Shown here piece after piece: positions 1 through 64,000 of a stretch of DNA of 64,000 nucleotides. Source of the DNA: an uncultured Planctomycetota bacterium (GTDB lineage: Bacteria; Planctomycetota; Planctomycetia; Isosphaerales; Isosphaeraceae); the NCBI GenBank assembly GCA_963823665.1, contig CAWGMQ010000010.1, positions 416,001 to 480,000 of the forward strand, given 5' to 3'. The notes beneath the pieces were generated by a model. It saw nothing but the letters and a program-made list of their open reading frames with translations. It was not told the DNA's origin and made no database searches. Numbering within the stretch: the stretch's first letter is position 1; the number at the start of each line of letters is the position of its first letter. Position numbers and translations under genes: made by a program.

Positions 1-36
1 CGGAGCTTTGCTCGGGCCGCAACATGATGGTGTCGC

Positions 37-1038
37 TTGGAGAACGATGGCGTGCTCTTACATTTCCATGCACCATGTTTTGATGGGATCGTGTCCGCGG
101 TTCTCGCGGCTCACTGGTTCCGACGGGAGTTTAGTCGGTCCGAAGTGTGGTTCCGCGAGGTCAACTACGATCTCAAGGATGAGTGGCTACAGAATGCTTT
201 GCCGCCAGATTCGGCAGTCGTGGATTTCCTGTATCATCCGGCGGCCGAGTGGTGGGCCGACCATCACGCGACAACGTTTCTCACTCCGGCGGCTGAGGCC
301 GATTACCTGGAGCGCCGGTCAAGTCATTTCCTCGAGTACGACGCACGAGCGCCGTCGTGCGCCGACGTATTATGGAAGAGATTTGGCGACCAGGGCGAGC
401 AGCTCAAAGAACTCGTGGACTGGGCGGGGGTCATTGACGCGGCCCGCTATCGCTCCGCTGAGCAGGCTATCTTCGCACGCGAGCCCGCACTCCGCCTGAG
501 CGCGGCCCTCGAAGCCACCGCGTATCCCGGCTTTCCCACGCAGCTCGTGCAACGGTTGTTGGTTCGCACTCTCGGGGAGGTTGCCCAGGACCCGCTGGTT
601 CTGAATCTGGCGAGGCGGTACGACGACTTGACCGAACGCGGCATGAATCGTTTCCGGGAACTGATTGCGAGAAACGACCCGGCCGGCGAAGTCCTTGTAC
701 GCCTGGAACCGCCCGGCATTGTCGTCTTTGACCTCACCGAAACGGCAGGTTTGGCGTTTCCGCGCTACGCCCCATTCTTCTTCTTTCCCGAGGCTGCCTA
801 TTCGGCGGGACTGACCCGAACGAGCCATTCCGCTAACCTGACGACGATGCGGAACCCTTGGCGCGACTTTCCGTGTGTTCACCTCGGCAATCTGTGTAAA
901 CACTGGGGCGGGGGCGGACACTCCCGCGTCGGTTCAATCCACTTGAGCGGCGAGCGGCTTGCGGACGCGTCGGCGCGGTTAGCAGGCCTGGTTGAGGAGA
1001 TCCGCCGCTCTGGCTTATTCCCCGGAGATGACTCGTGA
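37..1038 (+). CDS. DHH/DHHA1-family phosphoesterase
   Basis: Motifs HAPCFDGIVSA, VVDF, WWADHH, PSCA and C-terminal GGGGHSRVG; TTG start 9 bp after an in-frame stop at 25-27. Confidence 0.8.
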   Translation: MENDGVLLHFHAPCFDGIVSAVLAAHWFRREFSRSEVWFREVNYDLKDEWLQNALPPDSAVVDFLYHPAAEWWADHHATTFLTPAAEADYLERRSSHFLEYDARAPSCADVLWKRFGDQGEQLKELVDWAGVIDAARYRSAEQAIFAREPALRLSAALEATAYPGFPTQLVQRLLVRTLGEVAQDPLVLNLARRYDDLTERGMNRFRELIARNDPAGEVLVRLEPPGIVVFDLTETAGLAFPRYAPFFFFPEAAYSAGLTRTSHSANLTTMRNPWRDFPCVHLGNLCKHWGGGGHSRVGSIHLSGERLADASARLAGLVEEIRRSGLFPGDDS

Positions 1039-3788
1039 GCGACCCCGTGAAACCACCCGCTGTGAGCGAGCCACGGCGCTATCGCCGGGATGTCGACTTC
1101 GTATTGCGCAAGTCAGACTTTTATCTGAATTCAATCAGCCCCAGTCGATTCAGCCGCTTTTTTGGGATCACAGGGTATCCGCCAGTCGTCGTCCCTCTGT
1201 TCCTCGGATCTTTATGGGTGATATGGCACGGTCCTTCCCTCTTCCGAGCGACCTCCGCTCATCTCGGTTTCCTGCTCATGGCTTCGCTCGGGCGTCTACT
1301 GGCGCCCTCGTTCGCTCGGCAGCGATCGTTGCTGCAGTACCTCGCGCTCCTGCTGTTCTTGTCCTGGCTACTCGTGTGGATCATTGCCGGGGATGCGACT
1401 GAAGCCGACGGAGGTTGCTATCGGCACGCGCCGGCCATCGTCATCGCTTTCAGCTCATGCGCGGCTGCCGTTGTCGCTCCACTCCTCGCGAAGCTTTTGA
1501 TCGGCTGGTTTCGAGGCCAGTTCGAGCGCAGGCAAGATCTGGTCGATTCCGACAATCCGGCGGCGACGCTACCCTGGCGGTTTTCGACGTTCGGCGAGCT
1601 CCTTCCCATCACTGAAATGTTCTTCATCCCGGTCAAGCCAAGATTTGCACTCGCAGGTTTTCTGGTCACTTTGTTACCGACTCTCACTCGTTATGCGCTG
1701 CCCATATGCTGGGCGGCGGCCGTTGCATGTATTCTCGTTCCGCAGCAATACATGCTCATCGGCATATGTGGAGCTGGCGCCGGTGGGATGTTCTTTTTTT
1801 CGGTCGGCAACCTTCTGGGTGAGCGTTTCCGCACCATGTTCGATAGAGTGCATCTTTACCTGTTCAGCGGCGCGCCGCTGGCTCTGTCTCTGGGCGTGAT
1901 CATACTGGCAGTCTGTCGCTGGGAAGAATTTCAGTATGTCTCTATACTCTTGAACTCAACGCCTGGGCCGTTCTTGATTCTGCTGTTGCTATCCAGTTAT
2001 TGCTGTTTATGGCAGTATCAGCTTTGGACTCGAGAGGTATTGGCCGAACATCTGCTGGGATTGCTTGAGTACCCCATCACGCTGCGGATGCGTGCTCGCG
2101 TCCTCTATCCATTTGATAAGAGCAATCAAGATCCTGCCTACGCTACCAACGCATTGGCTGAACATCGGTATGTTCAGGTCCATGGCGGAGGGCTGGCCAT
2201 CATGGGCGAGTACATCGACCACAGCGACGGCCAGACGCATACTTGCTGGGAGTCGTACGGACCCTTTGAATTCTTCGATACCTTGGTCTCCAGGGCCTTT
2301 CGCCGCACCGACGTCAAGCAGGCGGTCCTGCGTTATCGCTTGGCCTTGGACCTCTTGATGCTCGGGATCAACTCTTATCTGGCTGTGCTGAACCTGGCAC
2401 TCGTGTTCTCGTTGGGCGGAGCAATCTACTACTACCTGAATGTGATGGAGCCGGACCCTGCCGTGAAGCTGGTGCAGCAGGCACCTGGAGATCCCTCGCA
2501 GAAGACCGTATCCAAACTGTTGTTCGACAATTCGCCGAAACGGGTCCTCATGGTCGCGGCGTCCGGAGGTGGTTCGCGCGCGGCGCTCTACACCGCGTCA
2601 CTTCTTCATGGCCTTTCCCGCATCGGCGCCATCGATGACGTCAAGCTCACGAGCGGCGTTTCCGGCGGCGGCGCCGGTCTTGCTTACTTCGGGCTCCATC
2701 ACCAGGAGCTGTGTCAGAAGTCCGCTGATCAAGCCTGGAATCGAGCCTACGAGGCACTCGGCGCCCCGTTCATCGATGAGGTCGTGCGCGGCAGCATCGA
2801 GACGCGCATCATTCGTGGAGGGCAGCTCGGACTGCTGCTCACCGAGAGCTTCGAGCGACACATGGACGCCAAGAAGTCGAATACTGCGACGCTCGGAACA
2901 GCTCCCCTCGCGATGATATTCAACACGACTTTGTGCGGCGAAAGCGAGTGGCGTGATGGGCGCTGGTCTCCACCGAATGCGGAAGATGCCGGTGGACGCG
3001 TTCTGTTCACGAACCTCTATCCGCGCAGCCTTTTCCCGCACCCGGATAGGGCCAATCCGCAAACGATTGCCTGGCGATTCGAGGTGATCACCGATCCCGC
3101 TGTCCGCCTGACGCAGGCCGCCGCCGCCAACGCGAACTTTCCTCCGGTCTTCGGCAACCTGGGCGTGGCGATCCAGAGACAGCACCTGTTCTGGATAACC
3201 GACGGCGGGGCCGCCGACAACCGCGGCCTCGAATCGCTGTTGCTGGCCCTGAAATCCGCCCTCGTTGATGAAGCCAAGCAACCGAACGACGTTCGCCGCA
3301 AGCCCCCGGCGCTCTATCTGATCGTCGCGGAAGCATCAGGATTCAGTCTGGACTACTCGCATGATCAAGGTTTGGGCGCCAAGATGAATGCGTCACAACA
3401 GATCACCAATCAACTCATATTTGAGCTCCTCGATGAAATTCGCGATCTCTACGAAAAACTGGGGGCGGACCGAAGTGCCGTGCAATTTCACTACCTTGCC
3501 ATGCCGCGCGTGTATTGCACTCGCGGCGGGATTGCCACGCACTGGATGCTGCCAAGTTCCACGACCTTGGTGGATCCCCGGGAGCCAGATGCGACCCGCG
3601 CCATATCCGCACGCGTGACGCAGGATGAAATCGTCGAGTTGCTCAAAGAGTTGCATCCCGCCACCGACCCGCCTCCGCTCGGTGATCCGAAGCAGAACAT
3701 TGACCAGGTGCGAACGTGGGTCCGGCAGGATCCGCATGGCGAACGTTGGCGGCAACTTCGAAAAGCATTGACGAACGAACAAAAGTAG
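1035..3788 (+). CDS. Multi-TM membrane protein fused to a C-terminal patatin-like phospholipase
   Basis: Many hydrophobic helices in first ~470 aa, then AASGGGSRAA, SGVSGGG (GxSxG) and TDGG; GTGA overlap with upstream stop. Confidence 0.8.
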   Translation: MSDPVKPPAVSEPRRYRRDVDFVLRKSDFYLNSISPSRFSRFFGITGYPPVVVPLFLGSLWVIWHGPSLFRATSAHLGFLLMASLGRLLAPSFARQRSLLQYLALLLFLSWLLVWIIAGDATEADGGCYRHAPAIVIAFSSCAAAVVAPLLAKLLIGWFRGQFERRQDLVDSDNPAATLPWRFSTFGELLPITEMFFIPVKPRFALAGFLVTLLPTLTRYALPICWAAAVACILVPQQYMLIGICGAGAGGMFFFSVGNLLGERFRTMFDRVHLYLFSGAPLALSLGVIILAVCRWEEFQYVSILLNSTPGPFLILLLLSSYCCLWQYQLWTREVLAEHLLGLLEYPITLRMRARVLYPFDKSNQDPAYATNALAEHRYVQVHGGGLAIMGEYIDHSDGQTHTCWESYGPFEFFDTLVSRAFRRTDVKQAVLRYRLALDLLMLGINSYLAVLNLALVFSLGGAIYYYLNVMEPDPAVKLVQQAPGDPSQKTVSKLLFDNSPKRVLMVAASGGGSRAALYTASLLHGLSRIGAIDDVKLTSGVSGGGAGLAYFGLHHQELCQKSADQAWNRAYEALGAPFIDEVVRGSIETRIIRGGQLGLLLTESFERHMDAKKSNTATLGTAPLAMIFNTTLCGESEWRDGRWSPPNAEDAGGRVLFTNLYPRSLFPHPDRANPQTIAWRFEVITDPAVRLTQAAAANANFPPVFGNLGVAIQRQHLFWITDGGAADNRGLESLLLALKSALVDEAKQPNDVRRKPPALYLIVAEASGFSLDYSHDQGLGAKMNASQQITNQLIFELLDEIRDLYEKLGADRSAVQFHYLAMPRVYCTRGGIATHWMLPSSTTLVDPREPDATRAISARVTQDEIVELLKELHPATDPPPLGDPKQNIDQVRTWVRQDPHGERWRQLRKALTNEQK

Positions 3789-3909
3789 AATCGAGGGCCG
3801 CCGAGTCGGAGGGGTCCGGCTGCAGGAGCCGGGCCGGAGATTCGTAGACCCGGCCCACCCGGACGCCCTGATTCGACGTCCCCTGTGACTTTGATCACTC
3901 GGACTGACC

Positions 3910-4455
3910 ATGACAAACGACTCGACCCCCGCCGCAGAGATGCCTCGCAAGGGAGCACTGATCGCCGGGGGAACGCTCTTTTTGCTCGGGTGGATCTGCC
4001 CGCTTTTTGTGCCGCTCGTGGCTGCCTCGAATCTCCCCATCGCGTGGAAGGCGGCCGCGTCGGGCGCCCTGCTGATCGGGCTCCCCGAGCTGCTCATCGT
4101 GGCCTCGATCGCTGTCCTGGGCCAGTCCGGCTATCGATACGTGAAAGGACGACTGCTGACGGCCCTGAAGCGGTATGGTCCGCCCGAGGTCGTGGGACCG
4201 ACGCGCTACCACATCGGCCTGGTCCTGTTCGTCCTGCCTCTGTTCCTCGGCTTCCTCGAGCCCTACCTGGGACACATGGTGCCGAGGCTCGCCGAGAACC
4301 GCATTGTTTTCTGCGTGGCGTGCGACCTGGTGTTCCTCTCCAGCCTGTTCGTGCTCGGTGGCGAGTTCTGGGACAAGCTGAGGGCGCTGTTCGTGCACGG
4401 CGCGAAAGCCCGATTTCCGGAGACTGGGGCGCCATCAGAGCCGGCCGGCACTTGA
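3910..4455 (+). CDS. Small 4-TM membrane protein (transporter-suffix-domain-like)
   Basis: Four hydrophobic segments ending in SLFVLGGEFWDKLRALF. Confidence 0.7.
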   Translation: MTNDSTPAAEMPRKGALIAGGTLFLLGWICPLFVPLVAASNLPIAWKAAASGALLIGLPELLIVASIAVLGQSGYRYVKGRLLTALKRYGPPEVVGPTRYHIGLVLFVLPLFLGFLEPYLGHMVPRLAENRIVFCVACDLVFLSSLFVLGGEFWDKLRALFVHGAKARFPETGAPSEPAGT

Positions 4456-4660
4456 GCGGCCCCATGGTGACCATGCGGTCCTTCGTCTCCGTGCGCCCGG
4501 CCAACCTGCGGGGACACGACGTCCTCCCTCATTACATCAATGGAACGCTTTTTGCGGGATATTGATCCTCGAGGGGGCGGCCGCACGATAAATACCGAAC
4601 GAGGAAGCTCGGCGGCACGGAGGCACCGAGAAAACCATCGCCCCCATTCGGGCCTCGACC

Positions 4661-6082
4661 ATGAGCGTAGATCGCCGCGATTTCCTGCGAATGGCGACAT
4701 CCGCGGCCGCGCTTGTCGCGACAGGAAACGAGATTGTCCAGGGCGAAGACCGCCCTGCAACGCTTCCCGATCGCCAAGTCGACGTGGTGGTCGTCGGGGC
4801 GGGGCTGGCGGGCCTGACGACGGCGCGTGAATTGGAGAAGGGCGGCGCGTCGGTCTGCGTGCTCGAGGCCCGGGATCGCGTCGGCGGCCGTACGCTCGAT
4901 CACCCGATCGGCGGAGGTCACGTCGCCGAAGGGGGCGGGCAGTATGTGGGTCCCGGCCAGGAGCGCGTTCTCGCGCTCGCGAGTGAGCTGGGCATCGCAA
5001 CCTTTCCCACCTACCTAAATGGTAAGACCGTTCTGTCGCTCGGCGGTTGGAGATTCGCACTGGCGTCCTCCGAAGCGGAGTCGGCCGATCTCAAGCGTGT
5101 GAAGCAACTCCTGGAATCGCTCGCGGCGACCGTCTCCACCGACGCCCCCTGGGCTGCCAAGCATGCCCGCGAGTGGGACGACCAAACTGTCGCCGGCTGG
5201 CTCGACAAGAACACTCGCGACGTCGCGACCAGGCTGGTCTTCGACATCAGCATCAAGACGGAACTCGGCCCGCCCTCGAGCATCTCGCTCTTGTATTACC
5301 TGTTCATCATACGCTCGGCGGGAAGCATTCACGCCCTCGATGTTGATGCGCAGGAGCGACGGTTCTTGGGCGGGTCGCAATCGATCTCGAAGGGGCTTGC
5401 CCGACCGCTGTCCGATAGGCTGGTGCTCGACTCGCCCGTTCTACGGATCGTGGACGAAGACGGGGCGAGGGTCGAGGTTGAATCGAAGCGAGTCAAGGTG
5501 CTGGCCCGGCGGGTGGTGGTTGCGATGATGCCCGCGGACACGCGACGGATCGCCTTCACGCCCGGATTGCCGCCGGCACGGCGTGGCCTGGTGGAGGCAT
5601 GGCGAGGCGATCAGTCGATCAAGGTGAACGTCGTCTATGACGAGCCATTCTGGCGGAAGGACGGCTTGAGCGGGCTGGGTCTGTCCGACCGGCCGCCGAT
5701 CGGTGTTACGTTCGACAACTCTCCGCCCGACGGATCGTGTGGCGTTCTGCTTGCATTCCTGACCGAGGGCGACGTGCCCAAGAGCCCAGACGTGCGCCGC
5801 GCCGCCGTGCTGGCGAAGCTGGTGGAGTTGTTCGGCAGGCGCGCGAAGACACCGGTCGCCTACCTCGAGAACGACTGGTCGTGTGACGGCTGGACCACTG
5901 GATGCGTGTCCCCCGTGCCCCGAAACGTCCTGACGCGGTTTGGCCACGCCCTGCGTACGCCCGTCAGCCGGATCCACTGGGCCGGGACCGAGACGTCGGA
6001 AGCTTGGTGCGGCTACATGGACGGTGCGGTGCGATCGGGCGAACGGGCCGCGGCCGAAGTGCTGGCCTCGCTTCGGGGCTGA
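4661..6082 (+). CDS. Tat-exported flavin monoamine oxidase family protein
   Basis: DRRDFL twin-arginine signal, GAGLAG, EARDRVGGR, HWAGTET...GYMDGAVRSGERAA. Confidence 0.9.
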   Translation: MSVDRRDFLRMATSAAALVATGNEIVQGEDRPATLPDRQVDVVVVGAGLAGLTTARELEKGGASVCVLEARDRVGGRTLDHPIGGGHVAEGGGQYVGPGQERVLALASELGIATFPTYLNGKTVLSLGGWRFALASSEAESADLKRVKQLLESLAATVSTDAPWAAKHAREWDDQTVAGWLDKNTRDVATRLVFDISIKTELGPPSSISLLYYLFIIRSAGSIHALDVDAQERRFLGGSQSISKGLARPLSDRLVLDSPVLRIVDEDGARVEVESKRVKVLARRVVVAMMPADTRRIAFTPGLPPARRGLVEAWRGDQSIKVNVVYDEPFWRKDGLSGLGLSDRPPIGVTFDNSPPDGSCGVLLAFLTEGDVPKSPDVRRAAVLAKLVELFGRRAKTPVAYLENDWSCDGWTTGCVSPVPRNVLTRFGHALRTPVSRIHWAGTETSEAWCGYMDGAVRSGERAAAEVLASLRG

Positions 6083-6163
6083 TCGAATCGGCCCTACTTG
6101 TCGGCCAGCGCTTCAGCCACAGCCTTCTCAAGCGCGGTGCCTTGGAGGGATGTCAGACATCCA

Positions 6164-6274
6164 CTCCACTTCGCCAAGCCCTACAAGGGCGCCGTGAAGG
6201 TGACGGTCCTCGCCGTTATCACGGCTGCCGACGCTGCGTCAAGTACGACTGACTACTCGGCGGTCGTCGGCTAG
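6164..6274 (+). pseudogene. 3' remnant of a planctomycete extracellular-protein gene
   Basis: Reads LHFAKPYKGAVKVTVLAVITAADAASSTTDYSAVVG-stop with no preceding gene body; its end is shared with 23761-23788. Confidence 0.45.
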
Positions 6275-6285
6275 GGGAGGTGACG
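6258..6285 (+). repeat. 28-bp direct repeat, copy 1
   Basis: CGGCGGTCGTCGGCTAGGGGAGG(T/A)GACG, 27/28 identical to 23761-23788. Confidence 0.85.
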
Positions 6286-6317
6286 CTGATCGCCTGACCC
6301 GCGGTCGGTGAAGTCGC

Positions 6318-6345
6318 TTGACCAGGCGCTCGCCGGGCACATAAT
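6318..6345 (+). promoter_or_regulatory. Putative sigma70 promoter of ssrA
   Basis: TTGACC-N16-CATAAT, 46 bp upstream of the mature tmRNA 5' end. Confidence 0.5.
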
Positions 6346-6391
6346 GAGAATAGCTGTGCGAAAGCGCAGCTCCAGGTGGTGTTCGACGTAC

Positions 6392-6757
6392 GGGGGCGAA
6401 CCAGGATCGACCGGATGTCTGACGCGACTGGTGGCGTGCCGAGGTTGGTCAGCGGGCCTCGTAAAAAGCAGACCAAAAACTTTAAGTGCCAACAGCAATG
6501 TTGCACTCCGTCTCGCTGCCTAAAAAACAGCAACGGCCTCGCGCCGCGTCTTCTCCCGAGAGACGCGGCCGGGGACGCCAATTCGGGATCGCTCGAGCCT
6601 AACCGCCGGTTGCAGCTCGGGTTAAATTCATGGCTGGCTAAGCCGAAGAGAACCATGCCGATCGGGGTCTCAAGGCCGACAATCAAATGATCGGATACGC
6701 ACGTAGATGCCGTCGCTGATGCTTCTCGGGACGCGGGTGCAATTCCCGCCGCCTCCA
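6392..6757 (+). ncRNA. ssrA: tmRNA, tag peptide ANSNVALRLAA
   Basis: 5' GGGGGCG pairs with 3' CGCCTCC-A including the G3:U Ala determinant; T-arm GCGGG-TGCAATT-CCCGC; tag frame 6488-6523 ends LAA-stop; CCA not encoded. Confidence 0.95.
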
Positions 6758-6975
6758 CTGTTTGCGTTGTAACTCGTTTTCTTGAAAAAACTTGTGCGCA
6801 CGATGGACGCGGGCAAGTAACCCGCCGCCATTGAGTACCTTAAACCGGCGACGTTCATGATAAACATTTCGCCAATAACAGTTTAGGCCGTCGATGTCGG
6901 AACAACTCTGAGTCAAGACGTATTGTAATTTACCTGCGTCGCTGCCGGAATCCCGACCAATTCGTACTTCGCCCA

Positions 6976-8123
6976 TCAAAAGCGAAGGCCGATCACGTTC
7001 CAGTAGATCATGTACGGGACAAAGAGGACCAAGCAAAGGACATCAAGTGAGAACCGGATTTTTCTCGCTGCCGTCCAGCCGTGGTTGCGGGGAGTCCTGG
7101 CAAGCACGATCAGCAGAGCGACGGTCGCCAGCGTGGAAACGGTCCCCAGCAGTGGAACGAACAGCAGGACGGAAGGACAGCTCGGGTGCAGTTGGTCAAG
7201 CACCAACAATGCGGTGATCGAAAACGTGACAAGAATCAGAAAGTTCAGGGCGGCGATCGCGCGTTTCAAGTTCACAACCCTGTTGGATGCTGGTAAAGCC
7301 ACACTTTGCCGACGGCGGAATAAGCGGGTCAAAGAGCACCGGACACTTGCGATCGCGTTGGCACTGAAACTGATGAGGAAGAGAATCCATAGTGCTGCCT
7401 GGACTGTTCCGTTGCCATACCATCGCAGGCTTTCGTAGCTTGCCAACCTGGGAAGAATCCCTGCTTCCGGGGCGACGCCCTCCTGTTTCATTTTGCCGAT
7501 CTCCGAAGGGCGATCGATCGCGCTCCAGGCCCAGTCGGTCATCGTTAGTAGAACATCATGCCCTCGGCGACGGATGCCCCCACGACAATGACGAATCGAA
7601 TGTCCTCGGATCGAGACGTCGCGGCGGCGCCGATGTAGGCACCCTGACTGAGCCCCAAGCTGCCAATCTGTGATTTTTCAATCTCGTGGCGCTGCTTCAC
7701 GAAGGCGACAGCGGAAAGAGCGTCATTGACCAGGTTCTCGTAGGGCTCATAACTCTCGTAAACGCCGCCGGACTGACCCGTTCCGCGCTTGTCGTAGATC
7801 AATGCGGCAATACCCCGGCTCGCAAAATACCCACCAATCTCACGGTACGGCTCGCGAGTCTGTGGGCCCGCGCCATGGACAAAGACGACGGCCGGAACAG
7901 GAGTTTGGCTTCTCGGCAAAAGCAGACTTCCGGCAAGCTTGACGGCCTGGTTGTGGAACTCGACGGAGTGCTCTTCGAACCTGGATTTCGGCCCGATTTC
8001 ATCAGCATGGGTCGCCGGATCTGTCACTCCTATCACAAACGCGACGACAGGTATCGCGGCAGCCATCGTTGGTAGGTGGTGGCGCCGCCAGGACGAACCG
8101 ATCCGGGACACTAAGTCCGCCAT
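6976..8123 (-). pseudogene. Alpha/beta hydrolase with C-terminal membrane domain, broken (probable internal deletion)
   Basis: VFVHGAG, YDKRGTG and GLSQG, then stop at 7545-7547; TM-rich C-terminal part in another frame (6976-7542); no catalytic Asp/His region visible. Confidence 0.6.
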
Positions 8124-8259
8124 AGGCGCCTCGGTAGCTCGAACGGATACGGTTGGCGGGGTGGAACACGGGACGACCTGGCCCATCAGTTTCCCCCCCC
8201 GATCTGTTGCGATCTTGACTCCGTTGCTTGGTCGATGCAATAGAAAGAACCATAGAATG

Positions 8260-8345
8260 TTACGCCATCAGTCGCCGCCGCAACTCGGCTTTCCAGCCTT
8301 GTACACCGACCACAAAAAGTTCTAACGGTGTCCAGTCGCCCCGAC
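8260..8345 (-). mobile_element. Possible att-site scar: recombinase C-terminal-like fragment joined to a tRNA-Pro-like 3' end
   Basis: Minus strand RRGDWTPLELFVVGVQGWKAELRRRL; plus strand 8331-8345 TCCAGTCGCCCCGAC resembles a tRNA-Pro 3' end. Recalled similarity only. Confidence 0.35.
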
Positions 8346-8583
8346 GGTTTCGCAAACTCAAATTCCGCCTCTGGTTGCGGAAGCAACTGGCGACGGGTTT
8401 GAACTTTTGAGAGGCAACGGCGGATTCCTTTGGCGACACGAATCGAGAGATTGACTTCTTAGCAATTCTTTTGAGAAATTCTGCTCTGTGTGTCGATTTC
8501 GTCCTGGCCCGTTCGACCATGGAGTGAGCGCTCGGCAAATAAGCTACTCGACAAGTTGTCTCGCATTTCGAAGGAAACCTTCC

Positions 8584-9879
8584 ATGCCGACTATCCCAAA
8601 GACACGCTGGCTACTGGTTCTCTGCCTGCCCGCGCTGCTTACCCCCATTACCCACGGCCAGTCCGTGGCGAAAGTAACGCCACAGGAAGCCGGGCTCTCT
8701 TCTACGGCGCTACAGCAGATCGATGTTCTGCTCGAGCAAGCGGTCGACCGCAAACAAGTTGCGGGAGCGGTGGCCCTGCTCGCTCGCGACGGAAAGGTCG
8801 GTTACCTCCGGGCAAAGGGTTTTCAGGATGTCGAAGCTGGCAAGGCGATGACTACAGACACACTCTTCCGCATTGCCTCGATGAGCAAGCCGGTGACCAG
8901 TGTCGCCGTCATGATCCTGGTTGACGACGGCCGGCTGACGGTTACCGATCCGGTGTCCAAGTATCTTCCCGAGTTCAAGAATCCGAAGGTGCTCTTGCCG
9001 GGATCCGGAGGCGATTCCAAACTGGTTCCGGCCAGCCGGGAGATCACCATCCACAACCTGCTGACGCACACCTCGGGCCTTACCTATCGCTTCATGGCGC
9101 AGAAACCTTTCGATGAACTCTATCACAAGGCCGACATCTGCGACGGGCTTACTCGGCCCTCCTTCACGTTGGCCGAGAACGTGCGTCACCTGGCCTCATT
9201 GCCGCTCGTCCATCAGCCGGGGAGTGCCTTTCAATACAGCCTGTCGACCGACGTGCTGGGCAGGCTGGTGGAGGTGATCTCCGGCCAGGATCTTGAATCT
9301 TTCATGCGCAGACGGATCTTTGAGCCGCTCGGCATGAACGACACTTACTTCGATCTGCCTGCCGACAAGACCAGCCGTCTCGCCGTTGTTTACGAACCGG
9401 GACCGGACAAGCGCATCCGCCGCCTCGGCGAGGAACCGGTGCAAAAGGGGGAGCTCGTTTACTGCGTTACCTGCCCCTACCGAGGACAGTGCGCCTACTG
9501 TTCCGGCGGAGCGGGCCTGACTTCGAGCGCTGCCGATTACGCTCGCTTTCTCCAAATGCTCTCAAACGGCGGCCAATGGAACGGCACTCGCATTCTCAAG
9601 CCGGCAACCGTCCGGGAAATGACTAGCAACCAGATTGGCGACCTCAATTTTATGATGCCAACTAACCGCTTCGGTTACGGTTTTGCCATCGTGACTGGTG
9701 GGGACAAGGACGAGGCGGCTTCGGTTGGGTCTTACGCTTGGGGCGGTTTCTACAACACGGGCTTCTGGGTCGATCCGGAGAAGAAACTGGTCGGCGTCTT
9801 CATGACGCAGATTTATCCCTCGGAGCAGCCCGGGTTGTATGGCGATTTCATAAAATTGGCTTCTGCGGCGACGCAGTAG
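8584..9879 (+). CDS. Secreted serine hydrolase, beta-lactamase/class C-like family
   Basis: Signal peptide, FRIASMSK (SxxK), LLTHTSG, FQYS, GGAGL, WGG; ATG 8584 chosen as start. Confidence 0.9.
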   Translation: MPTIPKTRWLLVLCLPALLTPITHGQSVAKVTPQEAGLSSTALQQIDVLLEQAVDRKQVAGAVALLARDGKVGYLRAKGFQDVEAGKAMTTDTLFRIASMSKPVTSVAVMILVDDGRLTVTDPVSKYLPEFKNPKVLLPGSGGDSKLVPASREITIHNLLTHTSGLTYRFMAQKPFDELYHKADICDGLTRPSFTLAENVRHLASLPLVHQPGSAFQYSLSTDVLGRLVEVISGQDLESFMRRRIFEPLGMNDTYFDLPADKTSRLAVVYEPGPDKRIRRLGEEPVQKGELVYCVTCPYRGQCAYCSGGAGLTSSAADYARFLQMLSNGGQWNGTRILKPATVREMTSNQIGDLNFMMPTNRFGYGFAIVTGGDKDEAASVGSYAWGGFYNTGFWVDPEKKLVGVFMTQIYPSEQPGLYGDFIKLASAATQ

Positions 9880-9970
9880 TTCTCCTTGGTGAACACGAAT
9901 GGCTTACCGAGAAGGATGTTGTCGCCCTCGATCTCGGTCTTGCCGAGCCGGCCGGCGTCGCGAAGCCCCT
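9880..9970 (-). pseudogene. Fragment resembling the C-terminus of a rhamnose/AI-2-type ABC substrate-binding protein
   Basis: AGRLGKTEIEGDNILLGKPFVFTKEN, cut at the serine hydrolase stop codon. Confidence 0.4.
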
Positions 9971-10350
9971 GAGATGGCCGCGATGTGGCACAGCACACAA
10001 TGGAGGAACTGGCGCACCCCCGCGCCGGGATCGTAGGGTTCGCCAATCGCTTCCCGCCACGGCTTTGATCTCATGGGTCGAGAGGGTTGCCCGCAGCCCC
10101 TCGTGCTTACTCGTCAATCGTTTAACGCTTACGATTACCCGTAAACGGCATGATTTTGCGGGTTTTTGTTGACTTAGGCTTTTGCGTCGGTTATTGCTGC
10201 TGCGTACCGACTCTTCCCGTGTTCGATTCGGGTCGGCAACGGAAGCGGGCGGATCGACCCTTGCCGCCGGTGGGATGAATCCATCGCGCGATGCGCTCCG
10301 CGGCTCCCTGTCACAGGCTTTGGCGCGCTGCTTTACCGGATTCCGAGCCG

Positions 10351-11369
10351 ATGCCTTATATCAACGTGCTCTTCTGGAACATCGAGAACTACGGCACTTC
10401 CAAGCACAAGGCGTCGAACGGGGGCAAGGAGCTTTACGCCTTCATCGTCGAGGTTCTCAAGCGGAACGAGGTGCACATCGCAGGCTTCGCCGAAATCCGC
10501 TCGAATCTCGGCGCAGATCGGCGCTGATCTCAAGCAGAAGCTCAACACCGCAATTTCCGGCTCATCGTGGGAGTACAAGGATAGCGCCCAGTTCGTGCCG
10601 AAACGCCTGGAGCAGTACCTGTTCCTGTACGACGAGAGAAAAGTCAAGGCCTACGGGGCCACCAAGTTCCAGCATGTGTTCAAAGACCCTGCCGATCAGT
10701 CGGTGCTGGGCTTCCCGCGGAAGACGAAGGACCGGCCGCCGTACCTGGGCTACTTCGAGACGCAGGACGCCAAGAAGAAGAAGATCGTGGTCGGGATCAT
10801 GCACTCGCCCAACCCATCGGACAAGAAGGGCGTCAAAGAAGCGCCGCAGAAGATCGCCTTGATCGACGAGTTGAAGTCAGGCGACGTCTGCGTCGTCATG
10901 GGCGACTTCAACGTCAAGGCGGTGTCCGACCACAGATCGCCTAATTCGGTCGGCGAAGCCGCCTTCCTGAACCTCGTCAACAAGGGATTCGAGCAGCGCC
11001 TGCTTGACGATGTTCAGTCCAGCCTGATCAACAAGAAAATGGCTTTTGCCGGGATGGAATATGACGATTGCCGGAGCCAGCCGTACGACCAAATCTTCCT
11101 GTACGCCGCCCACGACCGGCCGTTTCACCGTGGGCGATGACGACGACGGGATTGACGCTTTGATCGACAACTGTTCAACCATCGCCCCCGCGGGCTCGAC
11201 CACGTCCGCGAATTCTGACACGTATCTCATGGAGCCTTTGAGGGCGATCCAAAACATCAATTATGGCGAGAGCGAAACTGAGTATGACAACGTCGAGGAT
11301 GCGTTCGTCGCTTTTCGCGGTTATGTGAGCGACCACTACCCGGTTTTCATCAAGCTAACGTACCCGTGA
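10351..11369 (+). CDS. Endonuclease/exonuclease/phosphatase (DNase I-like) protein; frameshifts near 10520 and 11110
   Basis: Ordered motifs across three frames: FWNIEN, FAEI, EQYLFLY, RPPY, MHSP, MGDFN, PYDQIF, SDHYPV. Confidence 0.85.
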
Positions 11370-11425
11370 ACGTCCGGTTGTCGAGGAGAGTTTCCGCCTG
11401 CTCCGCAACCGATCACGAGGGAGCC

Positions 11426-12498
11426 ATGCGCCCGATCAGAACCGACCCGGCCCCGGCCACGTACAGCGAGCAGGCTCAGCTCGACCGCCGGGTCGTGCTC
11501 GTCGAAGGAACCGGGAGCGGTAATGCAGGCTCGAAGAGGCAAAGGAAGTCACAATCAGCTCGCGACTCGACGCGATTGAGACGGCGATCGCCCAGCCTCG
11601 TTCTCGCGACGAAGATATTCCGAATATGGCGAAGGACCTCACCGGATACGAGGCGGCCACGCGTCCCCTCATCACGCAGACGGGCCCCTATTGTGCTTAC
11701 TGTGAGGCACGCGTGGCGTCGGACCTGCGAGCTGAGCCGGTGCTGCCTGTCACCGCGTATCCAAAGAAACTGTTCGCCTACGACCGCCTGCTCCTCGCCT
11801 GCCCGGCGTGCCGGAACGCGCGGCGCCACCGGCCTGCTCGCAACGAAGGCCAATCCGACCTCGAGCTGCTGAACCCCGCGCGATTCGCCTGGCCCCATCG
11901 GTACTGGCAAAGCCTTCACGACGGCGACCACTTGCCGTTTTGCTATCGGCTCGACTTCGAAACCCCGGCCGGCGGAACTGCCTTGCCCCCGGAGGACGAT
12001 CTGGTTCACGAGTACCGCTCCGGTCGCGTGTGGGTCGAGCGGTCCGAATCCCTGGACCGCGGCGCAGTGATGCTGGGTCCGCCACCGGATCAGTTCGAGG
12101 ACGACGACGACCTCGCAGATCGGCCGCGACCCAAAGCGATTGCCGTGCGGATCATGCCGACGGATCCCAACTCGGCCCTCGGTCGCGGCGTGGCCGCAAT
12201 CATCGACCTGTTCAAACTCAACGATAAACTGACCGACCCGTCCGGCGCGCCAAACGCCCTCGACCGTCGCGTCGAGCTCCGCACGATGGCTTATGTCCGC
12301 GCCGTCGACTTTCGGTCCCGCCTGTCCTCAGCCCAGCAGCGCGGCGAAACCAATCTCGAGGCACGGATCAAGGAGCTCGTGAAGGACGCAGCCCAGGCAA
12401 CCGGATTCTGGGGGGTGTGGATGAGCGTCTTCCGCATCGATCACGGCTGGCTCGACGACCTGCTGCCCGGGACTGCGCTGCGTACGTGGGCGCCCTGA
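11426..12498 (+). CDS. Zn-finger HNH-like protein 1, degenerate active site; frameshift near 11540
   Basis: GAGGGAG RBS, MRPI start, GPYCAYCE, RAEPVLP (EH expected), LLLACPACRNAR (CN expected), FAWP, LDRRVELRT, ATGFWGVWMSVF, LPGT. Confidence 0.7.
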
Positions 12499-12579
12499 CC
12501 AGGGCCAGGAACCCGACGGTTCGCGCGATCGCCCGGAGTGATGCATGGTCCAGGTTCTCTCAACACACGAGACTTCCCG

Positions 12580-13776
12580 ATGCGACCCATCATGAAGGTG
12601 CCCATGGGGCTGCTATTGAAGTCGGAGACCCGCGACGCATTGCGCCACATGTTGCTCGAGTCGGTGGGCCCCTACTGCGCCTACTGCGAGTCGCCGATCG
12701 GGACCGATTTTCCCGCCTCGGTCCCAGACCCTGAGTTGCCAGATCAATCGATCCCCTCGGTACGCGTCTCGTGGGCGGCGCCCTTGAATCCGGTCGACGT
12801 CCATCAGAAGAAGGTCCGGGGAAGGTTGAGCTCGCGGCGGTTCTCCGCGGCCTGGGTCAATCAGCACGTCGCCTGTGCCGCGTGTGCGCGGGCGAAGGGG
12901 GACGAGCCGGGGATGGTGGCGGCCTACCGGCGGCTCGCAACGACCAATGACCAAAAGTTCCAAGAACTGGCGCTCAAGCTGGGCAACCGGCGTTCGTACA
13001 CTGAGGACGACTTCGACGACTTGTTCATCGCCGCCCTGCAGTCGTGGGTTTGGCCCGACACATCGAGCGATGAGGACGGCATCATCGTGCGCGTGGGTGA
13101 CCCGACCTACGACCTGTTTACCTACAGGGAAGAAACCGTGAGCCAGGTGGATCTCGCCGGACGGCGACTGGTGCGAGGGGGCCGGCTGCCCGCGGGCGCC
13201 AACCAGCCGTGCGCCGGCGTGTGGGTCATCCCGAATGATTCGTATATAAACAATCAAATGGACCACGATGACCTGCGCGATCGCGTGGTGTCGACGATCC
13301 TCGGGTTCGACCTGAACCGGTTCGACCCGACGTCGCTCGACCGCCGCGTCGAGAACCGCACTCTGGCGCTTCCTGTCGTCAGACGCAGTCTCGACCGCCT
13401 CAGGGATGTGGTGAGGTCGACCCCGAGGGACCAGACCGATCGCGACAGCGATCTCGACCATGTAAACGTAGAGGTTTTCGCCGGTGCGCTGCGCGAGACG
13501 ATCCGTGCCACCGGCTTCTGGACCATGTGGGCACAGGAGTTCCAGAAGGGGATCATGAGCCTCGCTGATGATGTCTGGCGGCTCTACACCGTCCCTGCGC
13601 GCCACCGCCTCCTGTACCGCATCTTCGTGCAATACGAGGAAGACAACCGCACCCTGTTCAACCGGCAAGCGTACCGGCCAACGAAGGCTTCCCCGATCCC
13701 GCGCGACGTACCAAAGGACGAGATCGTGTTCCAGATGGTGCTGGCCGGCACCGATCCGGAACGCCTCGACTTCTGA
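12580..13776 (+). CDS. Zn-finger HNH-like protein 2, degenerate active site, paralog of upstream gene
   Basis: MRPI start, GPYCAYCE, HVACAACARAK, WVWPD, LDRRVENRT, ATGFWTMWAQEF, LAGT; no EH..P motif. Confidence 0.7.
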   Translation: MRPIMKVPMGLLLKSETRDALRHMLLESVGPYCAYCESPIGTDFPASVPDPELPDQSIPSVRVSWAAPLNPVDVHQKKVRGRLSSRRFSAAWVNQHVACAACARAKGDEPGMVAAYRRLATTNDQKFQELALKLGNRRSYTEDDFDDLFIAALQSWVWPDTSSDEDGIIVRVGDPTYDLFTYREETVSQVDLAGRRLVRGGRLPAGANQPCAGVWVIPNDSYINNQMDHDDLRDRVVSTILGFDLNRFDPTSLDRRVENRTLALPVVRRSLDRLRDVVRSTPRDQTDRDSDLDHVNVEVFAGALRETIRATGFWTMWAQEFQKGIMSLADDVWRLYTVPARHRLLYRIFVQYEEDNRTLFNRQAYRPTKASPIPRDVPKDEIVFQMVLAGTDPERLDF

Positions 13777-13788
13777 GCGGAACAATCC

Positions 13789-16700
13789 ATGGCCGATATC
13801 GACCCGTCCAGCCCGTTGCTCCTCGCGCTTCGCAACCGCCTGAGGGCCAAGGGCACCGCTTTCGAACTCGGTCCCGAAGTCGTCCAGTCGCGCAATATCA
13901 CCTCCCAGTTCCGTGTACTACTTGGTGCTGCCGGCGACAAGCTCGGCGTGCGGGACGCGGCCCCGCCCGCCACCACGGCGGCCTCGGTAACGCTTACGGC
14001 CACGCTCGACCTGGCAGGCGTCACCGGCGGGCAAGGGACCTTCGTGTTCACCGTGCGGCGGTCGGTCTTACAGCTCGACCTGACGTATCGAATGGGCACG
14101 CGCACGATTGCCCAGCTCAAGGCCGCGAAGCTCGTCCCCGACGACATCTTCAAGGCGGGCGCGGCGGCGCGAGCACCTGGGCAGACAGTCTGGTCGCGAT
14201 CGACGGGGCCGTGCTCCAGCTCGACACCGCCGGGCGTTCGCTGACCGTGACGAGCGAAGGCAACGGACCGACCTGGTCCGTGGTTGTCCTTCCCGGCGTC
14301 ACGCTCCCTGCGGTGAAGCCCGACTTCCGGGTGTTCTCCGACCACGCCGCACGGCCAAACCGATATGTGCCCCGCGTGACGGCGAGGATCGACCTCGGTC
14401 TGGCCGGGAGGCTGCCACTGCCGGTCTACCTCCAACTTCCCTCCGGCTACGCCCCCTGGGAGCTCGGGCTTACCGAAAGCTGGTACGTCGGCAACATCAC
14501 CGACCTCGCCAAGCTCTTCGCCGGCCGGAGCCCGGAGCTGCCGGACGGTCTGGTGAGCCTCGGCCAGGTCACGCTCGAATCGTTCACGATGACCCATCCG
14601 CCGGGGGTCGATATCTGGACCTGGGACCTCGCCGCCAAGCTCGGCCGCGTTCCGGACCAGCCCGGCTCGAACGAGCCGCGCTGGTCGATCATCAAGGACA
14701 AGTTCGAGCTCGAAGAGCTCCGCGCCTGCGCTGCACGTCGCCGTGATCGGGACCGGATCTGCTTCGAAAGCGATCACATCCGGATCGGTGTCGGCGAAAT
14801 TCAAGCTCGACACGCTCGACCCGATCGACGCCATGCTCAGCATCCCCGGCTCCGACGGTGGCTGGACACTCGTCGCCACCACGAAGCAATCGCTCCGACT
14901 GGAGCAGACGGCCCCGCTCCTCGGTGGCGACCAGAATGCCCTGAAGTCGAGCGTGGACACGGTTGGGAGCACCGGCGGGTTCACGCTCGAACGGCTGGAG
15001 ATCTCGTTCAAGCCGGCTTCGGACCCTTCGCAGTTCGTGCTCTCGCGGCTCGTGATCGCGGCCTCGGTCACGTCGTGGACGGTGCCACACCAGAATTGGT
15101 TCCGGGTGAAGGGCATTTCAGCACGGCTCTTGGTTCTGAACCCGACCCGCGCCGACAGCGTTATTACCGGTGAGCTGTGCGCGATTCTGGCGCTGGGCTC
15201 TGTCGAGGCTGGCGTCCTGGCGTCGTTCGACCGCGACGCCGTCTGGAAGCTGAGGCTTGCCGCGCGGGCGGTGAACCTCGCCGGGCTGAGCGACCTGTCG
15301 GACCTCGTTTCCGAACCCACGATCAAGGGCGACGACAACCTTCCAGCCGAGCTCCCGACCTCCGGCGGCTTCCGCATGGGGGCGTTCGGCTTCAGCTACG
15401 ACAGCCGGAATGAATACTTCCCGGAGATCGCCTTCGCCCTCCAGAGCGAGCTCGGCTGGACGATCGTCCCCGACGTGCTCGAGCTGGGCGGCATCGACAT
15501 CGCGATCGAGGTCAAGCAGACAAGTAAGAACGCCAAGCCGGAGGTCAGCGGACATGTGAGCGGTTCGTTGACCCTCGCCGGGGTCCCGATTCGGCTGAGC
15601 GCCGACAAGCCGAAACTGGGGGGCCCCTGGACGTTAACCGGCCGACTCGAACGCGAGGTCAAGATCGACTTCAACACCGTCCTGCGCGAGCAGGTGGCGC
15701 CCGACTACTCAATCCCCGCCGGCTACCTTCCCACGTCCCTGTCGATCCGCGCAGCCGAGGTCACGCTCGTCCCCTCGACGCGTGAATTGGAGTTCACCGG
15801 CGCCGCGATGATTGAATGGCCGTTCAACCTCGGCGCGGCGCCGTTTCAGGTCAAGTCGCTGGGCGGAGCGATCCGCCGCGCCGTGGGCCCCGGGGGAATG
15901 CAGACCAGCGGCGAGCTGTACGGCACGATCGCCTTGAGCAACAGCCTCGAGGGCGACGCGACCGTTGCGCTTGGAACGGCGGGCATCGACACGGTCGTCC
16001 AGGTCACGCTGCGGAGCACCGCCGACTCGTCGCAGTTCCGGGTTGGCGCGGTCGCCGAGAGTCTGAGCGGCACGGGAGCGAACGCCCCGGCCGCGTTCGC
16101 AGCTCTGGTGCCGGCGGCCTTGCCGACGGAACTGACCGGCGTCGCCGTATCCATCAATTTGACAAAACGCGTTTACCTCGCCACGGGAACGCTGAAGAAC
16201 TTCGGGTGGGCCTACTTCTTGTACCAGGGAGCGGACGCGCCGCGTCCGCCGGGGGGAGGAGGTACGGGACCTGCGGCAGGGGCCGCGACTGCCACGGGCG
16301 GCTCGGGCTACCTGTTCGCGGCCGGCCTGGGAGACAATTTCAAGTTCGAAAACCTGCTTTCGGGGCTGAAGGGCGTGGACGAAGTGATCTCCGTGAAGGA
16401 GGCGATGCTCGCCGTGTACGCGGCGCCGGGCGGAGCTTTGGAAACGCTGAAGCAAGCGGTCCGTCCATTCGAGAACCGATCCGCGCCGATCCGCTGGCCG
16501 CTGCCCGAAGAGTCTCCGCTCGGGACGGACCTCCCGAGAGAGCGCGGGTTCGTGCTCACCGCCGCGATCGACATGCGCCCGGAGAAGAACAGAGACAACC
16601 TCTTCGAAAAAGTACTTCGGATCGGAACTCTGGGCGCCTCCGACGTGCGGCTGCTGGCGCTCGTCAACCGCGACGCGCCGGACCAGAGCGTCTACAGCGT

Positions 16701-19700
16701 GAGCCTGCACGACATCACGATTCTCCAGAATATGATCACGCTGACCGGCGTGGTGGCGACGTTCCGCCCCGCGAAGAAGGCCGAGCTGACGCTGGCGGTC
16801 GCGATTCTGGTCGAGAAGATCTTCGACAATAACTACCGCTTCCAGGGCGAGCTGAAGCTGACTTCGACCAATATGATTGGCCGGATCAGCCTGCTTGCCA
16901 CCGGCACGCAGAAAGTGACCGAACCGTTCAAGCTGCCCAATATCACGATCGACAGGCTCGAGCTCGGCGTGGAACGGACCTTCGGGGCCCGGGTCAACGG
17001 CCAGGTGACGGACCCGGCGACGCGGTTCGCCCTGTGGGGCAAGGTGCTCTTGGGCGCTCCACCCGCGACGGGGGCGCAAGATCAACGCCCTGCCTTCGAA
17101 GCCAAGCTCGCCCTCGCACAGGGCAAGCCGGCGCTTTTCAGCGTCGCCCTCACCAGCAATCTCGACGTGGGCGCCCTGCTGGCGCAGTGCTTCACGGGCG
17201 ACGCCAGGAACTGGCCGGCCGATTTCATCAATATCGTCTTTCTTAATGGCAGCCGCGTCTATTACTTCAGTGAAGTCGAAGGCTCGGAAGCCTGGAAGAC
17301 CGAGCCCGCCGTAGGGAACGTGCCGGCCGTCACGTACAAGCCGGGCTTCAACGTCGACGCACATATCGTGCTCAAGCTGGTCGAGGATATCCCGCTCCAC
17401 TTCACGCTCGAGTCGGTGCCCGGCGCCGAGGGCAAGCCGGGGGGCGTGAAGGCGACCGTGGCGCCGGAGACGCCCATCAACCTGTTGTTCATCGAGCTCG
17501 CGAGCGTCAGGCTCGAAGGTGATAAGTATGTCGGCGGCCCGACCCTCCAGTTTGCCACCAACCCCAAGACCTTCGGCTTCACGACGGGCGTGAACTTCTT
17601 CGGCAAGGGCTTGCTCGCCGCCGACGTCGGCATCACGCGCAATGCCGCGAACGACGACACCGTGGTCAACGGGTGGATTCAGCCTGCGTTGCAACCCGAC
17701 TTCGGCAATCTGTCTTTCAAGTTCACCTATACGCGCAAGGCGGATGGTAGCAGCAGCTTTTCGATCAGCGACTGGCCGTCGTTCGATGTCGCGCAAAAGA
17801 TCATCGAAATCGCGGCTCTGATCCAGACTGCGGCCGGATCGAAGGTCGGTTGCGAAGCCCTCGCCGAACTGGTCGACAAGGCGCTCTTCAAGACCAAGTA
17901 CTCGGTTACTCCCTCGGCCAAGATGGTGGGCGACAAACTGGAATTCTCGCTCACGGTCTCCTGCTCCATGTCGATCGGGGACGACCCCGCGTTCCTGAAA
18001 TGCGACCTGCCCGAGATCAAAGTCCAGATCCCGAAGAACACGGGTTTCTCTGAGTTGCTGAACAAGTTCATCGACGGGATCCGCCAGGCCGGCCCGGATT
18101 TCGTGCAAGACCTCCTGCGGAGCCCTGATAAGATCGCGCTGTTCCTGGCGATGATGTACAAAGACGAGGCGCTCGGGATCGCGCTCAAGCTGGTGTGCCG
18201 ATCGCGCGTGAATGCGGGGGTGGCCGCGGCCGCTGGCGCGGCGGCCAAGGCGTTCGCGGACGCGATCGCCGCGGGGCTCGCATTCACCGCGGCTATTGGC
18301 GCGGCGACCGGGGTGATCGCGTCCACGCTCGCGAGCCAGGGGGACCAGCAGGGCAGCGATCAGAAGCCGGGCAAACCAACGATGCGCAGCTTCAGCTTTC
18401 ACGGCGCCACCTTCCAGGGCGGTTGGACCGCCGCCGGCGGTGCCGCCAAGTATGAGTTCAAAGTGGCCGGCCCGCAGTTTGACCCGCCGCCGGCGCCGGC
18501 CGTTGCGGCGCTCGGGAGCTCAGTGCCCGCCAATCTCGCCACGCTCGCCGGCACCTACTCTGGCTCCGTCCGCGGCGTGCGTGGTGCGGACAATGGCGAC
18601 TGGAGCGTCCCGTTGACGCTCACCCTGGAGACGCTCGCCACGCCCATCGTCCGGCTCTCGTACGACGGGACGGCGGATCTCTTGGCCGAGTGGACGCCGC
18701 TGGTGGGCGGCCCCTACACGTACGAATTGAGGCTCTTCCGCGACGGGGCTCAGCTCACTCCGCAGGACCGCACCGCCCAGACTCCCGGCTCGCAGCGCTG
18801 GCCCCTGGCCAATCTGGCAGCCGGGTCATATACGGTGCAGCTCGCCGTGAAGGGCGGCGACGGCACGCGCCTCCCGGGCGCCTGGTCGGGGCCGAGCAAC
18901 ACCGTCGTCAAGCTGGCGCCGCCAGTCGTCCAGTCGCTCTCCTACGCCAACGACCGGGTGACGGCAAGCTGGACCGCCGAGCCAATCGCGTCGGCGTTTG
19001 AAGCGCAGCTCGTCGTCGACGGCGGGACCGGCGCGGCCGCGACGCCGGCGTCGCTCTCCGGGTTGAGCGCCCAGTTCGACTCGGCGCCGCTGGCCGTTGC
19101 CACCTATCGTGCGCAGGCCCGGGCCACGGCCGCGACCTTCCCTGCGATCAGCAAAACGACCGCCGCGCCAAGCGACTGGTCGGCGCCCTCCACCCGCAGC
19201 ATCGCGAAGCTGCCGCCGACGGACGTCTGGTCGGTGGGCGTCGACCCTTACGAGGAGAGGATTGGCGCACTGCTGCGTGACGTGCCAGGGGCCGACCTCC
19301 TCCTCGCCCGACTACACGTCGAGGGTGCCGACCCGGGGCCAGCGGGTGGGGCCGAGCCGCCGACCAGGTCCGTGGGATTGCAGATCCCCGCCACCTGGCA
19401 GATCGGGCCCGCTCGCGTCGAGGGGCGCGCGGCACGCTCCGACGGATCCGCGATTGCCAGCAAGTGGACCGCAAAGACGTTGGTCCGGGTTCACGCTCCG
19501 GTGCCTGGCGCGATTTCCTTCGACCATAACACGGGGACCGCCCGTTTGACGTTCTTTTTGGTCCCTCCTCCTCCGACGAACCTCTCCGACCTTCCGAGCC
19601 GTCCGATCCTTCCTACCGCTCCGCCCGCCGCGCCCCCGCAGCGGTATTTGGTCCGGTTCTTCGTTGGCACGCCCGCGCGGCCGTTCGAGCGGATCTCCGA

Positions 19701-22447
19701 GTTCGGCGACTCGACTGACATGGGCCCGATGAGTGTTTCGATCAACGTCGTCGACTTACCCGCCGGGCCGGTGCTGGCGCGGACCTGCACGGTTTCCGAC
19801 GGCCCCGAGCTGGTGCGGAGCGTCTGGCTCGACGTCGCGCCGGCTCTCACGAAACTGGGAATGGCCGCCGTGGTGCAAGCCAACTATGGCATCCAGGCCG
19901 GCGTCATCGGCGTCACGCTCCAGCAGGCGGAAGGACCGGTGTCTGAGTACCAGGCTCAATTGATCGCGATCAATCGCGGGCCAGTGGGGCCGGTGGGCCG
20001 CTCGTCTTCCCCCGTGGTCTCAATCGACTTGCCGGAACTCGAGGCCGGCGCCTACACGCTGCGCGCGGCCAACCTCGACTCTTCCCGAGGTGATCGATGG
20101 CGACTGGACCGAATGGCACCCCGCGACACCCTTCAACGTGCCGCCGCCGCCCACGAACCTGGCCCTGGCGTGGGACCCTTCGCAGCCTCAGCACGGCGCT
20201 GTGGTGGTGACCTTCGACTCCGGCGCGGAGGTCCTTCAGGCGCAACTGGTAGTAAACGGCGTGCCGACTGGCGGTTCGGCCGGACTCTATGTGGCGCCGG
20301 GGGATGCGCACCGGCTGACGATGAATCTACCTCGGCCGGAACACCTGGCGGCGGGCGCCATCGGCGTGCGCGTGCGGTCCGCCGGAAACCCTCCGTTCAC
20401 GATTTCCGGCGCCTGGGTGAAGTCGCCCTCCACCCTTGCGAACCCGGGACCGGCCACCGTCTTGAGCGCTCGATATGACCCGGCGTCGCAGGGCGTCCGA
20501 GTCACTCTCCGGCCACCGAACGGAGTCGTGTCGGAGTACCAGGCTCAGCTCGTCGCGATCGATCGCGGGCCGGTCGAACCAGTGGGCCACTCATCCACGA
20601 CGGAGGTGTTGATGAGTGTGGCGCGCCTGACGCCCGGCAACTACACGGTGCGGGCACGTGCGACCTCGTCGATGGATGGCGACTGGAGTTCGTGGCTCCC
20701 CGCCACGCCACTCACGATGCCCCCGGCGCCGGGCCACGTGGACCTGGCATGGAACCATGAGTTCGACGCCGTCGTCGTGAGCTTCGACCGCGCTCCCGGC
20801 GTTCCGACTTTCGAAGGGCAACTTCTGATCGGTGGTGTTGCGGTCGGCAATCCCGTCGGCATTGGCATGGCGCCTGGGGATCCGGCCCGGGGCACAGTGA
20901 ACATCCCTCTGCCCGACACCCTGCCCGACAACCTATCTGCCGGCGCCCTAGGCGCGTGGGTGCGCTCGAGCGGACCCACCCCGCAGACGATTCCCGGCGT
21001 TTGGCTGTCGTCGCCGAACACGCTCACTCGGCTTCCGGCGTATGGTCAGCCGAGCCTCCGACACGAGAGCGACTCGGCCGAACTCGAGGCCGTCTGGCCG
21101 ACGGCGGCGAGCGCAGTGCGGCTCGAGGTGCAACTTCTTGCGGGCCAGACTCCATTCGGGTGGAAGATGGTCGTCGAATCGCCGCGGGAGCCCGGGCCGA
21201 TTCGCGCCTCGTTCAAATTTGGCGACACTCTCCCGGGCGGCCCGGTCCGGGTACGGTTCCGCCTGGTCTCGGCTGACGGGCAGGGCGTTCCCGGTCCGTG
21301 GACGATCTCGGACGCGCACATTACTCGCCTCCATCCCCCGAGCATTGCCGGAACGTCGTGCGTAGACGGGATCTTGACTGTGAACGTGAATGTGACCCCC
21401 GACCCCGGCATGTCGCGCTGCGGACTGGAGCTTTCGAGCGGGTTCCTCCCGCCGGGCTTCTTCTACTCGGGACTGCCGGTCTCCTTCGCGATCGACACGG
21501 CCAACGGTTTTCCGGGCGATTACTGGCCGAAAGTTTGGGCGATCGGTCGGAAAGACGTCGCGATCAACAGTATCACCGTGGACGGCGCCTCGGTTGTGAC
21601 CCTGCTGGGAAAAACGTCGATCAAGGGGGCCAGATTCGGTTCCGGCAAGATCTACCTCTCCTGGAACAAGGTCGAAGGGCCCTTCCCCGGTACTGCCGGC
21701 GTGGGGCCGCCCGACGCCTACGTGGTGAGGGTCGTTGACGGGAACGGTGGGTCGGTCGCGGGGCACCGTGTCGAGGCAGCGGGCGGCGTGCCGCCAGCCA
21801 CCGCAGCCGCATTTGATGCCGCGCTTCAGCCAGGTGCCGTCTATCGGGCTTCGGTGCAGCTTGTCGGCCGGTCCGGCTCGGGGCACTGGAGCGATCCGGC
21901 GGATCTGCTCGCGTTCGACCCGGCGGATGTGACGGTGCTCGACCCGCCGGTGGGGCTGAACTTTACCTACGAGAACCCGAACGCGCGGGCGCGCTGGACG
22001 GCCCCGCCGATCGCAGGCGCTGTGAGCTATGAGCTGGAGCTGCGCGACGGTGATGGCCGGCCGGTGATGCAAGGCATAGGCGTTCCATCCGGGACGGAGG
22101 CCCTGATCTATTACTTTTCCTTCGCGCAGGTCGACCTGCCCTATACGGGAGTCGTCCGCACGAAGATCGGCACGGGCGCAAGCCGCTGGAGCAGACCCGC
22201 GGTGCTCTGGAACCCGGCGAGCCCGTCATATGCGCTGGCGCAAGGCCTGCGAGGGCAGCGGGCTGAGGACGTCGCCATTCAGATCCGGGGTGCTTACCCG
22301 TTCATTACCGCCACCGCGACGGCCCACATCGTCTTGTACTTGTTCCCGGATTCGGCTCGCAACGTGATCGAGGAGGCGCTGACGCGGGCCTCATTTTTCC
22401 TGGGCCAGATCTATTCGGCGATCGCCGCTGTGTTCCCCGGCAACTGA
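13789..22447 (+). CDS. Giant (~2,900 aa) protein: beta-rich N-terminal region, Ala-rich hydrophobic segment, FN3-like repeats; frameshifts near 14190, 14730 and 20075
   Basis: Four overlapping or abutting ORFs (13789, 14211, 14743, 20090) of continuous composition; FN3-like W...Y.V.VRA...GDWS signatures from ~18370; no evident signal peptide. Confidence 0.75.
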
Positions 22448-22478
22448 GGGGTGTGCGCCTTCTGAAACGAGAGCCCCC

Positions 22479-22754
22479 ATGTGCAGAAACATCAAGACGC
22501 TATTCAACTTTGAGCCGCCCGCGACGGAAGCGGAGATTCGGGACGCATCGCTCCAATTCGTGAGAAAGATCTGTGGATTCACCAGTCCATCCAAAGCAAA
22601 CGAACTTGCGTTCGAGCGCGCGGTCGAAGAAGTTACGGCATCAGCCAGAGCACTTATTCGATCGTTGGTCACCACGGCTGAGCCGCGCAACCGCGAGGTT
22701 GAATCTGAGAAACTACGGGCCCGGTCCGCCGTGAGGTTCGGGCCGAAGCAATGA
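22479..22754 (+). CDS. DUF2277 family protein
   Basis: MCRNIKTLFNFEPPATEAEIRDASLQFVRKI N-terminus. Confidence 0.85.
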   Translation: MCRNIKTLFNFEPPATEAEIRDASLQFVRKICGFTSPSKANELAFERAVEEVTASARALIRSLVTTAEPRNREVESEKLRARSAVRFGPKQ

Positions 22755-22914
22755 GAGTCCGTTCATCATCTTCACTTTCACTTGTGTTTCGGCGCGTGCC
22801 GTGCAGAGAATTGACGCAGGACAAGTGATTCCGTACTCGCTCCTCGACGCATCGATTATGTCACCGATCAGAATGTGCCTGTGTCTGGAATCCCCCAGCT
22901 TCGGGTCGGGGGCC

Positions 22915-23777
22915 ATGGCAAGGCGATTAGATCGCGCCGAGCCGGTGCTTCTTCATCCCCAGAGAACCGTGCCGCGCCGGCAACGTCTGTTCGCGCCGGG
23001 ATCGACGCGCTCGAGGCTCGAGTGCAGCTCAACGGGGCTTCGGGCGGGGTTCAGATCGGCGTCGATCAAACCACGGCGAATCTCCTGTACCAGGACTTCA
23101 TGAACAATTCGCAGGTCCCTTCCGGCAATACCGGCAACGTCGCCGCGCGCATCGCGGGCACGCTCAGTCCGCAGTATCTTGCGGCCGTCCAGGAAAAGAT
23201 CGACGACCTGCGCTGGACGGCCGGCGATCCAGGAACGATCACCCTTCGCAGGCCAGCGTCAGCGTGACTCAGAACGGCGTGCCGCAACCCGTGACGATCG
23301 AGGACGCGGAGGCAGCCGGTCAGGGTATCGTAGGGACGGCGATCACTTGGATCCTGCCGTCCACCCCCACCGGAGAGCAGCCGGCCACGTACTCGGTGAC
23401 GATCAGCGGCATTCTGAATGCGAACCATCAGCCGCTCCCGGACATCTCCTACACGACAACGACGTTCGTTCCGACGCCCACCACGGCGACCTTGACCTCG
23501 CAGGTGGAATTCCTGGCGCCGACAAACCAGACCGCCTTCGGGTCCGCGACGTCGACGGTCACTTTGGCGCGGAGCTTGAGCGTCGCTGCGCCGCTTTCGG
23601 TGATCGTCCAGGGAAACGGAGTTTCCCAGGAGGTTGACTTTGCCGCGGGCCAGGCCTACGCCACCGCCATCTTGCCGACCGGATCATTCACCCTGACCGA
23701 CCCCCAGGGCGGCGTCGTCGCACCTGGCGGAGGCACGACCCAGGTCGTGCCCTCGAACGCCGGCGGTCGTCGGCTAG
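22915..23777 (+). pseudogene. Decayed planctomycete extracellular protein (LE.R.L leader, Ig-like segments)
   Basis: MARRLD...IDALEARVQL across a frameshift, start of a possible CAP-like domain, abrupt jump to Ig-like strands, ending at the AVVG-stop repeat. Confidence 0.55.
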
Positions 23778-23788
23778 GGGAGGAGACG
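23761..23788 (+). repeat. 28-bp direct repeat, copy 2
   Basis: Matches 6258-6285 with one mismatch. Confidence 0.85.
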
Positions 23789-24097
23789 AGACCCAATCTT
23801 TCAAGTGGGTTCCGGCGAAAGCCAGGGACAGGTGACTCGCACCGGTTCGCATCCCGCGATTGCTCCCTTGCGGCCGATGCCGCGCGCAGCAGGCGCCGTA
23901 GCACGCGCGGCAAGCAATCGTGCGCGCTTGGGTAGGTCGCCTGCGCTTGCACGCGTCCGTTGACGTCTCGGATTTCGCCTTTTTCGACGCTGTCCTTGGC
24001 ACTTGCAAGTCGATTGCCGGTTTACGATCATGACACCGCTATCGGTTGGCGATCCCGGGTTTGCGACCGACCCCCTGTGAAGACGAGGCGAGTAGCG

Positions 24098-25054
24098 ATG
24101 AAGATTGTGATTCTGGACGGACGGCCGATGTTCGCGGATCGCGCAGGTTGGTCGGGGCTGGACCAATTCGGCGAAGTCGAACTGTACCAGGCCAGCTCTG
24201 CCGAGGAGGTCCCCTCGCGTGCCAGCGGCGCCGAGATTCTGATCACGAACAAGGCACCGATCCGAGCGGAATTGATCGCTGGGTCGGAGGTCCTGCGGTT
24301 TATCTCGGTGACGGCCACGGGATTCGACTGTGTGGATATCGCGGCCGCGCGCAAGCGAGGGATTCCGGTCTCCAACGTGCCGATTTATGGAACGCGGTCG
24401 GTCGGGCAGTATGTCCTTGCGCTCTTGCTCGAGCTCTGCCACCACGTCAGCCTCCACGACCAAGCCGTCCGGGCTCTGGAGTGGACCAACCAACCCGACT
24501 TCTCGATCCGGAAAACGCCGCTCATCGAGCTGGCCGGCAAGACCATGGGGATCGTGGGATTGGGCCGAATCGGCGAGTGCACGGCCGAGCTGGCGCAGGC
24601 GTTCGGGATGAAGGTCCTGGCATATGATTCCTTTCAAAGACCCTTGCCGCCGGGTCTTTCCGTGGAATGGTGCGAGGTCGACGACCTATTTGCACGATCC
24701 GATGCGATCAGCCTTCATTGCCCGCTCACGCCGCAAACGGCCGGGCTGGTCAATCGTGCCCGGCTCGCGAAGATGAAGCCGACGGCATTCCTGATCAATA
24801 CCGCGCGCGGTCCGCTGATCGTCGATGCCGACCTGGCCCAGGCGCTCGAAGAAGGACGCCTCGCCGGCGCGGCTGTGGACGTCGTGTCGGTTGAGCCGAT
24901 TCGACCGGATAATCCCCTGCTCAAAGCCCCGCGCTGCATCATCACGCCGCACATCGCCTGGGCGACGGCCGAGGCGCGGAGCAGGCTAATGGAATCAACA
25001 ATCGCGAACGTGGCGGCATTCCTGGCTGGGGAGCCGGTGAACGTGGTGAACTGA
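24098..25054 (+). CDS. D-2-hydroxyacid dehydrogenase (glycerate dehydrogenase-like)
   Basis: MKIVILDG start, GLGRIG, SLHCPL, INTARG, DV...EP, TPHIAWA. Confidence 0.92.
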   Translation: MKIVILDGRPMFADRAGWSGLDQFGEVELYQASSAEEVPSRASGAEILITNKAPIRAELIAGSEVLRFISVTATGFDCVDIAAARKRGIPVSNVPIYGTRSVGQYVLALLLELCHHVSLHDQAVRALEWTNQPDFSIRKTPLIELAGKTMGIVGLGRIGECTAELAQAFGMKVLAYDSFQRPLPPGLSVEWCEVDDLFARSDAISLHCPLTPQTAGLVNRARLAKMKPTAFLINTARGPLIVDADLAQALEEGRLAGAAVDVVSVEPIRPDNPLLKAPRCIITPHIAWATAEARSRLMESTIANVAAFLAGEPVNVVN

Positions 25055-25055
25055 T

Positions 25056-26105
25056 CTACCGCGTCTCGCGAACCAAAGTCGCAGTCTGGATCCGGCTGGG
25101 GATCTTGGTTGCGTGCGGGTCGTTGTCGTACGTGATGATGAGCTTGACCGAAGTTCGCTCGGCGGTTTTCTCGACACCGAGGATTGCCAGGCCCTCGCAC
25201 TTCATCGCCACCTCGAATGTCGCGACCTTGCGGGCCTGGGCGGTCTCGCCGTCGGGGATGAACCAAAGGGTGTTGCCGTGGAAGGCGTTTTCCTCGTCTT
25301 CGGAGGCCGTGACGACCAGTGATCCGCCGAGCGCGGGCACGTGCTCTAGCGAGGTGAGCTCCGATGGCGATCCCTCTCGCGATTCGGCGGTGAATGAAAA
25401 CGCGGGCTTGAGCTCCAGTTCCGCGTCCGGTGACGGTGCGCTCGAGATATCGCACTGGAAGACACGCACCTTGTCGGTCGGCGCTCGCAAGCCGACCAGC
25501 AGCTCGCGCTTGAGCGCGCCGTCGGCGTTTTTAGACTCGCGAATCGCAAGACCTTCGACTTTTCGCTTGGCGACGGCGCCGGGGGCGAGGCCCTCGCTCT
25601 TGAGATTCGCCTCGAGTGAGCGGGCGACGTGCCAGCTTACGACGGAAGTGTCATCGATGGCCGGCGAATCACCCTCGCTCACGCGAAATCGGAGCAGCAC
25701 GCTTTTTGACGCTCGTTCTTCATCCGTCTTGCCGACGTGGGCACCGATCAAGTACAGGTTCCCCTCGCTGTCGCGCGCCATGCCTTCCCATTTCGGGCCG
25801 CCCAGCCACGAAGCCGCTGGAAATTTCGGAGAGGTGATCGGCTCGCCGAGGACGCTTCCGGTCGCGGCGTCGACGACGAAAAGCGCCGGATGTTTGTCGT
25901 GCGCGACCAGCAGACGCCGGCCGTCGCCGATCGGCTCGACGCCCGACGGCTCGATCATGCGGTCGAGCTTTCCACCGACCAAAAGCGGCACGGGCACGCT
26001 CGTCGCCTCGAGGCGAAGCTCTTGCGCGACGACCGGCGAATGCATCGCGGTCCAAAGTCCAATGACGAGCGCGGCACAAGACGAAGTCTTGGTACGAAAT
26101 TCCAT
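25056..26105 (-). CDS. Secreted beta-propeller-like protein (DUF3616-like)
   Basis: Signal peptide after MEFRTK; repeated EPSG/WEG/VEG/CEG blade motifs, LLVGLRAP. Confidence 0.6.
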   Translation of the reverse strand: MEFRTKTSSCAALVIGLWTAMHSPVVAQELRLEATSVPVPLLVGGKLDRMIEPSGVEPIGDGRRLLVAHDKHPALFVVDAATGSVLGEPITSPKFPAASWLGGPKWEGMARDSEGNLYLIGAHVGKTDEERASKSVLLRFRVSEGDSPAIDDTSVVSWHVARSLEANLKSEGLAPGAVAKRKVEGLAIRESKNADGALKRELLVGLRAPTDKVRVFQCDISSAPSPDAELELKPAFSFTAESREGSPSELTSLEHVPALGGSLVVTASEDEENAFHGNTLWFIPDGETAQARKVATFEVAMKCEGLAILGVEKTAERTSVKLIITYDNDPHATKIPSRIQTATLVRETR

Positions 26106-26198
26106 GGCTGTATCCTTCAATGGTGCGAGGCGGGGGTGTCCAGGCGCGGGAGCGGTCGGTCGGTTTATCACGAAATTCGCAGTCGCGGAAAGCGGCGT

Positions 26199-26624
26199 TC
26201 ATGGAATGGCAAAGGTGAACTCTTTGTTCTCGGCCGAGACGTCGGCTTCGAACTTCGATGACCCCCCGTCCGCATACTTCTTGGGGACGGCGGGCTTCGC
26301 CTTCGGGTCGGTGCCGATGATGGAAACCCGGTGATGGCCGGGGACAACTCCATCACCTTCTTTGAGCGTGGTGAGCGCGAACGTACCGTCCGGTTGCAGC
26401 TTGCCCGTGGCCGGCCGGCCGTAATCTTCGGGCTCGAATCGAACGGTTCCGGTCGTGAGCGGTTGACCTTTGAACGTGACTTTGCCCGTGACAGGCACCA
26501 GGCTGGGCATCGTTCCTGAGCCGCTGGCACCGCAGCCAATGCACGAACCGAGCAGGACGGAGGCCAGCATCGGGAACCTGAGAGCGCGGTAGAGGGCAAT
26601 TCGCTTCGTGAGCTCGGAAGACAT
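26199..26624 (-). CDS. Small lipoprotein partner of DUF1559 proteins (carboxypeptidase-regulatory-like fold)
   Basis: Lipobox CIGC, VPVTGKVTFKGQP, DGTF.LTT, GVVPG.H.V, PKKY. Confidence 0.8.
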   Translation of the reverse strand: MSSELTKRIALYRALRFPMLASVLLGSCIGCGASGSGTMPSLVPVTGKVTFKGQPLTTGTVRFEPEDYGRPATGKLQPDGTFALTTLKEGDGVVPGHHRVSIIGTDPKAKPAVPKKYADGGSSKFEADVSAENKEFTFAIP

Positions 26625-26731
26625 GACAGGTCGTCCTCTGATCGAGAGAAAAAGCGTGTGCGGCGAACGTTTCGGAACGACGCACACGCTCATTGGTGAT
26701 GATGTTCGGAAAGCGATACGATGCTTGGAGC

Positions 26732-27892
26732 TCAATACTGATCAGAGCTGACCACCTCGCCGCCAGCGACCGAGCCCAGGGCTTGCCACGTTACCGGACT
26801 GACAGAGTTCTTGACGAAATGGACGCTTCCATCCGCGAAGAGCGCGTTCACGCCGCTGGGGTGATAGCTGCTCGCACAGAGCGACATGTAGGTCGGGCTG
26901 CCATCGTTCTCGTCAATCGAGTCCCAATCCATCGGAAGAATCCGACCGGCATTGGCGAACCCAACTGCGCGACTGACGGTAGAGACTTGCATGTTCGGTG
27001 GCATCGCCGTGGTGATGCCGGAATAGTACACGCCGCCGTTAGCCCAGCGGGTGTGTCCGATCGGGCCGCCCGCTTTGACCTTTCCGGTCCCCGTGCCACA
27101 TGAGTTGATGAGGATTAACAGATCTGCAGCCGAATTAGGCCCGGGCAGCGGGACGTTGGTCGGGGTCCAGGTTCCGATATCCGGGGTCGACGGCGCCGCT
27201 GGCGAGTTCAAGCAGCTTCGCATCTGAGCGTGGCCGATGTAGCCCTCGGAGGCCATGAGCGTGTTGCTCAAACCGTCAGTCACCGCGGCGATCCTGCGCG
27301 AGTAGTTGGGGCCGAACAACGTGCGATTTTGCGGACCCACCACGTTCGTAGCACCCCAGATAATCGAGTAGACATACCAGTCGCCGTCAACAGTCCCGTA
27401 GCTCGTGGTGGCGTCACCAGTGCCGCCCAGCGACGCATCGTCGATGTGGCTGCCAGGGTCGCTCGGGCAGTAGAGGAAACTGAGTGGAGTGAACGACACA
27501 GTCGTGTTGGACCCGTCGCTGTAGGTATTGTCAAAGTTGATTGCGTTGAACATCGGGCTCTGCTCCATGAACGGAAGCGCCCGAGCGAACGCACTCCACG
27601 ACGACTGAAAACCTCCGCAGGTGATACTGATCGACCCGCCTCCAGGGGCGCCAGTCGGGCAGGGGACCAGGATCGTTGTCATCGAAAAGACGCCGTTTGA
27701 GCTTTCATAGTTCATGAAAGCCAGACCAATTTGCTTGAGGTTGTTGGTGCACTGGGCGCGACGCGCGGCTTCGCGTGCGGATTGCACGGCTGGTAGCAAG
27801 AGTGCGATCAGCACGGCGATGATCGCAATGACTACCAGCAGTTCGATCAGTGTGAATCCAGCCGGACGTCGGCTTGGACGGGTTTGATGCAT
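26732..27892 (-). CDS. DUF1559 prepilin-type cleavage/methylation protein
   Basis: [62 protein letters not shown] (H-X9-DG). Confidence 0.95.
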
Positions 27893-28383
27893 CGAGGCCA
27901 CTCCATGATTGAGACCAGAAGCGCGATCACTTAATCGCATGCACGGACAAAGAGTGTGAACGATTGGTGTGCGCGAACTCTGAAGAAGGTGTGAAGATCC
28001 AATGAATTGTCCGGTGTTCAGTCTCGTGTACTTAATTCTCTCGGGGAACTCGACGAGGAAGCGCGCGAGGACATGATCGGTGCGCGCCGGCGTGATCCGA
28101 CGGTGCGCAACTGGCGGGCCCGACATTGGATCTGTGCACGAATGAAATAGAGGGGGTTGCTCGTTCGCGACGGCGCGGGTCGACGGCTTGGCCACTTCTG
28201 GCCAGCGCTTGCGATTGCGCCGCCGCCTTTTCGGGGCGCCGCACTGACGTTCGGCCACAAGCCGTGCGACCGGTTGGATAGATACGACCAGGTTGGCGGT
28301 TTCGCCGCGACCGCACATTCCCGGGATCAGGTCAGGAATCAGTGCGGATCGGCCGCGGGCACGCCGCGGAGCGGCACGGGGAC

Positions 28384-28409
28384 CGTTCCCACGCAGGAGC
28401 GTGGGAACG
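28384..28409. repeat. REP-like palindrome
   Basis: CGTTCCCACGC-AGGA-GCGTGGGAACG, perfect 11-bp stem downstream of the giant gene. Confidence 0.7.
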
Positions 28410-28448
28410 AAACCCGAATGGTCGTGCGATCGTTTCAGGCGGGCGGGC

Positions 28449-31400
28449 TCATTTGCGGTCCGCCGCCTTCTTCACCGCCATTGGTCCGCCGTGCACGGCG
28501 TCGATCTTCACTCCGCCTTTCGAGATCACGGCAACGGCGTTGCTGCCGGCCGTACCGGTGTCGGCACCGTCGATCAGTCGACCCTCGGCGTCTTGCAGAC
28601 CGCCCGGCGCGGTGCCCTGGACGATCAACTCGATCGCCTTCGAGATCCGCGTTGGCGTCTTGAGCGTCAACGTGACCTCGTCGCTGGAGTAGGCCGCCTT
28701 CTTGACCTTGATCAGGTTCTTCTTCTTGGGAATGAACTGGCCTGACTTGTTGGCCACGATCAACTCGTAGAGAGCGGTGCTCATGGCCTGGGACCCGTTC
28801 AGGGCGCCGCTCCAGTCGACCTGGATCTGCTTCACCTGATGCTTGCTGTTGGTCACGAGGCCGACCGACTGGAGAGTAACCAGAGGCGGCGGCGGAGGTG
28901 TGGTCGCCTGAATCACGAGCATCGCCGTGGACTGGCTGCCCAGTTCGGCGTTGGTTCCAGGGTTGCTCAGGGCGATGGTTACTGTCAATCCCGTCGGGAG
29001 TGCGCCCGTGTTGATGACCGGAATCATTACCGTTTGACTGGTCTGCCCTGCGGCAAAGTTCAACACCTGGTTCACCGGTGTGTAATTGACGCCAGCGACT
29101 GCCGTGCCGGTCGTTGTCGCCACCCGGACCGAGACAGCCCCGGAGTAGCCGCTGGTGCGCACGACCTCGACCGCTGCTTCGCCCACGGTTTCGTTGACAG
29201 TCACCGTGCCGGTGGCAAATGCGACCTGGGCAGGCGGGGAGACGGTCACGGGGTTGGTGGTGACGCCGGTCAAGCCGGTGCTGGAGACCGAGATCGGCAC
29301 GGCTCCGTTCGACTCGGTGAGCAGCAACCCGCTGAAGGTCACTTCGCCGTTGGCGGCGGCGATCGACGTTAACCCGGTCAAGGTTGCGCCCGATCCGGCG
29401 GGCACGCTGGCGACGATCTGGCCGGTGTAAGGCGTGGCGATATTGCCGTAGGTGTCTTCGGCGGCAACGATGAACCCGAAGGCGGTGCCGGAGGTGATGA
29501 CCGACGGCGGTTCTGAGATCAGCACGAGGTGTGTCGCCGGCGCCGGATTGACGGTGATCGATCCCGTCGTGACGGGGGAGAGCCCGGTCGCACTTGCGGT
29601 CAAGGTGTAACCGGTCGCGGCGATCTCGGCGGTGATGAAGGCGTGGAAGTTGGCAACTCCGCCGACGGCGGCCACCGTGAGCGGCCCGCTCAAGGTGGCG
29701 TTGCCCGGATTGTTCTGAAGCGCGATCGTCACGTTGCCGGTGTATCCGGTCGCGAGGTTCCCGAATTGATCGAGAGCGGCGATGGCCAGGCCGAACTGAG
29801 AGCCTGAAGTCATGGTTGTCGGCGGCGGAATGTAGACGATCAGGGTCGTCGCTGTCGCGGGTGTGACGGTGATGGGCGCCGATGGCGGCGAAGTGAGCGT
29901 GCCGCTCGAGGCCGCAATCGTGTACGGACTTCCGGCTGTGTTCAACTGGAGGGTCGAGAACTGGGCCACGCCGCTCGCGGCCGGGGCGATCAGCGTTCCG
30001 CCCAGGACGCCCGTCCCCGGATCGTGCGACAGCGAGACAGCAACATTGCCGTGGAATCCTGTTGCCACGTTGCCGAAAATGTCCTCGGCGGTGATCGCCA
30101 TTCCAAAGGGACTGCCCGCGGTGACGCTCGAGGGCGGCTGGGTCGAGATGACGAACTGCGAAGCGGCCAGCGCAGTCACGGTGACGGCCGTGGTCGTGGC
30201 GGGTGTCAGTCCTGTACCGGAGACTTGAAGCGTGTAGCTGCCCGTCTTGGTGAGGATCAAGCCGCTCGCCGTGGCCACTCCGGCCGTGGCCGTCGCACTA
30301 TTGGCCCCGGTGAGCACGGCGCCGCTGGGCCCTGACAGCAGGCTGATCGTTTCGATGCCGTTGAAGCCGGTGGCGAGATTGCCGTACTGGTCCTCTGCGG
30401 TGATGACGAAGCCGAACTGGGAGCCCGCGGCCACGGTGGTTGCCGGCTCGGTCGTGATGAGAAGCTTCGCAGCCGGACCGGGGTTCACGGTGAAGGCGGT
30501 GCTTGTCGTGCCGGTCAGGCCGGGACTGACCACCGCAAGCGTATAGCCGCTGCCGACCGTGCCCACATTCAGATCAGAGAACGTGGCGACGCCGCCGACC
30601 GCCGTCACGGTGAGCGTGCCACCGAGCTGCGATGTCGGGCCGCTTGCCAGGGAGACCGTGACGCTGCCGTTGAAATCTCCGTCCGGATTGTTCATGGCGT
30701 CGAGCGCTGTGACCTGGAAGCTGAACGCCTGAGCGACGGTGACATTCGAGGGCGGCTCAACGGTGATTTCGAGCGCGACCGCGGGCGTCGGGGTGACGTC
30801 GATCGGGGTCGACGCCATCGAGGTGAGGTTGCCGGCACTCCCCTGGAGTGTGTAGCCGTTGCCGACCTCGGTGATCGACAGGTCGGTGAACGACGCGAGG
30901 CCGCTCACCAGGTTGGCGGTCGTGTCGCCTCCCAGACTGGCCAGATTGGGGTTGTGATCGAGTGTCACCGAGACCGACTCGTTCGAGCCGGTTTCGAGGT
31001 TTCCGTACTGGTCTTCGAGAGCCAGAGCCGCTCCGAAGGGGAAATTGTGAACGACCGAGGACGGCGGCTCCGCCGCCCACACCAACTGGGAGGCCGGAGC
31101 GGGATTGACCGTGATCGAGGTCGACATGGTCGACGTCAGCAGGGGTGTGCTGGTGGCGAGTATCTTGAACGTGCCGGTCGTGTCGATGGCCAGGCCCGAG
31201 AACGCCGCCTGACCGTTTGCCACGTTGAGCGTGGTGGTGCCCGTGAGCGTTCCGCCCGCGATCGAGACGGTCACCTGACCGGAGAAGCCGACGTCGACGT
31301 TGCCGTATGGGTCGAGCGCGGTGACATCCAGTCCGAACGTCTGGCCGGCGATGACACTCGATGGCGGCTCGTTCGCCTGCGTGATGACGAGGTGGTCGGC

Positions 31401-34400
31401 CGGCGCGTTGGTCACGTCGATCGGATTCGTCGTCACGGGCGTGAGGCTGCCGCTCGTGACCTTGAGGGTGTAGTTCATCCCGACCTTGTTGAGCGTCAGA
31501 CCGCTGAAGACTGCTTGGCCGTCGATCACGGGGACGGTCTCGGCTACACCGGCGGGGTTCGAGCCACCGGGGTTGGCCATGATGGCAACCGAAACGTTGC
31601 CCGAGAAAATCGTGGTGGGATTGCCGAAGATGTCATCGGCGCCGACCGTGAAGCCCCACGTGGAGCCGGCCTGAACGGGGCTCGGCGGTTGCTGGATGAT
31701 AAAGAGCTGGGTGGCGGCACCGACGATCACGATCGGGGTGGATTCGGGCGAGGTGGTGACCAGGCCGGGGCTGGAGCCGAGGAGATTGTAGGTGCCGTCC
31801 GTTCCGATCGAGAGGTTCATGAAAGTCGCGACGCCCGCGACCGCGTTCTCCGTTTCCGTGCCGGCCAGGCCGTTGGCACCGCCCGCGAGGGAGATCGTCA
31901 CGGGGCCGTTGTAAGTCGTGGCGATGTTTCCGAACTCGTCTTCGGCGTCGACGAGCACGGGCAACGGAGTCGCGAAATTCGCGCCCGGCAGGGCGGTCGC
32001 CGGTGGCTCGCCGTTCGGGTCGAACTCCAGGTGGGTGGCCGGATCCCAGTTGAACGTGTAGAACACCTTGTTGCCGACCGCGCCGGCGTCGTCGGTGGCA
32101 AAGACCTCGATGGTCTTGTTACCGTCGGTTGTATAGAGCGAAGCCGGGTTCCAATTGAAGGTGAAGGAGCCATTGGCACTGGTGGAATTGGTCGAGTCGG
32201 GAACCGGGATCGGGTTGTTGGGATTGTAGCCGGCGATCACGATCGGGTTGCCCGGGTCGGTGACGTCTTCGACCGTGACCCAGGTGCTGTTGCCGAAGCC
32301 GCTGATCTCGCTCAGGCCGCTGATTGTGATCGGCGTGCCGACGTACGGCGGGTTGGTCCCGACCCCGGGGGCCGTGGGGGCGACGGTAACGGAATTGCCG
32401 ACGAGCAAGGGGGGCAGGTTGATCGCGAACTGGCCGCGGCCCCAGGTAGTGGCCAGCAGCAGATCGGGATCCGCGGTCACCGTGGGATCGGCGGCGGCCA
32501 GGGTTGCGGTTCCGGTGGCTGTGGCGTTCGCGGAGAGAACGATGCTCTGGCCGAACGTGTTGACCGACACGATCGTCGTCCCTGCCGGTATGCCGGCGCC
32601 GGTGATGGTATCACCCGGGAGAAGCGACGACACGGGATTGACGCCTGTCACCGAGTCGGAACCGCTGGTGAGCGTGGCCGAAAGGACGATCGCCTCATCG
32701 GGGCCGGCCAGGGTAGGCATTCCGGTATTGGCGTTGACATTGCCCAGGGACACGTCAAGGTCGGTGACGGCTGCGTGAGGAAGGTCGCCGCCATCTGCGA
32801 CGGCACCATAGGTGGTGCTCGGGAAGAGGGTCCAGGTTGCTCCGTTGTCGAGCGACTGGAAGACGCCTGAGCCGGTGCTTCCGGAGCCGCCGGAGCTCAC
32901 GTAGAGCACCGGGTGACTGCCCTTGGTGGGGTCGGACGGGTCAAACGGAATCTGATAGCGCCAGTCAGCGACGATCGAGGACAACGTGACCGCCTGGTTG
33001 AGCGTGACCTTGTTGCCGTCCATCGTCGGGTCGTAGTTCTGGCCGAAGATCGAGTACGACAGATCGTTGATGTTGTTCGTGATGTTGGCCCAGGTCGCGC
33101 CCGTGGCGACGGAATTGTTCATGTAGAAGACGCCGTCGGTCGTGATGGCGTAGGCGTCGTGGCTGCCCCGGATCGGGTCCGTGATGATCTCGATGACGGG
33201 CTTGCCGTCCAGGCCGGCGCTGATGTTGATCCAGTTGTTGCTGGTGCCGTTGCCGCCGCCGTTCTGGGTGACGTAGATGCTCCCGGTCTGGGTGCCGACG
33301 TAGATGAAGTTGCCGAGGTTGCCCACTCCCACCGGGGCGGTCGGGTCCGGCGCGCCGTAAGCCAGAGCGAGGTCGAAGCTGCCGGGGCTGCCGAATACGC
33401 TCGGGTCGCCGATGTCGAACCAGGTGACGCCGGCATTCTGAGTGACGAAAACGCGCCCCACATTCGAGCTGATGGCGACTTCGGCGCTATCGACGGGGTT
33501 GACGGCGAAGTCGGTGCCCTGCCCGAAGGGCCATTGCGGGTCGGGCGTCGGCAGATTGCCGGATTGCTGTAGCAAGCCGAAGGTGCGGGCGACGTAACCT
33601 CCGCCTGCCTGGCCGGCGGCGCCCAGACCGGCTCCGCTCAAGCCGGGGCCGATGTACTGGAAGAAGTCGAGGTCATTGCCGCCGCAGCAGGGCATGAAAT
33701 ACTGATAGGCGCTTCCCAGTCCCTGCTGGTCGGTGCCGACTCCAACGGCGTCTCCGGTGTAGTCGCTGGCGGCCTGGAAGTAGGTGATGTTGCCGTCGGA
33801 GAGGATGTTGGGGTCAGACACCGGCCCGCCGTTATCTTGCGAGCTGCCATAGAACATGGCACCGGCGATCTGGGCGGCGGCACTCGAGGGCTGGACCGCA
33901 CCATAGTAGAACTGGGTGATCTGGAGATTGCCGTTGCGGTCAACGTTTGCGAGTTGATCGGTGGGCGAGCCGAGCTGGACGCCGGAGGCGGACTGGCCGA
34001 CCTGAGATTCGAAGGTGCCGTTGTTGTCGAGGATCGTCCAGACACCCTGATCGTTACCCAGGAGGAGGCGCGGCAAACCGGTCAAGGGGTCGACCATCGT
34101 TGTGATCGTCTGGTAGTCGGTCCCGCCGGGGTCGAACGGAATCCAGGTGACGCCGGCTCCGTTGTTGGTGAACTCGGAGTAGTCAAAGACGTCGAGGGAT
34201 GAATTGGCCAGGAAGGGCGATTGCGGGCTGCGGATGAAGTTCTCGTAGGGCGTGACATCGTCGCCGCCCAGAATGTTGTTGATGAAGAACGGAGGTGTAT
34301 CGACCGGGGTCGTGATCGTGACCGGGCCGGTGGAGTTCAGAGCGATCGCGCCGCCGTCGTTCGAGAAGCTTGAATAGGGGACGAGCGAGTGGGCATCCCA

Positions 34401-37400
34401 GATGTTCGTCGTATCGATGCGTGCGAAGGCCGTTTCATCCGGTGTGGCGCTGCCGTTCAAGTACACCGAGCTTCCGCCCAGATAGACGATGTTGGGATCG
34501 GTGGGGTCGAGTGTCATGATCAGCTCGTTGTTCCCCTGATTCGTGAACTCGCCCTGGCCGGTGATCTGGTAATTCGTGCCGATGTTGTTGGTGGGGATGG
34601 CCTGGGTCACCGTGGGAATGGTGACCTCGGTCCAGTTCTCGCCGAAGTCCTTGGTCTCGAATAGCCCATAGAAACCGCCCGCGGGCGTGGCGACCGCGGC
34701 GAAGAGCCAGCCTTCGTAGATCGGATCCTCTGCAGCATTGCCGGTCGCCTGAGGCACTGACAGCACGATCTGACCTTCTGCACCGTTGGGGGTAAGGCCC
34801 TGGACGGGGCTGACGTTTTCGCCCGTGAGTGTGTTCACGATGAGCGGGTTGCCGACGCCGCCGGTCAGCACGCTCCAGATCTGTCCCTGGTTGGGGCTCA
34901 TCTCGACGCCCACGCCGCGAAGGCCGGCATAAATGATCTGGAGGTTGCCCTGGGATGTGGTGCCCGAGGCGCCGTTGATGACGGCCCCGGAATCCTGGTC
35001 GAGCACAACCGATGTCGCCTGGCCGGGGAGCAGGTTGGTCCAGTGGGCACCCGAATCGAGACTGCGCCAAACTCCGCCCGTCGGGCCGCTGACGGCGGCA
35101 TAGATGATCACCTGGTTGGAGGGGGAAAGCTTGGGGTCGACTACGACCTGGTAGATCGTGTCGCCGACGAAAGTACGATCGCGCATGAGCGCCGGCGTGG
35201 TGGTTTCGATCGGCAGCGGGTTGCCGCTTGAATCGACGTTGGTCGCGCTGTCGTCGAGGGTCCAGGTTGCGCCGCCGTCGGTGGAGATCAAGAACCCGAC
35301 GCCGGGCGTGGTCGGGGTCGTGTTGCCGTCGCCAGTGGCGGCGATGATCACGGTCTGGTTCACGTCGTGATTCTGCGGGAAGACGGTGATGCTGCCGATG
35401 TTGACGGCATCGGTCGGGCCGAAGTCGGTGAGGGAGATCCAGGTCGGGCCGCCGGGGTTGGTGGTCAGGAAGTCGGTGGTCTTCCAGATGCCGCCGGTGG
35501 CACCGGCCGCATAGACGGTGTTGCCTGTCGAATCGGACGGATCGACGGCGATGGCGGTGATCCGGCCGGAAGTCGCCATCGTGTCGGCGGAGGTCGCGCC
35601 GGTGCCGGCGTTGTTGGAGGCGGAGCCGACCGGCGTCCAGGCCTCGGCCGACATCGAGTTCGCCTGAGCCAGGTTGAAGATGCGGAAGCTGGCGTTGATG
35701 TTATCGGCGCCGGGGACACCGAGGTCGGAGTTCGGAACCGGCTTCTGGAAACTCATGGACCAACTGTTGATCGTGCCGGTCAGGCCGTTGGAGCTGCTGT
35801 TCTGGACGTCGAGCACCCAGGTCCCCTGGGCATTGAAGCCGGCGAAGGCCGATAGCGGCATCTGCGGATTGAACGTGCCGAAGAACGGTGCCGAACCCTG
35901 CTCGATCGGCGTGGCCGCCCGGTCGTCGAAGGTCGTGCTCGTGAAATTGGCCGCTTGCGGAGTGCCGCCGACGTCGGTGGCGAGCACGACCGAGGCCAGC
36001 AGATCTCCATTCAAGTCGTAATGGTTCAGGGTGAGGATCAGGGTCTGATCACTCGGGAAAGTCAGGCTGAGCGTGACGCGCAGCCCACTGACACCCGACG
36101 AGGTCGTGTCGCCCTGGACCAGGAAATTGTCGGGCACGATGATTGTCGACGTGACGTCCCCGGTCGTTTGCCCCAGCGGTGGAGCGGGGATGACCTTGGG
36201 CAGATCGCTCGCGCCGTAATTCACCGTCTTGACCGGGCTCGTGGGGCTGCCGCCGCGAAGCACGGTAAGGCCGGCGTCCAGGCTCGAGTCGACTTGGTTG
36301 CCGTTTGCGTCCATCGGAAACTGGCCGGTGACCGGGTCGGCGCCGAGCTCGACGGTGTAGGTGCCGCTGAGCTCCTGCTCGGGGAAGCCGATGGCAAATG
36401 TGGTCGCCAGGCCGTTGACAGCGCCCACCGGCGCGACAGTAATCACCGGCGTGATGTTGAGCGCCCAGTTCTCGAGTGTGCCCTTGACGGCCGTGTTGGT
36501 ATTGGTGATCTGAAGCGTCCAGACACCAGGGATCCACATCGCGGCGTCGAGTGGGTTGGTGATATCGACGGTCTTGCCGTCCAGGGTAGAGAGCTGGCCG
36601 ACCGGACGATACGACCCGGTGAACGGGGCCGAGCCGCTGGTGATCGAGCTTTCCGCTCCGTCGTCGAACGTCGTGTTGACGAAGTCTGCCTTGTTGCCCC
36701 CCACACCCGAGAACAACTGGACCTGGGTGCCGTCCGGGGCGATCAAGACGGCGGAGAGCGATTCATCGTCGGAGAACGATGCATTCAACTGGACCGAGAT
36801 GTGGGCGATGGTGAACGAGCCGTCGAAGCTGGGGACGGTCACGGTCGAATCGAGCACGCTCGGAGTGGTCGGCGAGGTCGCGGCGGGAATGGTCTGGAGG
36901 GAGCTATCCGACGGGTAGGTCTGCGGACCGGTGATCGGACCGACTGGACCCATGATCGAGAGCACCTGGCCGGGGGTGACCGACGCGACCTCCATGGGAC
37001 GGTCGAAGGTCACGTCGAGGGAGCTGTTGGTTCCATCGAGGACCAGGTTATCGCTGCCCGTGCCCCCGGGGACGGAGGTCGACACCACGTAGGGGCCCGG
37101 CATGATCAAGGGGAGTGTGTTCTGATTGAAGGGCGGGTTCAGGATATTGGTCTTGTTGAACGTGAACGGGGCCGAGGTCTGGGGCGTGGGTACCACGTAC
37201 GCATCGCCGGGCGTCAGGCCCGTGAACGGTGTGGTGAGCGGGTTCTCATCGGACGTGCCGTCGGCATTCTGATCCATCGCGGCACCGGTCTCGAGCTCCA
37301 GCTTGGGCGCTGTCGAATCCACGGTGAGCGACCAGCTCACCAACTCGCCGATGTTGATCGAGGAGTAGTTGAGGACAGCAAACTGGTACGTACCGGCGGC

Positions 37401-40400
37401 CGGGCCACCGTTCAGAACGGCCAGCGGGTTATAACCCTGGTACGTCCCGTTAGTGTACGGTCCGCTTGCCACCTCGATTGACTCTGCCGCCTGATCCGAA
37501 AATGTGACGTTTGTGAGGTTCTTGTTGGTGTCTCCGGGCTTATAATACAGTAGGGCCAGAGTGCCGTTGGGCGAAAAGAGCCCGATCTCCAGGTCGCCCA
37601 GGTCACCCAGGCCATTGATCGGGTCGGTTATGTTGACGGTGAGCGTAACATTGCTGATGATCTGGTTGGCCGGTGCCGTGAACGTGATGAACGAGTTTGT
37701 CTGGTCGTAATTGTTGTTCCCCGAGCCGCCGGGGCCGTAGGCGGCGACCGGCTCGTCGGCAGTCACCGATCCTGTGAGCGGCGTCTGCGGGGCTTGCACC
37801 GTGTCGTAAGACCAGATCGGCGCACTGATGGGCGTCACTGTGGACGGCGTCGGTGAAGATGCGCCGTTGTCGGGCAGGATTACGTAGCTGTACGTACCCG
37901 TGTAGTTGGTGATCCCGCTGGCGGCGCCGCTGGGCAGCTCGTTGGGGTTGAACGTGACGATGAAATTCTCATAGCCGTCCGTGCCGTCCTGAGTCGGATC
38001 GGTGTCGTAGTCAGGCGGCACGACGGGCGCGACGCCGGTCACCAGGAGCGGGATTGACGCATCGCCGCTGGTGGTGTCGTGGTAAAAGACCTCGACGTCG
38101 GACTTCGTGAAGGTCTCCTCGTTCAGAGCGATCAAGGCTTGAGGGTCGATGGGGCGGTCGAAGGTGACTTCGAAGGCGGTGGGCATCGATGCGGCGCCGT
38201 TGATCGAGATCGACCAACTGTTGAAGATTCCGGCTTGGGCCGAGTTGCCCCCGGCGACACTGAGCGTCCAGTTACCCACGGCGCGTTGACCGTTCAAGAC
38301 GCTCAAGGGACTGGACGGCCGGAAGGTGCCGTTGTAGGGCCCTGTGCCGGAGGCGATCGGCACGGACGCCGAGTCGGAGAAGGTCGTGCTCGTAAAACTC
38401 TGGCCCGTGGCGCTGGGATCCTGATACAGGATCACGGACTGACCGTTGGGAGCGATGAGGGTCAGGGTCAGATTACCGTCGTCGGCGTAAACGATGTTGA
38501 CCGTGACCTCGACGCCCGTGACATTGAGGCTGGGGTTGCCCGTGATCGGGATCACGGACGAGGTTGCGGTTCCGCTAGGCGTGCCGACAGGGGGCACGAA
38601 ATTGGGAAGGTCGGCCGACGACGACGAGCCCGAGAGGGTGGTGTCGACCACTGGCCCCATCGTGCTCGAGATGATGCGCGGCCCGGCCGCGATGGTCATC
38701 GGCTGGTACCAGATGTTGAGCGGGAAACGCGACGACGGCCGTGCCGTTGAAGTAGCTGTCGTTGAAGTTGAGGGTCAACTGGTAATTGGGATCGTAGAAG
38801 TTGCCGGCCCAGATCGGGAAGACCTGACCATTGGAGACGGCCAGGCCCATCTGGTTGCCGTAGCCGAACGGGGCGTCGGTCTGCCCATTGCGCGACCGAC
38901 TCGTCGTCCGAGGCCGGACCGATGTCGTTGACCGCGCCCGTGATGGCGTCGACGGCCTGTTTGGGTGGGTTGGCGTAGGTCTGCGGTCCGAAGGTCTGGC
39001 CGCCGTCGATGCTGGTGGTGATGTAGGTCGCGACGCGGGCGTCGGCTGCGTCGTCGCGGGCATCGCGCCAGGACATGACCAGCGTGCCGGTTGACTGATC
39101 GACGGCGATCTCGGGCTGGAACTGGGTGCGGCCGGTGACGATGTTGTTTGCATTCGGGGTGAGGGAGTCGTTGGCACCGCTCTCGCCGTCGCTTGTGCCC
39201 TGGTCGTCGTTGACGAGCTCCGGAGCGCTCCAGGACATGCCGCCGTCGTCGGAGTAGATCAGGAAGATGTCGGTGTTCTGGGTCGGGTTCGTCACGCCGT
39301 TGACGGTCACGACGAAGTAGCCGACGAACGCCATGTAAATGCGGCCGAACGTGCGGCCGGAGGAGCCGCCCACGTCGGCGCCGTAGGGGCTGTAGGGCCC
39401 GAGCGTGTTGTCGACGGCCATCACCATGCCGGGACCGACGCCCTGGGGATCGGTGAATGCGGCGGTGGGATACGTGTCTGTCAGCGAGCCGCCGACCACG
39501 TCGGTGAGAAACGCGGAGGTGTTGGTTCCGTAGACGTAGTCGAACTGGTTGGCCGCGACGGTTGGGAAGCTTGGCTGAGTGAGCCCGGTGCTGAACTGGA
39601 GGCTGAATTCGTTGAGCGTGGTTGCGCCAGTCGTCGTGGCGCTGTAATTTTGAATGAACAGCGTCCACGTGCCGTTGATGTTGGCGCCGAGACCCTTCAC
39701 GAAGCTCGCCAGGGTGACGCCGAAGGGGGTTTCCGGGCGGAAGAACCCGACGTAATTGGTTCCCGCCGCGGTGTTTCCGTTGGTCCCGGTGGTCGTCGGG
39801 TCGAAAATGTCGCGGGTGGCGTTGTCGTCGAAGACCGTGCCGATCGTGAGCCCGTTATATACGCCGATGCCGCTGCCGCTCGGTAGACCGACCCCCGTGT
39901 TGGTGGTGCCCGCGGCATTGATTTGATTGAGGACCAACGTGATCTGGCCCGCGTTATTGGGAGCGATCAGGACGAGACTCAGGTTCGAGACGGGTGCCTG
40001 GGTATCGTTGATAGCGACGGTGACGGTGAGGTCGTTGATCAGGGCCGTGTTGGGCACGCTGACGTTGACCGTCTGCGCCAGCTTCCCGGTAATGACGGAC
40101 CCCGACGGGGCCGGCGCCGGCTGAAGCACGCTGACGGTGCCGGCCCATTGGGTGCGATCGTCGTTGTCGTTATTGGTAACGACAATGTCATTCCAGGGCT
40201 CGGCCGAGTTGTTGGAGAGGTTCATCAAAGCGATCGCCGTCGGGACTTTCTGTCCGGCGTCGAAGTCGGGAGGGTTGTTCGTGCTTGTCGGGGAGGCGGT
40301 CCTGACGAAGACAGCGGCGTTGGCGGTGTCCTGATTCTGGAAAACGGCGACCATACTTTCGCCGTTCGGTCCTCCCAGGCCGTAGAGCACGGCGATATCC

Positions 40401-42553
40401 TGGAACGTAGCCGGGGTTCCACCGCTGCTCAGGCGTCCGATCGCCACGCCCTGCTGACCGCCGACCGGCGTGCCGGGAATGACGGAGTTGGCAACGGTGG
40501 ACAAGGCGAAACTAACCGTGGCGCCTCCGGGCGTGGATGTGTTGCGTAGCACCAACAAGGAGTTGGCGCCGGGGCTGTTGGTTACAACGGCCAGATCGTT
40601 CAGCGGGTTGGCGTTGCCGGTGAGGCTGCCGGCAGCCATCGAGACTGCATTGGCACCGAGCGGGGTTACCGGAATCCCCACGTTGAAGCTGGCGCCGGCG
40701 GCGCCGCTGGTATTCAGGAAAACCTTGACGGAGCTATCGTCAGCCCCGGTGCCCTTATTGAGGACCGCGATACTGGCGGAGCCGGTGCCGCCAAAGTTCC
40801 CGACTGCGACCGCGACGGGATTGTTCAGGCCGTCTGCGGCTGTGAACTGGAACAGAACGCTTCCCAGGCCGCCATTTCCGAGCGGATCCAGGATCGTGAC
40901 GACGTTGGTGGACGTGTCGAGGGTGACGAGATCATTGAGCGCCACGCCGACGCCATTGCCCAGACTGATCGCGGCGACGGCCACCGTGTCCGACCCGGAG
41001 GGGTAATTGAACGTCTTGCCCGCCGCAAACACTCCCGAGCCGCCGACGGCCAGAGTGCCATTGATCAAAGTGGTCTCGCCGCCGGAGAGATTGGCAACCG
41101 CTGCATCGAGGACGGTCGTCGAGTTGGTATGGCTGTAGAGCGGAGCCAGAACGACACCGTCAGGCTCCTGCTGGGCCGGAGCGATTGTCGTCGCCGGAAA
41201 TGTGCCGTTGACGGACGGGGAATTCTCCAGCACGCCGAGCTGACCACTGGGCTGGGTGGGATATTTGTCCGCCACGACGATGTCGTTCAAGCCGTCGCCG
41301 TTGACGTCGGTGCTCAAGGCACTCGCGGCCGATGGCACGGCGATAGCGGAGGGATCGGCCGGGATTGTGCTGGTGGAGCTACCGGCGGGATAGATCCCGT
41401 TCCCCTTTACGGGTGTCGTCCAGTTGCCCTGGGTGGCTGGCGGCTTTACGGCCGCCGGGATACTCGCGGGCAGGCCTGGACCGTCAAACCCGTAGGCGTT
41501 GCCGGGATTGGCGATGTTCGTCACGAGCTGGGTCAGCGGCGGCGAGAGCGTGGAATAGGTGCCCGAGTCCTCCCATGCGATCGTGATCTGGCCGGGATTG
41601 GAGGAATTGGCCGTGCTGATCACCAGTTGGGGGTGCGTGTCCACTTGCGGGCCGGTATTGCCACCGGCGTTCATGGTTTGCACGCCGCTGAATGCCAGCG
41701 TCTCTTCGTTTCCGGATGGGGATGCGATCGGCGTGCCCACGACGAGCTCGGCCCGGTCCGGCGTGAAGTTAATATAGCCTCCGACGGGTACCTGGTCGAT
41801 GCTGGCCCACGCGATATAGACGTCGTTGGCGTAGGGGTCGTTGGGTACGTCCGCGGGGAGAGTCGTCACCGAGGTGGGGTGAGTGCCCGCATCGACGGCC
41901 AGTGTCGGACTGGTGATGGCGTCGGAGTCGCTCACCCACTGGTAGATGATTTGATTGGCAATGGTTTGCGTCGCCGTACTACCGCTGAAATTGTACCTCT
42001 CGAGCACGAGGGCTCCGTCGGTCGGGCCCGAGGATTCCATATACAGAACGTAGACGTTGCCCTGCGCATCCCAGGCGACGCTAGGGTCGGTGATTTGTAG
42101 ATAGGGCTCCGGCGTGGTGCTGGCGGCCGTCGCGGGGTCGAGCATGGGCGCACCGAGCCCCGACGCACTTGTCCAGGTCGTGCCACCGTCGCCCGAGAAC
42201 TCGCCCTCGATCACCGCCGTCGGCGGGGAAACGGCAGGCGTAATTTGCGATAAGTCAATTCCCCAGACGGAGAAGACCTTTTGCGCATCATAGGGGTCGA
42301 CTGCCACAGTTGGGCTGTTGGCGTCGCCTTGCGTGGTCACGCTCGTCATACCCGTCAACGGGACCGGCGAATCGGGCGTGCCGTTGACCTGCGTCGGCGC
42401 CACGGCCGGTATCGTGGCCAGCAGCGTGCGCGTCTCGAGCCCTTCGACCTCGACGCGTCGGTGACGCGATTTTCGACTCTTTGTAAGGGGCGATCCCACT
42501 TGGCTCCGAACGCGGCGCCCGACGAACGACGTGCCCGACGATCCCTTAACCAT
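28449..42553 (-). CDS. Giant (~4,700 aa) extracellular protein: FG-GAP-like and Asp-box propellers, five proprotein-convertase P-domains, nine Ig-like repeats, Calx-beta; frameshifts near 38895 and 38720
   Basis: [11 protein letters not shown] motif; SxDGGxxW boxes; five L.L.AP.G...FDD.A...G.W.L.I-type units; ~100-aa repeats with D.FGN; ORFs 38696-42568, 38575-39177 and 28449-38699 join. Confidence 0.85.
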
Positions 42554-42820
42554 GACCGTGTCTCCCACTCTCGTTGGTCGCTTCTTCGCAGCGTGATGCT
42601 TGTGGCGATGATTCCGATTGTGCCGACGGCGCTAACTGAATGGACGAGATAAATCCCGACGAATCGAGAAAACATGCAGGCTTAACACGGCGGAGTCAAA
42701 TTTCTCTTCCATTGCCGCGCGGTTTTCACTTCGCGCGAATTTTGGCGGTCCCATACCCCGGATTCTTGCTGGTCGATCGCCAAGCCAAGCCTGCACATCC
42801 TCGATGGTTGGCTGCATCGT

Positions 42821-42858
42821 CGCGTGGTATAATGCACGCGCGGGTGGTGTCAAGTCAA
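42821..42858. promoter_or_regulatory. Candidate divergent promoter region with palindrome
   Basis: CGCGTG-GTATAATG-CACGCG encloses a TGnTATAAT extended -10; adjacent TTGACA on the minus strand (42848-42853). Confidence 0.4.
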
Positions 42859-43216
42859 GAGGCAACTGCCGAATTCTGAAGAGAAATCCATGCGTACACT
42901 TCTGACCCCGGCCCACCGAAGAAGGATTTGAATGGGGACTTGCCGTTCGGGAGCACCTAGTCGATGCATTCCTCTTCGGTTACGCCATCCTGGCTGGCCG
43001 CCAAGGGGTAAAGGATATCAAAGGGTGTAATAATCTCTCAAGGCGCCATCGGCAGGTGCGCCACGACCTTATCTTGATCGGGGGAGTGGTCTGGAATCAG
43101 GCCGCTTCGCCCGATATCGTTAGGACTGCACTTTCTGCCTTGGTTTGATTTGGTTCGCAATCGTCCTCTTCGGTCATTGATCAAGCAGCACGTTCATCAT
43201 CGCCAAGAGGTTTGCC

Positions 43217-44698
43217 ATGCGGAAGCGAACCGTGCGCCGCTACAGTCCGTGTCTGGGCCTTTTGGACGTCCGGTGCTTGCTTTCGGCCTACACGCCGGCG
43301 CAGATCACGGCGGCGTACGGGCTCTCCGGGCTCTCGCTTGCAACGCTTTCCGGTGGCAGCGTGGCCGGCGACGGCACCGGGCAGACGATCGCTCTCATCG
43401 AGACGTACCATGATCCGAATATTCAAGCAGCATTGAATGGTTTTGATGCAAAGTTCGGGCTACCGAACATCACTCTCAATGTGATCAATCAGGCTGGAAG
43501 CCAGACTGACGGCGGCTGGGCGGGGGAAGAGTCGCTCGATGTCGAGTGGGCGCACGCGATCGCGCCCGGAGCGGCCATCACCGTGGTGGAGGCCGCGCCG
43601 GGGAATAATGACGCTCAGGGATTTCAAGATTTCTTGAACGCGATCGCGACCGCAAGCGCGATCAAAGGGGTTTCGGTCGTATCGATGAGTCTGGGAGGGC
43701 CGGAGTTTTCCGGTGAGAGCTCGAGCGACTCGGTGTTCTCGACCGCGGGCATCACGTACATCGCCTCGAGCGGCGATGAGGGCACGGTGGAATGGCCGTC
43801 GGTTGCGCCTGATGTCCTGGCCGTGGGCGGAACGACTTTGAAACTCAGCGCGAGCTCCGGCTACGGATCGGAGCTCGGCTGGGCGGGGACGGGGGGCGGA
43901 ATCAGCGTTGGGGAAAGAGAGCCAACCTATCAGGACGTGGTGCAATCGAGCGCGGCCAGGAGCACGCCCGACGTGTCGTTCGACGCCGATCCGGCGTCGG
44001 GGGTTGCCGTGTACTACATCCCGCCGGCGCCGGATGAGGGAGGAGGACAATGGGGAACGGTGGGAGGCACGAGCGTGGGGGCACCAGCCTGGGCCGGGAT
44101 TCTGGCGATTGCCAACCAGGGGCGGGCGCTCCTGGGGCTCTCGACGTTGACCGGCGGCACGCAGACGCTGCCGGCGATCTATTCAATGCCGGCGACCGAT
44201 TTTCGGAAGGTTTCCCCGGGCTTTGGAATCAGCTCCGGCACGACGAACCTGGCGATCAGCACAACGAGCTACAACACGCAAACCGGTCTGGGAACGCCGG
44301 TCGGCTCGGCCCTGATCGGCGCTCTCATCGCCGCGTACGATAGTTCGAGTTCCCCACCGACGAGCAATCCACCGCCCTCGTCGAATCCGCCGCCGGCTCT
44401 GCCCACGACGCCCCCACCGCCGGTGGTACCTCCGCCGTTCACGATTCCGACGCCGATTCCGATCACCGTTCCGGTCGCCCCGATCACGTACGCACCGGCG
44501 CCCGCGCCAACGCCCGTCACGCGCCCGCCAACGCCCACAACTCCCCCGCCGGCGGCGCCGCCGATGGCCATCCCGAAGAAGAAAACCGCCGGGCACACCA
44601 CGAAGCACCACGCGAAACCGGCGCACCCGATCGTTCGATCCAAGAAGACGGCCAAGACGAAGCAGAAGGCGAACGGGCGCAGCGAGAATGGCGGTTGA
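43217..44698 (+). CDS. S53 (sedolisin-like) peptidase with Pro-rich and Lys-rich tail
   Basis: LDVRCLLSA leader, EESLDVEWAHAIAP (E-x3-D), SSGD, VGGTS; no recognisable prodomain. Confidence 0.9.
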   Translation: MRKRTVRRYSPCLGLLDVRCLLSAYTPAQITAAYGLSGLSLATLSGGSVAGDGTGQTIALIETYHDPNIQAALNGFDAKFGLPNITLNVINQAGSQTDGGWAGEESLDVEWAHAIAPGAAITVVEAAPGNNDAQGFQDFLNAIATASAIKGVSVVSMSLGGPEFSGESSSDSVFSTAGITYIASSGDEGTVEWPSVAPDVLAVGGTTLKLSASSGYGSELGWAGTGGGISVGEREPTYQDVVQSSAARSTPDVSFDADPASGVAVYYIPPAPDEGGGQWGTVGGTSVGAPAWAGILAIANQGRALLGLSTLTGGTQTLPAIYSMPATDFRKVSPGFGISSGTTNLAISTTSYNTQTGLGTPVGSALIGALIAAYDSSSSPPTSNPPPSSNPPPALPTTPPPPVVPPPFTIPTPIPITVPVAPITYAPAPAPTPVTRPPTPTTPPPAAPPMAIPKKKTAGHTTKHHAKPAHPIVRSKKTAKTKQKANGRSENGG

Positions 44699-44756
44699 TG
44701 AATCGACGCGCCGCAGTCGTTGACGCGTCTTGGGCAGCGGCGCACTTTGAACACGA

Positions 44757-46750
44757 TCAGCCCGCGCGCGACAGCTCGCTCCGGGCTCCTCGCGTTGCAC
44801 TCACAGCACGCGCAAAGCTCCATTCGAGCGACACGTTCCACGCTCCCTTTTCGTCCGGAGCGACATGCCAGTGCGGAATCACGGAGCACGATTGAAGGAT
44901 GGGCTCGGGGCGTTGCTCGAGCGGATCGATGGTCTCAACAGGGAAACACCATACACCTGCGGCCTGCGACCAGGAGAGCGACACGGACAGGTCTCCTGTA
45001 GTGCCGCTCAGAGTGATTCCGTTCTCGTGCGCCAAGTCGAGCTTTGAGCTGGCATATCCCAGCCAGGTGCCGTTCAAATTCGCGTAAACGCTGCTTTGCA
45101 GATCGCCGCCCATTCCGGCCAAGTTGAACTCCACGGCGAAATGAAGGCAGGCGTCCGGCGGGACCTGCTCGAGCTGGTAGGTGATGCGCAACATCGTTTC
45201 GCCGGACGCCAGTGCAATGGTTTTCTTGACGCGGATCGGGCAGCCATCCGCTCGACCCGCGCGCTCCATGATCACCGCAACCCGCGACGATTCACGCTGG
45301 ACCCTGGCCTGGAATGTTCCCGTCGCGAAGTCACCGCGTTCGAGGTCGCGACCGCCGCAGACATCTTCCAACGTCGCCTCGACGGGGTAGAAGTGATCGA
45401 CCAGCGCCTTACGAGGATGCCGGCCGCCGAAGGGAGGTTCACCGCGGCGCTTCGGCTCGGGGGTTGCCGGGCCGGCGGGTTCCGGGCCCGGGTCGAGCGT
45501 GGCCAGCGCGTTCCAGAGCTGGTCGCGCACGTCAAGCTCATACACATGGCCGCCTGAGGCAGGGCGGGCCAGCACAATCAGGCCGTCGTTTTCGAGCCGG
45601 ACTTCCTGCCGCGCGTCGAGATTAAAATCGCCGATATCGACCCGGACGCGCGGACCGACTCTTTCTTCGATCTCGTCGAGCGCATTGTCGGCGGCAATCA
45701 GATGCGCGTAGACCGCATTCCTCAAGTGGGGTCGAGCGAGCCCGCCGGAGCCGCCATGCCAGGAGTAGGCGGAGCCGCACTGGGCTCTAAAAAGCTCGTG
45801 GCGGGCGATCTCGAGATAGTCGGGATCGGACCCGGCATTCGCGGCGGCGGCGGCCAGCCGCTGTGAGACGCCGAGCATCCGGGCGTACATCTCGCCGCCT
45901 GGGGCGCGGCGGGTCTGGTGATTCCGCAGGCGAACCGCGCTATCGCTCAGATAGACCATACCCAGAGGAAGTGACCGGTCTGCCACGTCAGCGAGCGTCG
46001 CGAATTCGAGCCAATCGGCGGCGGCCGAGGCCATCTCGCAGAATCGCTCGAGCCATTCGAGCATATCGACATTCGAATAAGCGGTGGCCAGGCTGCCGTG
46101 CGGCTGCGCGTCGACGGGAAAGACGATCGTCGCGCCGGGCTCTCGCCGGGCGAGCCGGTGCAGGAAGTCGCGGACCAGGGAGGGCTCCACGAACGAGATT
46201 CCGTTTGCCAGGGCCGGCGATGCGGCGAACGCCTTGAGCAGGTGTCCCTCGCATTCGGTCAAGAAATAGCCGAATGGGCCGTGGGCCTGGAACGGGCTGC
46301 GCTGGAAGTGGAATTCGTCGAGCATTGTGTACTCGATGCCGGACTCGACCAGCGCGATTGCCAGGCGCTGTTCCCAGGCACCTTCGGTGAGCCAGACTCC
46401 GCGCACCCGGGTGGAGAACAGCTCGTGGAGATAATCCGTGAAGGCCTGGATCTGGCCCAGGCGGTCGCGGTGGGGGATCATCGCCATGACCGGCTCGTAC
46501 AGGCCGCCGCCCAGGATCTCGAGCCCGCCTCGCGCGACCAGGCGCGCAGCCGGGCGATCCATTCCGGGTGCCGCTCGAGCAACCATTCGAGCAGCGGGCC
46601 GGAGGCGTGCAGCACGGCCCTGATCGCGCGCTTCTCCAGGAGGTGCAGGAGCGGAGAATAGGTCGTGCTGTAGGCCTGCTCTATGGCGCTTTCGAGCTGG
46701 CCCAAGGGCTGGTGAAGATGGAAGGCCAGGACGACGCGGAGCTTTGGCAT
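44757..46750 (-). CDS. GH57 4-alpha-glucanotransferase/alpha-amylase-like protein with DUF1926-type C-terminus; frameshift near 46540
   Basis: HLHQPLG, HASGPLLEW, GGLYEP, GVWLTE, AQC..AYSWHG, LRNAVY. Confidence 0.8.
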
Positions 46751-46765
46751 GTTCGATCCTTCGAT

Positions 46766-47836
46766 CTAGCTGAGCGACGAGATTCGGGGAGCGATCAAGC
46801 CGCGGTCGCGGAAGCCTCGGGACGGCTCGACCTCCTCGAGCTTGATGTCGCGCAAGAAACCGGCGGCGCTCTCGGGCCGGACAGGGTTGATATAAAACCC
46901 CGAGCCCCATTCAAACCCCGCGACTTTCGTGAGCCGCGGAATCACCTCGATGTGCCAGTGGTAATGAGGCAGCTCGCTCATGTCAAACGGCGCTGTATGT
47001 ATAATATAATTATACGACGGATTATCGAGGGCGATCTCGAGCTTGTTGAGCACCTGGTGGAGCACACCGCCCAGATCATCGACGCCGGGCTTGGGAATAT
47101 TCTCGAAATGGCTGGAGTGGTGCTTGGGGACGATCCAGGTCTCGAAGGGGAAGCGGCTGGCGAAGGGGCAGAAGGCGGTGAAGTGGGTCGAGTCGTGGAC
47201 GATTCGTTTCTCGACGGAGAGCTCTTGCTGGACCATATCGCAGTAGATGCATCGGCCGCGATAGTTGAAGAATTCGAGTGACCCGGTCATTTCCTCCCAG
47301 ACGGAGATGGGGACGATGGGGGTGACGATCAACTGGCTGTGCGTGTGCTCGAGGCTAGCACCGCCGGCGGCGCCCGAGTTCTTGAAGAGCATGCCGTGGA
47401 CGAAGCGGTTGTCGCGCTTCAAGTCAACCAGGCGATCGCGGTAGACCCAGAGTATTTCGCGGATGTTCTCGGGGCGGAGCGCGGCCATGGTGGTGTGATG
47501 GCTCGGGCTTTCGATGATGACCTCGTGGGCGCCGACGCCTTCCATCATGTCGTAGATGCCGTCGCCGCGCTTGTTCAAGCTGCCTTCGACCTTGAGTGCA
47601 GGGAAGCGGTTGGGCACGACGCGAATGCGCCAGCCGGGGCCGTTCTGGCGCGAGCCGAAATTGCGGTACGCGAGGATTTCGGGGGGTGTGTTTTCCTCAT
47701 GACCTTCACAGAAGGGGCATGTGGCAGGGTCTGCCGGCGGTGGTGCCTCGGACTTGAAGTCGTGGGGGCGCTTGGCGCGTTCGTCGGCGATGATGACCCA
47801 GCGGCCGACGATCGGGTCTTTGCGGAGCTCGGGCAT
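46766..47836 (-). CDS. galT: Galactose-1-phosphate uridylyltransferase-like (GalT family)
   Basis: [49 protein letters not shown]. Confidence 0.88.
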
Positions 47837-47855
47837 GTTCGGGGACCTCCTCCTC

Positions 47856-50052
47856 TCAGACTTGCCACATGATGCGCTCGAAGTCGGGCGAGGGGGCGAC
47901 CAGCTCGAAGATCCCCTCGCGGGGGGCTCGGTCGAGGCTGGCTGGGCCCCGCAGGAGCTCGATGTAGAACCGGATTGTTTCGCCCGGCCGCAGCTCGAGC
48001 CGCGCGAACGGGACGGCCATCTCGAAGATCAGGCCGGTCGACGCGTCGATGGTGGTCCCGTTCGAGACCATCCCGCCGGCATGGTTCAGGTAGCCGATCG
48101 GTCGCGCCTTAGTCCGGCTGCAGTCACGACGATTTCACGGTCGGAGGGCTCGACGAAGCCGACCCGGAGGCGGTCAGCCCCGGCGAGGACCTCGTTTGCG
48201 GGCCCTCCCTGGGTATCGACGCGGATGAGCAATCGCTCGGCATCGAAACCGAACCATACCGATTCGATCGGTCCGCTGGCAACCTGAGTCATGGTGCCGC
48301 GCTCATTTCCGCAGACGTAGCGGGCGGCGTCGATCCATTCAAAATAGGTTGCGCGGCCATCCACCTTGACGTGAGAAAAGCTGCGCGGCTGGGCGTGAAT
48401 CGGCGCGGTGCGGCTGCCCCGGGAGATCGCGTCGAAGAGCGATCCGGGCGGGTCGGAGCCCAGAAGTGTGTAGACGTTGCGGAGGTGCTTGCGAAACAGG
48501 TCGTCAAAGACGCCGTCGAGGGGGCTCGAATGATCGTCGCCGTACCACCAGAACCAGTCCGATCCCTCGGCGATGTAGATCTCGTTCCAGGCTTTTTCAA
48601 GCGTGGCCGCGGGGTGGCGGAGCGAGTGTTCCTCGGCTGCGAGGAAGGAGCGCGCGGCGTGGAGCGCGTCCCACGCCTCGTTGTCTTCGGGGTGGCCGAC
48701 CCAGATCGCGAAGTTGTGGCTGATCCAGCTTCCCGCGAAGAGGTGGTGGAGGGTGTCGTGCGGCGGGTGCTCGCTCAGGAACCGGCCCACCTGGACGGGA
48801 CGCAGGTTGGCGCTCCTGGCGATTCCGCGGTAGAGCGAGCGCAGGAACGAGACTCCGCCGTCGGGATAGTATTCCCAGCAGTTTTCGCCGTCCAGGATGA
48901 CCGGAACGAGCGTCGCCGGGTTATGGCGGCATGCGTCGCCGATCGCGCCGAGCTTGGCCATGAAGTCGCCGGCGGCGACGGGCCCGGGGCTGCGCTGGTA
49001 GTGGAACCCGATCTGGTCGGACATGGAGTGGTCGCGGAAGATGATCGAGAGCTCGTGGTGCGACTCGCGCACCTTCCAGGCGCGATAGAGCAGCTCGGGA
49101 TGCCGGACATGGCCGCGGCTGTCGCGGCCGACCTTGCCGCTGGTCGAGCAGCCCAGGATCTCTTCGTCGGTCGCGATCCACTTGAGCCCGGCTTCGGCGA
49201 GGATGGGGATGATCGCCTGTGAGACAGACCCTTCGCTGGGCCACATGCCGGCGGGGGCGCTCGCCGAAATGGCGGACATGGGCCTCGATCGCGCGACGAA
49301 CCTGCACCGCGGCGTCATCCGGGTATCCGCCGCGGTACCTGGGAAGGGCGACGTCGGGCATCGCCTCGCGCGCTGCCGTCTTCTCGACGAGCAGCGGCAG
49401 AATCGGGTGATAGAACGGGGTGGTGGTAAGCTCGATCTGGCCCTGCGCGGCCAGCTTTCGGTGCAGCGGGATGACGCGGGACACCAGCTCGCGCTGGCGG
49501 GCCAGCAACCATTGCTTCTCGTCTTCGGTGTAGTGGCGGCCTTTCGCCTTGAAGTCGGCCAGATCGCTTTCCTGCTCGAAGAGCAGGGGGTGGATCCACG
49601 CCAGGTTCGACCAGACCTGAAGGTCGCGGAGGTCGCGGGTGCGGAACGCGAGCGAGCGCCTCGTGCGCCGGATGACGTCCACGCCGAGCGCAGCAGGTAG
49701 AGCTCGTGATAGCGCGGGTGGGGACGGATCATCGTGTCCGGGTTGGCCATGAAGAAGTTGTCGAGCACGTAGCAGGCTTCGGCGGAGGTCAGTCCGTCAG
49801 CCGGGCGGCTGGAGCAGCGCAAGTGTGTGTCGGTGGCGCCCGAGGAATAGGCGTCGAGCTGTGCGAGCAGGCTCGGGACCAGATTGATCGTGCACTGGAA
49901 TTCGGGCACTTCTTCGCAGGTGGAGCGCCATCCCCAGGTAATCCTTGGTGGCGTGGAGCCGCACCCAGGGCATGGGGTTTTCGCCCGTCGAGATCATCGG
50001 GGTAATACGGTTGATGTTGGTGCCAGAGAAGCGCGAGAGAAACGGTGTGCAT
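47856..50052 (-). CDS. GH57 glycoside hydrolase (amylopullulanase-like); several frameshifts
   Basis: [52 protein letters not shown] spread over several frames. Confidence 0.85.
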
Positions 50053-50089
50053 CAATTGCCCTTCGAACCACGCGAACGTCGACACGAAT

Positions 50090-50111
50090 GTCAGGCTAAA
50101 GCCTGACCTAC
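50090..50111 (-). repeat. GTAG-type REP palindrome
   Basis: Minus strand GTAG-GTCAGGCT-TT-AGCCTGAC. Confidence 0.65.
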
Positions 50112-50211
50112 TACGGGACGGGGGGAATCGTTACACGCGTTAAAGTCGACCCCTCCTCAAGAAGGATAGGTCTCGCTCACCGTGTAATGCTCGGAACGTC
50201 CCGGGCCAAAC

Positions 50212-51748
50212 TTAAGCGGTTCCCGACCGGGTGGCGGCCAGAGGCGAGTGGTCGGTCGCATCGACGGGAATGTTTCGGGCCGAGGCCCTGCGCTTGATCT
50301 CTTCGTAGAGAGCGACGTACTCGCGGGCGCTGCGTCGCCATGACCAGTCGGCGTTCATCCCGGTTGTCATGAGCTGCCGCCAGGTCTTGCGATCGGGCCA
50401 GAGCGCCAGGGCTCGCTCGAGGCACTGCTTGAGCGCGGCGGGCTCGGCATCGGCGAAGACGAAGCCGTTGGCGGTCGAATCGGCAAGAGTTCTCGGGTTC
50501 GCGTCCACGACGGTATCGAAAAGGCCGCCGGTCGCCCGCACGATCGGAACCGTGCCGTGCGCCAGGCTGTAAAGTTGATTCAATCCGCACGGTTCAAACA
50601 AGCTGGGCATCAGGAAAAGATCGGCACCGGCCTCGATTTGATGGGCCAGATCATCGGAGAAGCCGAGGTGCGCCCAGCACTTGCCGGGAAACTGGCGGGC
50701 CAGCAACTCGAGCAGGGAGTGGTATTTGGGGTCGCCCACACCGAGCACGACGAGCTGGACGTCGCGCTGCAGGAAGCTATCGGCGACGGCAGCGAGCAAG
50801 TCCCAGCCTTTCTGGGGGTCGAGTCGGCCGATCTGGGCGAACAGCGGCACGTCTGGCCGCTCGGGGAAGCCCGCCCTGCGCTGGAGCCAGGCCTTGCAGG
50901 CAGCCTTGCCGGCTACGAGCGGTCGCTGCATCGTACTGGCAGGTGATCATCGGCTCGCTGGCGGGGCTCCAGATTTCGGGGTCGATTCCGTTGACGATTC
51001 CCCGCAGTTCGGCCGATCGATCGCGGAGCAGGCCGTCCAACCCGGAGCCAAAGCGCGGCGTCTGGATCTCCTTGGCGTAGTTCGGGCTGACGGCGCACAG
51101 CATGTCGGCGAAAACCAGGCCGGCCTTCATGAAGCAAATCCGGCCGTGGAATTCGAGCTGGCGCCAGTTGAAGAGGCGCCAGTCCAGCCCGGTGAGCGCC
51201 ATGTCGCGCTGCCAGAACAGACCGAGGTACGCCAGGTTGTGGATGGTGAGCAGCGAGCCGGCGCGGGCGATCGAGGGTGTGTTCTGGTAGATCGTCTTCA
51301 TGTAGACCGGGATCAAGCCGGTCTGCCAGTCGTTGCAGTGAATCACGTCGGGGCGGATTCCCAGGGGCCCCAGGGCTTCGAGCACGGCGCGGTCGAAGAA
51401 GACGAATCGTTCGCAGTTGTCGTCGTAGTCTTTGCCGTGGCTGCCGTAGAGACCGCTTCGATCGAAGTAGGCGGGTTGATCGATCAGGTAAACCTTGACG
51501 CTCGAACCGGGCAACGTGCTTTCGAGGATGGTTCCGTCGACCTTTCGCGACCCAACGGGGACCTGAAGCTGGATCCCGGTGGCTGAGATGGGGGTCCTGG
51601 AATCGCGTGTGCAACGATAGGCGGGGAGGAAAATGCAAGTTGTGTGACCGGCGTCTTCGAGGGCGCGGGGCAGGGCACCGATGACGTCGGCGAGTCCGCC
51701 GGTCTTGGCGAACGGCACGGCTTCCGAGGCGACGACGGCGACATGCAT
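50212..51748 (-). CDS. glgA: Glycogen synthase; frameshift near 50920
   Basis: EAVPFAKTGGLADV, HCNDWQ, TIHNLAY, GIVNGID, RLDPQKG, MPSLFEPCGLNQ, TGGLFDTV. Confidence 0.93.
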
Positions 51749-51892
51749 TCCGGATCAGCTCCCGGCGCGAGAACGAATTGAGTCGCGGGGGAAAATCAAT
51801 CGCCCGGACCGAGCGCGGCGAGAGCCACGCTACGGCCGGGCGGCTGTTTCGTCCAGAGGTGTGACGTTGCGAAGTTGTGCGAAGTGCCGCTG

Positions 51893-52144
51893 CTAGGCGA
51901 TTGCCACGGCGGCGGCCTGCGGCGCGATCGCCGAGACCTTGGTGTTGAAGTTGTACCGGGCGAGCATGATGATCATGAGGATGCAGGAGATCACGATCGC
52001 CCCGAGCGAGATGCCCAGCAGCACGACGTAGATGTCGCTCTTGGGGGATTGCACGAGAACGCCGGGTCGGCGAGGCGCGGCGGCCGAGGACCTGCCGGAC
52101 GAAGCCGCGGCGCTAGATCCGCGGCTTGACGGTAGACGAGACAA
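51893..52144 (-). CDS. Small single-TM hypothetical protein
   Basis: AAGGAGG RBS; PKSDIYVVLL followed by a hydrophobic helix. Confidence 0.7.
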   Translation of the reverse strand: MSRLPSSRGSSAAASSGRSSAAAPRRPGVLVQSPKSDIYVVLLGISLGAIVISCILMIIMLARYNFNTKVSAIAPQAAAVAIA

Positions 52145-52155
52145 TGTCGCCCTCC

Positions 52156-52972
52156 TTAATCTTCTTGCCCATATAGGTTTTGCCGACCACCTTGGCGACG
52201 GCCTGGTCGGGATCGACCGAGATGATTTTCACCTTGCCGAGATACTCGGGAGAGGTTCGACGCGGTAGAGGTACAGCTCATGACCGACGACCAGCCCGTC
52301 GTCTGCGCCGATCGTGATTTCCATGTAGCGGTTGGTGGGGTCGATGCGCTTGATCTTGCCGGTGACCGGCGGCGGGCTGGCGAGCCCCTTGTATCTGGCT
52401 GATGTCGTCCGAGAGACCATTCTTCTTGAGCAGCTTCCGAAAATTGGGCGACGGTTTCGCGAAGCGTCGAATTGTTCTTGCTCGCCGTCTCGAGCTGCAC
52501 GCGCCAGGTCGCGGATCTTGTCGTTCAACTCCGCTACCATGAGCTTGTATTCGTTACCCTGCTTCTCGACTGCCGAAAGCTGGGTACGAAGCTGAACCGT
52601 CTCGTTGATCTTCGCCTGAGCTTCTTCGAGCGCGGCTTTGGCGGTCTGCTGGGCTGTTGCCAACTGCCCTCTGGCCGTCTGGATCTGTGCGAGGTTTCGC
52701 TTGTTCTCGTCCACCTGCGAAGCGAGGCTGTTCTCGAGCGCCTTCTTTTCCTGGTCGCACTGTGCTTTCAAATCTTCAAGCGACTTCTTGGCGGCTTCGG
52801 ACGCGGCTTTGGCGTCGTTCAGTTTTTTGTTCAGCTCTACGACCTTGCCCTGCTCGGCCTTGGTCGCGACCATCCAGTTTCTCGAGGTGGAGAAGACCAC
52901 CGTGGAAAGCGCCAGGAAGACCAAGGCGAAAGCCATGATCGTGATCACGAGGATTTTGCCAACGAAGGTCAT
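52156..52972 (-). CDS. Membrane-anchored coiled-coil protein with C-terminal beta domain; frameshifted
   Basis: MTFVGKILV TM, long heptad region, then VTGKIKRID...EITIGADDGLVVG.ELYLYR. Confidence 0.7.
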
Positions 52973-53363
52973 GGTCCCATCCTACCAGTGTCAGGAAGAT
53001 ACGGCCGGGCCGGATCAGGGCAAGCCGGGCGAGCCGACGAGCGAAACGGCGGTGATCTCGAAAGGACCCGTCAGATACGGAATGCCGACCCGCGCCTCCC
53101 GGCTGAGCACCTACCGGCGAGCGAGGCGAAGTTCAACAGTTCCCTTGAATTTAACGCTGCGTGACCTGATGGGGCAAGCGGCCTCCCAAATCCAACAAGT
53201 ACAACCAGCTTGTCCCACAGCGCTTCCCATTGCGGGCGATCTCGACTGGACCAAATTTACCCCACGCTGGTGGCGATGGCAAGCAACCGGGATTAGGTAA
53301 TTCAGGCGATTCCGTCAATTCTTACGATGCGGAGGGCACAGGGAGTGTGCCGGGAAGCTCAGC

Positions 53364-53885
53364 TCACCGGCCTTTGAGGTCTCCATTATTCTCTTCGGCC
53401 GTTCCGAGCAGACGCTCCGTTTCGCGGATCAAGTCTGTCAATTCCGATTGATGCTGCTTGAATTCGCGGGATTGTTTTTGAATCGCTGCGATCTTCGTGC
53501 GAAGCTCGTTGATTTGCGTTCGCTTGGCTTCGACTTCCGACATCAATCCCTTTGTCTTTTCGTGGGATCCGGCCCACTGTTCTCGCGTGGACTTGATCTG
53601 AACCTGATCGCGTGAAATCTCGTCCACGATGCCGGTGTTGCGGACATCGAGTGCCTTCTTCTCCTGCTCGAACGCGACTTTGGCGTCTTCGAGGACCTTG
53701 CCGGCCAGCTCGGCCTGCGTTTTGGCTTCGTCCAGCTTCTTCTTCAGATCACTGATGTTTTTCTGATGGCCGGTGATCTCGCCTTTCCAGTTCTTGGCGG
53801 TGGAAACCGATACCGCCGAGATGCCGAGAAACACGAGCGACAACGCCACGACCACGAGCACGAGGATCTTGCCGACAAACGTCAT
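53364..53885 (-). CDS. Membrane-anchored coiled-coil protein, shorter paralog of 52156-52972
   Basis: Same MTFVGKILV start, NW motif, heptads. Confidence 0.75.
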   Translation of the reverse strand: MTFVGKILVLVVVALSLVFLGISAVSVSTAKNWKGEITGHQKNISDLKKKLDEAKTQAELAGKVLEDAKVAFEQEKKALDVRNTGIVDEISRDQVQIKSTREQWAGSHEKTKGLMSEVEAKRTQINELRTKIAAIQKQSREFKQHQSELTDLIRETERLLGTAEENNGDLKGR

Positions 53886-54090
53886 GGCCGCACCCTGGAA
53901 ACAAGTGACGAAGAGAAGAATGGAATGCGGGCGGGCTCAAAGCGCCGGTTCATCGTGCACAGCCTTGACCGGCGCGCATACCCACCGACGCGTGCACCTC
54001 CGCTCCATCAAATCTACACCATGTTCCTTGTCGTGAAAAGCGAGTGCTTCTGTTTGCTTGGGGGGATTGGATTGGTTTTTTGGATTGGGT

Positions 54091-54240
54091 GTGCGGCAGG
54101 GGTGGCGGACCTGCGGTGTTTTTTTGGGTTGGGTGTCCGGCAGGAGTGCCGGAGCTACCGGTTTTTTTGCGGGGCCGCGGGAGTGGTGGTGATTTGGAGT
54201 TTTTCGGACGAGCGTCCGGCACGAGTGCCGGACCTGCGGA
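54091..54240. repeat. Three degenerate REP-like palindromes
   Basis: GTCCGGCACGAGTGCCGGACCTGCGG at 54214 with variants at 54135 and 54091. Confidence 0.6.
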
Positions 54241-55942
54241 GCACGGCCATAGGCAGCAAGCCGATGGAGATGGCCAGGCATGTGAGGCCCAGCCAGTCTC
54301 CCCACCGCGAGTAATAGCTGGTGCGCCTGTCCAGAGGCACTGTCACCGTCAGGACGCCTTTGGATTCCTTGGCGAGCGATTCTCGGATCTCGCCGTTGCC
54401 ATCGACGAGGGCGGATAGGCCGGTGTTGACGGCGCGTGCCAGCGGGACGCGATTCTCGATGGCGCGAAAGACGCCGATGGCAAGGTGCATGTCCAGCTCT
54501 GCCGAGCCGTGGAACCAGCCGTCATTGGAAAGGTTGATGAGCACGTCGGGCTGATCGGCCGCTTCGAGCCCGGCGAACGACTGGCGAATCACATGCGGAA
54601 TTGTGTCTTCGAAACAGATACTGACCGCCAGCCGATACGGGCCCAGCGGCAGGGCAAGCGGTTTCTTGCCGAAGCTCAGGCTATGCAGCGTCTGGCTGCC
54701 GTAGGGGGTGAGCGCCGCCAGCCACGGCAAGGTCTCGATGAGCGGGAAATACTCGCCGAAAGGAACCAGGTGCATTTTGTGGTAGACGTGAATCGCCCGG
54801 AGGTTGGGCAGGAACAGAATCGCCGAGTTAAATCGATCAAACGCGTTTTTCCGGTGGTCGTAATAGGAGCTTCCCACCAGCATCGGCACCTTGGCCCGAT
54901 CCGTCCACTCATGAAGGTCGGCGACGATCGACTCCATTTTAGCCAGCCACTTCGTGGCCGACAATTTGGGGGAAATTGCGCGGACCTGGCTTTCCAGCAC
55001 CGCCGGCTCGATCCCCGGCTCGACCGAGATCCAGCCCCAGGGATAGGAGGTTTCCGGCCAGACGATCAGGTCGGGAGGCTGGCGGCGCGCCAGTGCACGG
55101 TCGACCAGCTCGGTGAACTCCGCAGTGATCGCCTCAAGCTCCTTGGTGATCGCCGCGGTGTCAGCTTTATTCTTGTGCTTCTGCGCGATATTCGATTGCA
55201 AGAGGGCCAGCCTGGGCCCGTCGTTGAACCGTGAGCTGGAAACGCGAATCGCCCCGTAGCAGAGCGTGGTTCCGATCAAAACCGTGACCAGGCACAGCCT
55301 CACATATTGGCGAGGATGCAGGCGAATGCGGCCGTGCGCACGGCCGAAGAGCGGCAGCGTCGCCAGGTCGACGACCAGGGCGTTGACCAGCGCGATGAGC
55401 AGACTGATCCCCAGCGAGCTTGCGAAGTCGGCGATCTGGATCAAGTAGAGGTTCCGGAACTGGCTGTGTGCGAGGTAATACCAGGGGAAGCCCGACAGGA
55501 AGTGCGCGCGGCCGTACTCCAGGCCGACCCAGATAATGGGCGCCGCGATCATGAGGGGAAGTCGCAAACGAAACACCGCCAGGCGCGCGACGAACACGAA
55601 CAGCGGCCACCACAGGGAAAAGAACAGGGACATGACCAGCCAGGCGGTCAAGCCGCCGATGTCGAGCAGGTTGAGCCACTGGAGGGCCAGCAGCCAGAAC
55701 GAGAGCCCACCGAGCCAGGCGGCGAGGTAGGCCTTGAACCCGGCGTCCGGCACGATGACGATCCAGAACAAGGGGGCCAGCGCGACCCAGGCGATGGCGT
55801 GCCATTCCAGTGGCGGGAAGGAGGTCCAGAGCAATAGACCCGAAGCGACGCCGGCGACCACAGGATGCCGCGCGAGTCGTTGCCGCGCGGCCGCCAGTCC
55901 GGTGGAGAGCGCGTCCTGCTCGGGCGCGGGAGCCAATCTCAT
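54155..55942 (-). CDS. lnt: Apolipoprotein N-acyltransferase
   Basis: TM helices, SGFPW, WPET, HKMHLVPFGE, ICFE, NDGWF, RAIENR, NTG.S. Confidence 0.93.
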   Translation of the reverse strand: MRLAPAPEQDALSTGLAAARQRLARHPVVAGVASGLLLWTSFPPLEWHAIAWVALAPLFWIVIVPDAGFKAYLAAWLGGLSFWLLALQWLNLLDIGGLTAWLVMSLFFSLWWPLFVFVARLAVFRLRLPLMIAAPIIWVGLEYGRAHFLSGFPWYYLAHSQFRNLYLIQIADFASSLGISLLIALVNALVVDLATLPLFGRAHGRIRLHPRQYVRLCLVTVLIGTTLCYGAIRVSSSRFNDGPRLALLQSNIAQKHKNKADTAAITKELEAITAEFTELVDRALARRQPPDLIVWPETSYPWGWISVEPGIEPAVLESQVRAISPKLSATKWLAKMESIVADLHEWTDRAKVPMLVGSSYYDHRKNAFDRFNSAILFLPNLRAIHVYHKMHLVPFGEYFPLIETLPWLAALTPYGSQTLHSLSFGKKPLALPLGPYRLAVSICFEDTIPHVIRQSFAGLEAADQPDVLINLSNDGWFHGSAELDMHLAIGVFRAIENRVPLARAVNTGLSALVDGNGEIRESLAKESKGVLTVTVPLDRRTSYYSRWGDWLGLTCLAISIGLLPMAVLRRSGTRAGRSSEKLQITTTPAAPQKNR

Positions 55943-55966
55943 GAAACACACCTCGTGAGATGCATG

Positions 55967-57211
55967 TTACCGCATTGGCAGGTAGCCGACAATTTCTCCC
56001 GCCCGAATCTCGCGGTCTCCGGCAGGAAAGACGGCGAAGCCGTCGGCTCCCGCAACGGTTCTCAAATCGGCCGAGCCCGCCCAGTTGAGCGTGGCGATCA
56101 ACGGCAGGCTGTCGTGACCGCCGGCGTCGTCTTCCGCGTTCGCCGCCTCGACAATCTGCGCCGGGAAATACGTGTCCCGGTCACCGCGTTGTGCGAAGCT
56201 GCGCGCGAGCCGGGCTTTCGCGAGCGGAGCGGCCGCCGCGGAACGGCCGGCAAGTGCCGCGAGCGCCGGCTTGACGAAGAGCATGAAGCTCACGAGCCCG
56301 CTGACCGGATTGCCGGGCAGCCCGAAGACGAGGGTGCCGCCGCGGCCCGGCCGCGGCTCGGCCACGCCGAACCACAGGGGCTTTCCCGGCTTTAATTTGA
56401 TCTTGTGGAAAACCTGGCGCACGCCCAGGGATGCAAGCGCGTCCGGAACGAGGTCACGCTGGCCTGCGGATACGCCGCCGGTGACGAGCATCAGGTCTGA
56501 CTCCAAGGCCTGGCCGAGGATCCTGGCGAGCTCGCCGGGCTCGTCCCGCGCGATCGGAAGCGTGGCCGCCAAGGCGCCGGACTCATTCGCCAGGGCCCGA
56601 AGCATGACCGCGTTCGAGTTGCGGATCTGGCCCGGCCCGAGCGGCTCGCCGGGCTCGACGAGCTCATCGCCGGTGGACACGATCGAGACACGCGGGCGGG
56701 GTATGACCAGGACATCGGTCCTGCCGACCGAAGCGAGCACGCCGAGCCCGGGAGGATGGAGCACCGATCCTCGCGAGAGGACGACTTCGCCCGATCGCAT
56801 CTCCGCGCCGCGCCGCAGGATGTTTTGCCCGGGGCGGATCGATGGCTGTTCGATCAAGACCGCACCATTGAGCTTTTGCGTGCGCTCGTGCATGACGACG
56901 GCGTCACAGCCGCCGGGCAGGGGGGCGCCCGTCATGATCACCGCGGCTTCGCCACGAGCGAGAGCCCGCGTTGGCGTTTGCCCGGCGGTGATCAGCTCGC
57001 CGATGGTCAAAGACAGGTTCGCGTCATTCAGATCCGCGGTCCGCAGTGCGTATCCATCGACGAGCGCCTTGTCGAACGGGGGAGAATCGGTGTCGGCCCG
57101 GACGTCCTGGGCCAGCACGCAGCCCAGTGCCTGCTCGATCGGGCTGGAACTCGAGGCCAGCGCCCGTGCTTCGCTCGTCACGGCCTGGAGTGCTTCGACT
57201 ATCGTCAGCAT
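55967..57211 (-). CDS. moeA: Molybdopterin molybdotransferase
   Basis: PPFDKALVDGYA, IMTGAP, STGDEL, IRNSN, TGGVSAG, KPGKP, GLPGNPVS. Confidence 0.95.
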   Translation of the reverse strand: MLTIVEALQAVTSEARALASSSSPIEQALGCVLAQDVRADTDSPPFDKALVDGYALRTADLNDANLSLTIGELITAGQTPTRALARGEAAVIMTGAPLPGGCDAVVMHERTQKLNGAVLIEQPSIRPGQNILRRGAEMRSGEVVLSRGSVLHPPGLGVLASVGRTDVLVIPRPRVSIVSTGDELVEPGEPLGPGQIRNSNAVMLRALANESGALAATLPIARDEPGELARILGQALESDLMLVTGGVSAGQRDLVPDALASLGVRQVFHKIKLKPGKPLWFGVAEPRPGRGGTLVFGLPGNPVSGLVSFMLFVKPALAALAGRSAAAAPLAKARLARSFAQRGDRDTYFPAQIVEAANAEDDAGGHDSLPLIATLNWAGSADLRTVAGADGFAVFPAGDREIRAGEIVGYLPMR

Positions 57212-57300
57212 CATTAACCCCTGGGTCGGACGTGAGGAGTCGGGAACGAAAAGGCCAGAGTGTTCTTGCCCCGATTCTAATCGAGACGACGCGCATCTCG

Positions 57301-59844
57301 TCACTGTTTGTCGTCGCTGGCCTTGATCGCTCCTATCCCCGGTCGCGAAGTGTCGCTCGGCTTTTCTTCGGGCGGCACGGGCAGGTCGGCGAAGGGCGCG
57401 TGGTAGGGCGTCTCCGGGAAGAACTGCCTCCACTCTTCCCGTGTGAGGTTGCGGTTGGCGATTTTACGGGCTCGATCCTTCCATGATTCCAGATCGAGGT
57501 CGAGAAGCACCACACCGCTACGGCCACTACTGTCGTTATTGAATCCTGCGGCCAGCGTTTTACCATCGGGGCTGAACGCGAGGCTCCTCACGCTCCCTTC
57601 GGCAACCACGAGGGGCCTTTCCGCGAGCCGCCTCAGCAGCCGGGTATCCCAGAGTACCACACCGCCGTCGGCGCCATCGCTGTCGTGGTATCCCGCGGCC
57701 AGTGTCTTGCCATTGGGACTGAACGCCACGCTGTTGACATACCCTTCGCCAACCTTCAGGGGTTTATCCGCGAGTCGCATGCCGGTGCGGCCATCCCACA
57801 ATACCACACCGCCGGCAACCCCGCCGTTCCAGCACACCCCGGCGAGGATCGACCCGTCGGGGCTGAATGCCACGTCATAAACGTCGCCTTCGGCGACGGT
57901 CAATGTCTTGTCCCTACCCGCAGCGGGCCCTCGGACGTCCCGAACGACCAAACCGCCGCGCTGGCGCTCGGCCCCGTATGCCACGGCGAGTGACTTGGTG
58001 TGGGGGCTGAAGGCCAGATCCGTAAGGTAAGTTTTGGCGAATTCATTCGTGGTCTGTGCGAGCTGTGTGTATCGCCGAGTGTCCCAGAGCAAAACCCCGC
58101 CTGACGGAGTTGCGCGGTACCCGCCAGCGAGCATTGCGCCGTCGGGACTGAAGGCTAAACTGAAGACGTTGCCGCTTCCAGCAATTTCCAGGGGCTTGTA
58201 CAGCAGCCGTGTGCGGTTCGCGGCGTCCCAGAGCACCACTCCGCCGGCACCCACGACTCGGCCATACCCAGCGGCGATGGTCGTGCCGTCCGGGCTGAAC
58301 GCCATGTCCGTGACAAAACCCTCGGGGACGTCCAAGGATTTTTCCGTGAGGGGTGCGCGCTGGCCGGCGTCCCAGAGAGCCACACCGCCGCTGTTGGGCC
58401 GGGTGTACGCCGCCGCGATGGTCGCGCCATCGGGACTGTAGGCCACTTCCAGTACGTTCCCAGCGACGACGAGTGGTTCATCAGCGAGGCTTGAACGTCC
58501 CTGGACGTCGCAGGTCACCGCTCCGCCGCCGGCATCGCGTCGGTACCCGGCGGCCAGGCTTCCGCTGTCGGGGCTAAAGGCCACGCTTGTGACGCCACCG
58601 CCGGCAACCGTCAGCGTCTGGGCGGCCAGGGCCGGGCGCCGCGCCAGCTTCCAAAGCACCGCGCGATCGCCGCAGCCAGCAGCCACAGTTTTACCATCGG
58701 GGCTGAAGGCCACGCTCGTTACGTCGTTCGCGGCAACGGCCAGCGGCTCCCCCGCGAGCCGCTCCCTGCGCGTCACGTCCCATAACATCACGCAGGCGCC
58801 GATCTCGAGCTCGACGCCGGCTGCCAAGGTTTTACCGTCGGGGCTGAATGCCACACTCCGAGCAGACTCGATTCCGCCCAAGGACAATTCGGCCAACCGC
58901 TGCGAATGTGCGATATCGCAGAGTCCGAGCCGGCCACCACATGCGGTGGCGATGGTCGTGCCGTCGCGATTGAAAGCTAGGCCGGAGACCGGGTAGTCTT
59001 CGGAGATGAGCAACGGTTTCTCGGTGAGCCATGTGCGGCTCGCGACGTCCCACAGCACAGCGCTGCCTTCCCGGTCACCCCAGCGGTGTGGCGCGACCAG
59101 GGTCTTGCCAGCGGGGCTGAACGCCAGAGGGCCGAAGAACCCGGTCGACACAGTTCCTTCCTTGAACGCGAGCGGCTTGAAGCCAGACTGGCCCAACCGC
59201 GCCAGGTCCCAGAATAACAGACCACGGATACCTGTCGCGGCGAGCGTTTTGCCGTCGGGGCTGAAGGCCACACTCAACACAGGACCTCCGGAGATGGCCA
59301 GAAGTGGCTCGGCGCGCCGCTTCAGGTCACACAGCAGCAAACCGCCGCCTCGCCAGTTTTCATTGCAGGCCGCGGCCATCGTCTTACCGTCGGGGCTGAA
59401 GGCGACGCTGGTCACGTAGCCCGTGGGCCGGTGAAGGAATGATGTGATTCCAGGCCGGACGAGCAACGCATCCAGTAGGCTGCGGCGGGACTCAAACGTG
59501 TTTTCAACCCAGATCGCTTCGACCGCCAGGATGAGCGCGCGGTCCGGATGTTTGCCTTGCTCCGATTCGGAAAGAGCTTTGATCCGGCGCGCCTCGGCAA
59601 GCCGGAGCTCTGCTCTTGCATTCTGCTCGTTTGTTTTTGCCTTTTGCTCGTTCACCGCCGCCAGGCGTGCCGCCTCGCGCTCGCGCATGGCCGTCGCGGT
59701 GGCCTTCTTCAGATCCTCGCCGGCGAGATTGGCATCAATGTGCACCCTGACGGCCCATATCGCCAGTGCAGTCGAGGCGATAGCAAGCAGCGCCGCGAGG
59801 ACGGCGGTGATGGGGAACCGGTTATCGCGAAAACGCAGACGCAC
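57301..59844 (-). CDS. WD40-repeat protein (14 repeats) with N-terminal TM and coiled coil
   Basis: Fourteen V.S.AFSPDG-type units; C-terminal ANRNLTREEW. Confidence 0.88.
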   Translation of the reverse strand: MRLRFRDNRFPITAVLAALLAIASTALAIWAVRVHIDANLAGEDLKKATATAMREREAARLAAVNEQKAKTNEQNARAELRLAEARRIKALSESEQGKHPDRALILAVEAIWVENTFESRRSLLDALLVRPGITSFLHRPTGYVTSVAFSPDGKTMAAACNENWRGGGLLLCDLKRRAEPLLAISGGPVLSVAFSPDGKTLAATGIRGLLFWDLARLGQSGFKPLAFKEGTVSTGFFGPLAFSPAGKTLVAPHRWGDREGSAVLWDVASRTWLTEKPLLISEDYPVSGLAFNRDGTTIATACGGRLGLCDIAHSQRLAELSLGGIESARSVAFSPDGKTLAAGVELEIGACVMLWDVTRRERLAGEPLAVAANDVTSVAFSPDGKTVAAGCGDRAVLWKLARRPALAAQTLTVAGGGVTSVAFSPDSGSLAAGYRRDAGGGAVTCDVQGRSSLADEPLVVAGNVLEVAYSPDGATIAAAYTRPNSGGVALWDAGQRAPLTEKSLDVPEGFVTDMAFSPDGTTIAAGYGRVVGAGGVVLWDAANRTRLLYKPLEIAGSGNVFSLAFSPDGAMLAGGYRATPSGGVLLWDTRRYTQLAQTTNEFAKTYLTDLAFSPHTKSLAVAYGAERQRGGLVVRDVRGPAAGRDKTLTVAEGDVYDVAFSPDGSILAGVCWNGGVAGGVVLWDGRTGMRLADKPLKVGEGYVNSVAFSPNGKTLAAGYHDSDGADGGVVLWDTRLLRRLAERPLVVAEGSVRSLAFSPDGKTLAAGFNNDSSGRSGVVLLDLDLESWKDRARKIANRNLTREEWRQFFPETPYHAPFADLPVPPEEKPSDTSRPGIGAIKASDDKQ

Positions 59845-60064
59845 GGACAGACGCCCCTATTTTCAAGAGCTCCGAAGGAGTGTGAGGCGGTGCCGAACGG
59901 ACTGACGGCCCCGTTGCCGCATCGTCCCGCGCCCAATCGCAAAACGTCAAGAACCGGCCCGAGGACGCAAGGCGTGCCGAGGCCAGTTCTCTCGGCTGGT
60001 CGTCTTGATCTTGTGCGGTGACGGCTCGATCAGGTCATTCATCGCGAAAGTTTGGAGTTGGTGA

Positions 60065-60094
60065 TTGACACGTCGGAGATTTCCGACATATTAT
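60065..60094 (+). promoter_or_regulatory. Sigma70 promoter with inverted-repeat operator in the spacer
   Basis: TTGACA-N18-TATTAT; GTCGGA-N4-TCCGAC at 60072-60087; ATG 7 nt after the -10. Confidence 0.7.
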
Positions 60095-60101
60095 CCTGGG
60101 C

Positions 60102-60416
60102 ATGAAGACGCCTGATGTTTTCGCGGTTCTGGCCAATCCGGTTCGCCGGCGGATTCTGGAACTACTGGTGGGGCGGCCATACACGGTGAACGAGCTGGTT
60201 GAGGAGTTTGAGTTGCATCGGCCGGCGGTTTCCGAGCACTTGCAGGTGCTCAGGAATGCGAAGCTGGTGCGTGACCACCGGCGTGGTCGCGAGCGTTATT
60301 ACCACCTGGATGCGTCGCGTCTGGTCGAAGTGCATGAATGGCTGGTGCCGTTTACCCGGTACTGGCGCGAGCGCATGAAGGCCCTTGGCGCGGTGCTGGA
60401 CGAGGAGGAACGATGA
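60102..60416 (+). CDS. ArsR/SmtB family transcriptional regulator
   Basis: VFAVLANPVRRRILELL, RPAVSEHLQVLR..LV, GRERYY. Confidence 0.92.
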   Translation: MKTPDVFAVLANPVRRRILELLVGRPYTVNELVEEFELHRPAVSEHLQVLRNAKLVRDHRRGRERYYHLDASRLVEVHEWLVPFTRYWRERMKALGAVLDEEER

Positions 60417-60820
60417 CGGAACGAGGGGTGATTCGATTGTCGCAGTTTATCAGTCATCCGCCCGAGAAGGTGTGGAAGGCGCTCACCGATCCGGAGTTGC
60501 ACGCAAAATGGTGGGCAGCGGGGGATGTGAAGGCGGTGGTCGGGCACCGATTCACGCTGGACATGGGGCAGTGGGGGCAGCAGCCTTGTGAGGTGCTGGC
60601 CGTGGAGCCAGGGCGTCTCTTGAGTTATAGCTTTGCGCCCGGAACGCTCGATTCGACGATCACGTGGCGACTCGATCCGGAAAACGATGGCACGCGTCTG
60701 CACCTGGAGCACGCGGGGTTCGACTTGGATTCGCCGATCGGGAAGATGGCGTTCGAAGGGATGAGGAGTGGGTGGCCGAGCGTGCTGGAGCGGATCGGGG
60801 CGGTTCTCGCACCGGCGTGA
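60413..60820 (+). CDS. SRPBCC/AHSA1 (START-like) domain protein
   Basis: PPEKVWKALTDPE...WW, GTRLHLEHAGF, GW; ATGA overlap with the ArsR gene. Confidence 0.9.
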   Translation: MTERGVIRLSQFISHPPEKVWKALTDPELHAKWWAAGDVKAVVGHRFTLDMGQWGQQPCEVLAVEPGRLLSYSFAPGTLDSTITWRLDPENDGTRLHLEHAGFDLDSPIGKMAFEGMRSGWPSVLERIGAVLAPA

Positions 60821-60918
60821 GCATAGGTTGTGAGCGGCGTGTTCGGCCGCCACTCCCGCTGCCCAAGCCGGGGGGAAGTCAGAGGAGGTATTTGCTTGAG
60901 AAGAGTGGTTCGATCGGA

Positions 60919-62582
60919 TCACTGGTCTTTCGGCTTGGGCTTTGCTGGTGCGGGTGTTGGATCGACGCGAGGGGCGTCGGGTCTGGGGACCACCCGTTCG
61001 TCTGCAAAGGTGATGATTTCGCCGCCTCTGCACGTGATCAGGGCGCGGAGGAAGTCCTTGTCGATGTCGTTGCGGAAAAAGCGCACCGAGCCGTCGGCCA
61101 TTGCTCCGTAGAACCCGTCGTCGAACTGGCGGCCGAGCTTGGGGAGCGGCTTTTTCGGGTCGTACTGGATGTCTTCGGGTTTGGTCCAGGGCACGGGTGT
61201 GCCGGCCTCCACCACGAGCAGCGTGTTTGAGGTGCCATCGTGGATGTCCGCGAATGGAATCCCATCCTTGTTTTCGAATAACGCGCCGGGACCCGTGAAC
61301 ACCTGGTAGTATGTGGAAACTCGTGGCTCGTCGGTGGGGAGCACGGGGGCGTAGACTTCTGGCATCTCTTTGAGCAGGGCCTTGTTGTGGGGGCTATCCC
61401 AGGGCTCGTCGAGATGGAACCGTTTGTAGAGATCGTTTTGCTCCAGGTAGGGCAATGCGGCAACTCGCCAGCTCAAGAGCGGCTTGCCGTCCTTGCTGCG
61501 GATTGCCGCCGACGGAAAGCCCGCCGGGTCATTCAGAGAGGCCAGGTTGTGAAAGGCCAGCGCGATGAACTTCAAGTTATTGATGCATTGTTCACGCGCT
61601 TTCTGCGTATCGTCTTTCTGCGTGGTTTCTTTCTTCTGAACGGGCTGGTCCTGCCCCGGGTTTGCCGCGGCCTGAGCGGCGCTGGTATTCGCCGCGGGCT
61701 GTGACATGGCGAAGAGGACAATTCCCGAGGCGGCCGATCCCGTTGTGAAGACCAGGGCCGTGGCAATGGTGATTTTCTGCAAGGTCATCGTTCTCAGAGC
61801 TCCTGCTGTCAACTGAAAAACCGCGGCCGGAACCGTTCCGGGCGCCAGTGTGGTGGTTCCCGCGACAAGCATCGCAGCCCGGACCGTGGACTCGGTGAGC
61901 CCCACGGGCATGGCGTTCGCCGCCGTCGCGGATTCCGCGAGCGCCAGAGAGCTGGCGGCGACGGTGGCGAACGCCAGACCGCGGCGGGTCAAGCGCTCGC
62001 GCAGCAGGTCTTTGGCCCGAGACACGCGAATGCTCACCGTGCCAGAGGGACATTTGAGGATGCGGGCCGCCTCGGCGTGGGTGCATCCTTCCAGATGGCA
62101 AAGGATCACCGCAGCGCGGTACTTCTCGGGCAGGCGGCCGATTTCTTGATGGAGCGGATCGATCTCATCGAAGCGGGGTATATCCGGTCTCGAAATCGCT
62201 TTCATTTCCGCGCCCCGCTCTTCGTGTTGCTTTCGCCGTGCCACGGCGGTTTTGGCCCGAATGGCCACACGCCGGGCGACGCCGTGCAGCCACGGCCGAT
62301 GGTCTCGCACCGCCGGATCGAGCCGGCGCTTCGCACCAGGATCAAGAAAGTGGCCTGAAACGCGTCTTCGGCGGTGTGTAAATCGGGCGCGATGCTGCGG
62401 CAGATGCTCCAGACCATGGGACCGTGCCGTGTGACCATTGCAGTGAAGGCACGCTGCGCGGACTCTTCATCCCGACGCGCGAGGAACTGTTCGAGGAGCT
62501 CGCGGTCGTTCATACCGGTCGCAGAGCCGGAGTCGAAGAGCGTCTGGATCGACCGGATCACGGAACCCGACCCGCATCTCAT
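60919..62582 (-). CDS. Planctomycete-type ECF sigma factor with TM and DUF1559-like C-terminal extension; frameshift near 62300
   Basis: DRELLEQF, RHGPMV, AEDAFQATF, WLHGVA, LPEKYRAAVILCHLEG; NNLK.I.LA, LSWRV, DGTSNT, PWTKP, ADGSV. Confidence 0.88.
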
Positions 62583-62727
62583 GTCGCTGCCCCCTTTGTT
62601 TCATCCGTTGTCCTGCCCTTTACAGTGCACGACCTGGGGGTTTGCTTTCAAGTTTTTGGGAATTGTGGGGGATTTCTTGGGGAGGGAAGTGCCGCGGGGG
62701 GAGGTGAGTTACGATGCTGTCGAGATA

Positions 62728-62748
62728 CCAGGGGCTGGAAGCCCCTGG
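62728..62748. repeat. REP-like palindrome
   Basis: CCAGGGGCT-GGA-AGCCCCTGG. Confidence 0.55.
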
Positions 62749-63062
62749 ATATTGACCACTCCCCGTTGGGGCAGGATATCGGCAAATGCAGCCTCGTGCG
62801 GGGCGTGGAGGTGAACTGCGATCGAAGACGCACCTTCTCGGAGCGAACGGCCTCGGTCAGCGGGTGGGGGCGGCGATTTTCGAGTTGCAATTCTGGATCG
62901 ACCGGCGGAAACTCGATCGAGCGGCGCAAGCGCGGCGCCGCCTCGCTGGCCTCGGGTTGGTGGATCCGACGAGATTCCTCGCTGGCGCGTCGGGATGATG
63001 TCAGGACGAGCCCGGGGTGCTCGCGAACGCAGCCAAATTCAGACTCGAAGCGGTGCGACGAG

Positions 63063-63317
63063 ATGAAACGCTTCCGCCTGAGCACGCTCTTGCTGCTGAT
63101 CGCGATCATCGCGATCTGCAGCGGGCTGGCCGTTCAGTATGATCGCGCTCTTCGGCGCGAGGCCGAGCTGCGGGCGCGTTTGCAGCAAGTTAAATATGAT
63201 TATACAAAATTGATGAAGGCATACCAGGTGCAGATGCAAGTGGTGAAGACGTACCAGGCGCAACTGCAAGCGGCGCGGCAACAATCGAGCACCGCGCCGC
63301 CGCAGGACGAGCCCTGA
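63063..63317 (+). CDS. Small membrane-anchored coiled-coil protein
   Basis: MKRFRLSTLLLLIAIIA leader common in planctomycetes. Confidence 0.65.
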   Translation: MKRFRLSTLLLLIAIIAICSGLAVQYDRALRREAELRARLQQVKYDYTKLMKAYQVQMQVVKTYQAQLQAARQQSSTAPPQDEP

Positions 63318-63376
63318 GGTCGCCGGACGAAGCCGGGTCCTACCGCATGAGGTCGCCGGGGGGAGCCGGCTCCTAC
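63315..63376 (-). repeat. Two tandem GTAG-type REP-like units
   Basis: TGAGGTCGCCGG...GCCGG.TCCTAC twice between convergent genes. Confidence 0.6.
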
Positions 63377-63401
63377 AGGTGTGGGCGTGTTGCGGCCGTG
63401 G

Positions 63402-64000
63402 TTACTGCTGAGCGGCTCGGCGTCTTCTCAGCTTGATCGATACGGCGAGACCCGCGATCGCGGCGGTGAAGACGAGGAACGAAGAGGGCTCGGGCACGGC
63501 TTGGGCGGCCGATCTGGGCGATGTAGCCATCGGCCGCCGTGGTGGGGTGCTCGGAATCCCAGAAGAGATAGCCGTTGCCATTCAACGACGAGTTGATTGC
63601 CGAGCCGGTCACGTTTGTGAAGCCGAACTGGGAGGGGTTGGCCATCACGTTTGTCATCAAGGTCTGGACGTCGGCGATGTGAATCTGGACTCCCAGGCTC
63701 TTCTGAAGGGATGTGGCTTCGGCCTGTAATGTCTGGTTGAAACCGACTGACCAGGCGTCGAGCGCGGTGCGCTGGGTCTGCGAGAGGTTGCTTGACGCGG
63801 GGATCTCGCCGAGCAACGGCAAATTGGGGATCAAGAACTGCTTGGCGCCAGCGTTTGCCAGGGTGGTGATCTCGTTGGCGATGTCCTGGGCGGGCACGGT
63901 GGGGTTGGCCTGGTTGCCGATCAAGAGGTTATTGGCGCCGGCCCAGATGGTGAAGAGCTCATTTGATGTCGGGGTGTGGGCAGAGAGATACATGGCGATC
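63402..64000 (-). CDS. SGNH/GDSL hydrolase with PEP-CTERM sorting signal (5' part outside window; frameshift near 63510)
   Basis: WAGANN, PNLP, FWDSEHPT; alternate frame gives VPEPSSFLVFTAAIAGLAVSIKLRRRR. Confidence 0.85.

What the first reader, a model, noticed from the sequence alone, without database searches (positions are those of the whole stretch)
10351..22447. Candidate undescribed system: EEP nuclease, two pseudo-HNH paralogs and a giant beta-rich/FN3 protein
Seen: four co-oriented genes with gaps of about 56, 81 and 12 bp, in an accessory region a few kb downstream of ssrA, none with an evident signal peptide. Known: EEP folds are nucleases/phosphatases; CxxC-HNH proteins are effectors in defence systems such as Septu and some retrons, where they pair with an ATPase or RT, both absent here. 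Inference: a conflict or toxin-delivery module with the giant protein as scaffold, translocator or receptor binder, the EEP as cargo and the inactive HNHs as adaptors or inhibitors. I cannot match this architecture to a named system.
Basis: partly seen in the sequence, partly recalled or inferred. Interest (0 to 1): 0.85.

Follow-up and report, generated by a model that had tools for sequence, protein, structure and literature searches.

The report
Dead-HNH pair, DNase and giant carrier
This bacterium carries a four-gene insert (a DNase I-like enzyme, two HNH nucleases that have lost their cutting residue, and a roughly 2,900-residue protein) that recurs in the same order in distant bacteria and an archaeon, and it likely encodes an undescribed nuclease-delivery weapon in which the dead nucleases would dock the enzyme onto the giant carrier.

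Summary
The four genes are real. All six frame breaks coincide with indels in public short-read contigs, so they are most likely assembly errors. The unit is missing from a same-genus genome, where its two flanking genes lie 209 bp apart.

The order EEP, HNH1, HNH2, giant recurs in Methanothrix, Chloroflexota, Salipiger and a soil contig. Both HNHs are Septu PtuB relatives without a PtuA ATPase. Across 12 complete loci the HNH pair is always kept. All 6 loci with two dead HNHs carry an intact DNase I-like EEP; none of the 6 with an intact HNH does. The double loss arose once, so this is one event.

The giant has ~130-residue beta repeats shared with DUF6603 proteins, a conserved hydrophobic helical stretch and an FN3 stalk; relatives carry swappable lectin or propeller tips. 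A related Ralstonia operon (probably RSp1603-1610) is co-regulated by the quorum regulator PhcA and holds a Tre1-like ADP-ribosyltransferase domain.

Best reading: released nuclease weapon (0.4). Main rival: intracellular anti-phage system (0.3). No fold could be predicted, and ten literature searches found no description.

The parts
10351..11369 (+). DNase I-like EEP nuclease, about 339 aa; two frame breaks in this assembly
   Evidence: NCBIfam MnuA E 2.5e-10. The family profile's best PDB hits are DNase gamma (E 4e-9) and DNase I. Catalytic motifs WNIEN, E, HSP, GDFN, YDQ and SDH are present in the window and in 24-28 of 29 family members each. Breaks coincide with indels in short-read contigs.
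11426..12498 (+). HNH1: PtuB-like pseudo-HNH, about 357 aa; both CxxC and the C-terminal DRR..RT/GFW..W region kept, catalytic His lost; one frame break
   Evidence: PADLOC PtuB PDLC00315 E 2.6e-23. His absent in 6 of 6 EEP-bearing loci; these form one clade, SH-aLRT 97.
12580..13776 (+). HNH2: paralogous PtuB-like pseudo-HNH, 398 aa, intact frame, insertion at the catalytic loop
   Evidence: PADLOC PtuB E 2.5e-8; paralogue of HNH1, hhalign probability 99.9; 55 hits among 50% representatives, including a few spurious ones. EH motif lost in 6 of 6 EEP loci; L008 keeps the His alone.
13789..22447 (+). Giant protein, about 2,890 aa; three frame breaks in this assembly
   Evidence: Full-length homologues P0002 (2912 aa, 43%) and P0003 (2881 aa, 40%) span the breaks; intact giants in loci L007-L014 and L019.
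13789..18050 (+). Giant: core of ~130-residue repeats with alternating hydrophobic pattern (beta structure inferred), homologous to the N-terminal part of DUF6603 proteins
   Evidence: Self-hhalign offsets of 260 and 389 residues. Profile hits to two DUF6603 proteins, E 1.5e-11 and 4.3e-6 in a small ORF set; hhalign probability 86.
18106..18342 (+). Giant: conserved helical, Ala/Gly/Val-rich hydrophobic stretch around an L[VI]C motif, with a second conserved Cys upstream (candidate membrane-insertion hairpin)
   Evidence: Motif plus hydrophobic stretch seen in 17 of the 20 giants examined; not in Ralstonia, P0090 or P0092. Both Cys nearly invariant in alignment A6.
18391..22210 (+). Giant: FN3-like stalk, at least 8 repeats
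   Evidence: Pfam fn3 E 1.6e-10; iterated profile finds 4 + 4 repeats in the two pieces.
22211..22447 (+). Giant: short C-terminal tail, probably helical, with no family hit; relatives carry FBA, PQQ, Kelch, LVIVD, LamG, ricin-B, Big_1 or jacalin-like domains or long helical repeats here
9883..22463 (.). Inserted (or elsewhere deleted) unit, about 12.6 kb, between the serine-hydrolase gene and the DUF2277 gene
   Evidence: Same-genus G401 has both flanking genes 209 bp apart, without the unit.

Best explanation
The four genes form a horizontally spread unit that likely encodes a released nuclease weapon: the DNase I-like EEP would be the payload, the two catalytically dead PtuB-type HNH proteins would dock it onto the front of the giant protein, and the giant is predicted to bind a target surface with its FN3 stalk and tip and to insert its hydrophobic helices into the target membrane. 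Shown: the gene order and its recurrence, the intact EEP site, the loss of the HNH His, the EEP present only where both HNHs are dead, the giant's domain order, and the swappable ends. Inferred: complex formation, release (probably by lysis, as no signal peptide or shared secretion system was found), membrane insertion and the target. In the lineages that keep an EH motif, an HNH is itself the likely payload; in this lineage the EEP replaced it.
For: Four-gene order in 6 distinct loci including the window. Of 12 complete loci, all keep two HNH genes and at least one intact nuclease site: 6 dead+dead with EEP, 3 intact+intact, 3 intact+dead; the EEP is in none of the last 6 and its family was not found genome-wide in three of them. 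Contig-length matches put an EEP on the same contig as 3 of 10 further His-less HNH2 proteins and 0 of 10 His-bearing ones (a proxy only); P0010 is a fourth match. P0046 fuses an intact HNH to the giant's FN3 and N-terminal region (27% over 416 aa, E 2e-10), and P0091 fuses a metallo-beta-lactamase-fold hydrolase to a giant, so enzymes sit at the giant's N-end. PtuB docks on its partner through its helical C-terminal domain (PMC12819146, passages), the region best conserved in the dead copies. The C-ends vary among carbohydrate- or ligand-binding folds. The hydrophobic stretch is in 17 of 20 giants. In Ralstonia the related operon ends in a domain like the antibacterial toxin Tre1 (PDB 6dre, E 1.2e-9; the name Tre1 is recalled, the entry reads 'PAAR repeat-containing protein'). 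RSp1602-1610 all fall 5- to 36-fold in a phcA mutant (PMC5615195 supplement). Only 3 of 36 flanking ORFs hit PADLOC at E<=1e-10, all generic ATPase or FAD domains.
Against: No signal peptide. No shared export route: eCIS marker in 5 of 9 host genomes and not in this one; T6SS marker in 1 of 5. No immunity-like gene in the window's unit. CxxC zinc sites and PtuB ancestry point to the cytoplasm and to defence. The window's own giant has no recognisable tip. The Ralstonia giant lacks FN3 repeats and the hydrophobic motif, so its regulation and ART domain may not transfer. The His-less HNH1 and HNH2 each form a single clade (quick tree), so the EEP/His-loss match is one evolutionary event, not six. 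Hosts have very different envelopes. Mapping RSp1603-1610 to the locus rests on annotation order and position, not on coordinates. No structure was obtained.
Confidence: 0.4

Rival explanations
1. An intracellular anti-phage or anti-plasmid system derived from Septu: the giant replaces the PtuA ATPase as scaffold and sensor, its variable tips recognise an invader or a damage signal, and the HNH or EEP nuclease is then unleashed for abortive infection.
For: Both HNHs are PtuB relatives. Ordinary PtuB genes beside ATPase-like genes fall among the EH-bearing rows of the same tree. No signal peptides. Patchy spread and a clean insertion. Several hosts are filamentous (recalled: Methanothrix, Anaerolineae, Streptomyces).
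Against: No defence-island context: 3 of 36 flanks with generic hits only, and 0 of 6 window neighbours. No NTPase. FN3 stalks with lectin or propeller tips, and a DNase I/MnuA-like EEP, are typical of extracellular proteins (general knowledge).
Confidence: 0.3
2. A surface or released adhesin that displays a DNase to cut extracellular DNA (biofilm dispersal, nutrient scavenging, escape from DNA traps), with no delivery into cells.
For: The EEP is closest to MnuA and DNase I. Lectin tips. PMC5615195 (passage) suggests that RSp1603 affects biofilm DNA, and annotates the giant as haemagglutinin-like.
Against: No signal peptide or anchor. It does not explain two retained dead HNHs, the conserved hydrophobic stretch or the ART domain in the Ralstonia operon.
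Confidence: 0.12
3. The giant's beta repeats form a lipid-carrying groove (AsmA/TamB or repeating-beta-groove type), and the unit acts at a membrane in the producing cell, with the nucleases as passengers.
For: ~130-residue beta-type repeats, each with a short helix-loop; the resemblance to repeating-beta-groove units is recalled, not tested. A sphingomyelinase-like gene follows in two loci.
Against: No N-terminal membrane anchor; no Pfam or PDB hit to such proteins; hosts include monoderms and an archaeon; a nuclease is kept in 12 of 12 complete loci.
Confidence: 0.08
4. The window's copy is a decaying pseudogene cluster or a chance grouping.
For: Six frame breaks; both HNHs lack the catalytic His.
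Against: Every break coincides with an indel in short-read contigs; the order is conserved across phyla; 15 of 27 listed strain differences in the giant's frame are at third codon positions, a mild excess; the His loss is shared by intact orthologues.
Confidence: 0.03

Closest known systems
Septu (PtuAB) and type I-A retrons Ec78/Ec83 (PMC12819146, passages read; PADLOC PDLC00315)
   Same: PtuB-type CxxC-HNH with an MRP start and a conserved helical C-terminal domain
   Different: Two long paralogues in tandem, both lacking the catalytic His; no PtuA ATPase, RT or ncRNA; joined to an EEP and a giant protein
DUF6603 (PF20248) giant-protein cassettes
   Same: Shared beta-repeat core upstream of the DUF6603 domain; an exchangeable enzyme gene in front (a related EEP in G518, 87 bits; an MBL-fold gene in G659)
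   Different: No PF20248 domain; one giant instead of several large companions; a tandem HNH pair; FN3 stalk and tip in the same chain
DNase I / DNase gamma / Mycoplasma MnuA (EEP fold)
   Same: Full catalytic motif set; best PDB and NCBIfam matches
   Different: No signal peptide; encoded with pseudo-HNHs and a giant
Single-chain AB toxins such as diphtheria toxin and large clostridial toxins (recalled, analogy only)
   Same: Order of enzyme, hydrophobic helical segment and C-terminal receptor-binding part
   Different: No sequence match in the PDB; the enzyme is usually a separate gene; no evidence of an animal target
Polymorphic toxins, including TANFOR-FN3 toxins (PMC3482391 and PMC7073777, passages read)
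   Same: Large modular proteins with FN3 repeats and variable ends; nucleases as effectors
   Different: Reverse polarity (enzymes at or before the N-end, binding domains at the C-end); no known trafficking domain; no immunity gene in the window's unit
Ralstonia 'haemagglutinin-like' operon, probably RSp1603-RSp1610 (PMC5615195, passages and supplement rows)
   Same: HNH1, degenerate HNH2 and giant with the same beta core, in the same order
   Different: HNH1 is intact and there is no EEP; helical repeats replace the FN3 stalk; followed by macro-like, ART, DUF6508 and sphingomyelinase-like genes; uncharacterised beyond expression data

Membership tests
Septu (PtuAB) | PtuB-family HNH protein | tested here: met
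   PADLOC PDLC00315 E 2.6e-23 and 2.5e-8; far below the NCBIfam PtuB equivalog cut-off
Septu (PtuAB) | Catalytic His of the HNH (H57 in Ec78 PtuB is required, PMC12819146) | tested here: not met
   EH motif absent from both copies
Septu (PtuAB) | Adjacent PtuA ATPase | tested here: not met
   No ATPase gene in the window's unit or beside the HNH pair in the giant-bearing loci
Septu (PtuAB) | Anti-phage activity | not testable with these tools
   Needs a phage assay
Type I-A retron | Reverse transcriptase and msr-msd RNA beside the effector | tested here: not met
   No RT hit in the unit or the scanned neighbours; Rfam finds only tmRNA in 6000-26000
DNase I-like EEP nuclease | Catalytic N, E, H, GDFN, D and SDH motifs | tested here: met
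DNase I-like EEP nuclease | DNase activity | not testable with these tools
   Needs an enzyme assay
DUF6603 cassette | PF20248 domain | tested here: not met
   No hit in any giant scanned nor in this genome
DUF6603 cassette | N-terminal beta-repeat region of the DUF6603 protein | tested here: met
   Profile E 1.5e-11 and 4.3e-6; hhalign probability 86; two DUF6603 proteins only
DUF6603 cassette | Exchangeable enzyme gene directly in front | tested here: met
   EEP or HNH in front here; related EEP in G518 and MBL fold in G659
DUF6603 cassette | Large companion genes after the giant | tested here: not met
   The unit ends at the giant; a DUF2277 gene follows
Classical polymorphic toxin system | Known trafficking domain or signal peptide | tested here: not met
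Classical polymorphic toxin system | Variable C-terminal toxin domain with a downstream immunity gene | tested here: not met
   C-ends are binding folds or helical repeats; no immunity-like gene in the window's unit; a macro-like/ART gene plus DUF6508 occurs only in the Ralstonia relative
eCIS or T6SS cargo | Injection system in the same genome | tested here: not met
   Pvc16_N and VipB not found in G000 (92% complete); Pvc16_N in 5 of 9 hosts, VipB in 1 of 5; giant not found in 50,697 phage records or in PHROGs
AsmA/TamB-like or repeating-beta-groove bridges | Continuous hydrophobic beta groove | not testable with these tools
AsmA/TamB-like or repeating-beta-groove bridges | N-terminal membrane anchor | tested here: not met

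The most novel reading that the evidence does not exclude
A new class of protein-delivery machine shared by bacteria and archaea. A Septu defence nuclease was duplicated and turned into a two-part adaptor that loads interchangeable enzymes (HNH, DNase I-like, MBL fold, ADP-ribosyltransferase) onto a giant beta-repeat carrier with its own membrane-insertion helices and swappable glycan-binding tips. The same core would explain the widespread, uncharacterised DUF6603 cassettes.
Probability: 0.25. Interest if true: 0.93.

Novelty: categorically new. Interest (0 to 1): 0.8.

Why it matters
The parts are known, but the system is not: no named defence or toxin system pairs two PtuB paralogues with a giant protein. 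It shows a clean case of effector replacement, in which both ancestral nucleases died but were kept while a DNase I-like enzyme was added. It ties the uncharacterised DUF6603 giants to nuclease cargo and gives them a compact four-gene model, which is present in a cultured non-pathogen (Salipiger pentaromativorans P9). A related quorum-regulated operon lies on 133 Ralstonia megaplasmid records, labelled only 'haemagglutinin'. Whether weapon or immune system, the result would be a new mechanism.

Tried and rejected
The ESM Atlas gave only unnamed clusters (best 0.91 and 0.87) and a weak DUF6603 lead at 0.77, with no model. PDB profile searches with the giant found nothing meaningful; with HNH2, only weak HNH hits. 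The giant was not found in phages or PHROGs, and HNH2 not in viral contigs. The window's giant core found no plasmid match; the Ralstonia hits came only with homologues as queries. No paralogous locus was found in the own genome. Sample searches: Planctomycete phylum, 4 of 400 with only weak PtuB-like hits; relatives, 0 of 100; Methanotrichaceae, 1 further of 104; Thermoanaerobaculia, 13 further genomes of 300 with an HNH hit, 2 of them with a giant; the class of G704, 4 further weak short hits of 300, not fetched. Rows set aside as ordinary short HNHs: L003, L005, L006, L015, L016, L023, L024 and 11 of the 14 regions; L004 was unrelated. L021 and L022 (two intact HNHs, short contigs) and L078 (contig ends upstream) were not counted as complete loci. 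Rejected: the tmRNA-island idea. Promoter and terminator scans were at chance level. A test for a shared helical docking repeat between giant tails and downstream genes gave only one weak hit. No RNA holder was listed, so expression was not tested. The careful tree did not finish; the quick tree was used. Paper searches with no description of the system; subscription papers and bioRxiv supplements were not searchable and may hold one.
Full report
What is there. The window lies in a 16.46-Mb genome, probably a soil planctomycete: a DUF1559/H-X9-DG gene lies nearby, and the runs that hold the stretch are soil metagenomes. Four + strand genes run from 10351 to 22447 with gaps of 56, 81 and 12 bp. 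The frame breaks six times. At each break a public short-read contig differs by an indel that puts the flanking pieces in one frame; four of the six rest on one shallow contig. Intact homologues span the giant's breaks. I read the breaks as long-read assembly errors. The unit is accessory: the giant was found in 0 of 100 relatives, and in same-genus G401 the flanking serine-hydrolase and DUF2277 genes are 209 bp apart. The four genes are therefore what was gained or lost. Nothing ties it to tmRNA: there are three full copies in the genome and no downstream duplicate on this contig.

The parts. Gene 1 is a DNase I-like EEP. Its family profile hits DNase gamma and DNase I best, NCBIfam gives MnuA, and all six catalytic motifs are present. 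Genes 2 and 3 are paralogues of Septu PtuB. They keep both CxxC motifs and the C-terminal DRR..RT/GFW..W region but have lost the EH motif. In Ec78 PtuB that His is required, and the helical C-terminal domain docks on PtuA (PMC12819146, passages). Gene 4 has a core of ~130-residue repeats, a conserved Cys-flanked hydrophobic stretch found in 17 of 20 giants examined, at least 8 FN3-like repeats and a short tail. In relatives the C-end is FBA, Big_1, PQQ, LVIVD, Kelch, LamG, ricin-B, jacalin-like or long helical repeats. No signal peptides are seen.

Recurrence. Scans anchored on HNH2 returned 18 loci. After merging near-duplicates, 10 hold long HNHs and 3 are ordinary short PtuB genes beside an ATPase-like gene. 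Five have the window's four-gene order: Methanothrix (L007), Anaerolineales (L008), Chloroflexota (L009), Salipiger (L011) and a soil contig (L019). Three have HNH-HNH-giant without an EEP: Terriglobia, Thermoanaerobaculia and Asticcacaulis; the EEP family was not found anywhere in those three genomes. Two are on short contigs. Plasmid searches added the Ralstonia complex: 133 records hit by both the HNH and the giant, of which three were read. Sample searches added two Thermoanaerobaculia loci and one truncated Methanotrichaceae locus, out of 14 regions fetched.

The key pattern. Of 12 complete loci (Ralstonia counted once), all keep two HNH genes, and all keep at least one intact nuclease site. 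Six are dead+dead with an EEP, three are intact+intact, and three are intact+dead; none of the last six has an EEP. The caveat is that His-less HNH1 (6 rows, SH-aLRT 97) and His-less HNH2 (22-23 rows, 95 and 87) each form one clade in the quick tree. The swap is one event seen many times. The short degenerate HNH2 of Ralstonia falls outside that clade, on a long and unsure branch. Even so, the retention of two dead paralogues across phyla argues for a structural role. Fusions point the same way: P0046 joins an intact HNH to the giant's N-terminal region, and P0091 joins an MBL-fold hydrolase to a giant.

Link to DUF6603. No giant carries PF20248, and this genome has none. Unchecked notes of this scan describe DUF6603 cassettes headed by swappable enzymes, so I fetched three such regions, one broken. 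The giant's profile hits the N-terminal part of both intact DUF6603 proteins (E 1.5e-11 and 4.3e-6 in a small ORF set; hhalign probability 86). One cassette is headed by an EEP related to this one (87 bits), the other by an MBL fold. This unit is a cousin of those cassettes, not a member.

The Ralstonia relative. Its operon continues with two macro-like genes (my reading of the sequence), one ending in an ART domain like PDB 6dre (E 1.2e-9; recalled as the T6SS toxin Tre1), then DUF6508 and a sphingomyelinase-like gene. In PMC5615195 (passages and supplement rows) RSp1602-1610 all fall in a phcA mutant: -22.9, -35.5, -17.2, -12.0, -7.2, -7.6, -5.3, -6.5 and -12.5. The neighbouring effector gene RSp1601 also falls (-5.4), so some of this may be regional. 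RSp1603 is annotated as an HNH nuclease and RSp1605 as a haemagglutinin, matching the order in L037; the mapping is by annotation and position only. This giant lacks the FN3 stalk and the hydrophobic motif, so it is a distant guide.

How it most likely works. I favour a released nuclease weapon (0.4). The layout is enzyme at the front, hydrophobic helices in the middle, and stalk and swappable binding tip at the end, like single-chain AB toxins (recalled analogy; no homology in the PDB). The dead HNH pair would be the loading adaptor and perhaps the safety catch. Against this: no signal peptide, no common export system (eCIS marker in 5 of 9 hosts and T6SS marker in 1 of 5, neither in this genome), no immunity gene in the unit, zinc sites typical of the cytoplasm, and no recognisable tip on this copy. 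The main rival is an intracellular defence system in which the giant replaces PtuA (0.3). PtuB ancestry and the patchy spread fit, but flanks show no defence islands (3 of 36 generic hits; 0 of 6 window neighbours). A DNase-displaying adhesin (0.12) and a lipid-bridge role (0.08) are less likely.

Novelty. It fails membership of Septu, type I-A retrons, classical polymorphic toxins and DUF6603 cassettes on defining features. It has no PHROGs or phage match. Ten paper searches found no description. I read passages of PMC3482391, PMC7159879, PMC7073777, PMC3878972, PMC12819146 and PMC5615195, and saw the rest as listings only. Earlier notes of this scan hold no look-alike by sequence. Subscription papers and bioRxiv supplements were out of reach. 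The parts are known but the system is not, so I rate it categorically new, with interest 0.8: the anatomy and its recurrence are solid, and the mechanism is inferred.

Noticed in passing
window 6392-6758; G000:C10 near 360.5 kb; G000:C8 near 2039.5 kb: The genome has three full tmRNA genes (two on C10, one on C8, with a slightly different tag) plus several partial 3' copies; multiple tmRNA genes are unusual.
   Followed up: partly
L037:11149-26771 (Ralstonia megaplasmid; same in L036, L038): Operon of HNH, degenerate HNH, 2657-aa 'haemagglutinin', two macro-like proteins (my reading of the sequence; one with a Tre1-like ART domain), DUF6508 and a sphingomyelinase-like phosphoesterase. HNH and giant each hit 133 records. 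Probably RSp1603-1610, all PhcA-dependent.
   Followed up: partly
L076:16980-18602 and L037:23739-25172: An acid-sphingomyelinase-like, probably secreted phosphoesterase follows the giant in two distant loci.
   Followed up: no
P0046; P0091: Natural fusions: an intact HNH fused to the giant's N-terminal region, and an MBL-fold hydrolase fused to a giant.
   Followed up: partly
L044:12359-18417; L046:2909-8726: DUF6603 cassettes in two planctomycete genomes are headed by an EEP related to this one (87 bits) and by an MBL-fold gene.
   Followed up: partly
L076:6340-16992; L077:6334-17043: 3,550-aa giants whose last ~1,500 residues are Ala-rich helical repeats with no Pfam family; L077 lies next to an RHS gene.
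   Followed up: no
L009:19784-20689: A stand-alone protein with a probably helical N-terminal part and a jacalin domain directly follows the giant.
   Followed up: partly
window 28449-38699 (-): A 3,416-aa protein with four proprotein-convertase P domains and a Calx-beta domain.
   Followed up: no
window 1035-3788 (+): A 917-aa patatin-domain protein with a 500-residue unassigned N-terminal part; no PADLOC hit.
   Followed up: no
window 6258-6285 and 23761-23788: A 28-nt direct repeat (96%), 17.5 kb apart, around tmRNA and the unit. The right-hand copy borders a stretch that matches several places in G401, so it is probably a dispersed repeat.
   Followed up: no
G000: The genome is 16.46 Mb in 12 contigs (92% complete), and a same-genus genome is 16.1 Mb: very large for a planctomycete (assignment inferred from a DUF1559 neighbour).
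   Followed up: no
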